NCBI GenBank assembly: GCA_023486985.1
Contig: JAMDEM010000028.1
Coordinates: 1 to 34,199, forward strand
Reading direction: 5' to 3'
DNA: 34,199 bases
Source: Bacillota bacterium
GTDB lineage: Bacteria > Vulcanimicrobiota > JAMDEM01
Part shown: positions 1-34,199 of the stretch, one piece after another
How the letters are laid out: the number at the start of each line of letters is the position of its first letter
Position numbering within the stretch: the first letter of the stretch is position 1
Program-made: the position numbers and the translations under genes
The notes under the pieces: model-generated
Seen by the model: only the letters and a program-made list of their open reading frames with translations
Told to the model about the DNA's origin: nothing
Database searches by the model: none

Positions 1-299
1 TTCTCTGCAACGGTAAGTTCAGGTATGTAGGTGAGCTCCTGATAAATTACTGCAATGCCAATATCCCTTGCAAAATGAGGGTCTGTGATGTCTGTCTTTT
101 TTCCTTTGTAATATATTGCACCGCCGGGATCCATCCGGTAGATGCCGGCAATAATCTTGACCAGAGTTGATTTGCCCGCGCCGTTCTCTCCGATGAGAGC
201 ATGAACTTCTCCCGGTAGAATGGAGAAGCTCACGCCTTTCAGCGCTACTACCTCCGGGAATGTCTTCCTGATATTCTCAAGCCGGAGTATCTCTTCCAA
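1..299 (-). CDS. Sugar ABC transporter ATP-binding protein, N-terminal part (gene runs off the window start)
   Basis: My own minus-strand translation from the TTG at 299-297 gives LEEILRLENIRKTFPEVVALKGVSFSILPGEVHALIGENGAGKSTLVKIIAGIYRMDPGG... The Walker A GENGAGKST and overall pattern are typical of RbsA/MglA-type sugar importer ATPases. The gene starts 6 nt after the stop of the upstream binding-protein gene, which fits an operon. Confidence 0.8.
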   Translation of the reverse strand, partial: MEEILRLENIRKTFPEVVALKGVSFSILPGEVHALIGENGAGKSTLVKIIAGIYRMDPGGAIYYKGKKTDITDPHFARDIGIAVIYQELTYIPELTVAE

Positions 300-305
300 A
301 GTTTT

Positions 306-1283
306 TTATTTACCTCCCGGCGATGCTTTCTCTTTTTCCAGGTAAGCCTTGTCCATGATGGTTACTTCAACGGGAACAAGAGCCGGAATTTTTTCTTTCT
401 TAAGATATTTTCCCACTGCTTCAATTGCCTTTTTGCCTATTTCCTTCGGAAATTGCGCCACGTCACCTTTGAGAGGACTTCCTCTTAAGATGGCTTCCCT
501 TGCTTCAGGAATGGCATCATATCCTACAATGATGATATTGTTTCTCTTTGCTGCTTCCACTGCGCTTAAACACCCGAGAGCGGTATCGTCATTTATGGCA
601 AAGACGCCGTCTATATCGGAGTGCGCCTGGAGCATATTCTCCATGACCTTCATAGCGGTATCCCTCTGGGCTCCGCCGTCTGTCTTATTGATAATCTTAA
701 TGCCGGGGAAGGCTTTGATTCCTTCTTCAAATCCTTTCACCCTGTCCAGGACGGAAGTTGCATAGGGCCAATCAAGGATGATGATATTTCCTTTGCCGTT
801 CAGCAATTTTCCTATGAATTCAGCGGCTTTACGGCCTCCCATTACATTGTCCGATGCGATATGACATTCAACCTTTCCGCCCTCTGAAGCAATGTCCGCC
901 GTGAATACGGGGATGTTCGCCTTGTTGGCGGTCTGGATGGCTTTTTCCACTCCCTTGGAATCAACGGGGCAGACTATCAGTGCATCCACTTTCTGAACGG
1001 TGAAATCCTCGATATCGGAGACCTGCTTGGGAAGCTTAAAATCCGCATCCCTTACGATGAGCTCATAGCCCTCTTTGTCTGCTTCAGCCTTGAGCCCTTC
1101 CTCAAGGTCCTTGTAAAAGTCATGCTGTCTGTTCATAAGAGAAACGCCTATTCTGAGCTTTGCTCCGGGCTGTTTCTCTCCGCCTTGTTGAGCAGTCTGT
1201 TTGGCGCAGGAAAGGGGGATGAAACATAAGAAGAGCATAAGAATAATAAAGGAAAACATTTTGAAAAGATGGTTTTTTTTCAT
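306..1283 (-). CDS. Periplasmic sugar-binding lipoprotein of an ABC importer (RbsB / type I periplasmic binding protein family)
   Basis: ORF track 306..1295. The N-terminus has a hydrophobic segment followed by a lipobox (FIPLSC). The body matches ribose/galactose-binding-protein patterns (IGVSL...DFY, VDALIV, NIPVFT, GYDA). I trimmed the start to the ATG at 1283 because the GTG at 1295 lies inside the AAGGAG Shine-Dalgarno sequence. Confidence 0.8.
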   Translation of the reverse strand: MKKNHLFKMFSFIILMLFLCFIPLSCAKQTAQQGGEKQPGAKLRIGVSLMNRQHDFYKDLEEGLKAEADKEGYELIVRDADFKLPKQVSDIEDFTVQKVDALIVCPVDSKGVEKAIQTANKANIPVFTADIASEGGKVECHIASDNVMGGRKAAEFIGKLLNGKGNIIILDWPYATSVLDRVKGFEEGIKAFPGIKIINKTDGGAQRDTAMKVMENMLQAHSDIDGVFAINDDTALGCLSAVEAAKRNNIIIVGYDAIPEAREAILRGSPLKGDVAQFPKEIGKKAIEAVGKYLKKEKIPALVPVEVTIMDKAYLEKEKASPGGK

Positions 1284-1384
1284 GAGGACTATCACTCCTT
1301 AATTATTATATTATTTAAGGAAATCAGGCACATTTTTTACCCGCTGTCATTATGATGTAGCGCCCGTTCCCCGAACGGATTCCG

Positions 1385-1494
1385 GTCATTGCGAGCTCCC
1401 CACCTTCTCCTCTCTCCTTAAGGGAGAGGGCTTCTTCCATTTCTCCTAGCCCCTCCGGGGAGAGGGCAAGGGTGAGGGTGAAAGTTTTGCAACC
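1385..1494. repeat. Copy A of a dispersed C/G-rich palindromic intergenic repeat (GTCATTGCGAGC ... AAGGGTGAGGG ... TTGCAA)
   Basis: GTCATTGCGAGC lies at 1385-1396. An imperfect hairpin ctctccttaagggagag lies around 1411-1428, and a cccc-tcc-gggg hairpin follows. AAGGGTGAGGG is at 1469-1479 and TTGCAA at 1487-1492. The 5' and 3' ends match copy B at 2993-3057. Confidence 0.7.
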
Positions 1495-1631
1495 TATTTA
1501 ATTTCTCCAATTTACAGATGAATCCCTGTTCTCCAGAAAAATTTGAAATTTCTGCAAAAAATAACTTGACAAAAGAGCCGGTTTATAATATCCTTTAATT
1601 ATAAAAATAAACTAGACAAAATCTTAAGAAA

Positions 1632-2969
1632 GTGTCGAGTATGATATATAAAAGCGACAAAAACGAAATAATTGATATACTCCAGGACTGGAATCTCTGG
1701 AAAAGAGAACAAAGTTCAGGCATTCCCCGCGAAAAATACCTTGCCCGGCTAAAGAGCTTCATTGACACCAATCAAGTCATTACAATAACCGGCCCAAGAA
1801 GATCGGGGAAATCTTTTATCATGAAGCAAATGGCAAAAGCGCTCATCGAAAAAAGTAAAGTTAAGGCTGAAAATGTTTTGATAGTCAATTTAGAAGACCC
1901 CCGTTTCCCTGCTTTAAGCCTGAAACTTCTCGAGCAAATTTATGAAGCTTATCTTGAATTTTTATCTCCAAAAGGGCAGATTTTTATCTTTCTCGACGAA
2001 GTTCAGGAAATAGAAAGCTGGGAAAAGTGGGTAAGGATGATGCATGAATTAAGAAAAGCAAAAATTATAGTTTCAGGCTCGAATGCAAAACTGTTAAGCA
2101 GGGAGCTTGGCACGCTGCTTACAGGCAGGCATCTTGATTTGACTGTTTTTCCACTATCCTTTAAAGAATTTCTTGAATTTAATGGCGTTATTTTACTAGA
2201 CAGGCTGGATATAATAAACAGAAAAATTGAAATTAAAGGCTTATTGCGCAAGTACCTTGAATTTGGATCATTTCCTGAGGCTGTGCTATCGGAACAAAAA
2301 AAAGAGATTCTGCTTAACTATTTTGAAGACATTGTAAATAAGGATTTGCTAAGAAGGTTCAGAATAAGAAAATATCAGGATTTAAATGCGCTTGTCAAGT
2401 TCTATCTCAGCAATATATCCTCACTTGCCACCTACAGATCTCTTGAAAAATCTCTTAAAATATCTAATGACACTATAGAGAAATTTTCGGGTTATCTTGA
2501 GCAGGTTTATCTGGTGTTTCTGTTAAAAAGGTTTTCTTTTAAAGTGAGGGAGCAGGAAAATAGCCCCAGGAAAGTTTATGCGATTGACACAGGCTTGTGT
2601 AATGCAGTAGGTTTCAGATTTAGCGAAAATTTTGGCAGACTTGCTGAAAACCTTGTTTTTCTGGAATTGAAAAGGAGGCAGGCTTTAAAAATCGAGAAGG
2701 AACTTTATTTCTGGAAGGATGAATACCATAAGGAAGTTGACTTTTTAATAAAAGAGGGTTTGAGGGTTAAGGAGCTTATACAGGTTTGCTGGAACATAAG
2801 AAGCGAGAAAACAAAAAGCAGAGAGATAAGAAGCCTTCTGAAGGCGATGGATGAATTTGAACTTGACGAAGCAGCAATTATTACTGAAGATGACGAGGCA
2901 GAGGAAAAGATAAAGGGAAAAACAATTAGGTTTCTGCCATTGTGGAAATGGCTGCTTGAAGATGAGTGA
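1632..2969 (+). CDS. AAA+ ATPase of the COG1373 type (AAA_14 N-terminal domain plus DUF4143 / restriction-endonuclease-like C-terminal region)
   Basis: Walker A ITITGPRRSGKSF, Walker B IFIFLDEVQ and a C-terminal KEVDFLI acidic motif. The architecture matches the second ATPase at 6344..7723. The true start may be the ATG at 1641 rather than the GTG at 1632. Confidence 0.8.
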   Translation: MSSMIYKSDKNEIIDILQDWNLWKREQSSGIPREKYLARLKSFIDTNQVITITGPRRSGKSFIMKQMAKALIEKSKVKAENVLIVNLEDPRFPALSLKLLEQIYEAYLEFLSPKGQIFIFLDEVQEIESWEKWVRMMHELRKAKIIVSGSNAKLLSRELGTLLTGRHLDLTVFPLSFKEFLEFNGVILLDRLDIINRKIEIKGLLRKYLEFGSFPEAVLSEQKKEILLNYFEDIVNKDLLRRFRIRKYQDLNALVKFYLSNISSLATYRSLEKSLKISNDTIEKFSGYLEQVYLVFLLKRFSFKVREQENSPRKVYAIDTGLCNAVGFRFSENFGRLAENLVFLELKRRQALKIEKELYFWKDEYHKEVDFLIKEGLRVKELIQVCWNIRSEKTKSREIRSLLKAMDEFELDEAAIITEDDEAEEKIKGKTIRFLPLWKWLLEDE

Positions 2970-2992
2970 TGTAGGAAAAGCTTGTCATTTTT

Positions 2993-3057
2993 GTCGTTGC
3001 GAGCTTCCCATTTCCCCTCTCCCACTGGGAAAGGGTGAGGGGAAAAGCCTTGCAATC
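2993..3057. repeat. Copy B of the GTCRTTGCGAG...GGTGAGGG...TTGCAA repeat family, between convergent genes (possible bidirectional terminator)
   Basis: GTCGTTGCGAGCTTCCCA is at 2993-3010 and the palindrome tcccactggga is around 3020-3030. GGGAAAGGGTGAGGGG is at 3028-3042 and TTGCAA at 3050-3055. The element fills the gap between the stop codons at 2969 and 3071. Confidence 0.7.
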
Positions 3058-3070
3058 CCGGTTTGACGCA

Positions 3071-4780
3071 CTATACCAAATATTGTCCGTCAAATATGAT
3101 AGGAGAATTCTGAGCTTTTTCCATACCGCCGGAAGCCTTCGTTTTAATAACAACATCCGCCGGGTCTTCCGTTATCTTTATTCCTTTTTCAGGATTCACA
3201 GGCGCAGGCTTGCCGTTTATCGTGGCAGATACTATTTCCGAGCCGTCTCCTGAAGACTGAACCTTTAACGAAGATATATTTCCAAAAGGAACAGGCGTAT
3301 TCATGTTTGCATAATTTAGTTGAGGATTCAAATTAGGTTTTACATATGTGCCGTCTCCGGGATAGTAATTAAGCCCGATAACTTTTTTCATCATCATTTC
3401 ACTGTAAAGGGAATTTGCCCATGAGAACCAGCCCCTGCTGTATTCGCCGGGGTTATCGGGATTTACGCCCTCATGCATGTAGTGAGTGCCTGCATCAAGA
3501 TTGTTAAGATACGTCTCCATCTTCTGTATTTCACCGGGATCATTTGAGGTAAGCGCCTGCATTGTTATTGCCAGGGGCCATACTCTTTTGCCGGGCGTAT
3601 GGGGGCTTCCCACTCCGGCTCCTTGAGTTCCTGAATAATAATATGGATTATCTTTGCTTAACACAAAATTGCGGGTATTTTTGTAAGTCGGGTCATTCGG
3701 CGAACAGAATTCCAGATAAGGAGCTGAAAGCAAGCTGGGCACATTTGCATCATCCATCAAATTTGCATTGCCGTTATCATCAACCTCGTATGCCCACATT
3801 TTGCCGTAAACAGGATGATTGTAGGTTACATATTTTTCAATGCCGGCTTTAATATTATTGCCGATGTCTTCGCATTCCTTTGCCCTCACGGGATCGTTCC
3901 AGATATTTAAATACATATCTTTAAGCTTGGGCATCGTGGAAGCAAGGAACATATTGGTTGGTATTAAATATGGATACTTTGTCTCATCATCACTGGGACG
4001 GTTGTTGCATTTAACCAACCCGGTGGGACCGGTTTTTTGCTTGATTAAATCAATGGCTTTATCAAAAGCTTTTTTAGCATCAAAGTCGCCTGACTGGCGC
4101 GCCCATGAATCATCACCGCTTACTTTGGTGTAAAGTGATGCAAGGCGAATCAGATATGCCACACCGTCCGGCTCGTACTTGCGCTCCCAAGGGGTGTAAT
4201 CGTCTTTCCACGAATTTACAAAAGGTGCATCCGGCTCGGAAGAGTTGAAATTTTTTATATGCCTTAAAATAGTTCCTTTGATTACTCTTTGCAGTTCGGG
4301 ATTATCCTTGCTCATATAAACATAAGGTTGTATCTGGGCGCATGAATCTCTCACCCACATGGCGGGAATATCGCCGGTTATGGTAAAAGTGGTGCCGTCC
4401 GGTTTTAAATTTACAGTTGTCTTCAGGGTGTTGGGAAGGCAATTCTTAAATGTTTCCTTCGCATAGGAGTCGGGAATATCAAAGCCTGCAGCAAAATTAT
4501 CAATCGTCTTCAGTCCATCCTGTGCCGCAGTTATTTTGCCGCCTGCCTGCTTCGCCTCCCCCGTTATTAAAGAGGGTTGGTGGGATTCTTTCTTCAGTCG
4601 GGAAATCATATTCATATCGGCAAGAAGAGCATCTTTTTTCCTGCTGGAGATTTCAACCCTGTCCTTCGAAACTGCCGGAGGATTGAGTTTCACAGAAGCA
4701 GTCTCAGAGGGGGCGATTTTATTCAGCTTCGCCTCGTTCCCCGAAAGGAAAGCTCCTCCCTGACCATCAATTTTTTCCAT
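3071..4780 (-). CDS. Glycoside hydrolase family 125 (metal-independent exo-alpha-1,6-mannosidase family, DUF1237) with a ~130-aa non-catalytic N-terminal leader
   Basis: The family signature ITGDIPAMWVRDSCAQIQPYV is present and the remainder has GH125-like length. An AGGAG Shine-Dalgarno sequence lies 9 nt before the ATG. The N-terminus (MEKIDGQGG...SKDRVEISSRKKDALL...) has no hydrophobic signal peptide. Confidence 0.8.
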   Translation of the reverse strand: MEKIDGQGGAFLSGNEAKLNKIAPSETASVKLNPPAVSKDRVEISSRKKDALLADMNMISRLKKESHQPSLITGEAKQAGGKITAAQDGLKTIDNFAAGFDIPDSYAKETFKNCLPNTLKTTVNLKPDGTTFTITGDIPAMWVRDSCAQIQPYVYMSKDNPELQRVIKGTILRHIKNFNSSEPDAPFVNSWKDDYTPWERKYEPDGVAYLIRLASLYTKVSGDDSWARQSGDFDAKKAFDKAIDLIKQKTGPTGLVKCNNRPSDDETKYPYLIPTNMFLASTMPKLKDMYLNIWNDPVRAKECEDIGNNIKAGIEKYVTYNHPVYGKMWAYEVDDNGNANLMDDANVPSLLSAPYLEFCSPNDPTYKNTRNFVLSKDNPYYYSGTQGAGVGSPHTPGKRVWPLAITMQALTSNDPGEIQKMETYLNNLDAGTHYMHEGVNPDNPGEYSRGWFSWANSLYSEMMMKKVIGLNYYPGDGTYVKPNLNPQLNYANMNTPVPFGNISSLKVQSSGDGSEIVSATINGKPAPVNPEKGIKITEDPADVVIKTKASGGMEKAQNSPIIFDGQYLV

Positions 4781-4799
4781 TACTTGCTACTCCTAATTT

Positions 4800-4838
4800 G
4801 TCATTGCGAGGTCACCGAAGGTGACCGTGGCACTCTCT
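4800..4838. repeat. Copy C (short form) of the GTCATTGCGAG repeat with a perfect hairpin, in the 60-bp GH130-GH125 spacer
   Basis: GTCATTGCGAG is at 4800-4810. The 7-bp stem ggtcacc (4810-4816) and ggtgacc (4820-4826) flank a gaa loop. A REP-like intra-operon hairpin is the likely role. Confidence 0.65.
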
Positions 4839-4840
4839 AA

Positions 4841-6067
4841 CTACGCGGCTTTTCCAAGCGCATTGAAAGTCTTGACGATACCTGCAGCTATCGGGCTCTG
4901 CATTGCAGGAGCAACCGCAGCAACTGCCAGTCCGATGTAGCGGTCCGCACCGCCAAAATAAATGTCAACCTTGCCGTTTTGAACCGTCATCCCCTCGGCG
5001 AAGACTACATTGTCAATGTATCCGTGCTTTTCCCAGTCCTGGGTGGGGGATAGTATTGGCTTATCGGTTCTTGCGATAATCTTTGTGGGATCATTCTTGT
5101 CGAAGAGCACTGCGCCGACGTTGTAATTCTTATGTTCCCCGCCGTCGCCTCCGTTGCTGTTATATATCATAAGGATTCCGTCCTTTGTATAGAAGGGCGG
5201 GGGTCCGGGCTCCACGAGGTTGCTGTCGAATTTGTCCCCTCTGGTCTTGATGACCGGATTCATAATCGGCGTCCAGTGGAGAAGGTCATCAGAAAAAGCC
5301 ATCCAGATGTTGGTGTCCCCGAAGTACATAACATAACGGTCCTTGAAAAGTCCGCTTTTCACCTTCTCGGGAAGAATTGCGCCGGACTTTGTCCAGCCTC
5401 CTGTTGCCGGGAAATCAGGGAATAACGGTCCGTGTTTTTGCCAGTTACGCAAGTCATTGGAAGTTGCCATGCACAGCCTTGCCTTATCGCCGTCATAGGC
5501 GGTGTAGGTCAGGTAATAGGTATCTTTAACTTTAATAAGGCGGGGGTCCTCTATGCCCTTTTTTTCGTAGTCATATTCAGGAACGATGATGGGTTTATCT
5601 TCTCTTTCAAAGTGAATGCCGTCTTTGCTGGTGGCAAGACCAATCCTGCCGGTGATTTGTCCCTGTGGCTCACTCTTGTCCTCGCCTCTATAGAGCATGT
5701 AAGTGACGCCGTTTTCGCGGATGGTTGCCATGTTATAAATATTTCGGGAATCAAAGCCGGTGTCACTGGGTTTCATAATGGGTTCTGACATCTTCTCGAA
5801 GGGTTTTAGTTCTAAATCTGCGGCTTCCCCCGGTCCTTTGGGGGTAATTTTGGAAACAAGGGAGTTAAGGACTTCCTTGTCATTATCCTGTGAGATTGAA
5901 AAGAGTTTTCTGGGATCGGAAATCAGCTTGAGGTCATCCCTCTTTTTCCCTATGGATACGGCATCCTTTGTGAATGCCGTATCCTTCCCAGAGGCTGATT
6001 CCGCCAGCCTGGAATTGCCGGATTCTTTTGGAGTGTAAATAGGCTGAGAAACATTAATCTTATCCAC
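4841..6067 (-). CDS. Glycoside hydrolase family 130 (beta-mannoside phosphorylase/hydrolase, DUF377) with a ~100-aa N-terminal leader
   Basis: The motifs GIEDPRLIKVKDTYYLTYTAYDG, ATSNDLRNWQKHGP, KSGAILPEK and AFSDDLLHWTP are typical of the GH130 five-bladed propeller. The start is a GTG at 6067 preceded by AAGGGGGAAA. The N-terminus (MDKINVSQPIY...TKDAVSIGKKRDDL) has no signal peptide. Confidence 0.8.
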   Translation of the reverse strand: MDKINVSQPIYTPKESGNSRLAESASGKDTAFTKDAVSIGKKRDDLKLISDPRKLFSISQDNDKEVLNSLVSKITPKGPGEAADLELKPFEKMSEPIMKPSDTGFDSRNIYNMATIRENGVTYMLYRGEDKSEPQGQITGRIGLATSKDGIHFEREDKPIIVPEYDYEKKGIEDPRLIKVKDTYYLTYTAYDGDKARLCMATSNDLRNWQKHGPLFPDFPATGGWTKSGAILPEKVKSGLFKDRYVMYFGDTNIWMAFSDDLLHWTPIMNPVIKTRGDKFDSNLVEPGPPPFYTKDGILMIYNSNGGDGGEHKNYNVGAVLFDKNDPTKIIARTDKPILSPTQDWEKHGYIDNVVFAEGMTVQNGKVDIYFGGADRYIGLAVAAVAPAMQSPIAAGIVKTFNALGKAA

Positions 6068-6308
6068 GTGTTTCCCCCTTACTTAAGCTAATATATAATA
6101 AACCTGTAATTATGTTCATGTTTATTTTATCATTATGCACATAATATTGTAAAGAAAAAATTGTTAACAAATTGTAAACAATTGGCTATATCCCGACATA
6201 TCCTTCGAGGACTTGTCAATAGGTTTGTAAAAGTCATTTAGGCGGCTTTCTATAGAGAGTTCATAGAATCCAATTGATTAAATTTTCGGGGGAATTTCAT
6301 ATTGCTAT

Positions 6309-6355
6309 TTACAAATACATAAAAATGCCTTATAATTGCTATTATGAATAGCAAT
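6309..6355 (+). promoter_or_regulatory. Sigma70-like promoter (TTACAA-N16-TATAAT) overlapping a perfect 9-bp inverted repeat that encloses the ATG of the downstream ATPase; implies a leaderless or near-leaderless mRNA
   Basis: TTACAA is at 6309-6314 and TATAAT at 6331-6336. The arm attgctatt (6335-6343), the ATG (6344-6346) and the arm aatagcaat (6347-6355) form a perfect palindrome. No Shine-Dalgarno sequence lies upstream. A third attgctatt occurs at 6301-6309. Confidence 0.4.
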
Positions 6356-7723
6356 ATAATTCAAGAACATAATCCTTGGTGGCGCCGCCCGGAGTTTATT
6401 CTGGAAGATAATTTTCTTGCAGAGCTGGAGAGGCAAAAGTATCCTTTTTACCACTCGTTATACCACAGCCTTCCTGTCAATAAAGACGGCATTCTAACTT
6501 TGAGAGGACCACGGCGCATTGGCAAAACAACCCTTTTAAAACTCTTGATCAAGCGCCTGCTTTTGGAAGAGAAGGTGGAGAAAGAAAATGCGTTGTTCTT
6601 TCCCTGCGACACGATAAGTGATTACAAAGATTTGGAAAATTTGTTAACTTCTTACTTAAATTATGTCCGTCCCAAAAGTCAGAAGCGGCTTTTTATTTTT
6701 TTGGACGAAATTTCTTTTGTTAAGGAGTGGCAAAGAGCTATAAAGCTGCTTGCAGATTCAGGAAAATTGAAGAACTCTTTGGTTTTAATCACGGGTTCAA
6801 ATGTTTTAGACCTTAAATATTCTGCGGAACGGCTGCCGGGCAGGCGGGGAGAAATTTTTCCATGGGATATCACTTTCTTGCCCTTAACCTTCCATGAATT
6901 TATCACTCTTTTAAAACCAGAATTTTTAACCGATCCTCTCCCCGCTTCTCTTGCTCTCCTGCCTCATTTTCAAAAACTGTTTACTGATTATCTTATCTGC
7001 GGCGGCTTTCCCGTCACCATCAATGAGTACTTTGCTAAAGGCTACATATCTACCCAGACTTACGAGATTTTTTTGGCATGGATTGAAGGCGACCTGCACA
7101 GGGTGGGAAAATCAGAAAACTTTACTTATCAAATAATGAAGCGTCTTTTTGTTCATTTAACCAGCGCAATAAGTTTTTATAAATTAAGCCGGGAATCAGG
7201 CATTGCATCTCATACTACAGTTGAAGAATACCTGGAAATTTTTGAAAAAATGTTTATCATTTGCCGCCTGCCGTTTTTTTCTCTTGAGCAGAAACAGGTG
7301 TTTTTCCGCAAGAACAGCAAGGTTTATTTTGCCGACCCCTTTATTTTTAATTGCTTAAAAGCCAGGACAGAGGGATTTTCCCAGAATGCTTTTGCTTATA
7401 CCAGGGACTTTATTAACAGGGCTGACAACCGGCCGTCCTTAGTAGAAAATACTGCATGCTCCCATCTTCAGAGAAATTTCTCTTCTTTGTATTTTGGCCG
7501 CGCTGGCAATGACAAGGAAATTGATTTTGTCGGCTTCAAAGAAAGCAAATACTCGTACTTTGAAATTAAATATCAGGAAAAGGTTAAGGCGGAAGAATTT
7601 TCATGGGCAAAGAAAATTCTCGGTCACAGCAGGTTAACAGTTTTATGCCGGAAAGATTATCTGAAGGGAGAACTTTCGCTTATTCCCGCAGAGATGTTCC
7701 TTGGCTATTTTCGAACCATTTAA
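6344..7723 (+). CDS. AAA+ ATPase of the COG1373 type (AAA_14 plus DUF4143), diverged paralogue of 1632..2969
   Basis: Walker A LTLRGPRRIGKTT, Walker B LFIFLDEIS and a C-terminal KEIDFVGF acidic motif. Confidence 0.8.
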   Translation: MNSNIIQEHNPWWRRPEFILEDNFLAELERQKYPFYHSLYHSLPVNKDGILTLRGPRRIGKTTLLKLLIKRLLLEEKVEKENALFFPCDTISDYKDLENLLTSYLNYVRPKSQKRLFIFLDEISFVKEWQRAIKLLADSGKLKNSLVLITGSNVLDLKYSAERLPGRRGEIFPWDITFLPLTFHEFITLLKPEFLTDPLPASLALLPHFQKLFTDYLICGGFPVTINEYFAKGYISTQTYEIFLAWIEGDLHRVGKSENFTYQIMKRLFVHLTSAISFYKLSRESGIASHTTVEEYLEIFEKMFIICRLPFFSLEQKQVFFRKNSKVYFADPFIFNCLKARTEGFSQNAFAYTRDFINRADNRPSLVENTACSHLQRNFSSLYFGRAGNDKEIDFVGFKESKYSYFEIKYQEKVKAEEFSWAKKILGHSRLTVLCRKDYLKGELSLIPAEMFLGYFRTI

Positions 7724-7789
7724 ATCACAGACACAGTCTATGAAAGTCCTGTAGGGGGTTGATTCATCAAACCCGCTCTTATCGGGCGG

Positions 7790-7859
7790 ATTTTGCGATT
7801 GAAAACTCTGCAGCTATGCTGCGGAGTATCGTGCCCGCAAAACAAGCTCTGCTTATTTT
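7790..7859 (+). repeat. Structured 70-nt element, copy 1 (second copy at 21883-21955)
   Basis: About 93 percent identical to 21883-21955 (4 substitutions and 1 indel, aligned by eye). The outer stem pairs ttttgcg (7791-7797) with cgcaaaa (7836-7842). The inner 10-bp stem pairs actctgcagc (7805-7814) with gctgcggagt (7818-7827) and includes one G-U pair. A U-rich tail follows. Two of the substitutions fall in the inner loop. Confidence 0.75.
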
Positions 7860-8361
7860 CGAATGGCGACAATCCAGGCGGAGCCGTAGATAGCGCATGA
7901 GAAAACAAACTTGTTTATAAATTCGACCCCTGCAAATCACTGGCTGCTTGTAGGGAAATGTCAAGATTTTTGAGCAAGGCAGGGAATACAAATAACCCCG
8001 AAGGGGCAAGTGCCACGGGCTATACACGTGGGTATCTACTTTCAAAAATTCTCGCACAGGCTCCTGCGAAAATGTAGGCTCAGGAAGAGGATTTCTTTCT
8101 ATTTTCTGGAATCGCTGAGTTACCAGATCTAATTAATTATTCCAACATTCTTGAAGCGGGCTTTTAAAATTCATTCCTTTATGCCAATTCTTTATAGGAC
8201 ATTCAGCAACTTCACAGATAGCAGTCAGATGGTTGATAATGGCATCGTGTGCAAATTCCATATTATTTTATAAAGGTTCCGAGTGCATTCGTCTTTGGGA
8301 TACAGAAACCGACCTTTATAATAAAGGGCTAAAAATGTATCATGAGCAAAGGAGAATAAAA

Positions 8362-8826
8362 ATGGATATTAAAAAGATGCAACAAGTTTTCTTTGATTCT
8401 AGTGCTTTAATAAAATATTACAAGAAGGATGAAAAGGGTTGTGATAAAGTTTGGAAAATTCTTAATTCCAAAAATAGAGGATTTTCTGTAACTTGGCTAA
8501 CTATTGCTGAAGTGATAAATGTCTTAAAGTGTAGGCTTAATGGTAAAGAATTAATTGAGGCTCTAGATCGTCTTATTGCTGATATAAGCGGCCAGAAATT
8601 TGCAATTTTTTCACCTGAATCTGGTAAAAGTATATTTGATGTCACTCGACAGGTAGAAGAATACAAAGAAAAATACAATATAGACCTAGTTGATGCTTAT
8701 AATTTGCACTTTATAGATTCCGAATTCAGAAAAAGAAAATATACACCGAAACCTTTAATTGTATGCAGTGATAAAAAACTCAACAAAGCTTTTGAGGAAC
8801 TTGGATGGGAAGTTTGCGACCCATAG
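8362..8826 (+). CDS. PIN-domain protein (VapC-like ribonuclease fold) with no recognisable cognate antitoxin gene
   Basis: ORF track 8233..8826, trimmed to the ATG at 8362, which follows AAAGGAG. The acidic residues sit in PIN-like positions (VFFDSSAL, TIAEV, LVDAY, VCSDKKL). Confidence 0.65.
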   Translation: MDIKKMQQVFFDSSALIKYYKKDEKGCDKVWKILNSKNRGFSVTWLTIAEVINVLKCRLNGKELIEALDRLIADISGQKFAIFSPESGKSIFDVTRQVEEYKEKYNIDLVDAYNLHFIDSEFRKRKYTPKPLIVCSDKKLNKAFEELGWEVCDP

Positions 8827-8956
8827 GAATATATTTAATGCATAGTTTTTTCTCTTTTTCTCGCCAATTTCTTGACACTTGCTTGAATCTGAAGAATTGA
8901 AGCAAAGGTTGTTAATAAGATTAGGAAATCAGGCAAAAAGTAAGGAGGAAGCCATT

Positions 8957-9592
8957 ATGCCCAAAAGTTACATCGATATTTTTGAAGCAATCATAGGTAA
9001 TGATATTTCTGCTGTAGGAGAATTCATTAGCACGGGAGCAAATGTTAATTTAAAAAATAAAGATGGTTTTACACCTTTGCACCAAGCTGTATATAGAGGA
9101 TATAAAGATATTGTAGAATTGCTTATCAGCAAAGGAGCAGATATCAATGCAGAGGGTAAGTGGGGCGGGACGGCATTGCACAAGGCGGCATGGAAAAGTT
9201 ACAAAGATATAGCAGCGCTTCTAATTTCTAAAGGTGCCGATGTCAATGCAAAAGCTTATGATGGCTCGACGCCTTTGCACTGGGCCGTAGTGTTTGGCAA
9301 TAAAGATATTGTGGAATTGCTTATTAGTAAAAGCGCAAATGTCAACGCGAGAGATGAATCTGGCCTGACACCTTTACAGTATGCCTCAGATGAAAAACAA
9401 AGAAATGTTATGGAATTTTTTATCATCAAAAATGAAGACGGCCGTACGGCATTGTTCCCTGCTGCAGTAACAGGACAAAAAGATATTGTGGAATTGCTTA
9501 TCAACAAAGGAGCAGATGTCAATGCAAAAGATGAAACTGGCTTGACACCTTTGTATTCTGGGGAAAAGAAGTGGTGGCAGTTCTGGAAGTAA
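8957..9592 (+). CDS. Ankyrin-repeat protein (about 5-6 ANK modules)
   Basis: ORF track 8879..9592, trimmed to the ATG at 8957 after AAGGAGG. The module G-x-TPLH-x-A...G-x-KDIVELLISKGADVNA recurs, and the DNA-level repeat aaagatattgt(a/g)gaattgcttat occurs near 9106, 9303 and 9480. Confidence 0.85.
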   Translation: MPKSYIDIFEAIIGNDISAVGEFISTGANVNLKNKDGFTPLHQAVYRGYKDIVELLISKGADINAEGKWGGTALHKAAWKSYKDIAALLISKGADVNAKAYDGSTPLHWAVVFGNKDIVELLISKSANVNARDESGLTPLQYASDEKQRNVMEFFIIKNEDGRTALFPAAVTGQKDIVELLINKGADVNAKDETGLTPLYSGEKKWWQFWK

Positions 9593-9746
9593 TATTTTGA
9601 TATTTCACTGGTTTTGTGGGCACACGGGAAGGGTGGAAATACCTCCATCAAAAAATAAAAAATTTTCTCTTGCCTTTTCGTATTGCTGTTCATATCCAGC
9701 AAAATTTCAAAGGTTACTCGCAGAGAATGCTCCTTTCAGCCTCTTC

Positions 9747-10135
9747 CTACAGAGTTTCCAATTTTATAACTGCATTGAAAATAACTTGATTCACGGTTTC
9801 TTCTGCTACAGTGATTTGGCTTACAATTTTTGCAAGCTGCGGATGCAGCCTGCATGCACCATTTTCCAGCAGAAGAAAATCTTTCGGAGAAAAAACGCAC
9901 TTTTGAAGAAATTGCAAGACCAATTGTTCCACTTTGGGACGCAGAGGCTCCATGAGGTCATAAACCAGAGCCACTCGGTTTGAGATAACAAGCATGAAGA
10001 TAATCAATGGTGGTGTCGAGACCTGCTGATACCGCAGCCATTAAAACCTGACTTTCAAGAACTCCATAAACATAATTTAAAATAGCATTTACAGGATGGG
10101 TGGCATGACCTCAAAGTTATAATAAATTGCAGCGA
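9747..10135 (-). pseudogene. cas1: cas1 relic: C-terminal third of Cas1, 5'-truncated and frameshifted
   Basis: ORF 9747..10007 reads ...NRVALVYDLMEPLRPKVEQLVLQFL...SPKDFLLLENGACRLHP... My translation of 10008-10130 in another frame reads GHATHPVNAILNYVYGVLESQVLMAAVSAGLDTTIDYLHA, followed shortly by a stop. Together these reproduce the Cas1 pattern P-x-NALLNY-x-Y...GLD...FLH...ALVYDLME-x-RP. A stop lies immediately upstream of GHATHP, and the N-terminal two thirds of the protein are absent. Confidence 0.65.
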
Positions 10136-10155
10136 AGAAGCAAACTCTTTAATAT

Positions 10156-10593
10156 TTACTTTCTTCGGTAACTCAAAATCTCTTTTGTTTTCCTGAGAAA
10201 TACGGTGGCGCTGTTAATCAATTTTTGAGCGCCATCTTCAGAGAAAGTGGACTCATAATCAGCGTTTTCTCTTAAAGCCATGGCAGTAAAGAAATCATCA
10301 CAAAGGCTTTTTTCCAGTTTGTTTGTATCCACAAATAGAGCTCTAACAGCAACTGCCAGGCAATAATGACTTTTTTCCCGTAAGCCCTGGGAATATAAGA
10401 GCGCTCTGGCTCCATGGAACATAGAATAATAAGCTTGAATAGTAGCCCATTTATGGTTTTTATTTTTAAAGCTTTCTCTGGCGCTTATAAGATCGTTTTC
10501 TGCCGAATCTATTTCCTTTGGGATAAGTCGTTTTCCCTGAGGAAAGCTTTTTATGCTATTTTTCTTCAGACATTTTTCATATTCCGGATCCAT
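10156..10593 (-). CDS. HEPN-domain protein (toxin partner of a HEPN-MNT module)
   Basis: 145 aa. The motifs AYYSMFHGARALL and LRENADYE resemble HEPN (PF05168). GGGAGGG lies before the ATG. The gene overlaps the upstream nucleotidyltransferase gene by 17 nt. Confidence 0.7.
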   Translation of the reverse strand: MDPEYEKCLKKNSIKSFPQGKRLIPKEIDSAENDLISARESFKNKNHKWATIQAYYSMFHGARALLYSQGLREKSHYCLAVAVRALFVDTNKLEKSLCDDFFTAMALRENADYESTFSEDGAQKLINSATVFLRKTKEILSYRRK

Positions 10594-11125
10594 CGCTTCC
10601 CTCCCATAAAATTATTCCTCTGTTTATTTGCTCAAAGAAAGCAGGTTCTTTTTTTTCAAGGTTCACATATTGCAAAGGAGTTTTTATAATTGGTTGGGTT
10701 TTTTCTCGCAGGGAACTGTTATGAAAAAATTTGAAAACAATTTCAGGGTGGTTGGTGAGGATAAAGATATCAAAGTCGCTTTCTTCTGTGTTAGTGCCTG
10801 AAGCAGCGCTTCCAAAAAGAATTATTTTTCTGCTGGCTTTCTTAATTTTTTCAAAAAGGGGAAACAAAGTGATTAAAGTTTGCAATATTTTAAATTGTCT
10901 TAAGAAGGGATTAGAAAGGTCTGTTCGATAAAACTTCATCCTTCCCCGTATTTCTTCTTCTACGAGTTTTGCTCTGGCAAGCTTTCTCATGGCATAATTT
11001 ATTCCAGAACGGCTTACGCCAGTGGCTTCCCGTATTTCTTTTTCCAGAAATTGCTTTTCTGGATGAAGAAGAAGAAAGGATAGAGCCTTTTGTTCGTTTG
11101 TTTTAAATAAGATATTTTTAATCAT
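10577..11125 (-). CDS. Minimal nucleotidyltransferase (MNT) fused to an N-terminal winged-helix DNA-binding domain (antitoxin/regulator of the HEPN-MNT module)
   Basis: The NTase motif is ILFGSAASGTNTEESDFDIFILT (G-S ... D-x-D). The N-terminal segment LEKEIREATGVSRSGINYAMRKLARAKLVEE is wHTH-like. The start is moved from the TTG at 11176 to the ATG at 11125 because the intervening 51 nt carry the promoter and operator repeats. Confidence 0.7.
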   Translation of the reverse strand: MIKNILFKTNEQKALSFLLLHPEKQFLEKEIREATGVSRSGINYAMRKLARAKLVEEEIRGRMKFYRTDLSNPFLRQFKILQTLITLFPLFEKIKKASRKIILFGSAASGTNTEESDFDIFILTNHPEIVFKFFHNSSLREKTQPIIKTPLQYVNLEKKEPAFFEQINRGIILWEGSDGSGI

Positions 11126-11132
11126 TTTAAAT

Positions 11133-11183
11133 CCAAAATTTTGGAATTGATTCCATTTTAATGGATTTGATTCCAAAAGTCAA
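11133..11183 (-). promoter_or_regulatory. Promoter (TTGACT-N17-TAAAAT) with overlapping operator repeats for the MNT-HEPN operon
   Basis: On the minus strand, -35 TTGACT is at 11183-11178 and -10 TAAAAT at 11160-11155 with a 17-nt spacer. Two 14-mers TGGAWTTGATTCCA lie at 11142-11155 and 11162-11175, 20 nt apart. A perfect 12-bp palindrome ccaaaattttgg lies at 11133-11144, just upstream of the ATG at 11125. Confidence 0.5.
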
Positions 11184-11197
11184 GCTACAAGAACAAT

Positions 11198-11227
11198 TTA
11201 CATTATAAAAATTTGTCGTGATATAAT
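11198..11227 (+). promoter_or_regulatory. Sigma70-like promoter TTACAT-N18-TATAAT for the 575-aa gene
   Basis: TTACAT is at 11198-11203 and TATAAT at 11222-11227. A G-rich Shine-Dalgarno sequence (aaaggggggg) lies at 11248-11257 before the ATG at 11264. Confidence 0.35.
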
Positions 11228-11263
11228 TTTGTATCCATTGAGGCAGTAAAGGGGGGGCGCAAA

Positions 11264-12991
11264 ATGGTTAAGAAAGACGGCGGAGGAGCTGTAAAGCATA
11301 TCTCAAAAATAGAGCCGGCGAAGCATGCATCCCAGACCCAGGCTAAACCATCAAGCTCATCATCTCACAAAGATACATCCACAAGCAGTACCACGCATAA
11401 AGATAATGTCAGTCTTTCCAGCCAGGCGGAGAAAGATGCCGCCCGCCAGCGCATAGATAATGAACATGATGAAGAATTAAAAAGACTGGATGAGGAAAAG
11501 CAGGCAAAAGAAAAGGCGCTGGAAGAGGAAAGAATAGCAAAAGAAAAAGCAATTGAAGAAGAGAAGCAGGCGCGCCTTAAGGCACTGGAGGAAGAGCAGA
11601 AGCAGAAGGAAACCGAACTTCAGGCACAGCGTCTTAATGAACAGGAAAAAGCGGCAAAAGAAGCGGCTTTGAAAGCCGAGATGGCTGCAAAGAAAAAGGC
11701 TCTTGAAGATGAGGTTGCCGGCAAGAAAAATGCCCTTGCCGGGGAAATTGCAGATAAGAAAGCCGCCATAGACGCCAAGTACCAGGCTAAGATTTCTGCC
11801 ATTGACGGACCCGCGCTTCCGCCGAACTTCAATGAAATGTCCCCCGAGGAGCAGTATAATTATCTTCATGATGTCTCAGTTGCCATGGCGGGCGGAGATG
11901 AAAGCCAGTGGAGAACCGGCGAAGACGAGTTGAATATCATCGGAATCCGCAGTTTTCAGAATGGACAGGCTGTACCGCCTGAAGGCAATGTTTATAATGA
12001 TACGATTTACGCCGTTCGCATGCATGACGGAAAGCCCGAAGTTTATGCTTTTCAGGGAAGCGTTGATGCAGGCGTGGTAAATAATCCCGGCTCCACCGGA
12101 TTCGGCTATGCAGACCCTAAAACAGGAAAGTACCTGGGATTTTCCGATCTTGCAGACGGCTTTTATCCCATAGGCACATGGACCAAAGGAGCAGTCCCGC
12201 ACAGCGGGCTGGGTCTACGCCAGAATGGAGATATAAAAATTAATGTTGACCTGAACAATGACGGTATTATCGAGGATAATGAGCGTCTTGGAGTAACTGA
12301 AGGAGCCGGGTGGGGAATACAGTTCCATCCGGGGGGCACGGGCGACCGTGTGGGGTTATGGTCGGCAGGCTGTCAGGTCATCAAGGGGGACCAGTGGGGA
12401 CTTTTCCAGAACCTGATAAGCGAGGATAAAAACAAGGATTTCGCCTACACCCTAGTTGACAGCGCAAACCTGCCGCCTGTTGACGCCAATCACAGAGCGG
12501 TTGGAGTGCCCAATACCCCGGTAGCCACAGGTTCGGGCGGAACGTCCATATCGGCGGGAAGTTCAGGAGCCGTCACCGGTACGACAGATGCAGGAGCGGT
12601 AACCTCCGGTGTTTCGTATCCTGTATATGCAGCTCCGCAGACAGGGTCTCCGCTGGGAGCCTCTTACACGGGAGGCGGTGTTAATGCGCCTTTCGGTCCT
12701 GATGCCGTTGATTCTGTGGAGACCGGCGCTAATATCGACCAACAGTTGCAGAGCCTATGCCAGGCGGCGACGCAGGAAATAATGGCGGCAAAAAAAGGCG
12801 GTTTTGCACAGGCGGGAGGAATGAGTCCTGCGGTCAGTGCCCTGTACTTTACATATGCGCAGGTGCTTCTGCAGCACTTGTCCATTAAGCCGGAAACAGA
12901 GCAAATGGTTGCCAATAGTCTTGCTATGGCGGGAATCAATGTCCAGCAGCTTAAACAGGTTATCTCCCAGAACGCAGGGAAGCCCATGTAA
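11264..12991 (+). CDS. Multidomain protein: FlgM-N-like leader, KE-rich coiled coil, YkuD-like (L,D-transpeptidase fold) catalytic motif, Gly/Ser/Thr/Ala-rich linker and a C-terminal helical region
   Basis: The leader is MVKKDGGGAV...HKDNVSLSSQAEKDA. A heptad-like E/K/A-rich segment spans about aa 60-180. The motif IQFHPGGTGDRVGLWSAGCQVI (His codon 12326-12328, Cys codon 12371-12373) gives H-x14-C with S-x-G-C, as in YkuD-type L,D-transpeptidases and related peptidoglycan effectors. There is no signal peptide. Confidence 0.55.
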   Translation: MVKKDGGGAVKHISKIEPAKHASQTQAKPSSSSSHKDTSTSSTTHKDNVSLSSQAEKDAARQRIDNEHDEELKRLDEEKQAKEKALEEERIAKEKAIEEEKQARLKALEEEQKQKETELQAQRLNEQEKAAKEAALKAEMAAKKKALEDEVAGKKNALAGEIADKKAAIDAKYQAKISAIDGPALPPNFNEMSPEEQYNYLHDVSVAMAGGDESQWRTGEDELNIIGIRSFQNGQAVPPEGNVYNDTIYAVRMHDGKPEVYAFQGSVDAGVVNNPGSTGFGYADPKTGKYLGFSDLADGFYPIGTWTKGAVPHSGLGLRQNGDIKINVDLNNDGIIEDNERLGVTEGAGWGIQFHPGGTGDRVGLWSAGCQVIKGDQWGLFQNLISEDKNKDFAYTLVDSANLPPVDANHRAVGVPNTPVATGSGGTSISAGSSGAVTGTTDAGAVTSGVSYPVYAAPQTGSPLGASYTGGGVNAPFGPDAVDSVETGANIDQQLQSLCQAATQEIMAAKKGGFAQAGGMSPAVSALYFTYAQVLLQHLSIKPETEQMVANSLAMAGINVQQLKQVISQNAGKPM

Positions 12992-13040
12992 GACAGATTA
13001 ATTCCGGTGATTTTCCCGGGGTTGGTTTTTTCCTGCTTTC

Positions 13041-13421
13041 TCAGCCCTTCCATATCTTTATATCATCCATGGGATAATGTCTTAAATTCAAAGTGTAAAA
13101 AGAAGCTTTAGTAAATTTAGCGGTAGCTGCAAGCAGGGAGTCCCCAAGCTGCAACCCATGACTTTTACGGAATCTGCGCAGGTAAAATCCTGCAATCTTT
13201 GATATCTCGTCGTCTATGGGAATGCATTGCATGGTTTGAAAAAGGCGGTAAGTCTTTTCCTCCTCACCCCTGCGCATTCCCTGAAAAATTTCCGCCATTG
13301 TTACAGGAGAGTAAAGGAAAGTATGCCCTTCTTTATATAAATTCTCAAAAGACTTTAAAACCGCGGAATTGCCTCTTAATGCTTCAATAAGAACATCAGT
13401 ATCGATAAGGAATTCGCTCAT
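13041..13421 (-). CDS. vapC: VapC-family PIN-domain toxin
   Basis: The N-terminus MSEFLIDTDVLIEAL is typical of VapC, with further acidic residues in PIN positions. An ATGA overlap joins it to the upstream antitoxin gene. Confidence 0.8.
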   Translation of the reverse strand: MSEFLIDTDVLIEALRGNSAVLKSFENLYKEGHTFLYSPVTMAEIFQGMRRGEEEKTYRLFQTMQCIPIDDEISKIAGFYLRRFRKSHGLQLGDSLLAATAKFTKASFYTLNLRHYPMDDIKIWKG

Positions 13422-13687
13422 CTGCGGGAAAGCCTTTCCAAACGCTTATCCTCACGGAGGCTCTTTAAATAATCTTCAGTCTTTCCCAAATCCTGTCTGT
13501 TCTTCCAGATTCCTGCCACGGTATTTAAGGCATCCAGGAAACTTTCTCCTTTTTTCCCTGCATAGACCTTGTCAACAGCCTCCCGGATTAACTGTGCCAT
13601 CGTAACTTTGTTTTTTCGGCTTAATATTTGCAGGATTTGCCATTCATCGTTCGATAAATATATTTGCGTCCTCTTCAAGGAATTCAC
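13418..13687 (-). CDS. Ribbon-helix-helix (CopG/VapB-like) antitoxin
   Basis: KRTQIYLSNDEWQILQILSRKNKVTMAQLIREAVDKVY fits the RHH pattern (beta strand then two helices). A 4-nt overlap joins it to vapC. The real start may be the TTG at 13678, preceded by GAGGTGA, rather than the GTG at 13687. Confidence 0.7.
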   Translation of the reverse strand: MNSLKRTQIYLSNDEWQILQILSRKNKVTMAQLIREAVDKVYAGKKGESFLDALNTVAGIWKNRQDLGKTEDYLKSLREDKRLERLSRR

Positions 13688-13692
13688 CTCTA

Positions 13693-13707
13693 ATGTATAT
13701 TATACAT
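13693..13707 (-). promoter_or_regulatory. Palindromic operator candidate containing a TATAAT box upstream of the RHH-VapC operon
   Basis: atgtata-t-tatacat is a perfect 7-bp inverted repeat with a 1-nt spacer. Read on the minus strand it contains TATAAT, immediately upstream of the antitoxin start. Confidence 0.3.
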
Positions 13708-13723
13708 CATCAATTTTTTAGCG

Positions 13724-14239
13724 TCAAACCTCTTCTATGAAAAATTCCCAGGCGCACCAGTATTCCTCCGGATGTGGGTCAGGCGGGCAGGCAATACACT
13801 TTGTCTTTATTCTTGCATCTATGGTTTTTGCAAAAGTTTCGTATTCCACCAGCCCCACTGGTTTACAGGGAAAGTCAGCAAGTCCTTTCCTTTTTCTTGA
13901 TTCCTGAACCCGGCAGGTCTTCATGCGAAAGACACAGCGGTTTTCACTTACTTCCACAATTTCCTGAATATTTATGCGGGCATAGAGCCTGAATTTTAAA
14001 GCCTGAATTAAAGATGGAATGCCGCCGCCCGGCATTATATTCAATCTTTTCATTATTCTTTCTGCTTCTATGGGAGAAAATTTGCTCCAGACTTCTGCAT
14101 CAAGGCGGATGGCAGTTTCCAGCCCGAATTCCTTTTCCGCCGCCTGAAACCAGAGACCGTCGTGAGCAAGCCAGTTCTTGGCGGCATCAGATAGAAGATC
14201 TTTTATCTCTTCCCTGCTCAGTTCATCTAGTTCTTTCAA
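13724..14239 (-). CDS. Conserved hypothetical Cys-rich cytosolic protein (possibly DUF6125 / ATC-hydrolase-like; family assignment uncertain)
   Basis: 171 aa with no signal peptide or transmembrane segment. It contains KNWLAHDGLWFQ and seven Cys residues, including C-x-A-C-PPD. The family assignment rests on my recollection of the family pattern only. Confidence 0.3.
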   Translation of the reverse strand: MKELDELSREEIKDLLSDAAKNWLAHDGLWFQAAEKEFGLETAIRLDAEVWSKFSPIEAERIMKRLNIMPGGGIPSLIQALKFRLYARINIQEIVEVSENRCVFRMKTCRVQESRKRKGLADFPCKPVGLVEYETFAKTIDARIKTKCIACPPDPHPEEYWCAWEFFIEEV

Positions 14240-14243
14240 AGAG

Positions 14244-14330
14244 TTATCTCCCTTAACTCCCCCTACCCCTTTAATAAAGAGGGGGATAATTTGTATTCCT
14301 CCCCTTAAATTAAGGGGAGGTTAGGTGGGG
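14244..14330. repeat. C/G-rich palindromic intergenic element (copy D, divergent form) with a perfect 11-bp inverted repeat; possible terminator of the 661-aa gene
   Basis: cctccccttaa (14298-14308) pairs with ttaaggggagg (14310-14320). An upstream imperfect palindrome is cccctttaataaagagggg. ttaggtgggg resembles the GGTGAGGG box. The element starts directly after the stop at 14331. No U-run follows on the minus strand. Confidence 0.5.
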
Positions 14331-16316
14331 TTATTTGTATGGCACATTCAACGCCTTCAGCTTCGTCTGGAGGTCTTTTAAATTTTGCATGGCATTATTG
14401 TAATAGGAGTAAGCTGCTTTAAAGTCTATTATAAGAGCGTTTGATATGAAAAGGTTGTTCATATCGGGCGGTTCAGGATAAAATTCATCCGTTTGCCCTT
14501 CCTTAATAGCCTCCGTAACTTTTTTCATATATCGCAGATAAAATAACTCATCGTATAAGATGAATGGTCTTTTGAAAAAGCCGTATTCGATTGTGGTCTT
14601 GATTTCACTGGAGATTGAAGTGCCTGCCAGAATATACTGCAAAGGGGTATTAGAAACTGAAAGTTTTTTAAAATACTCAATCCCCATAACCCTTCCGCCC
14701 TGTAAAACTCTGAAAAAGGCTCCATCCATTTCCTTTTCCAGCAAACTAAGCTCTTTTATAAGTTTGCTGTAGTCTGTTTTAATTGATCGTTCTATCATAA
14801 TTTTTATGGGTCCGGAGATAATTTTTTGTAATGACTCATTGCATGCAAGTGCAAAGAGATAGTAATTATTTGTGTTTAAGTTTTTAAGAAAGCGAAGTTC
14901 ATAAACGCAGTCATCAACTGCTTTTTGAATTTCATTATTTTCAAGGTCATAGTATGCTTTGATAGCCATATCTTGAGCTATTCTCCGAATTTTTATAAAA
15001 TTAAGAATTTTCATCTCCAGACCCTTTTCATAATCTAGATTGAACCGGCACTTTGGCTTATTGTAAGCTTTGATCAGCAGGTTAACAACTTCTTTTTTGC
15101 TCTCCAGTTCCTGCCTGATTTCTCCCTTATGTTTATTAAAATATTCCGAATAATTCTTATCTCCCGGTAATTCCTCATAAATTGGATACCCGGCAGTTGG
15201 AATACGCTCTATGGCATCAGTGTAAAATTTGGCGGCATTTTCTTCATCAGGTATCCGGGGCGGAATAATCTGGTAAATTTCGTAGAATTCTCCCTTTTGC
15301 TTGATTGAGTTAATTTCATTGTCAACTTTTTGAGAGAGAATCCATCCTGAGCCAAAATACAGAAAAATATAAAGACAGAGAAATATAATCAAAAGAGGTA
15401 ATATAAGAAACTTGATTTTCAGGGTCTTGCCTTCTGAAACAATACAGCCCTTTTTTAATTTCTCGATAATTCCATAAAAGGTTAATGTGTTATAAATATC
15501 AAGTGCAAAAAATCCTGCAAGTCCTGCAATTAGAATCCCAAGTAGAGACCTTACTTCAGACAGCCAGAATATGCATTCCAATATTCCGATTAAAAAGGCG
15601 ATGGAAAGAATTAAATAAACAGGCAAAAAATACTTTTTAAATATTTTTTTATATATTTCTGCCGTTGCAAGGGCAAACTGTTCTTTTTCATTTAAAACCA
15701 CTTCATTTATTAAGCCTAAATCAAAAAGCTCTTCATTCGTAAGTCCCTTTGCCTTGATTTCTTCAATGGAGGGTATTGCTCCATCTTCTTGAGCGCTGCG
15801 GGCTCCGTGAGATTGGATGGTTTTTCTTAAACCTTCCATATAGATTATTTTACCGGCTTCTTTTCGCTGTTTCTGCGTAAATCTTTTATCAAACCACCAG
15901 ATTACAGGACTGTAGGCAATGAAAAAGCCTCCAATCCATGGATAGCCTGCTGCCCAGACAATAGCTCCTGCAATTGCCATCACACCAACCCAAATCAAAG
16001 ACCGGATTCTTTCTCTCTGGCTTCTCTCACGATAGAAATCCGAGACATCCGGCAGATTATCGCTTCTTATCAACTTTATTCTTATTCCAGCGAGTGCATT
16101 AATAAAATCAACAGAAATAAAACAAAACAGTCCAAATATTATTAAAGTGATTCCACCTACAAGGTTTGACTCTGTGGCTTCAAAAAATATATATTTAAAT
16201 ACAACCGATATAGCCTTAAAAATTATTAGAGCGTATAAGACATCATTGAAGCGGGACATCCATTTGTTTGTATAACCGACAGTAAGTAATCTTTGTTCTT
16301 TCTCATTTAAAGTCAT
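14331..16316 (-). CDS. Large polytopic membrane protein of unknown function with an internally duplicated N-terminal membrane module and a ~340-aa helical-repeat soluble C-terminal domain
   Basis: 661 aa with about 7 hydrophobic segments in the first ~320 aa. The module LNEKEQ plus two TM helices plus I-x-KL occurs twice (aa 3-85 and about 208-295). The C-terminal half is rich in helical K/E/Y/N repeats. I recognise no family signature. Confidence 0.6.
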   Translation of the reverse strand: MTLNEKEQRLLTVGYTNKWMSRFNDVLYALIIFKAISVVFKYIFFEATESNLVGGITLIIFGLFCFISVDFINALAGIRIKLIRSDNLPDVSDFYRERSQRERIRSLIWVGVMAIAGAIVWAAGYPWIGGFFIAYSPVIWWFDKRFTQKQRKEAGKIIYMEGLRKTIQSHGARSAQEDGAIPSIEEIKAKGLTNEELFDLGLINEVVLNEKEQFALATAEIYKKIFKKYFLPVYLILSIAFLIGILECIFWLSEVRSLLGILIAGLAGFFALDIYNTLTFYGIIEKLKKGCIVSEGKTLKIKFLILPLLIIFLCLYIFLYFGSGWILSQKVDNEINSIKQKGEFYEIYQIIPPRIPDEENAAKFYTDAIERIPTAGYPIYEELPGDKNYSEYFNKHKGEIRQELESKKEVVNLLIKAYNKPKCRFNLDYEKGLEMKILNFIKIRRIAQDMAIKAYYDLENNEIQKAVDDCVYELRFLKNLNTNNYYLFALACNESLQKIISGPIKIMIERSIKTDYSKLIKELSLLEKEMDGAFFRVLQGGRVMGIEYFKKLSVSNTPLQYILAGTSISSEIKTTIEYGFFKRPFILYDELFYLRYMKKVTEAIKEGQTDEFYPEPPDMNNLFISNALIIDFKAAYSYYNNAMQNLKDLQTKLKALNVPYK

Positions 16317-16426
16317 GGCTGCTCCTTCTATTATTATATTAACTTGGCGAGGGATTTTATCCTCTTAAGTTATTCTTTTGATTGTCCAAAACAGGAGGAC
16401 ATCAGGGTGCATAATCTTCCCCCTCA

Positions 16427-16515
16427 CCTTTATCCCCTCCCCATTGGGGCGAGGAGTTAAGTAATATTTCCGCTCCTCGACTGGGGAGGGAAGAGTAAAG
16501 TCTTTAGCCTTGCAA
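16427..16515. repeat. Copy E of the C/G-rich palindromic repeat family, in a divergent intergenic region
   Basis: cttccccctcacctttatcccctccccattggggcgaggag is present. The 7-bp stem cgaggag (16450-16456) pairs with ctcctcg (16473-16479). The element ends ggggagggaagag...agccttgcaa (16506-16515), as in copy B (aagccttgcaa). Confidence 0.6.
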
Positions 16516-16599
16516 TTTTTCAATAGAAGATTTTCTCTGTTTTGATAGAATGAATAGACATTTAGCTTGCTTGATGAACAATCGAAGGGAGGATGAATT

Positions 16600-17166
16600 A
16601 TGAAAAAATCACTTGGAGCAAAGACTCTAGCTTATCCTGCGCCCGTGTGGGTGGTTGGGACATACGATAAAGAAGGAAAGCCGAATATGATGACAGCCGC
16701 ATGGGGAGGAGTTTGCTGTTCTTCGCCGCCGTGCATTTCTGTCTCTTTAAGGAAAGCAACATACACCTATGATAATATAGTGCAAAGAAAAGCATTCACT
16801 ATAAATGTGCCTTCCGAAAAATTTGCCAATGAAGTGGACTACATTGGTATAGCATCGGGCAGGGATGTTGACAAGTTTTCAGAAACCGGTCTTACTGCGG
16901 TAAAAAGCGATGCGGTGGATGCGCCCCTGGTAAAAGAATTCCCCCTGGTCATTGAATGCAAACTTCTGCAAACAAATGAAATCGGGCTGCACACTCAATT
17001 TATCGGCGAAATCGTGGATGTGAAAGCTGATGAATCCGTGCTTGACGACGGGGGGCATCCGCAGATGGAAAAGATAAAGCCTTTTGTGTATGATACCGGA
17101 ACAAGATTATATTATGGAATCGGGCAATGTCTTGGAAAAGCTTTTTCCATGGGAAAGAAGAAATAG
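16600..17166 (+). CDS. Flavin reductase-like FMN-binding split-barrel protein (flavoredoxin family)
   Basis: [59 protein letters not shown] matches the Flavin_Reduct (PF01613) pattern. GGGAGG lies before the ATG. Confidence 0.8.
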
Positions 17167-17227
17167 CCTGAAGAGTACAGGGCGCAGCAGCGCATGGAAT
17201 AATACGATAAATAGCGAAAGCAGGAAC

Positions 17228-18292
17228 ATGATAAACCATTCAAGATTTTCAATGATGCATAAGCTGGCGTCATTGCTTGTTATTATGCTTTTACTGCTTG
17301 GCATGGGTTGCGGGAATAACCCTGTCAGCAGCATTGGAATCCCTCCGATAAATGCACTTGCATCAGGTGACGGAATCACCATCACCGGCCAGCCGGGTGC
17401 GCTGCCTCCAGGCGTGGCTCTTACTATTACCGCCCTGACCCAGGCACAGGCGCAGGCAGCCGCAGCACTTGCCGGCAATCAAATATTTGTTGCCGCCGGC
17501 GACTTTGGACCTGACGGCACAACGTTTTATGCTCCGGTAACGATAAACTTCCCATTACCTAATCAGCTGGCACCCGGAACAAGACTGCCCTTTTACATGC
17601 TCCAGAATAATGCCTGGGTTAATACCGGTACCGTAGCCATTGTAGGCAGCGACGGACTTACTGCCAGTGCACAGGTGACCCACTTTACAAAGTACATCCT
17701 CTTCCTTGATGATTCCTGGGTAAAGGTATCTTTCGGCGGAAACACACTCATTTCCAAGAGTGGCGGCATACCTTTAACTGCTTTAAATAACCCTATTGTG
17801 CTTGTTTCGGGGAAAACTACCGATGAAACTGTAATTGCGAAGGTCATGGAAGTCAACAATATGAGCAGGGCTGATGCAGTTTATTTTTTGCGGTCCTATG
17901 ATACTTCAGGGGATAAAGTGGTTCAGGTTCTGAGATTAACGGCAGGGGTTATAGTTACCCGTTACTGGCCAAATGATCCTGCCGGAAAGCTCGGACGCTG
18001 GTTTAATGTTATTGACAGCACCACACTATATTTACCTGATAGAGCCAGGCAGTATTATGCCCTTCCGAATTCCAATACGGCATTGAATGTTACCCAGTAC
18101 CTGCTCAAGCCAGGTGCTACAGTGGTTTACGGTGTCTGTGCGGACATGACATGGAGCCCGACCTTTGGACCTTATGCCACAGGGGGAGGCTACCAGATTT
18201 ATGTTTATAGTGCAACAACATGGGACGGACACGCCGCACATTTAAATCCTGATGTCGTGGAAATACAGACGGAATTAAGGTACACGGAGTGA
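17228..18292 (+). CDS. Exported (probable lipo)protein with a C-terminal TNT-like (NAD+ glycohydrolase toxin, PF14021-like) domain
   Basis: ORF track 17084..18292, trimmed to the ATG at 17228, which gives MINHSRFSMMHKLASLLVIMLLLLGMGCGNN (signal peptide plus Cys). The C-terminus reads TRYWPNDPAGKLGRWFNV...RARQYYALP...VTQYLLKPGATVVYG...TFGPYATGGGYQIYV. It follows the TNT/DUF4237 pattern R-Y-G...G-R-F...R-x-LP...Y-x-V-x-KP...G...FGQPGGG-x-Q. Confidence 0.45.
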   Translation: MINHSRFSMMHKLASLLVIMLLLLGMGCGNNPVSSIGIPPINALASGDGITITGQPGALPPGVALTITALTQAQAQAAAALAGNQIFVAAGDFGPDGTTFYAPVTINFPLPNQLAPGTRLPFYMLQNNAWVNTGTVAIVGSDGLTASAQVTHFTKYILFLDDSWVKVSFGGNTLISKSGGIPLTALNNPIVLVSGKTTDETVIAKVMEVNNMSRADAVYFLRSYDTSGDKVVQVLRLTAGVIVTRYWPNDPAGKLGRWFNVIDSTTLYLPDRARQYYALPNSNTALNVTQYLLKPGATVVYGVCADMTWSPTFGPYATGGGYQIYVYSATTWDGHAAHLNPDVVEIQTELRYTE

Positions 18293-18296
18293 AGCC

Positions 18297-18800
18297 ATGA
18301 ACTTGCCGGACAATGTAAGCCAGACAGAATTATTTAACAGAATCAAGAGTATCTATACAGAGGTCACGCAAAACAATGTTCATATTCCGGAAAATGTGAC
18401 AGGTTATATAAGAGAAATTATCAAATGTTTGACTGGGAACCGGCTGGATTTAGAACAACTCTCCTCATATGCAAACGGGATACTTTACTGGTATTATGAT
18501 CAGGGATTCAGGGAAGTACCGATGCATGTTGCGTTGTCAAGATTTGCACTTGATATAGTCAAGATGTGCGACATAACGAAAACACTCTCGCAGGTTGAAT
18601 CGTTGTTGTTCCGGACTAAAGCTCCGGCTGACCTTCGAGAAATAGCGGGCATCCTCAAAAATCTGCTGGCAATATTCGCTCCGGACGGCAGGATGGATGA
18701 GGAGCGTTATAGCAAACTTGTCCCTCAATTGAGGGATTTATGCGTATCCAATGAAGAGATTCTTAAGAAATCCGTTGACCACGCAATATTTTATATTTAA
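18297..18800 (+). CDS. Hypothetical protein; candidate cognate immunity protein of the TNT-like toxin
   Basis: 167 aa, cytosolic and helical. It starts 4 nt after the toxin stop, and its Shine-Dalgarno sequence (ACGGAG) lies inside the end of the toxin gene, which indicates translational coupling. I recognise no family signature. Confidence 0.35.
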   Translation: MNLPDNVSQTELFNRIKSIYTEVTQNNVHIPENVTGYIREIIKCLTGNRLDLEQLSSYANGILYWYYDQGFREVPMHVALSRFALDIVKMCDITKTLSQVESLLFRTKAPADLREIAGILKNLLAIFAPDGRMDEERYSKLVPQLRDLCVSNEEILKKSVDHAIFYI

Positions 18801-18838
18801 CGCCTGTGTCCGGAAAAACAAAGGAGAAAAAAATTCTT

Positions 18839-19372
18839 CTATCTGCCTGCAAGTTTTGCGGCGTAGTTGTACGCCTGTAAGCACCACTCTTTTTCTGCCT
18901 CAAGCCATCCTCCGAGTATCCATTCTTCTCCTATTAGCGACAGGCGCAAAATTATTTTGCTTGAGGAGAAAGAGTGAATCCTTTTGGCACCGGCTCTTAA
19001 AGCCTCTTCAAGCACTTTATCCGGCAGGCGGAGCGTGTAAACATGTGTGCCTTCGGCCCATCCGAAAATGATGCCGGAGACCGGATGGACAAGAACGGCG
19101 GTTCCATAAATTACCCAACGGCATGATTCGGGCAGATTCACAGTTATTTCGTCCCACAGGCGTTCTACAACATCAGGGTGCGTTCCGAGGCTGATATAGG
19201 GTTTTTCTACGCTTTTGGGCGATTGGCTTGCTTTAATTTTTACCAGGTCGTTTTCTCGCAGGCTCAGGCATCTAAGGATAAAAGTAGTGTCCTGAGACAG
19301 GTAGAAAAAGTAAGGATTCTTGAGGTATTCAAGCACTTTTGTGTTAACCGGATGTGAAAAATCAACATTCAT
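18839..19372 (-). CDS. Hypothetical protein
   Basis: A 177-aa ORF convergent with 18297..18800, with no recognisable motifs. Coding status is inferred only from its length and the absence of a competing ORF. Confidence 0.4.
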   Translation of the reverse strand: MNVDFSHPVNTKVLEYLKNPYFFYLSQDTTFILRCLSLRENDLVKIKASQSPKSVEKPYISLGTHPDVVERLWDEITVNLPESCRWVIYGTAVLVHPVSGIIFGWAEGTHVYTLRLPDKVLEEALRAGAKRIHSFSSSKIILRLSLIGEEWILGGWLEAEKEWCLQAYNYAAKLAGR

Positions 19373-19559
19373 TCTGCCTGTCTCGTTTCCCCTTTTTGTT
19401 CAATTTGCCCGCTCCTAACAATTTAACGGATATTTGTTGTTTTGTCCAGAGTCATCAGGAGGTTACTCAAGGGTTGCCATGCAATTTAAAGAAGGAGTTT
19501 CCATATAAGAAACGAAAATGCGGAGATTGAAATCGTGTTGACGCGAGGAGGGAACCTGG

Positions 19560-20240
19560 ATGACAAAGATAAAGTTGATAAAAGGAACCATGGCTGTTCT
19601 GATGATTGTTTTTCTCGGTATCGGGTTTGCCTTAGCCCAGGGCAATTATCCGGCAAAGATGAAGGAGGGCCAGACATATAAATCATTTTTTGTCGACCTT
19701 AACAAAGACGGGCATAAGGAGAAAATCGCTGTTAAGGTCTATGGAGTTTCCGGTTATGAGTGGTTCGCCCAGATTGTGGTTTTTGATTCATCCGGAAAAG
19801 TTATCTGGAAAGGCCCGGCAGACAAGAACAGGGCTAACCCGCTTGTTTTCGGCAATTTTGACTATGGTTCCGCCCTTCCTGAGGTTGTCCGGGATATGGA
19901 CGACGATGGCAGTGTTGAGATGATTGCTACAACACCTGTCTCGGATGTTAGGCCCCAGCCGTTTCGTCTTTTCCGCTGGAACGGAAAGAAGTTTGTTTAT
20001 GTTTTTATTAAGACACTGATGGAAAAACCGGCCGGTTCAGGAGTTTTTGTCTGGTCAAAGCCGGGACCGCCTGAAGGCTGCTGGATAACGGAATTAAGAG
20101 AAATTAAAGAATATAAAAATTTTATTGCCGAAGTGTTTGAGTATAAAAAAGAAAAGACGAGGGGCGGCAGTGCCGAGGTAGCCTCTTCAGCGGCTGGATT
20201 TAAAGTAGTGAAATGGATTAAGCCTCTGAAATCATTTTGA
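19560..20240 (+). CDS. Secreted hypothetical protein with FG-GAP/VCBS-like Asp-rich loops
   Basis: The signal peptide is MTKIKLIKGTMAVLMIVFLGIGFALAQG. Calcium-loop-like DLNKDGHKEKI and RDMDDDGSVEMI segments are present. AGGAGG lies upstream of the ATG. Confidence 0.55.
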   Translation: MTKIKLIKGTMAVLMIVFLGIGFALAQGNYPAKMKEGQTYKSFFVDLNKDGHKEKIAVKVYGVSGYEWFAQIVVFDSSGKVIWKGPADKNRANPLVFGNFDYGSALPEVVRDMDDDGSVEMIATTPVSDVRPQPFRLFRWNGKKFVYVFIKTLMEKPAGSGVFVWSKPGPPEGCWITELREIKEYKNFIAEVFEYKKEKTRGGSAEVASSAAGFKVVKWIKPLKSF

Positions 20241-20271
20241 TATTAAGGATTTCCAGGGAAGAACTTTTTGC

Positions 20272-20724
20272 TTAATCTTGTTTCTTTTGCCTTGCAAGTT
20301 CTTCAATCATTTTCGTTTGTCTTAAGATTTCTTCATCTTGAGCCTCAAGATGCTTAAGAATATGTTCAATGTCGTGATAACTTGTAGTTGTTATCTTAAA
20401 TTCTTCTTCAGCTCGTATTTCAGAATGCTGCCCCTGGAGATTTTGCCCTACCATTATTAAGGGCATCAACAGCAGCTGCACAATGTTTCCTAAAAATAGA
20501 AGAAAGGCAAAAGGGTATGGGTCAAAAGGTTTGTTTGTAAAATAGTTTTGCCACAGCATCCACCCTGCCATACATATGGCAAAAAAGTAAACTGCATACA
20601 TTGTTCCAACTGCAGCGGTAATAACCAGAGCAATTCTGTCCTGCAGCCCTAATTTAGTTTTGTGTTTTTCATTAACATTTTCAGGCTTATGTCTCGCATG
20701 TTTGTGTTTCTCTATTAAAGGCAT
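20272..20724 (-). CDS. DUF1003 family membrane protein
   Basis: Two TM helices flank the family hallmark FDPYPFAFLLFLGN...PLIMVGQN, followed by a C-terminal coiled-coil tail. Confidence 0.7.
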   Translation of the reverse strand: MPLIEKHKHARHKPENVNEKHKTKLGLQDRIALVITAAVGTMYAVYFFAICMAGWMLWQNYFTNKPFDPYPFAFLLFLGNIVQLLLMPLIMVGQNLQGQHSEIRAEEEFKITTTSYHDIEHILKHLEAQDEEILRQTKMIEELARQKKQD

Positions 20725-20891
20725 TTTTTTCTCCTTGCTCTCTTAAGACTTCAGGAACTTTATAACAACTTTGGCACCCATAATAAAGTCATGGGGAATC
20801 AGCTAAAAATATTCCCAGGGTTTCTATATTAATTTTATAAATCCTTCAGGCATAGCTGTCATGGAAAAGGCGGAAAACCAGGCAGGGAAAC

Positions 20892-21434
20892 ATGGGAAAA
20901 AAAGTGAACGCTTCAATAATAATGAATGAGATATTTACCATTGGTCATTCAACGAGACTGCTTGAAGAATTTATAGAGCTTCTTCAGGATAGCGGTGTTA
21001 CGGAAGTTGCGGATGTGCGGACGATTCCCCGCTCCCGCTATAATCCTCAGTTTAACAAGGAAACATTTCCGGAAGATTTAAAAAAAGCCGGCATCAAATA
21101 TGAACACATGAGCGGACTGGGAGGGTTGAGGCATCCACGCAAGGATTCTCCCAATACAGGCTGGAAAAATGATTCTTTCAGAGGCTTTGCCGATTACATG
21201 CAGACCGGAGAATTTGAGGAAAGTCTTGAGAATCTGATACAATTAAGTGGAAGAGAAAGAATCGCTGTCATGTGCGCCGAAGCAGTTCCCTGGCGATGCC
21301 ACCGCAGATTAATTGCCGATGCCCTCCTAGCAAGAGGAATTAAAGCAGTTCACATTATGGGCAAACACAGTCTTCAGAATCATGCCATGACCCCATGGGC
21401 TAAGATAGAAGGGAAGAAAATAATTTATATATGA
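20892..21434 (+). CDS. DUF488 family protein
   Basis: IFTIGHSTR..EEFIELLQ..GV..VADVRTIPRSRYNPQFNKE...LGGLR...FRGFADYM...MCAEAVPWRCHRRLIAD...HI follows the DUF488 pattern. Confidence 0.75.
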   Translation: MGKKVNASIIMNEIFTIGHSTRLLEEFIELLQDSGVTEVADVRTIPRSRYNPQFNKETFPEDLKKAGIKYEHMSGLGGLRHPRKDSPNTGWKNDSFRGFADYMQTGEFEESLENLIQLSGRERIAVMCAEAVPWRCHRRLIADALLARGIKAVHIMGKHSLQNHAMTPWAKIEGKKIIYI

Positions 21435-21874
21435 AGATTCTTGTTGATGCCGATGCATGTCCTGTTAAAGAGATAATAGTAAAAGTGGCAAAAGAATTCC
21501 GCCTGCCGGTGCTTATGTTTATTGATACAAGCCACATCCTCAATAACGGCTATTCAAAAGTTATTCATGTTGATAAGGGAAGAGAATCGGCTGATATTGC
21601 TCTTATCAATCAAACTGAAAAAGGCGATATTGTTGTTACCCAGGATTACGGACTGGCTTCAATGGTTCTTTCAAAAGAAGCCGTGCCTGTTAATGAGAAC
21701 GGCAGAATTTACAGTTCTAAAAATATTGACGGGCTTTTATTTGAAAGATTCATTTCCAAAAAGATAAGACGTGCCGGCGGCAGAACTTCCAATCCTCCAA
21801 AGCGCAGAAAAGAAGATAACCATGAATTTGAAAAGGTTTTCAGGGAACTTTGCAGTAAAGCACCTGGAGATTAA
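21431..21874 (+). CDS. yaiI: YaiI/YqxD family protein (UPF0178, DUF188)
   Basis: MKILVDADACPVKEII... and GDIVVTQDYGLA closely mirror E. coli YaiI (WVDADACP, GDLVITADIPLA). An ATGA overlap joins it to the DUF488 gene. Confidence 0.8.
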   Translation: MKILVDADACPVKEIIVKVAKEFRLPVLMFIDTSHILNNGYSKVIHVDKGRESADIALINQTEKGDIVVTQDYGLASMVLSKEAVPVNENGRIYSSKNIDGLLFERFISKKIRRAGGRTSNPPKRRKEDNHEFEKVFRELCSKAPGD

Positions 21875-21882
21875 ACAACTTT

Positions 21883-21955
21883 ATTTTGCGATTGAAAACT
21901 CTGCAGCCTTGCTGCGGAGTGTCGTGCCGCAAAACAAGCTTTGCTTATTTTTTTT
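21883..21955 (+). repeat. Structured 70-nt element, copy 2 (first copy at 7790-7859), ending in a T-run; possible intrinsic terminator between convergent genes
   Basis: attttgcgattgaaaactctgcagccttgctgcggagtgtcgtgccgcaaaacaagctttgcttatttttttt. It has the same two nested stems as copy 1. Its 3' T-run overlaps the last codons and stop (21945-21947) of the TolC-like gene on the other strand. Confidence 0.75.
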
Positions 21956-23381
21956 CTTGCACCGGGTTTTGCTGCTGCTGAGTTGAAATCACGGGGAAAC
22001 CTGGGAGTCCAATCGCCTGTACAAGCCTGGCTTCTGCAACTTTTCTGTCATAAAGTGCCAGAACGTAATCATTTCTTGCGTTGTTTAAATAATCCCTGGC
22101 ACTGTTTAACTCTATTATGGTGCTTACGCCCTGTTTGTATCTTTTGTATGCCAGTGTGAAGTTTAATACCGCCGATTTAACCTGTCTTGTTGCAGCTTCA
22201 GTCCTGTCTTTGGCTCCCTGTATATCGGAATAAGCAGAATCAATGTTTCTGATAAGAGTAAGTTTCTGGATTTCCTTTTGCTGGTAGAACTGTCCGGCAA
22301 GAGATTTTTGCTCATCTGCCTGGGACTTTGCGGCTTTGCCGGCTGACAGTGGAATGGTAAGAGTAGCGCCAATGTTCCATGCGACGCTGTTTGGAATTAT
22401 CTGGCCCAGAACGCCGTATGAAGCCTGTGCAGCTATAGTGGGCAGGACCTGGTTTTCAAATGCCTTTGCAAGGGCCATGGCTCCTTTTTCCTGAGCCAAA
22501 AAAGTAAGAAGTGACGGATGTGATTTTTCCATCTGGCTGACGGCTTCATTTTTATCGGGCAGAACCATTTCCTGTTCAAGAATATTTTCCAGCTGCCTGT
22601 CCGTTATTTCTGATACATCAATTCCCACTGCCTTTGCCAGTTTGACTTTGGCATTTAGTAATTCTGTTTTTACTCTTGCAAGTTGAACCTGTGACCGTTC
22701 TGTTTCAATTTCCGCCTGAGTTACATCAATTTTTGACTTTGCTCCCGCCTGATAAAACCCGTTTGCCACTCTCAGGTTCTCTATCGCCTTTGCCAGCCCG
22801 TCTTCCTGTATTATCAGCAGCCATTCTTCAAAAACAACTCCATAGTATGTTTCTCTCACTTCATCCACTTTGTCAATCCATGTTGACTTTAAATTAAGAA
22901 GGGCGGCCATAAGATTTTCCCTTGCGGAATTCAGTTTCTCTGCTCTTTGTTTTGAATCCCATAAAGTATAGCTGGCATTAAGCTGGCTTTGAGCGATAGA
23001 CGGGATGGGATTTGCCGGCGTGACTTTTTGATAAGTATCATTTACAGTAACATTAATTGTTGGAATGTACAGTGCATATACCTGCTGAAGCCTTGCTTCC
23101 TGTGCATCCACTGCAGCTCTCCTAAAAAGGATGTCAGGATGCTTCATAAAAGCAGTCTGGAGGCATTCATCAAGGGAAAGCAATGGACCGGCGCGTTTTT
23201 TGGGCGGAGGGAGGAATGGCTCCTGTATTTCAGGGATGGGAGTTAATTTTGGAGAGGGGGACGGCTTTGATGAATTATCAGCAGCCGGCGCTTTTCCAGG
23301 CTTGCTGAAGCACAGGACAGTCCCGATTAAAAAAACGGCTATAAGTATTAAAAAGAACCTGATAGTCTTCAAATCCGTCAC
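21945..23381 (-). CDS. TolC-family outer membrane efflux protein (OEP)
   Basis: ORF track 21945..23522, trimmed to the GTG at 23381. That start follows AGGAGAGGAG and forms a GTGA overlap with the RND pump stop. A signal-anchor-like N-terminus (IRFFLILIAVFLIGTVLCF) is followed by duplicated OEP repeats. Confidence 0.8.
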   Translation of the reverse strand: MTDLKTIRFFLILIAVFLIGTVLCFSKPGKAPAADNSSKPSPSPKLTPIPEIQEPFLPPPKKRAGPLLSLDECLQTAFMKHPDILFRRAAVDAQEARLQQVYALYIPTINVTVNDTYQKVTPANPIPSIAQSQLNASYTLWDSKQRAEKLNSARENLMAALLNLKSTWIDKVDEVRETYYGVVFEEWLLIIQEDGLAKAIENLRVANGFYQAGAKSKIDVTQAEIETERSQVQLARVKTELLNAKVKLAKAVGIDVSEITDRQLENILEQEMVLPDKNEAVSQMEKSHPSLLTFLAQEKGAMALAKAFENQVLPTIAAQASYGVLGQIIPNSVAWNIGATLTIPLSAGKAAKSQADEQKSLAGQFYQQKEIQKLTLIRNIDSAYSDIQGAKDRTEAATRQVKSAVLNFTLAYKRYKQGVSTIIELNSARDYLNNARNDYVLALYDRKVAEARLVQAIGLPGFPVISTQQQQNPVQEKK

Positions 23382-26300
23382 TCCTCTCCTTTCTCTTTTG
23401 TTTTTTCGTCTGACCTGGATTTGCCTTTTAATTTGCTCCAGATGGGCCACTGCTTGATTCTCTGCAAGTCTTCCACATAAGAAAGCGCAACAGGCACGAG
23501 AAGCAATGTGAGAACTAGGCACAGGCTCTGCCCTCCAACAACCACAACAGCCATGGGTGAACGCTGGGCTGCATTTGCGCCGGCAAGCGCTACAGGAAGC
23601 ATGCCTACAACTATGGTAAGAGTTGTCATAAGAATGGGTCTTAATCTTTCGCGGTTTGCTCGTATGATTGCTTTATGGAACTCCATTCCCTGTCTTATAA
23701 AGGTGTTGGTGTGGTCTATCTGCAAAATGGCGTTTTTCTTAACTATACCGAAAAGCAGGAAGAGCCCGAGAGCCGAAAACAGGTTAAGTGTCTTACCTGT
23801 TATATACAGGGCAAACAGGGCAAAGGGAATTGAAAGCGGCATGGTAAGAAGGATTATAAAAGGATCCATCAGGTTTTCAAACTGGCTTGCCAGCACCATA
23901 TACATGAATATGACTGCCAGGACGAATGCCATGGCAAATGCGGAGGCTGTTTCTCCCACATACTGGGATGATCCGCGGTAAGAAATAGAGTAACCGGGAG
24001 GAAGATTGAGGTCTTTTACTATTTTTGCCACATCTTCCATGGCTTTTACCTGGGGATAGTTTTCCAGGTTGGCGCTGATAGTGACATTTCTCTGCCTGTT
24101 AAAGTGAGTGATAGTTGAAGGACCGAGACCGGTATTGATATCTGCAATACCGGCAAGGGAAACAAGTTTTCCGTCGGCTGATGTAATATACATTTTTTTA
24201 ATCGAGTCAGGATTATTGCGGTCCTCCTTTGTAAGACGGGTTCTTACATCATAAAGCCAAATGCCTTCCTGGTAGTTTGTAATTTTGTCTCCTCCCACAA
24301 GAGTGCGCAGGGCAGAGCTCACATCTGCAATATTCACATTGAGGTCAGCAGCGCGGTCCCTGTCTATATTAACCTTGATTTCCGGTGAGGCAATTTCAAA
24401 ATCAGTATCAATATCAACATAACCCGGTATCTGGGATAATTTTTTAAGTATATCACTGGAAGCCTTATTGATTACATTCAAATCTTCTCCCTGGAGGCTG
24501 AACATGAGATCGGATCCAGCGCTTCCTCCGGCTCCTGAAGCAAGCTGCACAGAGGACTTGAATAACTTGTATTTTCTCAGGAGTTTTCTTGCATCCAGCA
24601 TTGCCTGGAATTGAGTGTAATCCTTGCGTTTGTTGTAATCTATAAGATGAACATATATGCCCACCTTTGATATGTCGGAAGACATATTATCCTGGTCTCC
24701 GCTTACACTTGGCGTGCCTATGGTGGTAAGGATATAATCAACACCTCTCATTTTCAGAAGTTCTTCTTCAAGAGGCTTTATGGCATCGGATGTTCTTTCT
24801 ATAGGCCATCCTTTCGGCATTTTAATGGATATTCGGTATTCCGAGCGGTCTTCGGCAGTGGTGAACTCTGAGCCCAGTTTGCCGGCAATATCCTTTCCCC
24901 ACCATAAAGAGGCAACGCAGAAAAGTATAATTACCCAGCGCCATCGTAGCGACCATTTAAGTACAACTTCGTATATATCCTGCAGGATTCGGGTAAGCTT
25001 TCCGGGTTCCTTTTTCCCTTTTTGCACCGGAGGCTTAAGAAGTTTGGAGCAGAGCATGGGGGTTAAGGTAAAAGATACAATCATGGAGAAAAAGATGGCT
25101 GCCGCCATGGTTAACCCGTATGACTGGAAATATCTCCCCACCAGTCCTGACATGAAAGCAACCGGCACAAAAAGCACCATGAGGGAAAGAGTGGTGGCAA
25201 ACACGGCGGGACCCACATCCTGGATTCCTTTAATGGAGGCTTCATAGGCTGAATAACCTTCTTCTTCCATAAGACGCCAGATATTCTCAAGGACAACTAT
25301 GGCATCGTCTATCACCAATCCTACCACAAGAGCCAGGGCAAGCAGGGTCATATAGTTAAGGGTGAAGTTCATCATTTTCATTATGGTGAATGTGGCAATG
25401 ATTGAAGCAGGTATAGCAATCGCTGCAATGAAAGTGCTGCGAAGGCTACCCATAAAAATTAAGACCATAAGGGATGCAAGTCCTCCGCCTATCACTAAAT
25501 GCTCCATAATATCATGAACGGACTCTTTTATGTATACGGAAGTATCCTCCACCACCATTACATGTATATCGGGAGGAAGCATTTTCTCCAGTTCTTTTAC
25601 TCTTGCCTTAACCTTGTCCACAACATCAACCAGATTGGCGTCGCTGTTTTTAACTATCTGGAGTGTCAGGGTCGGCTTCCCGCTAAATCTGGATATGGTT
25701 TTAAGTTCTTTTGTTCCGTCAACCACAAAGCCTATATCTTTTATTTTAATAGGGGTGCCTTTTACCGAGCTGACAACGATATCGTTAAAAGCATCAATGG
25801 TTTTAAGGCGGCCTGAAGTTCTAAGGGTATATTCATTATATTTTGATGTAACCTTGCCCCCGGGGATATCGGCATTCTGGTCCTGCAGAGCCTTTGTTAC
25901 CTGATTTACAGATAGATTGTAGGCATCCATTTTATCGGCTTTAAGGTTTACCTGTATTTCACGGTACTGGGTTCCTACCATGTTTACCTGTCCAACGCCG
26001 TCAACCGATGAAATAAAATCCTTTATATTCCGGCGTGTGAACTCGGAGATTTCTTTTGGGTCCCGCTCGCCATAGACAGCCAGGACAACTACAGGCATGG
26101 ATGAAGGGTCGTATTTTTGAACGACCGGGTCCTGAGTGCCGACAGGAAATTGATTCCGTATCAATGCAATCTTATCTCTTACATCCTGTGCGGCAACGTC
26201 TGGATTTTTTTCAAGAACAAACTGAATTACTACGGTGGAGCTGCTTTCCGAGGAAGTGGAAGTGATGATATAGACGCCGCTTAAAACCGCCACGGCATCT

Positions 26301-26503
26301 TCAATTGGCTTGGTTATCTGACTTTCTACCTGTTCAGTCTGTGCTCCAGGAAGAGTTGTGGAGATAACAACAAAAGGGAAATCAATTTTGGGGTCCAGGT
26401 CAACGCCAAGCTGGAAGTATGAAAAAATCCCCAGAACTACAAGGGAAAGATTTATCATCATTGCCAGAACGGGGCGGCGTATGAAAGTGCTGAAAAAATT
26501 CAC
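23378..26503 (-). CDS. RND efflux transporter, inner-membrane permease (AcrB/HAE1 superfamily), operon 2
   Basis: 1041 aa with the N-terminus FIRRPVLAMMINLSLVVLGI, VVGLVIDDAIVVLENI and a 12-TM layout with two large periplasmic loops. Confidence 0.9.
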   Translation of the reverse strand: MNFFSTFIRRPVLAMMINLSLVVLGIFSYFQLGVDLDPKIDFPFVVISTTLPGAQTEQVESQITKPIEDAVAVLSGVYIITSTSSESSSTVVIQFVLEKNPDVAAQDVRDKIALIRNQFPVGTQDPVVQKYDPSSMPVVVLAVYGERDPKEISEFTRRNIKDFISSVDGVGQVNMVGTQYREIQVNLKADKMDAYNLSVNQVTKALQDQNADIPGGKVTSKYNEYTLRTSGRLKTIDAFNDIVVSSVKGTPIKIKDIGFVVDGTKELKTISRFSGKPTLTLQIVKNSDANLVDVVDKVKARVKELEKMLPPDIHVMVVEDTSVYIKESVHDIMEHLVIGGGLASLMVLIFMGSLRSTFIAAIAIPASIIATFTIMKMMNFTLNYMTLLALALVVGLVIDDAIVVLENIWRLMEEEGYSAYEASIKGIQDVGPAVFATTLSLMVLFVPVAFMSGLVGRYFQSYGLTMAAAIFFSMIVSFTLTPMLCSKLLKPPVQKGKKEPGKLTRILQDIYEVVLKWSLRWRWVIILFCVASLWWGKDIAGKLGSEFTTAEDRSEYRISIKMPKGWPIERTSDAIKPLEEELLKMRGVDYILTTIGTPSVSGDQDNMSSDISKVGIYVHLIDYNKRKDYTQFQAMLDARKLLRKYKLFKSSVQLASGAGGSAGSDLMFSLQGEDLNVINKASSDILKKLSQIPGYVDIDTDFEIASPEIKVNIDRDRAADLNVNIADVSSALRTLVGGDKITNYQEGIWLYDVRTRLTKEDRNNPDSIKKMYITSADGKLVSLAGIADINTGLGPSTITHFNRQRNVTISANLENYPQVKAMEDVAKIVKDLNLPPGYSISYRGSSQYVGETASAFAMAFVLAVIFMYMVLASQFENLMDPFIILLTMPLSIPFALFALYITGKTLNLFSALGLFLLFGIVKKNAILQIDHTNTFIRQGMEFHKAIIRANRERLRPILMTTLTIVVGMLPVALAGANAAQRSPMAVVVVGGQSLCLVLTLLLVPVALSYVEDLQRIKQWPIWSKLKGKSRSDEKTKEKGEE

Positions 26504-26505
26504 GG

Positions 26506-27795
26506 TTATTTAGACGTCCCGCCGGGAGGACGGGAGGAATCTTCTTTTTGGATTTTAACTTCTATACCGTTTGCCAGTATTGGAATTGAGGAGATGGCTG
26601 CCATATCTCCATCTTTAATATTACCCTTTACCTCAATCCAGTCTCCTGCTCTGTCTCCCTTTTCAACTTTAGTTTCAAATGCCTTTGCTTTACCGCCTTC
26701 TTTTTTTATTAAAAAAACCTTGGTAACGCCCAGCTGGTCAATCAAAGCTGCACGGGGGATAAGAACCACTTTGTCAATTGAAGTTACAAGAGTTATTCTG
26801 CCGAACATTCCCGGCTTTAAGATAAAAGACGGGTTCTCAATCTGAGCCTGGACCGTAATGGTTCTGGTAGTTTGATTGGATACAGGGTTGATATGTATTA
26901 TTCTTCCTTTGAAAGATTTTCCCGGCAAGCCGTCAGTGGTTACAAAGATTTCCTTTCCGAGAGAAATTTTCCTGATGAATTTTTCCGGAATTTCCATGTT
27001 GAGGAGCAAGGGCTGAGCCGTTACCAGAGTGTAAGCAGCATCGCCGGATCTCATATAGTCGCCTGCATAAACTTTTTGTTCTTTAACGAAGCCGTCGATG
27101 GGGGATTTTAATGTTGTGTATTTCAAGTTTTGCCGGGATATATTCAGGGATGCCAGCCTTGATTGGATGGAAGCGAATTTTTGTTTCACCTGTTCAAGTT
27201 GATCACGATAATCAGCTTTGGAGGTGAGATAATTTGCTTCCGAGTCTTCAACATCCTTGTCGCTTATAAGGTCCTCCTTTCGCAGGCGGATATTTCTCTG
27301 CCAGTTTGAATAAGCGTTGTCCATTGTCGCCTTGGCTTTGGCAACAGCCGGAACCTTATTAATATCCGTTATTTTTTGATTTACAGATGAAAGCCCCAGC
27401 CTGGCAAGCTCCTGCTGCAAGTTTGCCGTGTCAAGCTGGATTTGAAGGAGCTGGTCCGCCGGGTCAATATTTAAAACAACCTGGTCCTTTTTAACGCGGT
27501 CACCCATTTTGACCATTACCTGCTTTACATTGCCGCTTACAAGGGGACTTACGCTTACTTCGGCATAAGCATTAAAACTGCCCACCACATCAAGTTTTCT
27601 TTCAAGGGGTGCCATTGTTGCCCTTCCAACATCTACAGGTATTTCAAGAGTCATTGTGGATTGTGTTTTAGGCTCTTCCTTTTTCCCGCCGCAACCTGTC
27701 AGGATGGTGAGAACAGCGGACAGAAATGTAAAACAAAAAAAAGCCCAAAAAACTATTCTACTTTTTTTGAAGTTTCTAAAGTTTGACATTTTCAT
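26506..27795 (-). CDS. RND periplasmic adaptor (membrane fusion protein) lipoprotein, operon 2
   Basis: Lipobox LTGCGG, a coiled-coil hairpin and beta-barrel segments typical of HlyD_D23/MFP proteins. Its stop lies 2 nt before the RND start. Confidence 0.85.
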   Translation of the reverse strand: MKMSNFRNFKKSRIVFWAFFCFTFLSAVLTILTGCGGKKEEPKTQSTMTLEIPVDVGRATMAPLERKLDVVGSFNAYAEVSVSPLVSGNVKQVMVKMGDRVKKDQVVLNIDPADQLLQIQLDTANLQQELARLGLSSVNQKITDINKVPAVAKAKATMDNAYSNWQRNIRLRKEDLISDKDVEDSEANYLTSKADYRDQLEQVKQKFASIQSRLASLNISRQNLKYTTLKSPIDGFVKEQKVYAGDYMRSGDAAYTLVTAQPLLLNMEIPEKFIRKISLGKEIFVTTDGLPGKSFKGRIIHINPVSNQTTRTITVQAQIENPSFILKPGMFGRITLVTSIDKVVLIPRAALIDQLGVTKVFLIKKEGGKAKAFETKVEKGDRAGDWIEVKGNIKDGDMAAISSIPILANGIEVKIQKEDSSRPPGGTSK

Positions 27796-27903
27796 TTTTA
27801 AATAACTTTCTTAAAGTAATTTTTAGTGTTTTTCTATTCCCGTGAATTTATTTCCTTGTTAAGCAAGTAATCTGGACAAAATCAAGAACATGGAAAAGAG
27901 CAG

Positions 27904-29376
27904 TTATTTCTGCTTCCAGCCGCCGCCGAGAGCTTTATACAATTTTATTATATACAGCACTTCATTAAGTTTGGTCTGGGCCAGTTGCAATTCTGAACTA
28001 AAATAATCTTTTTCACTGTCCAAAACTTCCAGATAACTGGCGACTCCGCCAAGATACCGCAAATTGGCAAGCCGGACTTCTTCGGAGAGAGTCGCGGTTA
28101 GTTCTTCTGCCTTGAGCCTGTATTCCCGGCCCTTGCTGTACCCGACCAGAGAATCAGAAACCTCCCGAAATGCGCCTCTTACGGTACTTTCATACTGAAT
28201 AACCAATTGCCGCTGCTGTGACTCTGTTAGTTTTACATTTGAGCTTATCTGCCCGGCGTTAAAAATAGGTTGTAACAATTGGGGAATAACAGTCCATGTA
28301 TTACTGGGCGCGGTCAATAGATTATTCAAATCCTTGCTTGATGTCCCCTCTGTTCCAGTTAAAGTAATCTGGGGGAAGAAAGCCGCTCGCGCCACATCAA
28401 TTCGGGCATTGGCGGCAATCAGTTGAGCTTCCATCTGTCTTATATCCGGCCGGTTTTCCAGTAAAGTTGAAGGCAGCCCCGGGGGAAGATTGAGATTGCC
28501 CAGCTGATACTGCAAAGGTTTTCCTCTGGGTATGTTTCCCGGATTTTGTCCCAAAATGTAGCTGAGAAAATTTTCCTGCTGTCCGATTTTCTGCTGGGTG
28601 GCAATTAAGGTCGCTTGAGCGTTTAACAGCAAGCCTTTCGCCTGTTCCACATCCATCATACCGGTGACGCCGCCTTCTTCGCGGGCTTTAACCAGCTTAT
28701 AAGATTCTTCTCTGGAAGCTACGGTTTTTTTGCAAATTTCCAACTCCCAGTCCAATTCCCTTAAGGTAAAATATGCGGTAGCCACTTCGCTTACCAGAGA
28801 CGTCATAACGACATTTTGTGCTTCCTGAGTTGAAAGCAAATCAGCGCGGGCTGCATCTGTAGCCCTATGCAGGCGCCCCCAGAAATCCAATTCATAATTT
28901 ACCATCTGCAGTTGCGCGGAATAACCGTGACTGGTATCGGCAGAACCGGGAGGCACCGGGGTTGAACCCACGGTGGAAACCTTTCCAGCTTGATAGCCGG
29001 CAGTGCCGGAAATATTAGGATATTGATTGGCTCTGGTAATTCCAAGCTGTGCCTCCGCCGCCATAATTCTTTCCGCGGCTAACCTGGCATCATAATTCCG
29101 TATGAGTGCTGAAGAAATCAAACTCTTCAAAACATCATCCTGGATCAAATCCCCCCAATAAATTTCTGCCAGGGTTGTACCGGTTTTATCCGGGGTATTT
29201 TGCGGGATAAATTCCCCATTCGAACCGCGATAAACAGCCGGTGGAGGAACATCGGGTCTTGTATATACGGTCTGCTTGCAAGAACAAAGAAACAGCAAAC
29301 AAACAGGGAATAAAAGCAAAACTAAGATTCCAAAGCGAACTGAAGATAAGGAGCATTTTCTCTTAGCAGGTATCAT
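27904..29376 (-). CDS. RND outer membrane factor lipoprotein, NodT family, operon 1
   Basis: Lipobox [40 protein letters not shown] and a C-terminal LYKALGGGW are typical of NodT/OprM proteins. An ATGA overlap joins it to the RND gene. Confidence 0.9.
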
Positions 29377-32300
29377 TCTGCGGCTCCTTTCTCTTCTTTC
29401 TTTGCCCCGGTTTCTTTTTTAAGCGCAGCCGGCTGGCGCTTTTTTCCTAATGAATTGGCAATGCCTTGAACAAAAACATATAAGAGAGGTATAAAAAATA
29501 CTCCCAAAGTTGTTGCCGCAAGCATTCCTCCAAAGACCGCAGTACCAAGAGCATGACGGGAACCGGCTCCGGCGCCGTTTGCAAAAACCAGGGGAACCAC
29601 TCCCAGAATAAAAGCAAATGATGTCATTAAAATCGGGCGAAAACGTATCCTTGCCCCTTCGACGGCGGCATCAAGCAGGGAATAACCTTCCTTTTCATAA
29701 CGTTCCTTGGCAAATTCCACGATTAAAATGGCATTTTTTGCCGCCAGCCCCAGAAGCATCACAATTCCAATCTGGGTGTAAACATTGTTATCAATTTTGA
29801 AAAGGTAAGTGAGAAGCAAGGCTCCGAAAATTCCCAGGGGCAGGCCGAAAAGCACTGAGAACGGCACCGCCCAGCTTTCATATTTGGCGGCAAGGAAAAG
29901 AAACACAAAAACCAGTGCCAGGACAAGAATTAATAACTGAGACGATCCTGCTTTTTTTTCCTGATAAGAGGTTCCGCTCCATTCAAAGTTATAGCCCTGA
30001 GGCAAAACTTTGGCGGCAAGCTGCTCCATAGTATTCATCGCCTGTCCGGAAGAATAACCGGCAGAAGAGGAACCGTTAATTTCCGCAGTTCTGTAAAGAT
30101 TATATCTCTGGATAAGGGTGGGTCCAAGTATATCCTTAACACTTGCCAGGGTAGCCATAGGAATCATATCCCCTTCCTGGGAGCGGACATAGAGTTTACC
30201 TATGCTTTCCGGTCCGCTGCGGAATTCGGGTTCAGCCTGCACCATAACTTTATAAGAGCGGTCAAAAATATTGAAGTCGTTGACCGGCATGCCTCCAAGA
30301 TAAACCTGCAGGCTGTTAAAAATTGTATTAATAGGAATCCCCATATTCCGGGCTTTGTCCCTGTCAATCGAAAGGCCCAGTTCGGGAACCGTAGTTCGAT
30401 AACCTGTAAATAGTCCGGTCAGTCCCGGCTGTTTTGAAGCCTCTGCAAGAAGCTTCCGGCTGGTTTCCGCCAGCTCTACGGTGGTATGACTGGTACGGTC
30501 TTCCAATTCGAATAAAAAACCGCCGGCATTTCCCAGTCCCGGAATCGGAGGCGGTATAACAGGCAGTGCCAAAACTTCCGGATAAGTGTCTAATTCCTTT
30601 TTTACCTTCATCAGTATTGTTCGTAAGCTTGTTTCTTTGGTTTTTCTTTCTTCCCATGGCTTCAGGAGGCAGATTATAGTTGAAGTGTTAGAGTTAAAAG
30701 TGGAATTCATAATGTTAAGCGCGCCCAGAGTCATTACCCGCTGAACTCCCGGCAGACTGCGGACAAAATTGGCTGCTCTTTCAGATATTATCCTGGTTCT
30801 CTCCAGTGAAGCACCATCAGGTAAATTTAAGGAAACAAAGAAATAACCCTGGTCCTCATTAGGCAGGAAGCCGGTGGGTAAAACCTTAAATAAATTGCCG
30901 GCTGCTCCCCATAAGCATAACAAGATGATGAGAAAAATAACTCCTCTGCGTAAAATTATACGGACTGTATTAATATAAGCCGAAGTGGTTCTGCCAAAAA
31001 TATTATTAAACCCTTTAAAAAATGCTCCTGCCAATCCTTTACTTTCTTTGCGGGGCCGTAAAATCATCCGGCAAAGAGCCGGGGTCAACGACAAAGCCAC
31101 TAAAGCAGACAATAAAACAGAAAAAGATAAAGTCAAAGCAAATTGGCGGTATAACTGCCCTGTAATTCCGCCCATAAAAGCTACAGGGATAAACACCGAG
31201 CATAGAACCAGGGCAATGGCGATAACGGGTCCGGAAACTTCATCCATAGCTTTTTCGGTGGCTTCCAGAGGAGAAAGTCCTTTTTCAATATGTTGTTCCA
31301 CCGCTTCCACAACCACAATAGCATCATCTACCACAATACCCACGGCAAGAACAATACCAAATAAAGTCAGGGTGTTAATGGAAAAACCGAATGCGGCAAA
31401 AGCGGCAAAAGTTCCAATCAAAGAAACAGGAACCGCAAGCATCGGGATTAACGTAGCCCTGAAAGTACCCAGAAAGATAAATACCACCAGCAGTACCAGG
31501 CAAATGGCGATAAGCAGGGTTTCTACAACGTCCTTGATGGAAGACCGGACAAAGTCGGTTGAATCAAAAGAAACTTCATATTTTAATCCCGGCGGCATAT
31601 TTTTACCTATCTGCACCAGCAGTTTTTTCAAATTATCCACGGTTTTTATCGCATTGGCTCCCGGCTGCTGATAGACAAGGATTAAGGTCGCAGGTACTTT
31701 GTCCAGTTTGCCGAAACTGGTGTAACTATATGCCCCAAGTTCCGTGCGGCCTATATCTTTCATCCTTAAAAAAGAGCCGTCCTGGCCAGTGCGGATAATC
31801 ATATTTTCAAATTCATCCACACTTGTCAAACGGCCCTTGGCATCGATAGTATATTGAAATTCAGTTCCCTTCTTAGCCGGTGGCTGGCCCACCGAGCCGG
31901 CTGGAGCCAGAATATTTTGTTCATTTATCATATTAACGAGATCTTCAGCGGTCAATCCCAGTTTACCGAGCTTCTCCGGATTAACCCAGAACCTCATTGA
32001 GTAATCCCGCTGTCCAACTATCGAGGTATTACCTACACCATCGGTGCGTGTGATAGCGTCAACCATTTGCATGCTGGCATAGTTGCTTAAAAAGATATCA
32101 TCATAAGTTTTATCAGGAGAGTAAACACTTATAACCATCAGCAAATTGGGAGACTGCTTGGTAATCATAACTCCCTGGCTTGCCGCCACAGTCGGGAGTT
32201 TTGCCATGGCTTTGTTGACCCTGTTGTTAACATCGACATTTGCCATATCCGGGTTGGTGCCCACCGCGAAACTGCAGGTCAGGGAATAGTGCCCGTCGCT

Positions 32301-32549
32301 GGTGCTGTTGGAAGACATGTAAATCATGTGATCTGCCCCGTTAATTTGACTTTCAAGCGGGATGGCAATAGACTGTTCCACCGTAGAGGCATTGGCGCCC
32401 GGGTAGTTAACTGCAACCTGGATAGTAGGCGGGGTGATTTCGGGAAACTGGGCAACAGGCAGTACAAGAGCGCTTAGCCCTCCTGCTATAATAATCACGA
32501 GGGCTATAACAACGGCAAAGACAGGGTGATGGATAAAAAATCTTGCCAT
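29373..32549 (-). CDS. RND multidrug efflux permease (AcrB/MexB-like, HAE1), operon 1
   Basis: 1058 aa with [35 protein letters not shown] and an AcrB-like layout. Confidence 0.9.
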
Positions 32550-32560
32550 TAATTTTCTCC

Positions 32561-33883
32561 TTATTCCTTGCTTGCCGGCTTGTAAACTGGTTTTACCTGC
32601 ATTCCCGGGTGAATTTTAAGCTGTCCTTCCACAATTATTTTTTCCCCAGCTTTTATCCCCTTGTTAACCACTACTAAATGGTCTGTTTTATCTCCCAATT
32701 GCAGGGTTCTCAGCTCTACTTTATTATCCGGTCCTACCACATAAGCTATTTTATCGCTCTGTAATTCACTGACCGCCTTTTGAGGAATCAGGATAGCATT
32801 TTCTTTATAATTTAATGCCAGCCGGATCCTGCCAAACATACCGGGCCGTAGCAAGTAGTCGGGATTGGGAAATTCTCCTATCACCAGAAGAGTGCCGGTT
32901 TTAGGATCCAGGGCGGGCTGAGCTATTACAATACGGCCTTTTTCAGGATACCTGTTACCGTCGGCTAAAATCAATTCCAGTACGGGAAAGGCTTCATATC
33001 TGTTTTTTTTCTTTGCTATTCGCTTCAGTATAATAAGGTAATCTTCTTCGCTGATATTGAAATTAACCCGCAGATGATTCAAATTGGTAATCGTGGTTAA
33101 CAAAGTGGCTTCACCCTGGCCGACCAGATTGCCCGGTGCAACCAGCCGCCTGCCCGCCACCCCGTCAATCGGAGAAGTAACGGTGCAATAACCCAGATTG
33201 ATTTTGCAATTCTCAACGTTTGCCCGGCAGTCTTTCACTGAAGCTTTTGCCTGTGCAACGGAATTCACCTGATCCAGAACCGTATTACGGTACATAGCTT
33301 TCTTAGCGATAACATCGGCTTTAGCCACCTGCAAATTTGCCGCCGCATTGTCATAATCCTGGCGTGGAATAGCTTTTTGTTCCATCAGCGGTTTCAAGCG
33401 GGCTTCCGTTATTTTCGCCAGAGAGAGCTGTGCTTCAGCCGAAACCAGATCGGCTTTGGCTCTTTGCACGGCAACTTCTTGCCGGGCGTAAGCTAAGTTA
33501 GATACAGCCTGAGCCAGTTTAGCTTTAGCAGATTCAAGATTGGCTTCATAAGTACGCCTGTCCAGAATAAAAAGTAACTGCCCCTTTTTCACGAACTTGC
33601 CCTCTTCAAAACACTGTGTCATTAGAAAAGCCGGCACCCGGGCTCTGACTTCCACTGTGGCGGATCCGGTGGAGGCATCAACCGTGCCAACATATTCACC
33701 ATAAATAGGTACGGTTTTTTTGACGGCATTGGCTACCAAAACTGTGGGAATTTCACCCTGCAATGCCGGACTTTCTTTGGCTTTTTGCCCGGAAACACAT
33801 CCGGCTATGCCTAAAAATAAAAAACTGACCAGGAATAACCCGGTCAGTAATTTGCTTGAAACTTTTCTTTTTTTCATTAACAT
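32561..33883 (-). CDS. RND periplasmic adaptor (AcrA-like membrane fusion protein) lipoprotein, operon 1
   Basis: Lipobox IAGCVSG, coiled-coil and lipoyl-like segments, and a position 11 nt upstream of the RND gene. Confidence 0.85.
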
Positions 33884-34199
33884 CGCTCCGCCTGTTTTAA
33901 AATTTATAAATTATTGATTAATCATAGTGAAAATATTTTCTCCGTATTAAGGTGTTTTTGTTGCAAGAAAGATTTTAATAAATAATTCACTAGGTTATGG
34001 GATAATTCCTTCAGAAGAATGGTCGGATTCAGAAGGAAAGGGTGAGGGGTTTTTAATAATTTCAAAATTCGTCGTAACACAAAAGTTGAACATGGTCGCC
34101 GTTTCAGTTATAATATTTTCGTGTTTAATATAAAACTTCATATCTCTCTTCTTTAATTAAAAGTATTCTTGTTATTCTTATGCCCGCCGATAACGCTTA

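Follow-up and report, generated by a model that had tools for sequence, protein, structure and literature searches.

A modular, non-hydrophobic leader on unrelated hydrolases of Xenobiia-type Eremiobacterota, a putative non-Sec export or targeting signal

Three proteins encoded in the window (the whole stretch of 34,199 nt analysed, from a contig of an uncultured, Xenobiia-like Eremiobacterota bacterium) begin with a non-hydrophobic leader of 40–70 residues, made up of an N-terminal block, a polar spacer and a D-x-V block. These are a GH125 enzyme, a GH130 enzyme and a protein of 575 aa (Table 1). The leader is translated, conserved and modular; it replaces Sec signal peptides in related enzymes, and coexists with them on the same contigs. 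With modest confidence, we favour the view that the three N-termini represent one lineage-specific element of Xenobiia-type Eremiobacterota, which we infer to be an export or targeting signal outside the Sec pathway. Such a leader would direct hydrolases of extracytoplasmic type (mannosidases, a protease, a nucleotidase and phospholipase D) into an export or targeting route, with no need for a hydrophobic signal peptide. It thus suggests an undescribed tag, which is only loosely like the start of FlgM.

Within the window, the first block reads M-x-[IK]-[DK]-x-[IVG] and is followed by a variable polar spacer and, at residues 35–50, by D-x-V-x-[ILV]-[STG]. In its general form the leader has M-x(0-3)-[IK]-[DEK]-[KR]-[IV]-[GS] at the initiator Met and D-x-V-x-[LIV]-[STG] 30–75 residues beyond it, the polar spacer being of free composition and 25–75 residues long. 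Each of the three leaders is conserved among its own orthologues: residues M1, K3, I4, D5, G6, G8, D40, V42, S45 and R61-L62-K63 are invariant in the GH125 leader alignment, and D35 and G40 are near-invariant in the GH130 block. All three translations agree exactly with the N-termini quoted in the initial annotation, and the starts themselves appear genuine, since each is preceded by a Shine-Dalgarno sequence 6–10 nt upstream and by in-frame stops 3–15 codons upstream, whilst alternative starts are scarce (the next lie at codon 30 for GH125, codon 93 for GH130, which itself starts with GTG, and codon 136 for the 575-aa protein) and synonymous changes are common in the conserved blocks. Orthologues differ there by 8–13 synonymous versus 8–16 nonsynonymous codons, with 13 and 16, respectively, for GH125 compared with its counterpart on contig L002. 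The earlier proposal that the starts are translated therefore holds.

Over residues 1–60, the maximum Kyte-Doolittle mean of 11 residues is at most 0.8 for leader forms (0.7 for that of GH125), versus 2.2–4.0 for orthologues with signal peptides, and residues 2–31 are poor in L, V, F, Y, W and C. AlphaFold2 models of the 575-aa protein and GH130 give pLDDT values below 50 for residues 1–51 and 1–49, respectively, so that the leader is probably intrinsically disordered, in the predictive sense that low pLDDT allows. Both the hydropathy and the pLDDT values agree with the original description of three enzymes sharing a disordered leader type in place of a signal peptide.

Table 1. Positions of the leader-bearing genes and their N-terminal elements in the window
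Feature	Position	Strand	Evidence
GH125 gene, 569 aa: leader, linker, GH125 catalytic domain	3071..4780	-	Pfam PF06824, E 1e-110
GH125 leader, aa 1-66 (MEKIDGQG ... KDRVEISSRKKDALLADMNMISRLKKES)	4583..4780	-	Alignment, hydropathy, codon differences
GH125 D-x-V-x-I-S block, aa 39-50 (KDRVEISSRKKD)	4631..4666	-	hhalign and MAFFT alignment of 36 leaders
GH125 Shine-Dalgarno AGGAG	4790..4794	-	Upstream sequence
GH130 gene, 408 aa: leader, linker helix, GH130 beta-propeller	4841..6067	-	Pfam PF04041, E 4e-65
GH130 leader, aa 1-50 (MDKINVSQPIYTPKES ... TKDAVSIGKKRDDLKLIS)	5918..6067	-	pLDDT <50 over residues 1-49; kept in orthologues
GH130 D-x-V-x-I-G block, aa 34-45 (KDAVSIGKKRDD)	5933..5968	-	Alignment; hhalign with GH125 block
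GH130 Shine-Dalgarno AGGGGG	6074..6079	-	Upstream sequence
575-aa gene: leader, 130-residue coiled coil, beta-rich domain, linker, helical bundle	11264..12991	+	AlphaFold2
575-aa leader, aa 1-52 (MVKKDGGGAVKH ... Ser/Thr-rich spacer ... HKDNVSLS)	11264..11419	+	pLDDT, family alignment
575-aa D-x-V-x-L-S block, aa 46-57 (KDNVSLSSQAEK)	11399..11434	+	Family consensus
575-aa gene Shine-Dalgarno AGGGGGGG	11250..11257	+	Upstream sequence

Comparison with the nearest relatives reveals that the leader occupies the place of a Sec signal peptide. For GH125, orthologues at 66–70 % identity carry the leader (P0002-P0005), and relatives at 55–65 % identity have signal peptides (P0006-P0008, P0010, P0012-P0017), with the mature parts of both forms aligning from one common residue. 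GH130 retains the leader in P0122-P0126, P0133-P0135, P0137, P0139 and P0161, with signal peptides in its place in P0130-P0132 and P0176. In a neighbour-joining tree of the GH130 mature domain the two forms are interleaved: leader forms make up three clades, of which two have signal-peptide sisters (P0121-6 beside P0130 and P0131, and P0161 beside P0176) and the third adjoins forms devoid of any N-terminal extension. The GH130-GH125 gene pair recurs on contig L028, where the GH125 enzyme (the one N-terminus of the pair classified) has a signal peptide. Normal signal peptides or lipoboxes are also found in the window (17084-18292 and 19560-20240) and on the leader-bearing contigs L002 and L010-L012; the leader is thus a second class of N-terminus rather than a peculiarity of signal peptides throughout the lineage. 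Both kinds of element occupy the very N-terminus of these enzymes and are interchangeable among close relatives, but the leader, which is predicted to be disordered, has two to three times the length and lacks a hydrophobic h-region and an A-x-A or lipobox site. Because it holds the place of the Sec signal in the nearest relatives, its function would most probably be the same in kind.

The leader might instead be a disordered cytoplasmic extension, serving as a tag for regulation, tethering or degradation, or as an FlgM-like partner-binding peptide, with its bearers being cytoplasmic descendants of secreted ancestors. A cytoplasmic location for GH125 and GH130 is not absurd, because extension-free and presumably cytoplasmic homologues of both are common, one GH130 leader clade being sister to such forms; export machinery was not identified in the sampled flanks, and where a leader precedes a membrane span the layout is that of anti-sigma factors anchored in the membrane, whose N-terminus lies inside. 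We nevertheless consider this reading rather unlikely, as the cargo is mostly of a kind that is normally extracytoplasmic (subtilase, 5'-nucleotidase, phospholipase D, and mannosidases with signal-peptide relatives), FlgM's sigma-binding C-terminal half is missing, and repeated swaps between leader and signal peptide in close relatives are not easily explained if their jobs are unrelated.

The modularity of the leader, as originally proposed, is borne out by its distribution. The two-block layout recurs in eight or more unrelated protein families, with at least five enzyme families in related genomes beyond the three of the window, its frequencies being biased in that contigs were sampled via the three window families. 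The leader is found on Peptidase_S8 subtilases (L010, L017), 5'-nucleotidase/Metallophos proteins (L011, L013, L014), PLDc_2 phospholipases D (L012, L014, L004, L024), a PD40 propeller protein (L027), C39-like fusions (L006, L007, L020) and, possibly, the Peptidase_C11 of L001. In the subtilase, some 85 residues separate it from the catalytic domain, so that it lies in the position of a pre-sequence, which argues against a purely cytoplasmic role. A membrane-spanning segment follows the leader in the phospholipases D of L012 and L014, and in the proteins at 3608-5530 of L011 and 450-1325 of L025.

Several leader-bearing proteins are effector-like and clustered, raising the prospect that the leader serves in cargo loading or effector recognition by a specialised delivery system, for instance a contractile injection system or some other effector-secreting system, as opposed to general secretion. 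On L012-L014 the phospholipases D have adjacent ORFs of 111 aa, and are adjoined by a NADase_transloc protein, a 575-family gene and a protein with a weak match to anthrax lethal factor; the L024 enzyme likewise has a neighbour of 113 aa. The cargo of Photorhabdus virulence cassettes carries disordered N-terminal packaging signals and, as with the leader, these are segments of about 50 residues, without a hydrophobic core, on unrelated enzymes or toxins. We know of no conserved sequence blocks reported for those signals. Sheath, tube, baseplate, VgrG and EssC-type genes are, however, absent from every annotated flank, and the leader's cargo includes mannosidases and a 5'-nucleotidase that look suited to nutrient scavenging rather than toxicity; an effector tag hence strikes us as improbable.

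Statistical similarity between the leader families is marginal at the profile level. Both blocks can be aligned across 36 leaders with MAFFT, and hhalign comparisons between families return P-values of 6e-4 (GH125 versus the GH130 block), 0.02 and 0.27, with the D-x-V block aligned every time. When each family was left out in turn and searched for with an HMM among 825 ORFs, so that its proteins were ranked against about 790 others, those of the GH125, S8, 5'-nucleotidase and phospholipase D families came first (E 8e-4 to 0.2). GH130 came no higher than rank 7 (E 13), and the 575 family is absent from the top seven listed. The pattern D-x-[VIL]-x-[LIV]-[STG] occurs at a background of 0.00046 per position past residue 120 (371 proteins), equating to P=0.036 per 80-residue stretch; 4 of 28 window proteins contain it within residues 20–110, and three of these are the leader proteins. 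The uniqueness of the stricter motif given previously is no test, because that motif was defined post hoc. One might suppose that these are chance or compositional motifs in unrelated disordered N-termini, or mis-called starts: the motifs are short, profile-profile P-values are weak, a GH125-leader HMM scores GH130 at E=3.2, and a combined leader profile yielded nothing new from 1.8 billion representatives. This is very hard to credit, and disfavoured, given conservation inside each family, the recurrence of the layout across families, the leave-one-out rankings, the support for the starts and the consistent location at the signal-peptide position.

A further and fairly unlikely reading has the leader derived from the N-terminal half of FlgM, or imitating it, and routing the enzymes through a type III export gate of the flagellum or of flagellar descent. 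FlgM and the leaders share a disordered polar N-terminus with an M-x-I-[DN]-type start, and a D-x-V-x-L-S-x-x-A block 30–50 residues in that opens a helix; the Leu-poor, disordered composition would also suit a type III signal. The leader block lines up with DKVTLSKIAQ (PDB 1rp3_B) and ESVQISETAQ (9wsf_B), and with DKIEISSQAK of B. subtilis FlgM; BLASTP of the GH125 block against a B. subtilis FlgM block (QDKIEISSQAKE) gives E 0.007. Leader starts such as MKINEIVG, MSIIDKIG and MIDRADS resemble those of FlgM and flagellar subunits. Amongst NCBIfam models, TIGR03824 (FlgM) collects more leader matches than any other (8 of 36, best E 0.0039, over profile positions 2–72 of 98), but at 12–18 bits against a cut-off of 40.75. 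All five matches inspected are Ser/Thr-rich leaders of the 575 family, whose composition may drive the score, whilst GH125, GH130, S8, 5'-nucleotidase and phospholipase D leaders have no match. The Pfam FlgM model (PF04316), named previously as a check, matched no leader, PDB profile searches did not find FlgM, and no Pfam or NCBIfam model covers the element. The D-x-V-x-L-S block of FlgM itself forms the beginning of the sigma-28-binding helices (1rp3 structure) and is not known to be the export signal. FlgM is, moreover, a free protein of 90–110 aa, whereas the leaders, with their variable spacers, sit on enzymes of 380–830 aa and, as noted at the outset, lack the sigma-28-binding C-terminal helices. 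Any homology to FlgM would be putative, and the label 'FlgM-like' applies only weakly.

Foreign cargo fused to FlgM passes through the flagellar apparatus of Salmonella and E. coli (PMC3372961, PMC3595227), to which an FlgM-derived leader would be the natural counterpart, and non-flagellar Cia proteins of Campylobacter undergo flagellar export via N-terminal signals (PMC2764114). All share with the leader a modular, non-hydrophobic and uncleaved-type N-terminal signal ahead of non-flagellar cargo; in contrast, natural signals of the Cia type have no conserved motif and occur on a few virulence proteins, whilst the leader has two blocks and many hydrolase families, and no flagellar apparatus linked to it. 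In the sister family Ca. Eudoremicrobiaceae, flgG and fliI are present and flagellar genes are expressed (PMC9259500 supplements), but the phylum's only cultured member has no flagella (PMC9758169), and Pfam lists of the annotated flanks (~440 kb) contain no flagellar family other than a weak FlgT_N match on L023.

The 575-aa protein returned no match in Pfam, NCBIfam, PDB sequences or Foldseek, and its earlier designation as peptidoglycan-active is not supported by these searches. Its AlphaFold2 model, the only case in which the D-x-V block was modelled directly at the start of a helix, has a long helix from residue 53, a conserved beta-rich domain of unknown function (aa 186–400), a disordered linker and a C-terminal helical bundle. 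The family comprises only 26 members, whose sources assign them to Eremiobacteraeota, Xenobiia or Vulcanimicrobiota, and the leader architecture is kept across it, with D-x-V-x-L-S-D-x-A-x-K as the consensus of the second block.

The leader is present on all three proteins of the window, and is more widely spread than first noted. The N-termini quoted in the initial annotation for GH125, GH130 and the 575-aa protein match the translations exactly, and each start carries the good Shine-Dalgarno sequence ascribed to it, strong and located 6-10 nt upstream. In-frame stops lie 3-15 codons upstream of each start, with the next possible start downstream falling at codon 30 (GH125), 93 (GH130) or 136 (575-aa protein); mis-calling of the start codons is rejected by this analysis. 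A hydrophobic core is absent from all three N-termini, in keeping with the claim that they lack a signal peptide (SP). Ordinary SPs are also encoded in the window, as are outer-membrane efflux components, and the host is therefore a diderm with normal use of Sec. GH130 lies directly upstream of GH125 in the same orientation, and its AlphaFold2 model is beta-rich, at pLDDT >90, in keeping with the five-bladed propeller of the GH130 family. This gene pair is bracketed by two paralogous AAA_14/DUF4143 ATPase genes, possibly the marks of an insertion, mobile or defence-type, around the glycosidases, and small toxin-antitoxin or defence-type genes are densely packed between the leader genes. Towards the end of the window, a stretch of the reverse strand looks like two tandem RND-type efflux operons, the Pfam scan having covered its OEP gene alone.

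Positions of leader-bearing genes and neighbouring features in the window and on related contigs (L011-L027)
Feature	Sequence	Position (nt)	Strand	Details
AAA_14/DUF4143 ATPase	window	1632-2969	+	
GH125	window	3071-4780	-	leader; PF06824, E 1e-110, 371 bits vs gathering score 23.4 (full-length profile match)
GH130	window	4841-6067	-	leader; PF04041, E 4e-65, 220 bits vs gathering score 26; GTG start
AAA_14/DUF4143 ATPase	window	6344-7723	+	
Toxin-antitoxin/defence-type run	window	8233-11176, 13041-13687		PIN protein; ankyrin-repeat protein; HEPN and nucleotidyltransferase pair; second PIN with 89-aa upstream partner
575-aa protein	window	11264-12991	+	leader; without any Pfam domain
Lipoprotein	window	17084-18292		SP with lipobox
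SP-bearing protein	window	19560-20240		SP
Efflux-like region	window	21945-33883	-	two long ORFs (1041 and 1058 aa); OEP gene; three ORFs of 429-490 aa
OEP gene	window	21945-23522	-	PF02321
Leader gene cluster	L012	1651-11866		
Leader gene cluster	L013			
Leader gene cluster	L014	2845-11722		
Side-by-side genes	L024	6965-13215		leader PLD, 113-aa ORF, 575-family gene, leader GH130
Leader, membrane-spanning-like segment, enzyme	L011	3608-5530	+	
Leader, membrane-spanning-like segment, enzyme	L012	4450-6273	-	
Leader, membrane-spanning-like segment, enzyme	L014	4691-6523	-	
T2SSF neighbourhood	L025	5710-11707		575-family gene P0259
SLT lytic transglycosylase	L027	6252-6923	+	223 aa

Amongst relatives of the two glycosidases, an SP stands in place of the leader in GH125 proteins P0006-P0008, P0010 and P0012-P0017 (55-65% identity), and in GH130 proteins P0130-P0132 (65-68% identity) and P0176; for both enzymes the mature sequences of leader and SP forms align from the same point. 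The maximum Kyte-Doolittle 11-residue mean over residues 1-60 is 0.2-0.8 for leader forms versus 2.2-4.0 for SP-bearing orthologues, and the hydropathy scan reveals no Sec or lipoprotein h-region (7-15 hydrophobic residues in the first 30-40) in the leader forms. When mature GH130 domains are compared in a neighbour-joining tree, the leader forms make up three clades: P0121-6 beside the SP-bearing P0130 and P0131, P0161 beside the SP-bearing P0176, and a third that is sister to forms without an N-terminal extension, with the exact number of leader/SP swaps being uncertain because the tree has no bootstrap. The GH130-GH125 gene pair recurs on the related contig L028, where GH125 is SP-bearing, and on L027 an SP-form GH130 gene adjoins that of a leader-bearing PD40 propeller protein, demonstrating that both types of N-terminus coexist in related genomes. 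From these sequence patterns we lean towards a lineage-specific, modular, non-hydrophobic leader that would act as a functional stand-in for the Sec SP on extracytoplasmic-type hydrolases. The main rival, by which the leader is purely cytoplasmic in role, is considered unlikely. Other types of signal were rejected: an RR motif plus hydrophobic stretch, as in a Tat SP, is absent from all three window leaders; GG occurs at residues 6-9, but the conserved hydrophobic pattern of a double-glycine bacteriocin-type leader does not precede it; and the helical N-terminal domain of type VII LXG or WXG proteins is absent.

Within approximately 440 kb of related sequence sampled around the three families (L001-L028), the same architecture occurs on further unrelated proteins, so that the proposal of a modular leader on unrelated enzymes holds for more families than the three for which it was made. 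These include a Peptidase_S8 protein (MDRIGPGS ... SDKVYLDD), 5'-nucleotidase/Metallophos proteins (MDIGRVDQ ... QDSVQISA; MDIGRLNQ ... EDSVELSA; MHIERTGL), phospholipase D (PLD) proteins (MIELLGSK ... EEHVELSP; MMDPIGTR ... AESVELSP; MIIDGNSP ... PVDRAEIG), the PD40 protein (MMEKINAS ... PSDTMRLE), C39-like fusions of the 575-family domain and, possibly, a C11 peptidase. As the S8 catalytic domain begins only at residue 162, its leader occupies the pre-sequence position of a pre-pro-subtilase. In a MAFFT alignment, 36 leaders share a single register over both the N-terminal and the D-x-V-x-L block, and the proteins that carry them are 384-830 aa in size.

Leader-bearing genes are clustered on L012, L013 and L014, where a 5'-nucleotidase, a PLD beside 111-aa ORFs, a 303-aa protein with a weak anthrax-lethal-factor-like match (E 0.002) and a 575-family gene are found alongside an SP-bearing NADase_transloc protein; the ensemble resembles an island of effectors or toxins. 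The arrangement on L024 makes a 575-family gene and GH130 direct neighbours in another genome. In one gene each of L011, L012 and L014, a Gly/Ala-rich, membrane-spanning-like segment separates the leader from the enzyme domain, and some leader proteins may therefore be membrane-anchored with a cytoplasmic N-terminus.

Similarity of leaders across families is modest. Pairwise hhalign comparison of the three family alignments returned P-values of 6e-4, 0.02 and 0.27 with the D-x-V block aligned every time. An HMM of the GH125 leader, run against the six frames of the window, gave no cross-family match and did not find GH130 (E=3.2). When each family was left out in turn and sought with an HMM of the others amongst 825 ORFs (3,480 candidate N-termini), first rank was attained by GH125 (E 7.6e-4), S8 (0.015), PLD (0.096) and 5'-nucleotidase (0.21); GH130 ranked 7, and the 575 family was absent among the best 7 matches listed. 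The pattern D-x-[VIL]-x-[LIV]-[STG] has a 3.6% background chance per 80 residues and peaks at residues 41-100, in a sample biased by the way in which loci were collected. A search of 1.84 billion representatives with a combined leader profile, the information content of which is too low for such a library, matched only the training member P0133, as expected, and counts neither for nor against a common element. A common element is claimed because layout, position at Met1, lack of a hydrophobic core and replacement of SPs are taken together, a case that is independent of any single E-value.

Within families the leader is well retained. In GH125 orthologues P0002-P0005 (66-70% identity) it reads M-x-K-I-D-G-x-G-E-P ... 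D-[RQ]-V-x-[IL]-S ... R-L-K-x-E; in GH130 orthologues, over the identity range of 77% to ~48%, the pattern is M-[DI]-[DK]-K-I ... [TD]-D-x-V-[ST]-[ILV]-G-x-[KR]-K; and members of the 575 family share M-[SI]-I-[IDN] ..., a Ser/Thr-rich spacer and D-x-V-x-[LV]-[ST]-[DE]-x-A-x-K. Across the two conserved blocks, orthologue comparisons show 8-13 synonymous versus 8-16 nonsynonymous codon differences, indicating constraint at the protein level. The disordered look of the leader is reproduced by prediction, AlphaFold2 models built with family alignments staying at pLDDT <50 over residues 1-51 (575-aa protein) and 1-49 (GH130); in the former, a long helix begins at residue 53, immediately after the DNVSLS block. 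At residues 2-31, P, Q, K, E, A and I are over-represented and L, V, F, Y, W and C under-represented, and the first 20-30 residues are non-hydrophobic and predicted to be unstructured, as in type III substrates, with low pLDDT, low hydropathy and L/V/F/Y/W depletion being generic to disordered regions.

The likeness to FlgM is one of resemblance only, and the leader is not filed as a member of that family. What stands of the FlgM layout originally described is a disordered N-terminus followed by a D-x-V-x-L-S-x-x-A block; no FlgM profile match reaches the cut-off. Pfam FlgM (PF04316) matched none of the 36 leaders at E-values up to 10. The NCBIfam FlgM model TIGR03824, which matches more leaders than any other family, does so for 8/36, with a best E-value of 0.0039 and scores of 12-18 bits that fall well below its cut-off (40.75); all five matches inspected are Ser/Thr-rich 575-family leaders, and amino-acid composition may contribute to the scores. 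Leaders of GH125, GH130, S8, 5'-nucleotidase and PLD proteins gave no FlgM match, nor did FlgM emerge when PDB sequences were searched with profiles of the three leader families. TIGR03824 matches span profile positions 2-72 of 98, ending at 56-72, and a linker and catalytic domain or a coiled coil directly follow the leader, in agreement with the reported absence of the sigma-28-binding half (G-x-Y-x-V-D).

The D-x-V-x-L-S-x-x-A block, present in nearly all 36 leaders, is a short motif insufficient by itself to define the FlgM family; its counterparts in FlgM are DKVTLSKIAQ (1rp3_B) and ESVQISETAQ (9wsf_B). The query for this comparison was a FlgM sequence of B. subtilis, with DKIEISSQAKEMQ as its block. 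This sequence matches the PDB FlgM chains 9wsf_B and 1rp3_B, with DKIEISSQAKEMQ aligning to ESVQISETAQNMQ and DKVTLSKIAQELS, and the block is therefore regarded as a real conserved FlgM element that is common to the leaders. By BLASTP, the GH125 leader matches the B. subtilis sequence over 12 residues (E 0.007). FlgM is, however, a small stand-alone protein of ~90-110 aa in a flagellar gene context, whereas each leader is the N-terminal part of a protein of 384-830 aa. One further match related to type III systems was the sole other one, that of the GH130 leader and linker to the inner-rod protein PrgJ (NF011853; E 0.001-0.004, with 0.0012 for aa 17-81; 18.8 bits versus a cut-off of 144); it was judged to be due to chance.

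With regard to lineage, only 26 of 5.8 billion clustered proteins belong to the 575-aa family, with sources named Candidatus Eremiobacteraeota, Candidatus Xenobiia bacterium LiM19, Vulcanimicrobiota and a few generic MAG labels, and close GH130 relatives likewise bear the names Eremiobacteraeota, Xenobiia or Vulcanimicrobiota. Given this restricted distribution, these names and the outer-membrane efflux proteins of the contig, the label 'Firmicutes bacterium' of this NCBI MAG is probably wrong, and the lineage is treated as Eremiobacterota, class Xenobiia or near.

Non-Sec signals that have no hydrophobic core, such as those of type III systems and the cargo tags of injection systems, are notorious for their lack of motifs and for the difficulty of predicting them. 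By comparison, a conserved two-block leader, repeated on many enzyme families and alternating with SPs among close relatives, would be a tag readable from sequence. It is tentatively suggested that Xenobiia-type Eremiobacterota export hydrolases by a second general secretion route, in which the two-block FlgM-like leader would be the address tag, read by a flagellar-type III export gate co-opted for enzyme secretion or else by machinery new to science. Were this so, the leader would be a natural, motif-defined, SP-independent secretion signal that is evolutionarily swappable with Sec SPs. Neither Pfam, NCBIfam nor the literature searched yielded a description of such a leader, and in that literature neither the combination of FlgM, secretion signal and glycoside hydrolase nor any mention of 'Xenobiia' was found.

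The flagellar route, a candidate mechanism nested within the reading of the leader as a stand-in for SPs, is rather doubtful. No flagellar genes are present in the window or annotated flanks, and the Pfam lists of those flanks (~440 kb) contain no flagellar, injectisome, contractile-injection or type VII genes, bar a weak FlgT_N in L023, and no FlhA/FlhB/FliPQR/FliI or Sct families. Within the same phylum, Vulcanimicrobium (class Eremiobacteriia) is without flagella (PMC9758169), and Ca. Eudoremicrobiaceae, a family shown beside Ca. Xenobiaceae, is predicted to be motile, with flgG and fliI annotated and flagellar genes expressed (PMC9259500 and supplements). Foreign cargo has passed through the flagellar apparatus when fused to FlgM (PMC3372961, PMC3595227), and Campylobacter exports non-flagellar proteins via N-terminal signals (PMC2764114), so by analogy flagellar export of leader proteins would be feasible. 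If the link were true, it would represent natural reuse of a FlgM-type leader for enzyme secretion, hitherto engineered artificially, and the leader could act as a portable secretion tag.

For annotation, SignalP-type predictors and metagenome pipelines probably score leader-bearing mannosidases, proteases, nucleotidases and phospholipases as cytoplasmic, so that the range of extracellular enzymes in this widespread, uncultured lineage would be underestimated. The leader could also be used as a handle by which to seek co-occurring machinery. Lytic transglycosylases are frequent companions of envelope-spanning machines, and the SLT protein of L027, which has no SP and a Gln/Ala-rich N-terminus, is encoded on the same contig as the leader-bearing PD40 protein. 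On L025, a T2SSF (PilC/GspF) gene and several prepilin-like genes immediately precede P0259, a gene of the 575 family; the locus is probably that of a type IV pilus.

The 575-aa protein itself consists, in its AlphaFold2 model, of the leader, a ~130-residue coiled coil, a beta-rich domain modelled with confidence (186-400) and, beyond a disordered linker, a helical bundle at the C-terminus. It has no Pfam or NCBIfam match, Foldseek against the PDB returned coiled-coil matches only (E >=0.23), and phmmer of the central domain against the PDB gave nothing relevant; none of these searches matched a known peptidoglycan-active domain, and its initial description as peptidoglycan-active is not supported. 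Invariant residues of the central domain are H355 and S367-A368-G369-C370-Q371, an H-x(n)-S-A-G-C likeness to YkuD L,D-transpeptidases that is seen by eye only, with no profile or fold match; peptidoglycan activity drawn from this YkuD-like motif is a guess. The central domain also occurs in other arrangements, with a C-terminal PF11790 domain in P0260, with a C39-like peptidase domain inserted behind the leader in P0263, and with an N-terminal LysM in place of the leader in P0257, the last of which hints at a cell-wall context.

What the first reader, a model, noticed from the sequence alone, without database searches (positions are those of the whole stretch)
11264..12991. Leader-bearing coiled-coil protein with a YkuD-type H-x14-C (S-A-G-C) catalytic motif: candidate exported peptidoglycan-remodelling enzyme
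The domain order is as follows:
1. FlgM-N-like leader (aa 1-60).
2. About 120 aa of E/K/A-rich coiled coil.
3. A globular region with IIGIR, NVYNDTIYAV and IQFHPGGTGDRVGLWSAGCQVIKG.
4. A Gly/Ser/Thr/Ala-rich linker.
5. A helical C-terminus.

The His-to-Cys spacing and the S-x-G-C context match L,D-transpeptidase-fold enzymes, including amidase- and carboxypeptidase-like effectors. There is no Sec signal. A peptidoglycan-active enzyme exported via a type III-like leader would parallel FlgJ-type flagellar peptidoglycan remodelling, but with a different catalytic fold and a long coiled-coil spacer. It could equally be an antibacterial effector.
Basis: partly seen in the sequence, partly recalled or inferred. 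Interest (0 to 1): 0.65.

Follow-up and report, generated by a model that had tools for sequence, protein, structure and literature searches.

The report
Unannotated lysin-type cell-wall peptidase, no Sec signal
This gene encodes a five-part protein whose core belongs to a large, unnamed family of probable cell-wall-cutting enzymes (also common in phages) that distantly resembles L,D-transpeptidases; how it leaves the cell is unknown, because it has no normal export signal.

Summary
The ORF (11264-12991, +, 575 aa) and all five described segments are real. The globular core (aa ~185-410) gives a confident AlphaFold model (pLDDT 91). Its two best PDB fold matches are YkuD-fold enzymes: Pgp2 L,D-carboxypeptidase (Foldseek prob 0.99) and an L,D-transpeptidase. 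TM-scores are only ~0.3, and no YkuD sequence model matches.

The core belongs to a large family (2,059 clusters) absent from Pfam and NCBIfam, listed as 'unknown function' in PHROGs and 'hypothetical protein' in RefSeq. H355 and S367-x-G-C370-Q are conserved in 155-160 of 162 diverse members; D246 is invariant.

Family members are fused to PG_binding_1, LysM, M23, amidase, lysozyme-type, VgrG, eCIS and WXG100 domains. The family also occurs as stand-alone ~200-aa phage and prophage proteins. The substrate is therefore almost certainly peptidoglycan.

The long form (leader, A/E/K-rich helices, core, linker, C-terminal helical module) is confined to Eremiobacterota-like MAGs. It has no Sec signal and no conserved neighbour in seven loci examined.

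The 'FlgM-like leader' is a real conserved motif, but its FlgM similarity is far below threshold, so flagellar export is unsupported.

Verdict: a new YkuD-like (C82-like) peptidoglycan peptidase family in an unusual architecture.

The parts
11197..11227 (+). Candidate promoter: TTTACA (11197-11202), 19-nt spacer, TG-extended -10 box TGaTATAAT (11219-11227)
   Evidence: Read directly from the sequence. The consensus scan did not report it, because the spacer is long. This is an inference only.
11249..11257 (+). Shine-Dalgarno-like AAGGGGGGG, 6 nt upstream of the ATG
   Evidence: Sequence. It supports the annotated start at 11264.
11264..12991 (+). Whole CDS, 575 aa plus stop; monocistronic, with both flanking genes on the opposite strand
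   Evidence: There are 26 full-length or partial homologues.
11264..11413 (+). Disordered N-terminal leader (aa 1-50): S22/K16/T10 %, net charge +4, no hydrophobic segment
   Evidence: pLDDT below 50; composition and hydropathy. TIGR03824 FlgM gives a sub-threshold hit at E 0.15 over aa 15-62.
11402..11428 (+). Conserved leader motif D47-N-V-S-L-S-S-Q-A55 (family pattern D-x-V-x-L-[ST]-x-x-A)
   Evidence: Present in 17 of 26 homologues; D47 and V49 are >=90% conserved in the leader alignment. With Ser required at the sixth position, the pattern was absent from all non-family ORFs among 535 scanned.
11414..11806 (+). A/E/K-rich helical stalk (aa 51-181): two long helices, 51-121 and 126-181
   Evidence: AlphaFold pLDDT 84-98. 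Composition A21/E20/K18 % with no clear heptad signal. Weak TolA-type compositional hits.
11816..12493 (+). Catalytic core (aa 185-410): lysin-type, C82/YkuD-like Cys-His domain of an unmodelled family (equivalent to phrog_3000 in relatives)
   Evidence: Model pLDDT 91, pTM 0.89. PDB fold hits are Pgp2 and an LDT. Phage protein fold hits have TM 0.55-0.76. 2,059 representative clusters. Fusion partners are listed.
12317..12388 (+). Active-site motif I352-QFH355-PGGTGDRVGLW-S367-A-G-C370-Q-VIKG375 (H355 codon 12326-12328; C370 codon 12371-12373)
   Evidence: Positions. Conservation in 162 members: H355 157, S367 155, G369 160, C370 158, Q371 160. hhalign aligns it to the YkuD IHGTN...SKGCIR segment.
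12503..12721 (+). Disordered Gly/Ala/Ser/Val/Thr/Pro-rich linker (aa 414-486)
   Evidence: pLDDT 24-41; composition; length varies among homologues.
12722..12988 (+). C-terminal helical module (aa 487-575; helices 488-511, 522-536, 543-555, 560-570) with conserved L-C...L-Y-x-x-Y...P-E-T-E...L-A-x-A-G-I
   Evidence: pLDDT ~90; alignment A5. No consistent family match. The profile search found no carrier outside this clade.

Best explanation
The gene encodes a native, lineage-conserved peptidoglycan peptidase.

Catalytic core (aa ~185-410). It belongs to a large, so far unnamed family of lysin-type Cys-His enzymes whose fold is distantly YkuD-like (MEROPS C82-like). By inference, C370 is the nucleophile, H355 the general base and S367 supports the His, as S128 does in Tlde1a. 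The invariant D246, with R229, N224, Y301 and Q371, would line the substrate groove. The enzyme would cleave or exchange a bond in the peptidoglycan stem peptide, in the manner of an L,D-carboxypeptidase or endopeptidase.

Other modules. In this Eremiobacterota-type long form the enzyme sits between two parts. Upstream is a disordered N-terminal leader followed by a ~130-residue A/E/K-rich helical stalk. Downstream is a flexible Gly/Ser/Thr linker followed by a small helical module.

Export. The protein has no Sec, Tat, lipoprotein or TM signal, yet its substrate lies outside the cytoplasmic membrane. It must therefore reach the wall by a Sec-independent route, and the conserved leader is the best candidate signal.

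Shown: the gene, its segments, the residue conservation, the fold ranking, the family's domain fusions and its phage distribution.

Inferred: catalysis, the bond cleaved, export and physiological role. The role is most likely wall remodelling by the cell itself rather than attack on other bacteria.
For: - Confident core model: pLDDT 91.
- The two best PDB fold matches are both YkuD-fold peptidoglycan enzymes, with three LdtMt2 entries among the top 33 hits.
- hhalign's only local alignment superposes His on His and Cys on Cys.
- The local topology is the same as in YkuD: a strand ending in His, a 14-residue loop, then S-x-G-C, a strand and a helix (DSSP; YkuD sequence verified).
- The H-x14-(S)-x-G-C pattern fits the H-x14-17-(S/T)-H-G-C LD-TPase motif (PMC9638812).
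- Catalytic residues are kept in 155-162 of 162 diverse members, and the motif is present in nearly all of 142 distant representatives.
- Of 56 multidomain relatives, 18 carry PG_binding_1. Others carry LysM, PG_binding_3, M23, GH19, glucosaminidase, Amidase_2, SLT, VanY, SpoIID, VgrG3-C, Pesticin, eCIS or WXG100 domains. 55 of 56 match phrog_3000, and the partner families are endolysin PHROGs.
- Structural twins exist in phages, one annotated 'Lysin'.
- Stand-alone ~200-aa copies sit beside tail sheath and tube genes in Gilvimarinus and Pseudoalteromonas, and occur in crAss-like, Bacteroides, Pseudoalteromonas and Bdellovibrio phages.
- One Elusimicrobia relative has a Sec signal, consistent with an extracytoplasmic substrate.
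- Native and housekeeping-like: GC3 of 0.503 lies within the contig's range. The gene has its own SD and promoter-like site. Homologues with the same architecture are 49-58% identical across many MAGs. Seven loci (the window plus six homologue loci) show no conserved immunity or secretion neighbour.
Against: - No sequence-level link to YkuD or any other characterised family.
- TM-scores to YkuD-fold structures are only 0.29-0.35. VanW enzymes show that a Cys-His-small triad can arise on an unrelated fold (PMC12729407), so the resemblance could be convergent.
- The canonical HG(S/T) and C-phi-R motif elements are absent.
- No export route is identified, and the leader's FlgM similarity is not significant.
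- The core is strongly acidic (net -17), unlike many endolysins.
- Nothing is known experimentally about any member of the family; all sources name them 'hypothetical protein'.
Confidence: 0.62

Rival explanations
1. Flagellar type III (FlgM/FlgJ-like) export. The leader would be a FlgM-derived export signal, and the enzyme would open the wall for flagellar rod, or other trans-envelope machine, assembly.
For: The leader pattern resembles the N-terminal halves of FlgM proteins: an M-x-I-[DN] start, an S/T-rich tract, then D-x-V-x-L-S-x-x-A. TIGR03824 FlgM is the NCBIfam family hit by the most leaders (6 of 13, best E 0.014; window leader E 0.15, aa 15-62 on profile positions 8-57 of 98). There is no Sec signal. 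One homologue (P0019) directly follows a type IV pilus/T2SS-like cluster.
Against: All FlgM scores are far below the cutoff (12.8 vs 40.75 bits). Pfam FlgM does not match, and S/T-rich low-complexity families matched about as often (MapZ 5 of 13, New_glue 6 of 13). The C-terminal module is not FlgM-like. No flagellar genes occur in the window or in six homologue loci. The only cultured member of the phylum lacks flagella and flagellin (PMC9758169), although it belongs to a different class. No sigma-28-type promoter was seen upstream.
Confidence: 0.1
2. Antibacterial effector: a peptidoglycan-degrading toxin delivered into competitors by a contact-dependent or contractile system, which would make a Sec signal unnecessary.
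For: The same domain is fused to VgrG3-like C, Phage_base_V, eCIS_core, WXG100 and Pesticin domains, and lies inside 900-3,400-aa proteins. The YkuD-fold T6SS effector Tlde1 is a precedent (PMC9638812). One MAG (Zod_Metabat.937) carries three paralogues. There is no signal peptide.
Against: No conserved adjacent immunity-like gene, and no T6SS, T7SS or eCIS genes, in seven loci. The long form has no PAAR, VgrG, Rhs, LXG or MIX-type trafficking domain. Architecture and sequence are conserved like an orthologue set, not like a polymorphic toxin. GC3 is native.
Confidence: 0.13
3. Divisome- or elongasome-controlled autolysin of the EnvC/PcsB/CwlO/RipC type. The two long helices would form a hairpin that docks on a membrane regulator such as FtsEX, which would switch the hydrolase domain on.
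For: The layout is two long helices (51-121 and 126-181, broken at 122-125) N-terminal to a peptidoglycan-hydrolase-type domain. EnvC in the FtsEX-EnvC complex is the rank-1 PDB hit for the full-length model (8tzl_E). The gene looks native and housekeeping-like.
Against: That hit is not significant (E 0.21, prob 0.16), and long helices match generically. Known members of this class have Sec signals, and this family has none. ftsEX is not adjacent in any of seven loci. Clade members P0012-P0015 and P0018-P0022 lack the helical stalk.
Confidence: 0.1
4. Convergent or unrelated Cys-His enzyme: the H...SxGC pattern is not a YkuD relative, and the enzyme may act on a non-peptidoglycan substrate.
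For: There is no sequence-level homology to YkuD. TM-scores are ~0.3. VanW is a precedent for a convergent triad (PMC12729407). Six of 56 relatives are fused to caspase-like Peptidase_C14.
Against: The two best hits among 350,542 PDB chains are both YkuD-fold peptidoglycan enzymes. The His and Cys register is recovered independently by hhalign. Association with peptidoglycan-binding and lysin modules is overwhelming.
Confidence: 0.05

Closest known systems
YkuD-fold L,D-carboxypeptidases Pgp2 (C. jejuni, PDB 6xj6) and Csd6, and L,D-transpeptidases (YkuD, LdtMt2; Pfam PF03734, MEROPS C82)
   Same: These are the best PDB fold matches. The His...(S/T)-x-G-Cys arrangement has 14 intervening residues. 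The local strand-His / loop / SxGC-strand-helix topology is shared. The inferred substrate is peptidoglycan.
   Different: No profile or sequence match. TM is only 0.29-0.35. The domain is ~230 aa rather than ~110-130 aa. The motif reads G-I-x-[IF]-H-x-G-G...S-A-G-C-Q-V instead of phi-G-phi-H-G-(S/T)...(S/T)-x-G-C-phi-R. There are additional invariant residues (D246, R229, N224). The protein is not Sec-exported.
Tlde1 T6SS effectors (L,D-carboxypeptidase/exchange enzymes; PMC9638812)
   Same: A divergent YkuD-type fold carrying the H-x14-17-(S/T)-H-G-C motif, in which the Ser supports the His. It shows that this fold can be used offensively and without a Sec signal.
   Different: No Pfam Tlde1/DUF2778 match. 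No adjacent immunity gene and no T6SS context. The architecture is much larger and multi-module.
DUF5675 'C82-like' phage lysins (bioRxiv 10.64898/2026.04.11.717860)
   Same: An uncharacterised, widely distributed phage and bacterial domain proposed from structure to be C82-like. There is a weak structural match to a DUF5675 protein (E 0.015, prob 0.66).
   Different: A different family: Pfam DUF5675 does not match the window protein and does not appear among the families reported for 26 close homologues or in the 25 listed of 28 families hit by 56 distant relatives. The strong phage structural matches (TM 0.55-0.76) are to other, unnamed proteins.
EnvC / PcsB / CwlO / RipC (long-helix plus hydrolase-domain proteins controlled by FtsEX)
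   Same: Long paired helices N-terminal to a peptidoglycan-hydrolase-type domain. EnvC is the rank-1, though non-significant, hit for the full-length model.
   Different: Those proteins have Sec signals and LytM, CHAP or NlpC/P60 domains, and are linked to ftsEX. None of these features is found here.
FlgM (anti-sigma-28, exported by the flagellar T3SS) and FlgJ (flagellar peptidoglycan hydrolase)
   Same: The leader's M-x-I start, S/T-rich tract and D-x-V-x-L-S-x-x-A motif resemble the disordered N-terminal half of FlgM. The concept of a Sec-independent peptidoglycan hydrolase parallels FlgJ.
   Different: Scores are sub-threshold. There is no sigma-28-binding C-terminal domain, no Rod_binding or glucosaminidase domain, and no flagellar gene context.

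Membership tests
YkuD / L,D-transpeptidase catalytic domain (Pfam PF03734, MEROPS C82) | Match to the family's sequence profile at or near the curated threshold | tested here: not met
   No YkuD-type Pfam or NCBIfam hit for the window protein even at E <= 10. None is reported for the 26 close homologues or in the 25 listed of 28 families hit by 56 distant relatives. Two family profiles found no PDB sequence match. hhalign against YkuD gave P 0.15-0.21.
YkuD / L,D-transpeptidase catalytic domain | Catalytic His followed after 14-17 residues by (S/T)-x-G-Cys (PMC9638812; PMC12729407) | tested here: met
   H355-x14-C370 with S367-A-G-C370. Conserved in 155-160 of 162 members. hhalign places His on His and Cys on Cys.
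YkuD / L,D-transpeptidase catalytic domain | Flanking consensus phi-G-phi-H-G-(S/T) and G-C-phi-R-(M/L) (PMC12729407) | tested here: not met
   The window has G-I-Q-F-H-P-G-G and G-C-Q-V-I. Gln371 is kept in 160 of 162 members, and there is no conserved Arg two positions after the Cys.
YkuD / L,D-transpeptidase catalytic domain | Beta-sandwich fold superposable on known YkuD domains (TM ~0.56-0.60 between true members; PMC12729407) | tested here: inconclusive
   The top two PDB hits are YkuD-fold (6xj6, E 1.2e-3, prob 0.99; 4lpq, E 0.049), and LdtMt2 entries rank 14, 21 and 33. TM is only 0.29-0.35 and rmsd 8.5-10 A.
YkuD / L,D-transpeptidase catalytic domain | Cys-His-small-residue triad geometry and activity on L,D (mDAP-D-Ala) bonds | not testable with these tools
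   Model coordinates are not exposed to scripts. No biochemical data exist for any member; all are named 'hypothetical'.
phrog_3000 (PHROGs family of unknown function) | Match to the phrog_3000 profile | tested here: inconclusive
   55 of 56 distant relatives retrieved by the window's own domain profile match phrog_3000 (best E 5e-44).
Tlde1 / DUF2778 T6SS effectors | Pfam Tlde1-domain match plus an adjacent immunity gene and T6SS linkage | tested here: not met
   No Pfam hit. No conserved neighbour in the window or in six homologue loci.
DUF5675 (C82-like lysin domain) | Match to Pfam DUF5675 | tested here: not met
   No Pfam hit for the window protein, and none reported for relatives. Only a weak structural match to one DUF5675 protein (E 0.015).
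FlgM anti-sigma-28 factor (TIGR03824 / PF04316) | Profile match above cutoff, covering the C-terminal sigma-28-binding helices | tested here: not met
   The leader scores 12.8 bits against a cutoff of 40.75 and covers only profile positions 8-57 of 98. Pfam FlgM gives no hit. The C-terminal module gives no FlgM hit in 14 members.
FlgJ-type flagellar peptidoglycan hydrolase | Rod-binding domain and/or glucosaminidase domain; flagellar gene context | tested here: not met
   No such Pfam domains. No flagellar genes in the 34-kb window or in six homologue loci.
FtsEX-controlled hydrolases and activators (EnvC/PcsB/CwlO/RipC) | Sec signal, coiled-coil hairpin that docks on FtsX, and ftsEX linkage | tested here: inconclusive
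   Two long helices are present and EnvC is the rank-1 but non-significant fold hit. There is no Sec signal and no ftsEX nearby. Hairpin packing could not be checked.

The most novel reading that the evidence does not exclude
The conserved N-terminal leader (M-x-I..., S/T-rich tract, D-x-V-x-L-S-x-x-A) would be a genuine Sec-independent export signal. It could be FlgM-derived and read by a type III-like apparatus, or it could define an undescribed route. It would carry a phage-lysin-type peptidase into the envelope of Eremiobacterota-like bacteria. There the ~130-residue helical stalk and the clade-specific C-terminal helical module would position the enzyme, making it a functional analogue of FlgJ or EnvC built from entirely different parts.
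Probability: 0.12. Interest if true: 0.8.

Novelty: new variant of a known kind. Interest (0 to 1): 0.55.

Why it matters
The catalytic domain is not a curiosity of one MAG. It defines a family of at least 2,059 clusters (at 50% identity), spread over many bacterial phyla and many phages, including crAss-like and Bacteroides phages and P2-like prophages.

Pfam and NCBIfam do not model it. PHROGs lists it as 'unknown function', and RefSeq and UniProt call it 'hypothetical protein'.

Recognising it as a probable YkuD-like Cys-His peptidoglycan peptidase has three consequences:
- It would give a function to thousands of unannotated lysis, effector and autolysin genes.
- It would add a candidate catalytic module for engineered lysins.
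- It may identify the unrecognised lysin of several crAss-like phages.

The long form in this window adds a specific open question: how does a signal-less wall enzyme with a conserved disordered leader get out of a diderm cell? That question is directly testable with leader-reporter fusions.

Tried and rejected
1. Direct family assignment. Pfam, NCBIfam and PDB sequence searches with the full protein and with two domain profiles found nothing significant.

2. hhalign of a 162-sequence family profile, and of A6, against a YkuD alignment or sequence. Not significant, although the His and Cys register is consistent. The YkuD alignment I could build was shallow (Neff 2.4).

3. 'Split FlgM' idea (FlgM-like N-terminus plus a FlgM-like C-terminal sigma-28-binding module). 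Rejected: no family was hit by more than one of 14 C-terminal modules.

4. C-terminal module as a widely shared sorting domain. A profile search of 5.8 billion proteins returned only P0289, a 79-aa stand-alone copy downstream of a P0023-like gene.

5. Shared leader on other cargo. None of 535 ORFs in lineage loci outside the family carries it.

6. Conserved operon partners (immunity, flagellar, T6SS, FtsEX). None found in the window or in six homologue loci.

7. Horizontal-transfer signature. The gene's GC (0.514 against 0.43 for the window) looked foreign, but GC3 lies within the range of native genes. The flanking toxin-antitoxin genes are the real outliers.

8. Tandem DNA repeats in the helical region: none.

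9. Full-length fold search: only generic long-helix hits.

10. Literature on flagella in the class Xenobia: nothing found.

12. Genome scan with the single protein found nothing. The alignment-based scan worked.
Full report
**1.

The ORF at 11264..12991 (+) encodes 575 aa. Its ATG is the first start codon after an in-frame stop, so there is no hidden N-terminal extension.

A strong Shine-Dalgarno-like run (AAGGGGGGG) ends 6 nt before the ATG, and a TG-extended -10 box lies upstream. Both flanking genes are on the opposite strand, so the gene is monocistronic.

The three quoted motifs are at aa 225-229, 242-251 and 352-375. H355 and C370 are separated by 14 residues, and C370 is the only cysteine in the core. 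No segment is hydrophobic enough to be a signal peptide or TM helix.

| Segment | Residues | Model |
|---|---|---|
| Leader | 1-50 | disordered |
| Helical stalk | 51-121 and 126-181 | two long helices, pLDDT 84-98 |
| Core | ~185-410 | globular |
| Linker | 414-486 | disordered |
| C-terminal module | 488-570 | compact helical domain, pLDDT ~90 |

The helical part is 59% Ala/Glu/Lys but has no clear heptad signal. 'Coiled coil' remains an assumption.

**2. Which parts are conserved**

A search of 5.8 billion proteins found 26 homologues. Most are from Eremiobacterota (also called Vulcanimicrobiota), or 'Xenobiia', MAGs. A few are from MAGs labelled Chloroflexota, Armatimonadota, Synergistia or Deltaproteobacteria.

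The block shared by all is aa ~185-410. H355, S367, A368, G369, C370 and Q371 are invariant in it.

The leader, helices, linker and C-terminal module are shared by the closest clade. More distant members replace or supplement them with LysM (P0017), a glycosyl-hydrolase core (P0020) or Peptidase_C39_2 (P0023).

**3. What the core is**

No Pfam, NCBIfam or PDB sequence match exists for the protein or for two profiles of the core.

The core alone gives a confident model (pLDDT 91, pTM 0.89). Against 350,542 PDB chains, the two best Foldseek matches are both YkuD-fold peptidoglycan enzymes:
- C. jejuni Pgp2 L,D-carboxypeptidase: E 1.2e-3, probability 0.99.
- An L,D-transpeptidase, 4lpq: E 0.049.
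- M. tuberculosis LdtMt2 entries rank 14, 21 and 33.

TM-scores are only 0.29-0.35. True YkuD domains give 0.56-0.60 against each other (PMC12729407).

I verified a recalled B. subtilis YkuD sequence against the PDB and built a YkuD alignment from it. hhalign with a 162-sequence profile of the new family was not significant (P 0.15). Its single local alignment, however, puts H355 on the catalytic His (IHGTN) and C370 on the catalytic Cys (SKGCIR) (repeated for the S-x-G-C segment).

The local secondary structure is the same as in YkuD: a strand ending in His, a loop, then S-x-G-C followed by a strand and a helix.

The motif fits the H-x14-17-(S/T)-H-G-C core of the LD-TPase signature (PMC9638812). 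It lacks the HG(S/T) and C-phi-R parts of the fuller consensus (PMC12729407).

That review also notes that VanW enzymes carry the same triad on an unrelated fold, so convergence cannot be excluded.

My reading is a distinct family with a distantly YkuD-like (C82-like) active site and probably fold. It is not a member of Pfam YkuD.

**4. The family is large, unannotated and tied to peptidoglycan**

An exhaustive profile search of 1.84 billion representatives found 2,059 clusters at E <= 1e-3 and 538 at E <= 1e-10. The H...S-x-G-C-Q signature is present in nearly all of the 142 distant hits.

Conservation across 162 aligned members:

| Residue | Members conserved (of 162) |
|---|---|
| D246 | 162 |
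| G369 | 160 |
| Q371 | 160 |
| C370 | 158 |
| R229 | 158 |
| H355 | 157 |
| S367 | 155 |

Among 56 multidomain members, 18 also carry PG_binding_1. Others carry PG_binding_3, LysM, SH3_3, M23, GH19, glucosaminidase, Amidase_2, SLT, VanY, SpoIID, VgrG3-like C, Phage_base_V, eCIS core, Pesticin or WXG100 domains. 55 of the 56 match phrog_3000, a PHROG of unknown function, and their partner domains match endolysin PHROGs.

The model has strong structural matches (TM 0.55-0.76) to uncharacterised phage proteins, one of them named 'Lysin'. It has a weak match to a DUF5675 protein. A 2026 preprint calls DUF5675 'C82-like' (10.64898/2026.04.11.717860).

Among species-representative genomes, 262 relatives occur across many phyla. 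In Gilvimarinus, Pseudoalteromonas and Microbulbifer the domain is a stand-alone ~200-aa protein. In the first two it lies next to sheath- and tube-sized ORFs; in Gilvimarinus the former is 50% identical to the phage C5a tail sheath and a small lipoprotein follows.

Homologues occur in crAss002 and other crAss-like phages, Bacteroides phages DAC/SJC, Pseudoalteromonas phages ACA1/2, Bdellovibrio phage phi1422 and two >630-kb phages. They are almost always annotated 'hypothetical protein'. RefSeq and UniProt names are also 'hypothetical'.

This pattern of fusions and contexts is what a peptidoglycan-cleaving catalytic module would be expected to show.

**5. The leader**

Seventeen of 26 homologues share three features: an M-x-I-type start, an S/T-rich tract and a D-x-V-x-L-[ST]-x-x-A motif. 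With Ser required at the sixth position, no other ORF among 535 in about 250 kb of lineage loci has the pattern. It is therefore a real family feature.

I scanned 13 leaders against NCBIfam at a permissive threshold. TIGR03824 (FlgM) was the family hit by the most of them: 6 of 13, best E 0.014. The window's leader scored E 0.15, with aa 15-62 on profile positions 8-57 of 98.

This is well below the curated cutoff (12.8 vs 40.75 bits). Pfam FlgM did not match. Low-complexity families scored about as often (MapZ 5 of 13, New_glue 6 of 13).

The C-terminal module shows no FlgM similarity or any other consistent match.

No flagellar genes lie in the window or in six homologue loci. The one cultured member of the phylum has no flagella (PMC9758169), though it belongs to another class.

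**6. Context and role**

The window gene sits between a HEPN/nucleotidyltransferase pair and a PIN/antitoxin pair. Those genes have low GC3 (0.26-0.40 for three of the four). The gene's own GC3 (0.503) falls within the range of the contig's housekeeping-type genes.

Six homologue loci have entirely different neighbours. The only suggestive case is P0019, which directly follows a type IV pilus/T2SS-like cluster.

The clade keeps the same architecture at 49-58% identity.

Together this favours a native wall-remodelling enzyme over a polymorphic toxin with cognate immunity. Effector use of the same domain is nevertheless evident elsewhere.

The full-length model's rank-1 PDB hit is EnvC in the FtsEX-EnvC complex. 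The match is not significant. It points to an architectural analogy with FtsEX-controlled hydrolases, which differ in having Sec signals.

**7. Mechanism, as far as supported**

Shown: a conserved His/Ser-x-Gly-Cys/Gln constellation plus invariant D246, within a confidently folded ~230-aa domain whose relatives are embedded in peptidoglycan-directed proteins.

Inferred:
- C370 attacks a stem-peptide bond after deprotonation by H355.
- S367 supports the His, as S128 does in Tlde1a (PMC9638812).
- The activity is hydrolytic (L,D-carboxy- or endopeptidase-like) rather than cross-linking, because the domain serves as a phage lysin.

Unknown: the bond cleaved, the export route, and the roles of the stalk and the C-terminal module.

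**8. Novelty and score**

The kind of enzyme, a Cys-His peptidoglycan peptidase with a YkuD-like active site, is known. This family is unmodelled and unnamed in the libraries and sources checked here, and it departs from YkuD in size, motif and extra invariant residues. The long-form architecture without any classical export signal is unusual.

I rate it a new variant of a known kind, interest 0.55. The family-level annotation gap, and its presence in crAss-like phages, is arguably of more practical value than the single gene.

Noticed in passing
Phage records, e.g. MN917146.1 (crAss002) 3318-3851, MT774377.1 (cr107_1) 6016-6552, MT074146.1 (Bacteroides phage SJC03) 20497-21051, OR438928.1 (Pseudoalteromonas phage ACA1) 22006-22575, JQ177062.1 (Bdellovibrio phage phi1422): The same catalytic domain occurs as a stand-alone ~190-aa protein in crAss-like and other cultured phages, annotated 'hypothetical protein'. 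It may be an unrecognised endolysin or virion lysin of these phages.
   Followed up: partly
L038 6123-9524 (Gilvimarinus japonicus NZ_AP031500.1); L064 6364-9889 (Pseudoalteromonas luteoviolacea): A prophage- or tailocin-like block: tail sheath (50% identical to the phage C5a sheath in L038), a tube-sized ORF, then the stand-alone domain. In L038 a 111-aa lipoprotein (spanin-like?) and a lipase-like 210-aa ORF follow.
   Followed up: partly
L004 2176-4381 and L005 ~589-2867: In two metagenome contigs the clade's C-terminal helical module is a separate 79-aa ORF (P0289), 61-71 nt downstream of a ~630-655-aa P0023-like gene that carries the leader. This suggests the module is autonomous and may act in trans; alternatively both contigs share a frameshift.
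   Followed up: partly
Relatives in alignment A3: Six of 56 multidomain family members also carry a caspase-like Peptidase_C14 domain. That is an unexpected partner for a wall-lytic module.
   Followed up: no
window 10156-11176 (-) and 13041-13687 (-); also 8233-8826 (+): The gene is bracketed by toxin-antitoxin-type pairs: HEPN plus a nucleotidyltransferase with a winged-helix N-terminus, and PIN plus an 89-aa upstream partner. A further PIN-domain ORF lies nearby. The HEPN, nucleotidyltransferase and further PIN ORFs have the contig's lowest GC3 (0.26-0.34); the bracketing PIN pair does not (0.40-0.49).
   Followed up: partly
window 8879-9592 (+): A 237-aa protein made almost entirely of ankyrin repeats (Ank E 4e-47), on a bacterial contig.
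   Followed up: no
window 21945-33883 (-): Two consecutive RND efflux sets (OEP, AcrB-type pump, HlyD-type adaptor, each twice). They indicate a diderm host.
   Followed up: no
window 1632-2969 (+) and 6344-7723 (+): Two paralogous AAA_14 + DUF4143 ATPase genes flank a GH125/GH130 mannoside-utilisation pair.
   Followed up: no
window 14331-16316 (-) and 17084-20240: A 661-aa ORF with hydrophobic stretches and four further ORFs (402, 167, 177 and 226 aa) have no Pfam match at E <= 1e-3.
   Followed up: no
L087 5710-11707: The P0019 homologue lies 87 nt downstream of, and on the same strand as, a cluster with an N_methyl (prepilin-type) gene and a T2SS-F platform gene. It is the only locus that hints at a link to a trans-envelope machine.
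   Followed up: no
L011, L012, L029 (MAG Zod_Metabat.937, labelled Deltaproteobacteria): One MAG carries three paralogues of the domain. One (L011) has an 'MAIIMDGGGS' plus Thr-rich N-terminus like the leaders of P0004-P0006.
   Followed up: partly

Follow-up and report, generated by a model that had tools for sequence, protein, structure and literature searches.

We find that two adjacent genes from an uncultured soil-type bacterium probably form a module of the polymorphic-toxin type, in which a lipoprotein exported through the Sec pathway carries a toxin domain at its C-terminus and a cytosolic protein encoded immediately downstream confers immunity. The genes, ORF1 and ORF2, lie on the forward strand of a 34,199-nucleotide stretch of DNA (the window), and their features are collected in Table 1. 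The C-terminal domain of ORF1 is a member of the TNT-type superfamily that falls outside Pfam family PF14021 as currently delimited, and most likely, judging from its modelled fold, hydrolyses NAD+ and NADP+.

Table 1. Coordinates of the features of the ORF1–ORF2 locus within the window
Feature	Residues	Position (nt)	Strand	Description	Basis
ORF1 (P0001)	354 aa	17228..18292 (including stop)	+	Predicted lipoprotein toxin precursor; ATG 17228, TGA 18290-18292	
Signal peptide and lipobox (LLGMG-C28)		17228..17311	+	Predicted lipoprotein export signal	PS51257-type pattern
ZU5 domain	40-160	17345..17707	+		Foldseek on model and family profile
H152-F153-T154	152-154	17681..17689	+	Predicted autoproteolytic site (cut F153/T154)	Motif conservation
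Middle domain	161-231	17708..17920	+		Co-occurrence with toxin domain
Toxin domain	232-330	17921..18217	+	Divergent TNT-superfamily NAD(P)+ glycohydrolase-like domain	AF2/Foldseek, hhalign
GGGYQ motif with Gln323		18182..18196	+	Predicted catalytic or ribose-positioning Gln	49/49 conservation
C-terminal beta-strand extension	331-354	18218..18289	+		Alignment A2 and AF2 model
Shine-Dalgarno GGAG for ORF2		18285..18288	+		Read from sequence
ORF2 (P0002)	167 aa	18297..18800	+	Cytosolic partner, predicted immunity protein; ATG 18297, TAA 18798-18800	

Layout of the gene pair

A first-pass annotation of this DNA had described a pair of reading frames separated by 4 nt, with the Shine-Dalgarno sequence of the second inside the toxin gene, and the coordinates agree: the spacer between the ORF1 stop and the ORF2 start is AGCC, and the GGAG falls within the last ORF1 codons (ACG GAG TGA), at a distance of 8 nt from the start codon of ORF2. 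Judged from this arrangement, ORF2 is translationally coupled to ORF1. It has no signal peptide, in keeping with its earlier description as cytosolic. The public gene call for the ORF1 protein (P0003, 392 aa) starts further upstream, overlapping a flavin reductase gene; we favour the start at 17228 because the N-terminus that it yields is conserved in a 70%-identical homologue, P0004. Close homologues of ORF1 (P0004-P0007) share 37-70% identity with it, and a representative search returned 428 hits with a modular build. Accessory and defence-type genes abound around the locus.

The C-terminal domain has the fold of TNT-type NADases

An AF2 model of residues 225-354 reached a pLDDT of 94.1 and a pTM of 0.86, and a Foldseek search with it placed proven TNT-type NADases in all nine top positions, each at probability 1.00, after which the probability fell to 0.05. 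The matches include Tse6 (4zv0, 4zv4), the Serratia Rhs1-CT NADase (6xtd), Tne2 (6b12) and fungal NADases of Aspergillus (6ygf, 6yge, 8pmr) and Fusarium (8r15). Their E-values (7e-4 to 3e-2) and TM-scores (0.43-0.60) indicate moderate similarity, and TNT's own structure is absent among the matches listed.

Profile comparisons led to the same superfamily by a less direct path. The search against PF14021 that the first-pass annotation had suggested did not go its way: hmmscan matched ORF1 neither to that family (gathering score 27 bits) nor to any other in Pfam, even at E≤10. Across the family, 18 of 49 members matched PF14021 below threshold, and no competing family was matched by more than three. 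One relative, P0175, scores above the gathering cut-off (32.0 versus 27 bits) and aligns with the family profile at an hhalign probability of 99.0% (E 3.3e-18). We used P0175 as a bridge because no canonical PF14021 domain turned up in the phylum (201 genomes) or in 14 control genomes, which left no independent TNT alignment for a profile-profile comparison. Compared with the PDB, the family profile has Tse6 and Rhs1-CT as its top matches, with the alignment running through GGGxQ. The modelled fold and the transitive profile link through P0175 together lend support to the TNT-like NADase C-terminus that had been proposed for ORF1. A PDB search with the single sequence had also suggested a CBM40/sialidase lectin module (6er2; residues 164-290, E 0.004), which we rejected as a chance match because it was gone when family profiles were used and conflicted with the confident fold result. 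Neither ORF1 nor ORF2 matched any entry in NCBIfam or PADLOC.

Conserved residues point to a probable glycohydrolase

The motif string noted in the first pass (RYW...GRWF...ALP...KPG...FGPYATGGGYQ) is present at residues 245-323, although its span is 82 aa and not the ~115 originally given. Counting conservation in a 49-sequence family alignment, we found Q323, L279, P280, A273 and A317 to be invariant (49/49 each) and N283 (48/49), W258 (45/49), R245 (44/49) and R274 (43/49) nearly so; position 258 is aromatic in all 49 sequences, and in the sequence alignment R245 and W258 occur in the expected order and strands. The motif positions are, by this count, conserved well beyond chance. Q323 aligns with the GG(A/T)QQ/GGGTQ of Tse6 and Serratia Rhs1-CT and with the GGGYQ of P0175. 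TNT-type NADases share an Arg/aromatic/Gln set, in which R757 and Y765 of TNT bind NAD and a strictly conserved Gln is required for toxicity (TNT Q822, Rhs1-CT Q1452; the AfNADase equivalent is Q194) (PMC10539506). As aligned, Q323 matches the Gln of this set, and R245, W258 and R274 are candidates for its Arg and aromatic members. Relative to the Pfam-positive P0175, ORF1 carries a 7-residue insertion (FGPYAT plus one more) directly before GGGxQ, and this insertion (FG-x-YA-T) is highly conserved in the family.

The same evidence bears on whether the domain is an enzyme at all. A catalytically dead structural remnant of the NADase fold, followed by an unrelated gene, might be suspected from the lack of a Pfam TNT match to ORF1 alone and from the insertion before GGGxQ; against this, 49 diverse sequences all share the Gln and nearly all share the Arg and aromatic residues, the insertion is itself highly conserved, and so is the downstream partner, so that we give this reading almost no credence.

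A second possibility is that the domain modifies a macromolecule (protein, RNA or DNA) as an ADP-ribosyltransferase, and is not a simple glycohydrolase, the rest of the module being unchanged. Within the ART-like fold the TNT palm forms one branch, and there are precedents for ART toxins that are carried by Rhs proteins and encoded next to immunity genes (for example PMC13617354). Set against these points, glycohydrolase activity is proven for each of the nine confident structural matches (PMC10539506), and the invariant residue at the catalytic position is the Gln of GGGxQ, as in TNT-type NADases, where the R-S-E and H-Y-E transferases have a Glu. We judge this alternative quite improbable and retain NAD(P)+ hydrolysis as the favoured activity.

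ORF2 belongs to a candidate immunity family

ORF2 consists of a conserved core (residues 1-95), with the family motif W-[YH]-x-D-Q-G-F, and an extension (residues 96-167) found in its closest relatives only. It matched nothing in Pfam, and in the PDB it drew nothing beyond noise from designed helical repeats and coiled coils; Tsi6, Tni2, IFT and RhsI1 were not matched. In nine loci, one of them an Rhs C-terminal cassette, a member of its family comes immediately after the toxin domain, and the N-terminal modules attached to that domain differ between these loci; homologues stand behind the toxin gene in L001 (64% identity), L002/L016 (46%), L003, L004, L006, L007, L008 and L009. In each locus examined around the toxin domain a small ORF on the same strand follows directly, and in L010, L011, L012 and L014 the ORFs at the partner position are unrelated. 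Such differing small-ORF families behind a toxin are typical of toxin-immunity diversification. For the full-length relatives that are most distant (the P0007 locus, L005), no recognisable partner gene was found downstream.

The toxin-immunity pair proposed in the first pass draws its support from this conserved synteny across nine loci. ORF2 is most likely the antidote of the toxin domain, and its family, as defined by motif and gene order, constitutes a new candidate immunity family.

One toxin domain on many carriers

Outside this locus the toxin domain forms the C-terminus of otherwise unrelated proteins of 1059, 774, 659, 643, 528 and 820 aa, and its other carriers include an Rhs-tip cassette (L009) lying inside an array of toxin-immunity cassettes, proteins with Ig-like domains, an M16-peptidase fusion and short stand-alone forms. 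A single C-terminal toxin domain is thereby borne on varied N-terminal trafficking regions, the arrangement by which polymorphic toxins are recognized. The subfamily comprises ~60 relatives from uncultured Eremiobacterota, Armatimonadota, Chloroflexota, Thermoleophilia and Bacteroidota; of the 201 genomes surveyed in the phylum, three carry the domain, and this very patchy distribution gives it an accessory character. The source genome itself (63% complete) has one copy each of the toxin domain and the partner, and no orphan toxin or immunity cassettes were found in it.

These distributions also help to weigh a benign role, in which ORF1 would be a housekeeping or scavenging NADase that breaks down periplasmic or surface NAD(P)+, either to salvage nicotinamide or ADP-ribose or to clear away a signal, and ORF2 would be only a safety inhibitor. 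A natural analogy is IFS, the inhibitor of streptococcal SPN, which acts as a safeguard against enzyme that folds before export. The Sec and lipoprotein export signal, with no recognisable injection system, would suit such a function, as would the other lipoproteins with an N-terminal ZU5, ordinary proteins of the cell surface that bear Ig-like or beta-propeller domains; moreover, the structural relatives include fungal cell-surface NADases, enzymes not known as delivered toxins (PMC7955114). It is harder to reconcile with the presence of the same domain at the tip of an Rhs cassette in a toxin-immunity array (L009) and on many unrelated N-termini, with partner genes that diversify alongside it, with its very patchy occurrence (those same three genomes), or with its location among accessory and defence-type genes. 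We therefore consider scavenging unlikely, while giving it some weight, and hold to a polymorphic toxin as the preferred interpretation.

An exported lipoprotein with a ZU5 domain

The N-terminus of ORF1, described at first simply as a signal peptide with a Cys, fits the PROSITE PS51257-type lipobox pattern with the Cys at position 28, which marks the protein as a predicted bacterial lipoprotein. The Cys-Gly at the lipobox is kept in P0004, P0005, P0006 and most full-length relatives.

What follows is a ZU5 domain. In the first-pass annotation it was a beta-rich middle region ending in HFTKY; that pentapeptide is indeed present, at residues 152-156, and what had been missed is that the region is a ZU5 domain and that its HF|T is an autocleavage motif. 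Foldseek matched the full-length ORF1 model to the ZU5 domain of ankyrin (3f59) with probability 1.00; this first full-length AF2 model, built from 5 sequences, was poor in its C-terminal half (pLDDT 64), and we used it for ZU5 and for the initial lead to Tse6 only. The ZU5 family profile (A5) recovers ankyrin, ZO-1 and UNC5B ZU5 structures from the PDB at E-values of 3e-9 to 4e-3, and 20 of 22 family members match PF00791 (best E 7.9e-8), the segment of ORF1 itself scoring 13.4 bits against a cut-off of 21. WD40 matches of the same profile were disregarded as the product of a short FxPDG motif that is repeated in WD40 proteins.

PIDD and Nup98 are cleaved at an HF/S motif, the nucleophile being Ser, Thr or Cys (PMC3210808), and an N-terminal ZU5 has been described as a releasing autopeptidase in polymorphic toxins and surface proteins that Sec exports (PMC3482391). 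Of 109 homologous ZU5 domains, 81 have an HF[S/T/C] tripeptide at the position aligned with this site. Among full-length relatives HF[S/T] is missing in many, including P0006 (HFP), P0007 (KPG), P0009-P0014, P0017 and P0018; autocleavage is therefore not essential to the family.

Between ZU5 and the toxin domain lies a middle domain that accompanies the latter in ~25 relatives, among them lipoproteins without ZU5 (L006, L007, P0016, P0020, P0022). Its profile found nothing significant in the PDB or Pfam, apart from faint UBA-like hints in 3 of 20 members. The extension at the extreme C-terminus, which AF2 models with high confidence as three strands, is confined in alignment A2 to the subfamily with the ZU5, middle and TNT-like domains.

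The export signal also bears on a further reading, a classical toxin-antitoxin pair working inside the producer, in addiction or abortive infection. Several defence systems use NAD+-depleting effectors, and a tight two-gene operon with translational coupling would be expected of such a pair. Yet the signal peptide and lipobox are conserved across relatives, ZU5 is a module of surface proteins, the order of toxin before inhibitor is that of polymorphic toxins, and neither protein matches any PADLOC model; a type II system would have a cytoplasmic toxin and a labile antitoxin that is usually encoded upstream, whereas ORF1 bears an export signal and its gene comes first. Self-addiction, which the first pass had offered as one option, is unlikely because the toxin is exported, and an intracellular pair of any kind seems to us very improbable next to an exported toxin with a cytosolic immunity protein.

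Proposed mode of action

We propose that the ORF1 precursor would be exported by Sec and lipidated at Cys28, placing ZU5 just behind the anchor. ZU5 most likely cleaves itself at the F153-T154 bond, after which a C-terminal fragment of ~200 residues, comprising the middle and toxin domains, would be held non-covalently and could be shed from the surface. The palm-fold toxin domain most likely turns NAD+ or NADP+ into nicotinamide and ADP-ribose (or its 2'-phosphate), and the loss of NAD(P)+ would arrest or kill any cell whose cytoplasm the toxin reaches; the targets are probably competing bacteria. ORF2 most likely binds the toxin domain and blocks the active-site cleft, and it would guard the producer both against toxin that has folded ahead of export and against toxin that sister cells deliver.

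No dedicated delivery machinery for the ORF1 toxin is evident. One speculative route, which we advance tentatively and think doubtful as a whole, is delivery without any apparatus: following the HF|T self-cut, the shed fragment would use its middle domain for receptor binding or translocation and carry the NADase into neighbouring diderm cells in the manner of a bacteriocin, with members of the undescribed W-[YH]-x-D-Q-G-F immunity family plugging the cleft.

Were this route correct, it would add a new Sec/Lol-dependent branch to the T6SS- and ESX-centred Tne/TNT toxins, in the little-studied Eremiobacterota and their neighbours. Irrespective of the route, the locus and its ~60 relatives define a subfamily missed by current Pfam models, a compact carrier that joins lipoprotein and ZU5, and the candidate immunity family. 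If the proposed module is real, NADase toxins are also deployed via the general lipoprotein pathway, the two proteins (354 and 167 aa) offer a small, tractable model of bacterial ZU5 autoprocessing, and 'hypothetical' genes in candidate phyla can be better annotated.

Comparison with known systems

The module represents a type of bacterial weapon that is already known, in unusual packaging. Toxins of the TNT, Tse6 and Tne type, which destroy NAD(P)+, rank with the most potent effectors deployed against other bacteria and against hosts, and to our knowledge those characterised so far all ride on T6SS or ESX machinery. We compared ORF1 and ORF2 with CpnT TNT/IFT of M. tuberculosis, Tse6-Tsi6 (Tne1), Tne2-Tni2, Serratia Rhs1-CT/RhsI1 (Tne3, Tne4) and the fungal surface NADases. 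In common with these, ORF1 has the palm fold, with a Foldseek probability of 1.00 to five such enzymes, and conserves the Gln of GGGxQ together with putative counterparts of the upstream Arg and aromatic residue (PMC10539506); its toxin domain sits at the C-terminal tip of the carrier, and the gene directly downstream encodes a small predicted inhibitor that is cytosolic, as is IFT. It departs from the TNT family in scoring below the PF14021 threshold, in the seven conserved residues inserted ahead of GGGxQ and in the 24 aa of beta structure that extend its C-terminus. Its carrier is a ZU5 lipoprotein and not a T6SS PAAR/Rhs protein or an ESX-dependent outer-membrane channel, and ORF2 matches none of the solved immunity proteins.

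The Sec-exported ZU5 polymorphic toxins of Zhang et al. 2012 (PMC3482391) resemble ORF1 in having a signal peptide, ZU5 with HF[S/T], a C-terminal toxin and an immunity gene, and in sharing toxin domains among different carriers. Whereas those examples are mostly very large nuclease or peptidase toxins of Rhs/SpvB type, ORF1 is compact (354 aa) and has no repeats, its ZU5 lies only ~70 residues from the NADase-type domain, and many of its orthologues are without HF[S/T]. With PIDD, Nup98, NLRP1 and CARD8 it has in common the ZU5 fold and an H-F-(S/T) at the C-terminal edge of that domain, followed by a long beta-strand; unlike them it is a bacterial surface protein, and its predicted nucleophile is Thr instead of Ser.

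In overall design ORF1 and ORF2 are reminiscent of SitA/SitI of Myxococcus (PMC5562445, PMC8546572). The SitA lipoprotein toxins are likewise modular: behind the lipobox come an intermediate domain and a C-terminal toxin that is polymorphic, and the gene downstream encodes a cytoplasmic immunity protein. SitA toxins act as nucleases, reach their targets through outer-membrane exchange, in a membrane fusion that depends on TraA/B, and are described without a ZU5 domain, unlike ORF1. The likeness suggests a possible working mode for ORF1 and ORF2, not membership or a sequence relationship.

A two-gene unit with a lipoprotein-type start

We re-read both open reading frames from the sequence and found ORF1 (the toxin precursor, P0001) and ORF2 (its predicted immunity partner, P0002) exactly where the first-pass annotation had placed them, with 4 nt between the ORF1 stop TGA and the ORF2 ATG. 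The Shine-Dalgarno sequence of ORF2, said to lie inside the toxin gene, is the GGAG within the final codons of ORF1; given this position and the short gap, translational coupling from ORF1 to ORF2 is plausible. Since the flavin reductase gene upstream ends before ORF1 and the next gene downstream lies on the opposite strand, the pair forms a two-gene unit. Pfam scans of the products of that downstream gene and of the ORF beyond it gave zero match. Direct copies of a ~70-nt element, ~93% identical by alignment and containing nested inverted repeats and a T-run, flank a 14-kb stretch that holds the toxin pair and other accessory genes; the element is a candidate terminator, REP-like element or island boundary.

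The N-terminus MINHSRFSMMHKLASLLVIMLLLLGMG-C28 of ORF1 fits a PROSITE-type lipobox rule, and the lipobox cysteine is kept in most ORF1 relatives. The public annotation has a 392-aa version of this protein (P0003), which starts with MESGNV, 38 codons further upstream (17084-17227), and shares sequence with the last part of the flavin reductase gene. Because a homologue of 70% identity (P0004) begins at the equivalent of 17228, we favour the originally proposed start at that position; the P0003 start is probably mis-called.

Coordinates of the features in and around the toxin pair
Feature	Position	Strand	Remarks
~70-nt element, copy 1	7790-7859		direct copy
Flavin reductase gene	16600-17166		upstream of ORF1
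ORF1	17228-18292	+	354 aa, P0001
Middle domain	17708-17920		aa 161-231 of ORF1
GGAG	18285-18288	+	within ORF1 final codons
ORF2	18297-18800	+	167 aa, P0002
ORF downstream of ORF2	18839-19372	-	177 aa
Further ORF	19560-20240	+	226 aa, signal-peptide-like N-terminus
~70-nt element, copy 2	21883-21955		direct copy

A divergent TNT-type domain

Even permissive thresholds gave no match of ORF1 or ORF2 to Pfam, NCBIfam or PADLOC, and hmmscan of ORF1 against the Pfam TNT model PF14021, the check suggested at first pass, likewise found nothing. Structure and profiles nevertheless bear out the proposed TNT-like C-terminus. An AlphaFold2 model of aa 225-354, built with an alignment of 49 C-terminal segments (pLDDT 94.1, pTM 0.86), gave nine Foldseek matches in the PDB at probability 1.00, the tenth standing at 0.05; they include Tse6 (4zv0, 4zv4), Serratia marcescens Rhs1-CT (6xtd), Tne2 (6b12) and the NADases of Aspergillus fumigatus (6ygf, 6yge, 8pmr) and Fusarium (8r15). 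For each of the nine, NAD(P)+ glycohydrolase activity has been shown by experiment, and all belong to the 'TNT-like' group (PMC10539506); the TM-scores, 0.43-0.60, are moderate, which is common for enzymes as divergent as these.

Tse6 and Rhs1-CT were also the best PDB matches of the alignment profile, aligned through GGGxQ, and Pfam TNT was matched sub-threshold by 18 of the 49 members, every other family by three at most. The homologous protein P0175, recovered by profile search (E 6.7e-12), exceeds the PF14021 gathering score (32.0 versus 27 bits) and aligns with the 49-sequence alignment at an hhalign probability of 99.0% (E 3.3e-18, 98 columns). In the window's subfamily, unlike in P0175, seven conserved residues (FGPYAT and one more) are inserted directly before GGGxQ, the probable reason why this subfamily escapes the Pfam model. 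As modelled, the C-terminal domain of ORF1 has a TNT-type NADase fold.

Within the alignment Q323 is invariant (49/49), R245 and R274 are kept in 44 and 43 sequences, W258 in 45 with an aromatic residue in all, and A273, L279, P280, N283, A317 and G319-G321 are invariant or nearly so. Common to TNT-type NADases are an Arg, an aromatic position and a Gln that is strictly conserved (R757/Y765/Q822 in TNT, R129/F137/Q194 in AfNADase), and mutation of the Gln in Rhs1-CT abolishes toxicity (PMC10539506). R245, W258 and Q323 fit this order and are, by alignment, the predicted catalytic residues; we regard a dead domain as unlikely. ADP-ribosyltransferase chemistry appears quite improbable, as both the structural neighbours and the Gln-type motif indicate hydrolysis. 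Among 201 genomes of the window's phylum, canonical PF14021 occurred in none and the divergent domain in three, making the toxin gene an accessory gene.

Modular build and a ZU5 carrier

A word-indexed search of 5.8 billion proteins returned only four close homologues of ORF1, and scanning 1.84 billion cluster representatives in full with HMMER gave 428 matches, whose coordinates resolve three separable modules: an N-terminal module (aa 40-165) in more than 100 otherwise dissimilar proteins, a middle module (aa 161-240) limited to ~25 close relatives, and a C-terminal module (aa 232-330) at the extreme C-terminus of proteins 80 to 1059 aa long.

The beta-rich region ending in HFTKY described at first pass is indeed present, and can now be identified as a ZU5 domain. 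Ankyrin ZU5 domains were matched at probability 1.00 by a first full-length model of low quality. A profile built from 22 sequences of the N-terminal domain matched ZU5 structures of ankyrin, ZO-1 and UNC5B (E 3e-9 to 4e-3), and 20 of its members matched Pfam ZU5, the window's own segment remaining sub-threshold at 13.4 bits. HF[S/T/C] occupies the position of H152-F153-T154 in 81 of 109 homologues. PIDD and Nup98 cleave themselves at HF/S: the Ser, or a Thr or Cys in its place, attacks the peptide bond before it, and as a rule the two fragments stay together (PMC3210808). In Sec-exported polymorphic toxins, and also in other surface proteins of bacteria, Zhang et al. (2012) described a 'releasing' autopeptidase at the N-terminus, namely ZU5 (PMC3482391). 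In line with this, further members of the ZU5 family are lipidated or secreted and carry Ig-like and beta-propeller domains.

Cleavage nonetheless appears dispensable within the family, since many full-length relatives have lost the motif (HFP, KPG, RPG, QCG and others stand instead) and others (L006, L007, P0016, P0020, P0022) fuse the lipobox straight to the middle domain, without ZU5. What is kept throughout is the middle domain together with the toxin domain; the former contains a conserved helix pair (D-P-A-V-I-x-x-V-M...A-x-x-L-L-R-S-Y-D-T-x-G) and gave nothing significant, with faint UBA-like Pfam matches in 3 of 20 relatives. The window's own genome holds a second ZU5 domain with HFT at a contig end (C137:27301-29209); ~35 of its residues recur unchanged as the last part of a 189-aa secreted protein encoded on the other strand, apparently through inverted duplication or misassembly.

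A variable partner gene

Homologues of ORF2 lie immediately 3' of the toxin gene in loci L001 (64% identity, 167 aa), L002/L016 (46%, 167 aa; another genome of the same phylum), L003 (97 aa, overlapping the toxin gene end), L006 and L007 (95-104 aa; Armatimonadota), L004 and L008 (weaker, E 6e-6 and 7e-3) and, distantly, L009 (a Candidatus Thermoflexus tengchongensis MAG). The toxin domain of L009 forms the tip of one Rhs C-terminal cassette in an array of orphan cassettes (positions 2413-5521 of that locus), all of which combine an Rhs end of the PxxxxDPxGH type with a small ORF behind it and differ in their toxin tips. This recurrent adjacency, Rhs cassette included, upholds the proposed toxin-immunity pair; a classical toxin-antitoxin module is unlikely. 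As the main alternative, the protein could instead be an extracytoplasmic NADase that is not antagonistic and is paired with a safety inhibitor; we consider this unlikely, since relatives occur in Rhs contexts and the distribution is patchy.

ORF2 has no export signal. Its conserved core is the first ~95 residues (W-[YH]-x-D-Q-G-F...VP-x-H), residues 96-167 being an extension confined to the closest relatives. A PDB search found no match to Tsi6, Tni2, IFT or RhsI1; immunity proteins of different NADase groups are mutually unrelated (PMC10539506). At L010, L011, L012/13 and L014 the partner position holds a small same-strand ORF without detectable relation to ORF2, and two of these, L010 4228-4539 (Bacteroidota MAG) and L012 4443-4796 (sediment metagenome), have in common a C-terminal YYFAH[YH]Y motif and may represent a second immunity family for the toxin domain. 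No recognisable partner was found at the P0007 locus or at L005 (probably Actinomycetota), which hold the most distant of the full-length relatives. Judged by sequence, such varying partners are the usual picture of diversifying toxin-immunity pairs.

Proposed working and known systems

Anatomy, folds, conserved residues, modularity and synteny make up the observed part of our model. The ORF1 precursor would be exported and lipidated, ZU5 would cut between F153 and T154, the fragment T154-E354 would act as an NAD(P)+ glycohydrolase lethal in a cytoplasm, and ORF2 would block the toxin in the producer. The pair is of an already known kind, a polymorphic toxin whose tip is a TNT-like NADase, with its immunity gene next to it; new are an NADase-type subfamily invisible to Pfam, a compact lipoprotein-ZU5 carrier in place of T6SS, Rhs or ESX delivery, and an undescribed predicted immunity family. 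Two systems appear to be the best functional analogues: SitA/SitI of Myxococcus, likewise lipoprotein toxins, which pass between cells by outer-membrane exchange; and CpnT-IFT, in which a cytosolic antitoxin protects against an exported NADase, much as we propose for ORF2.
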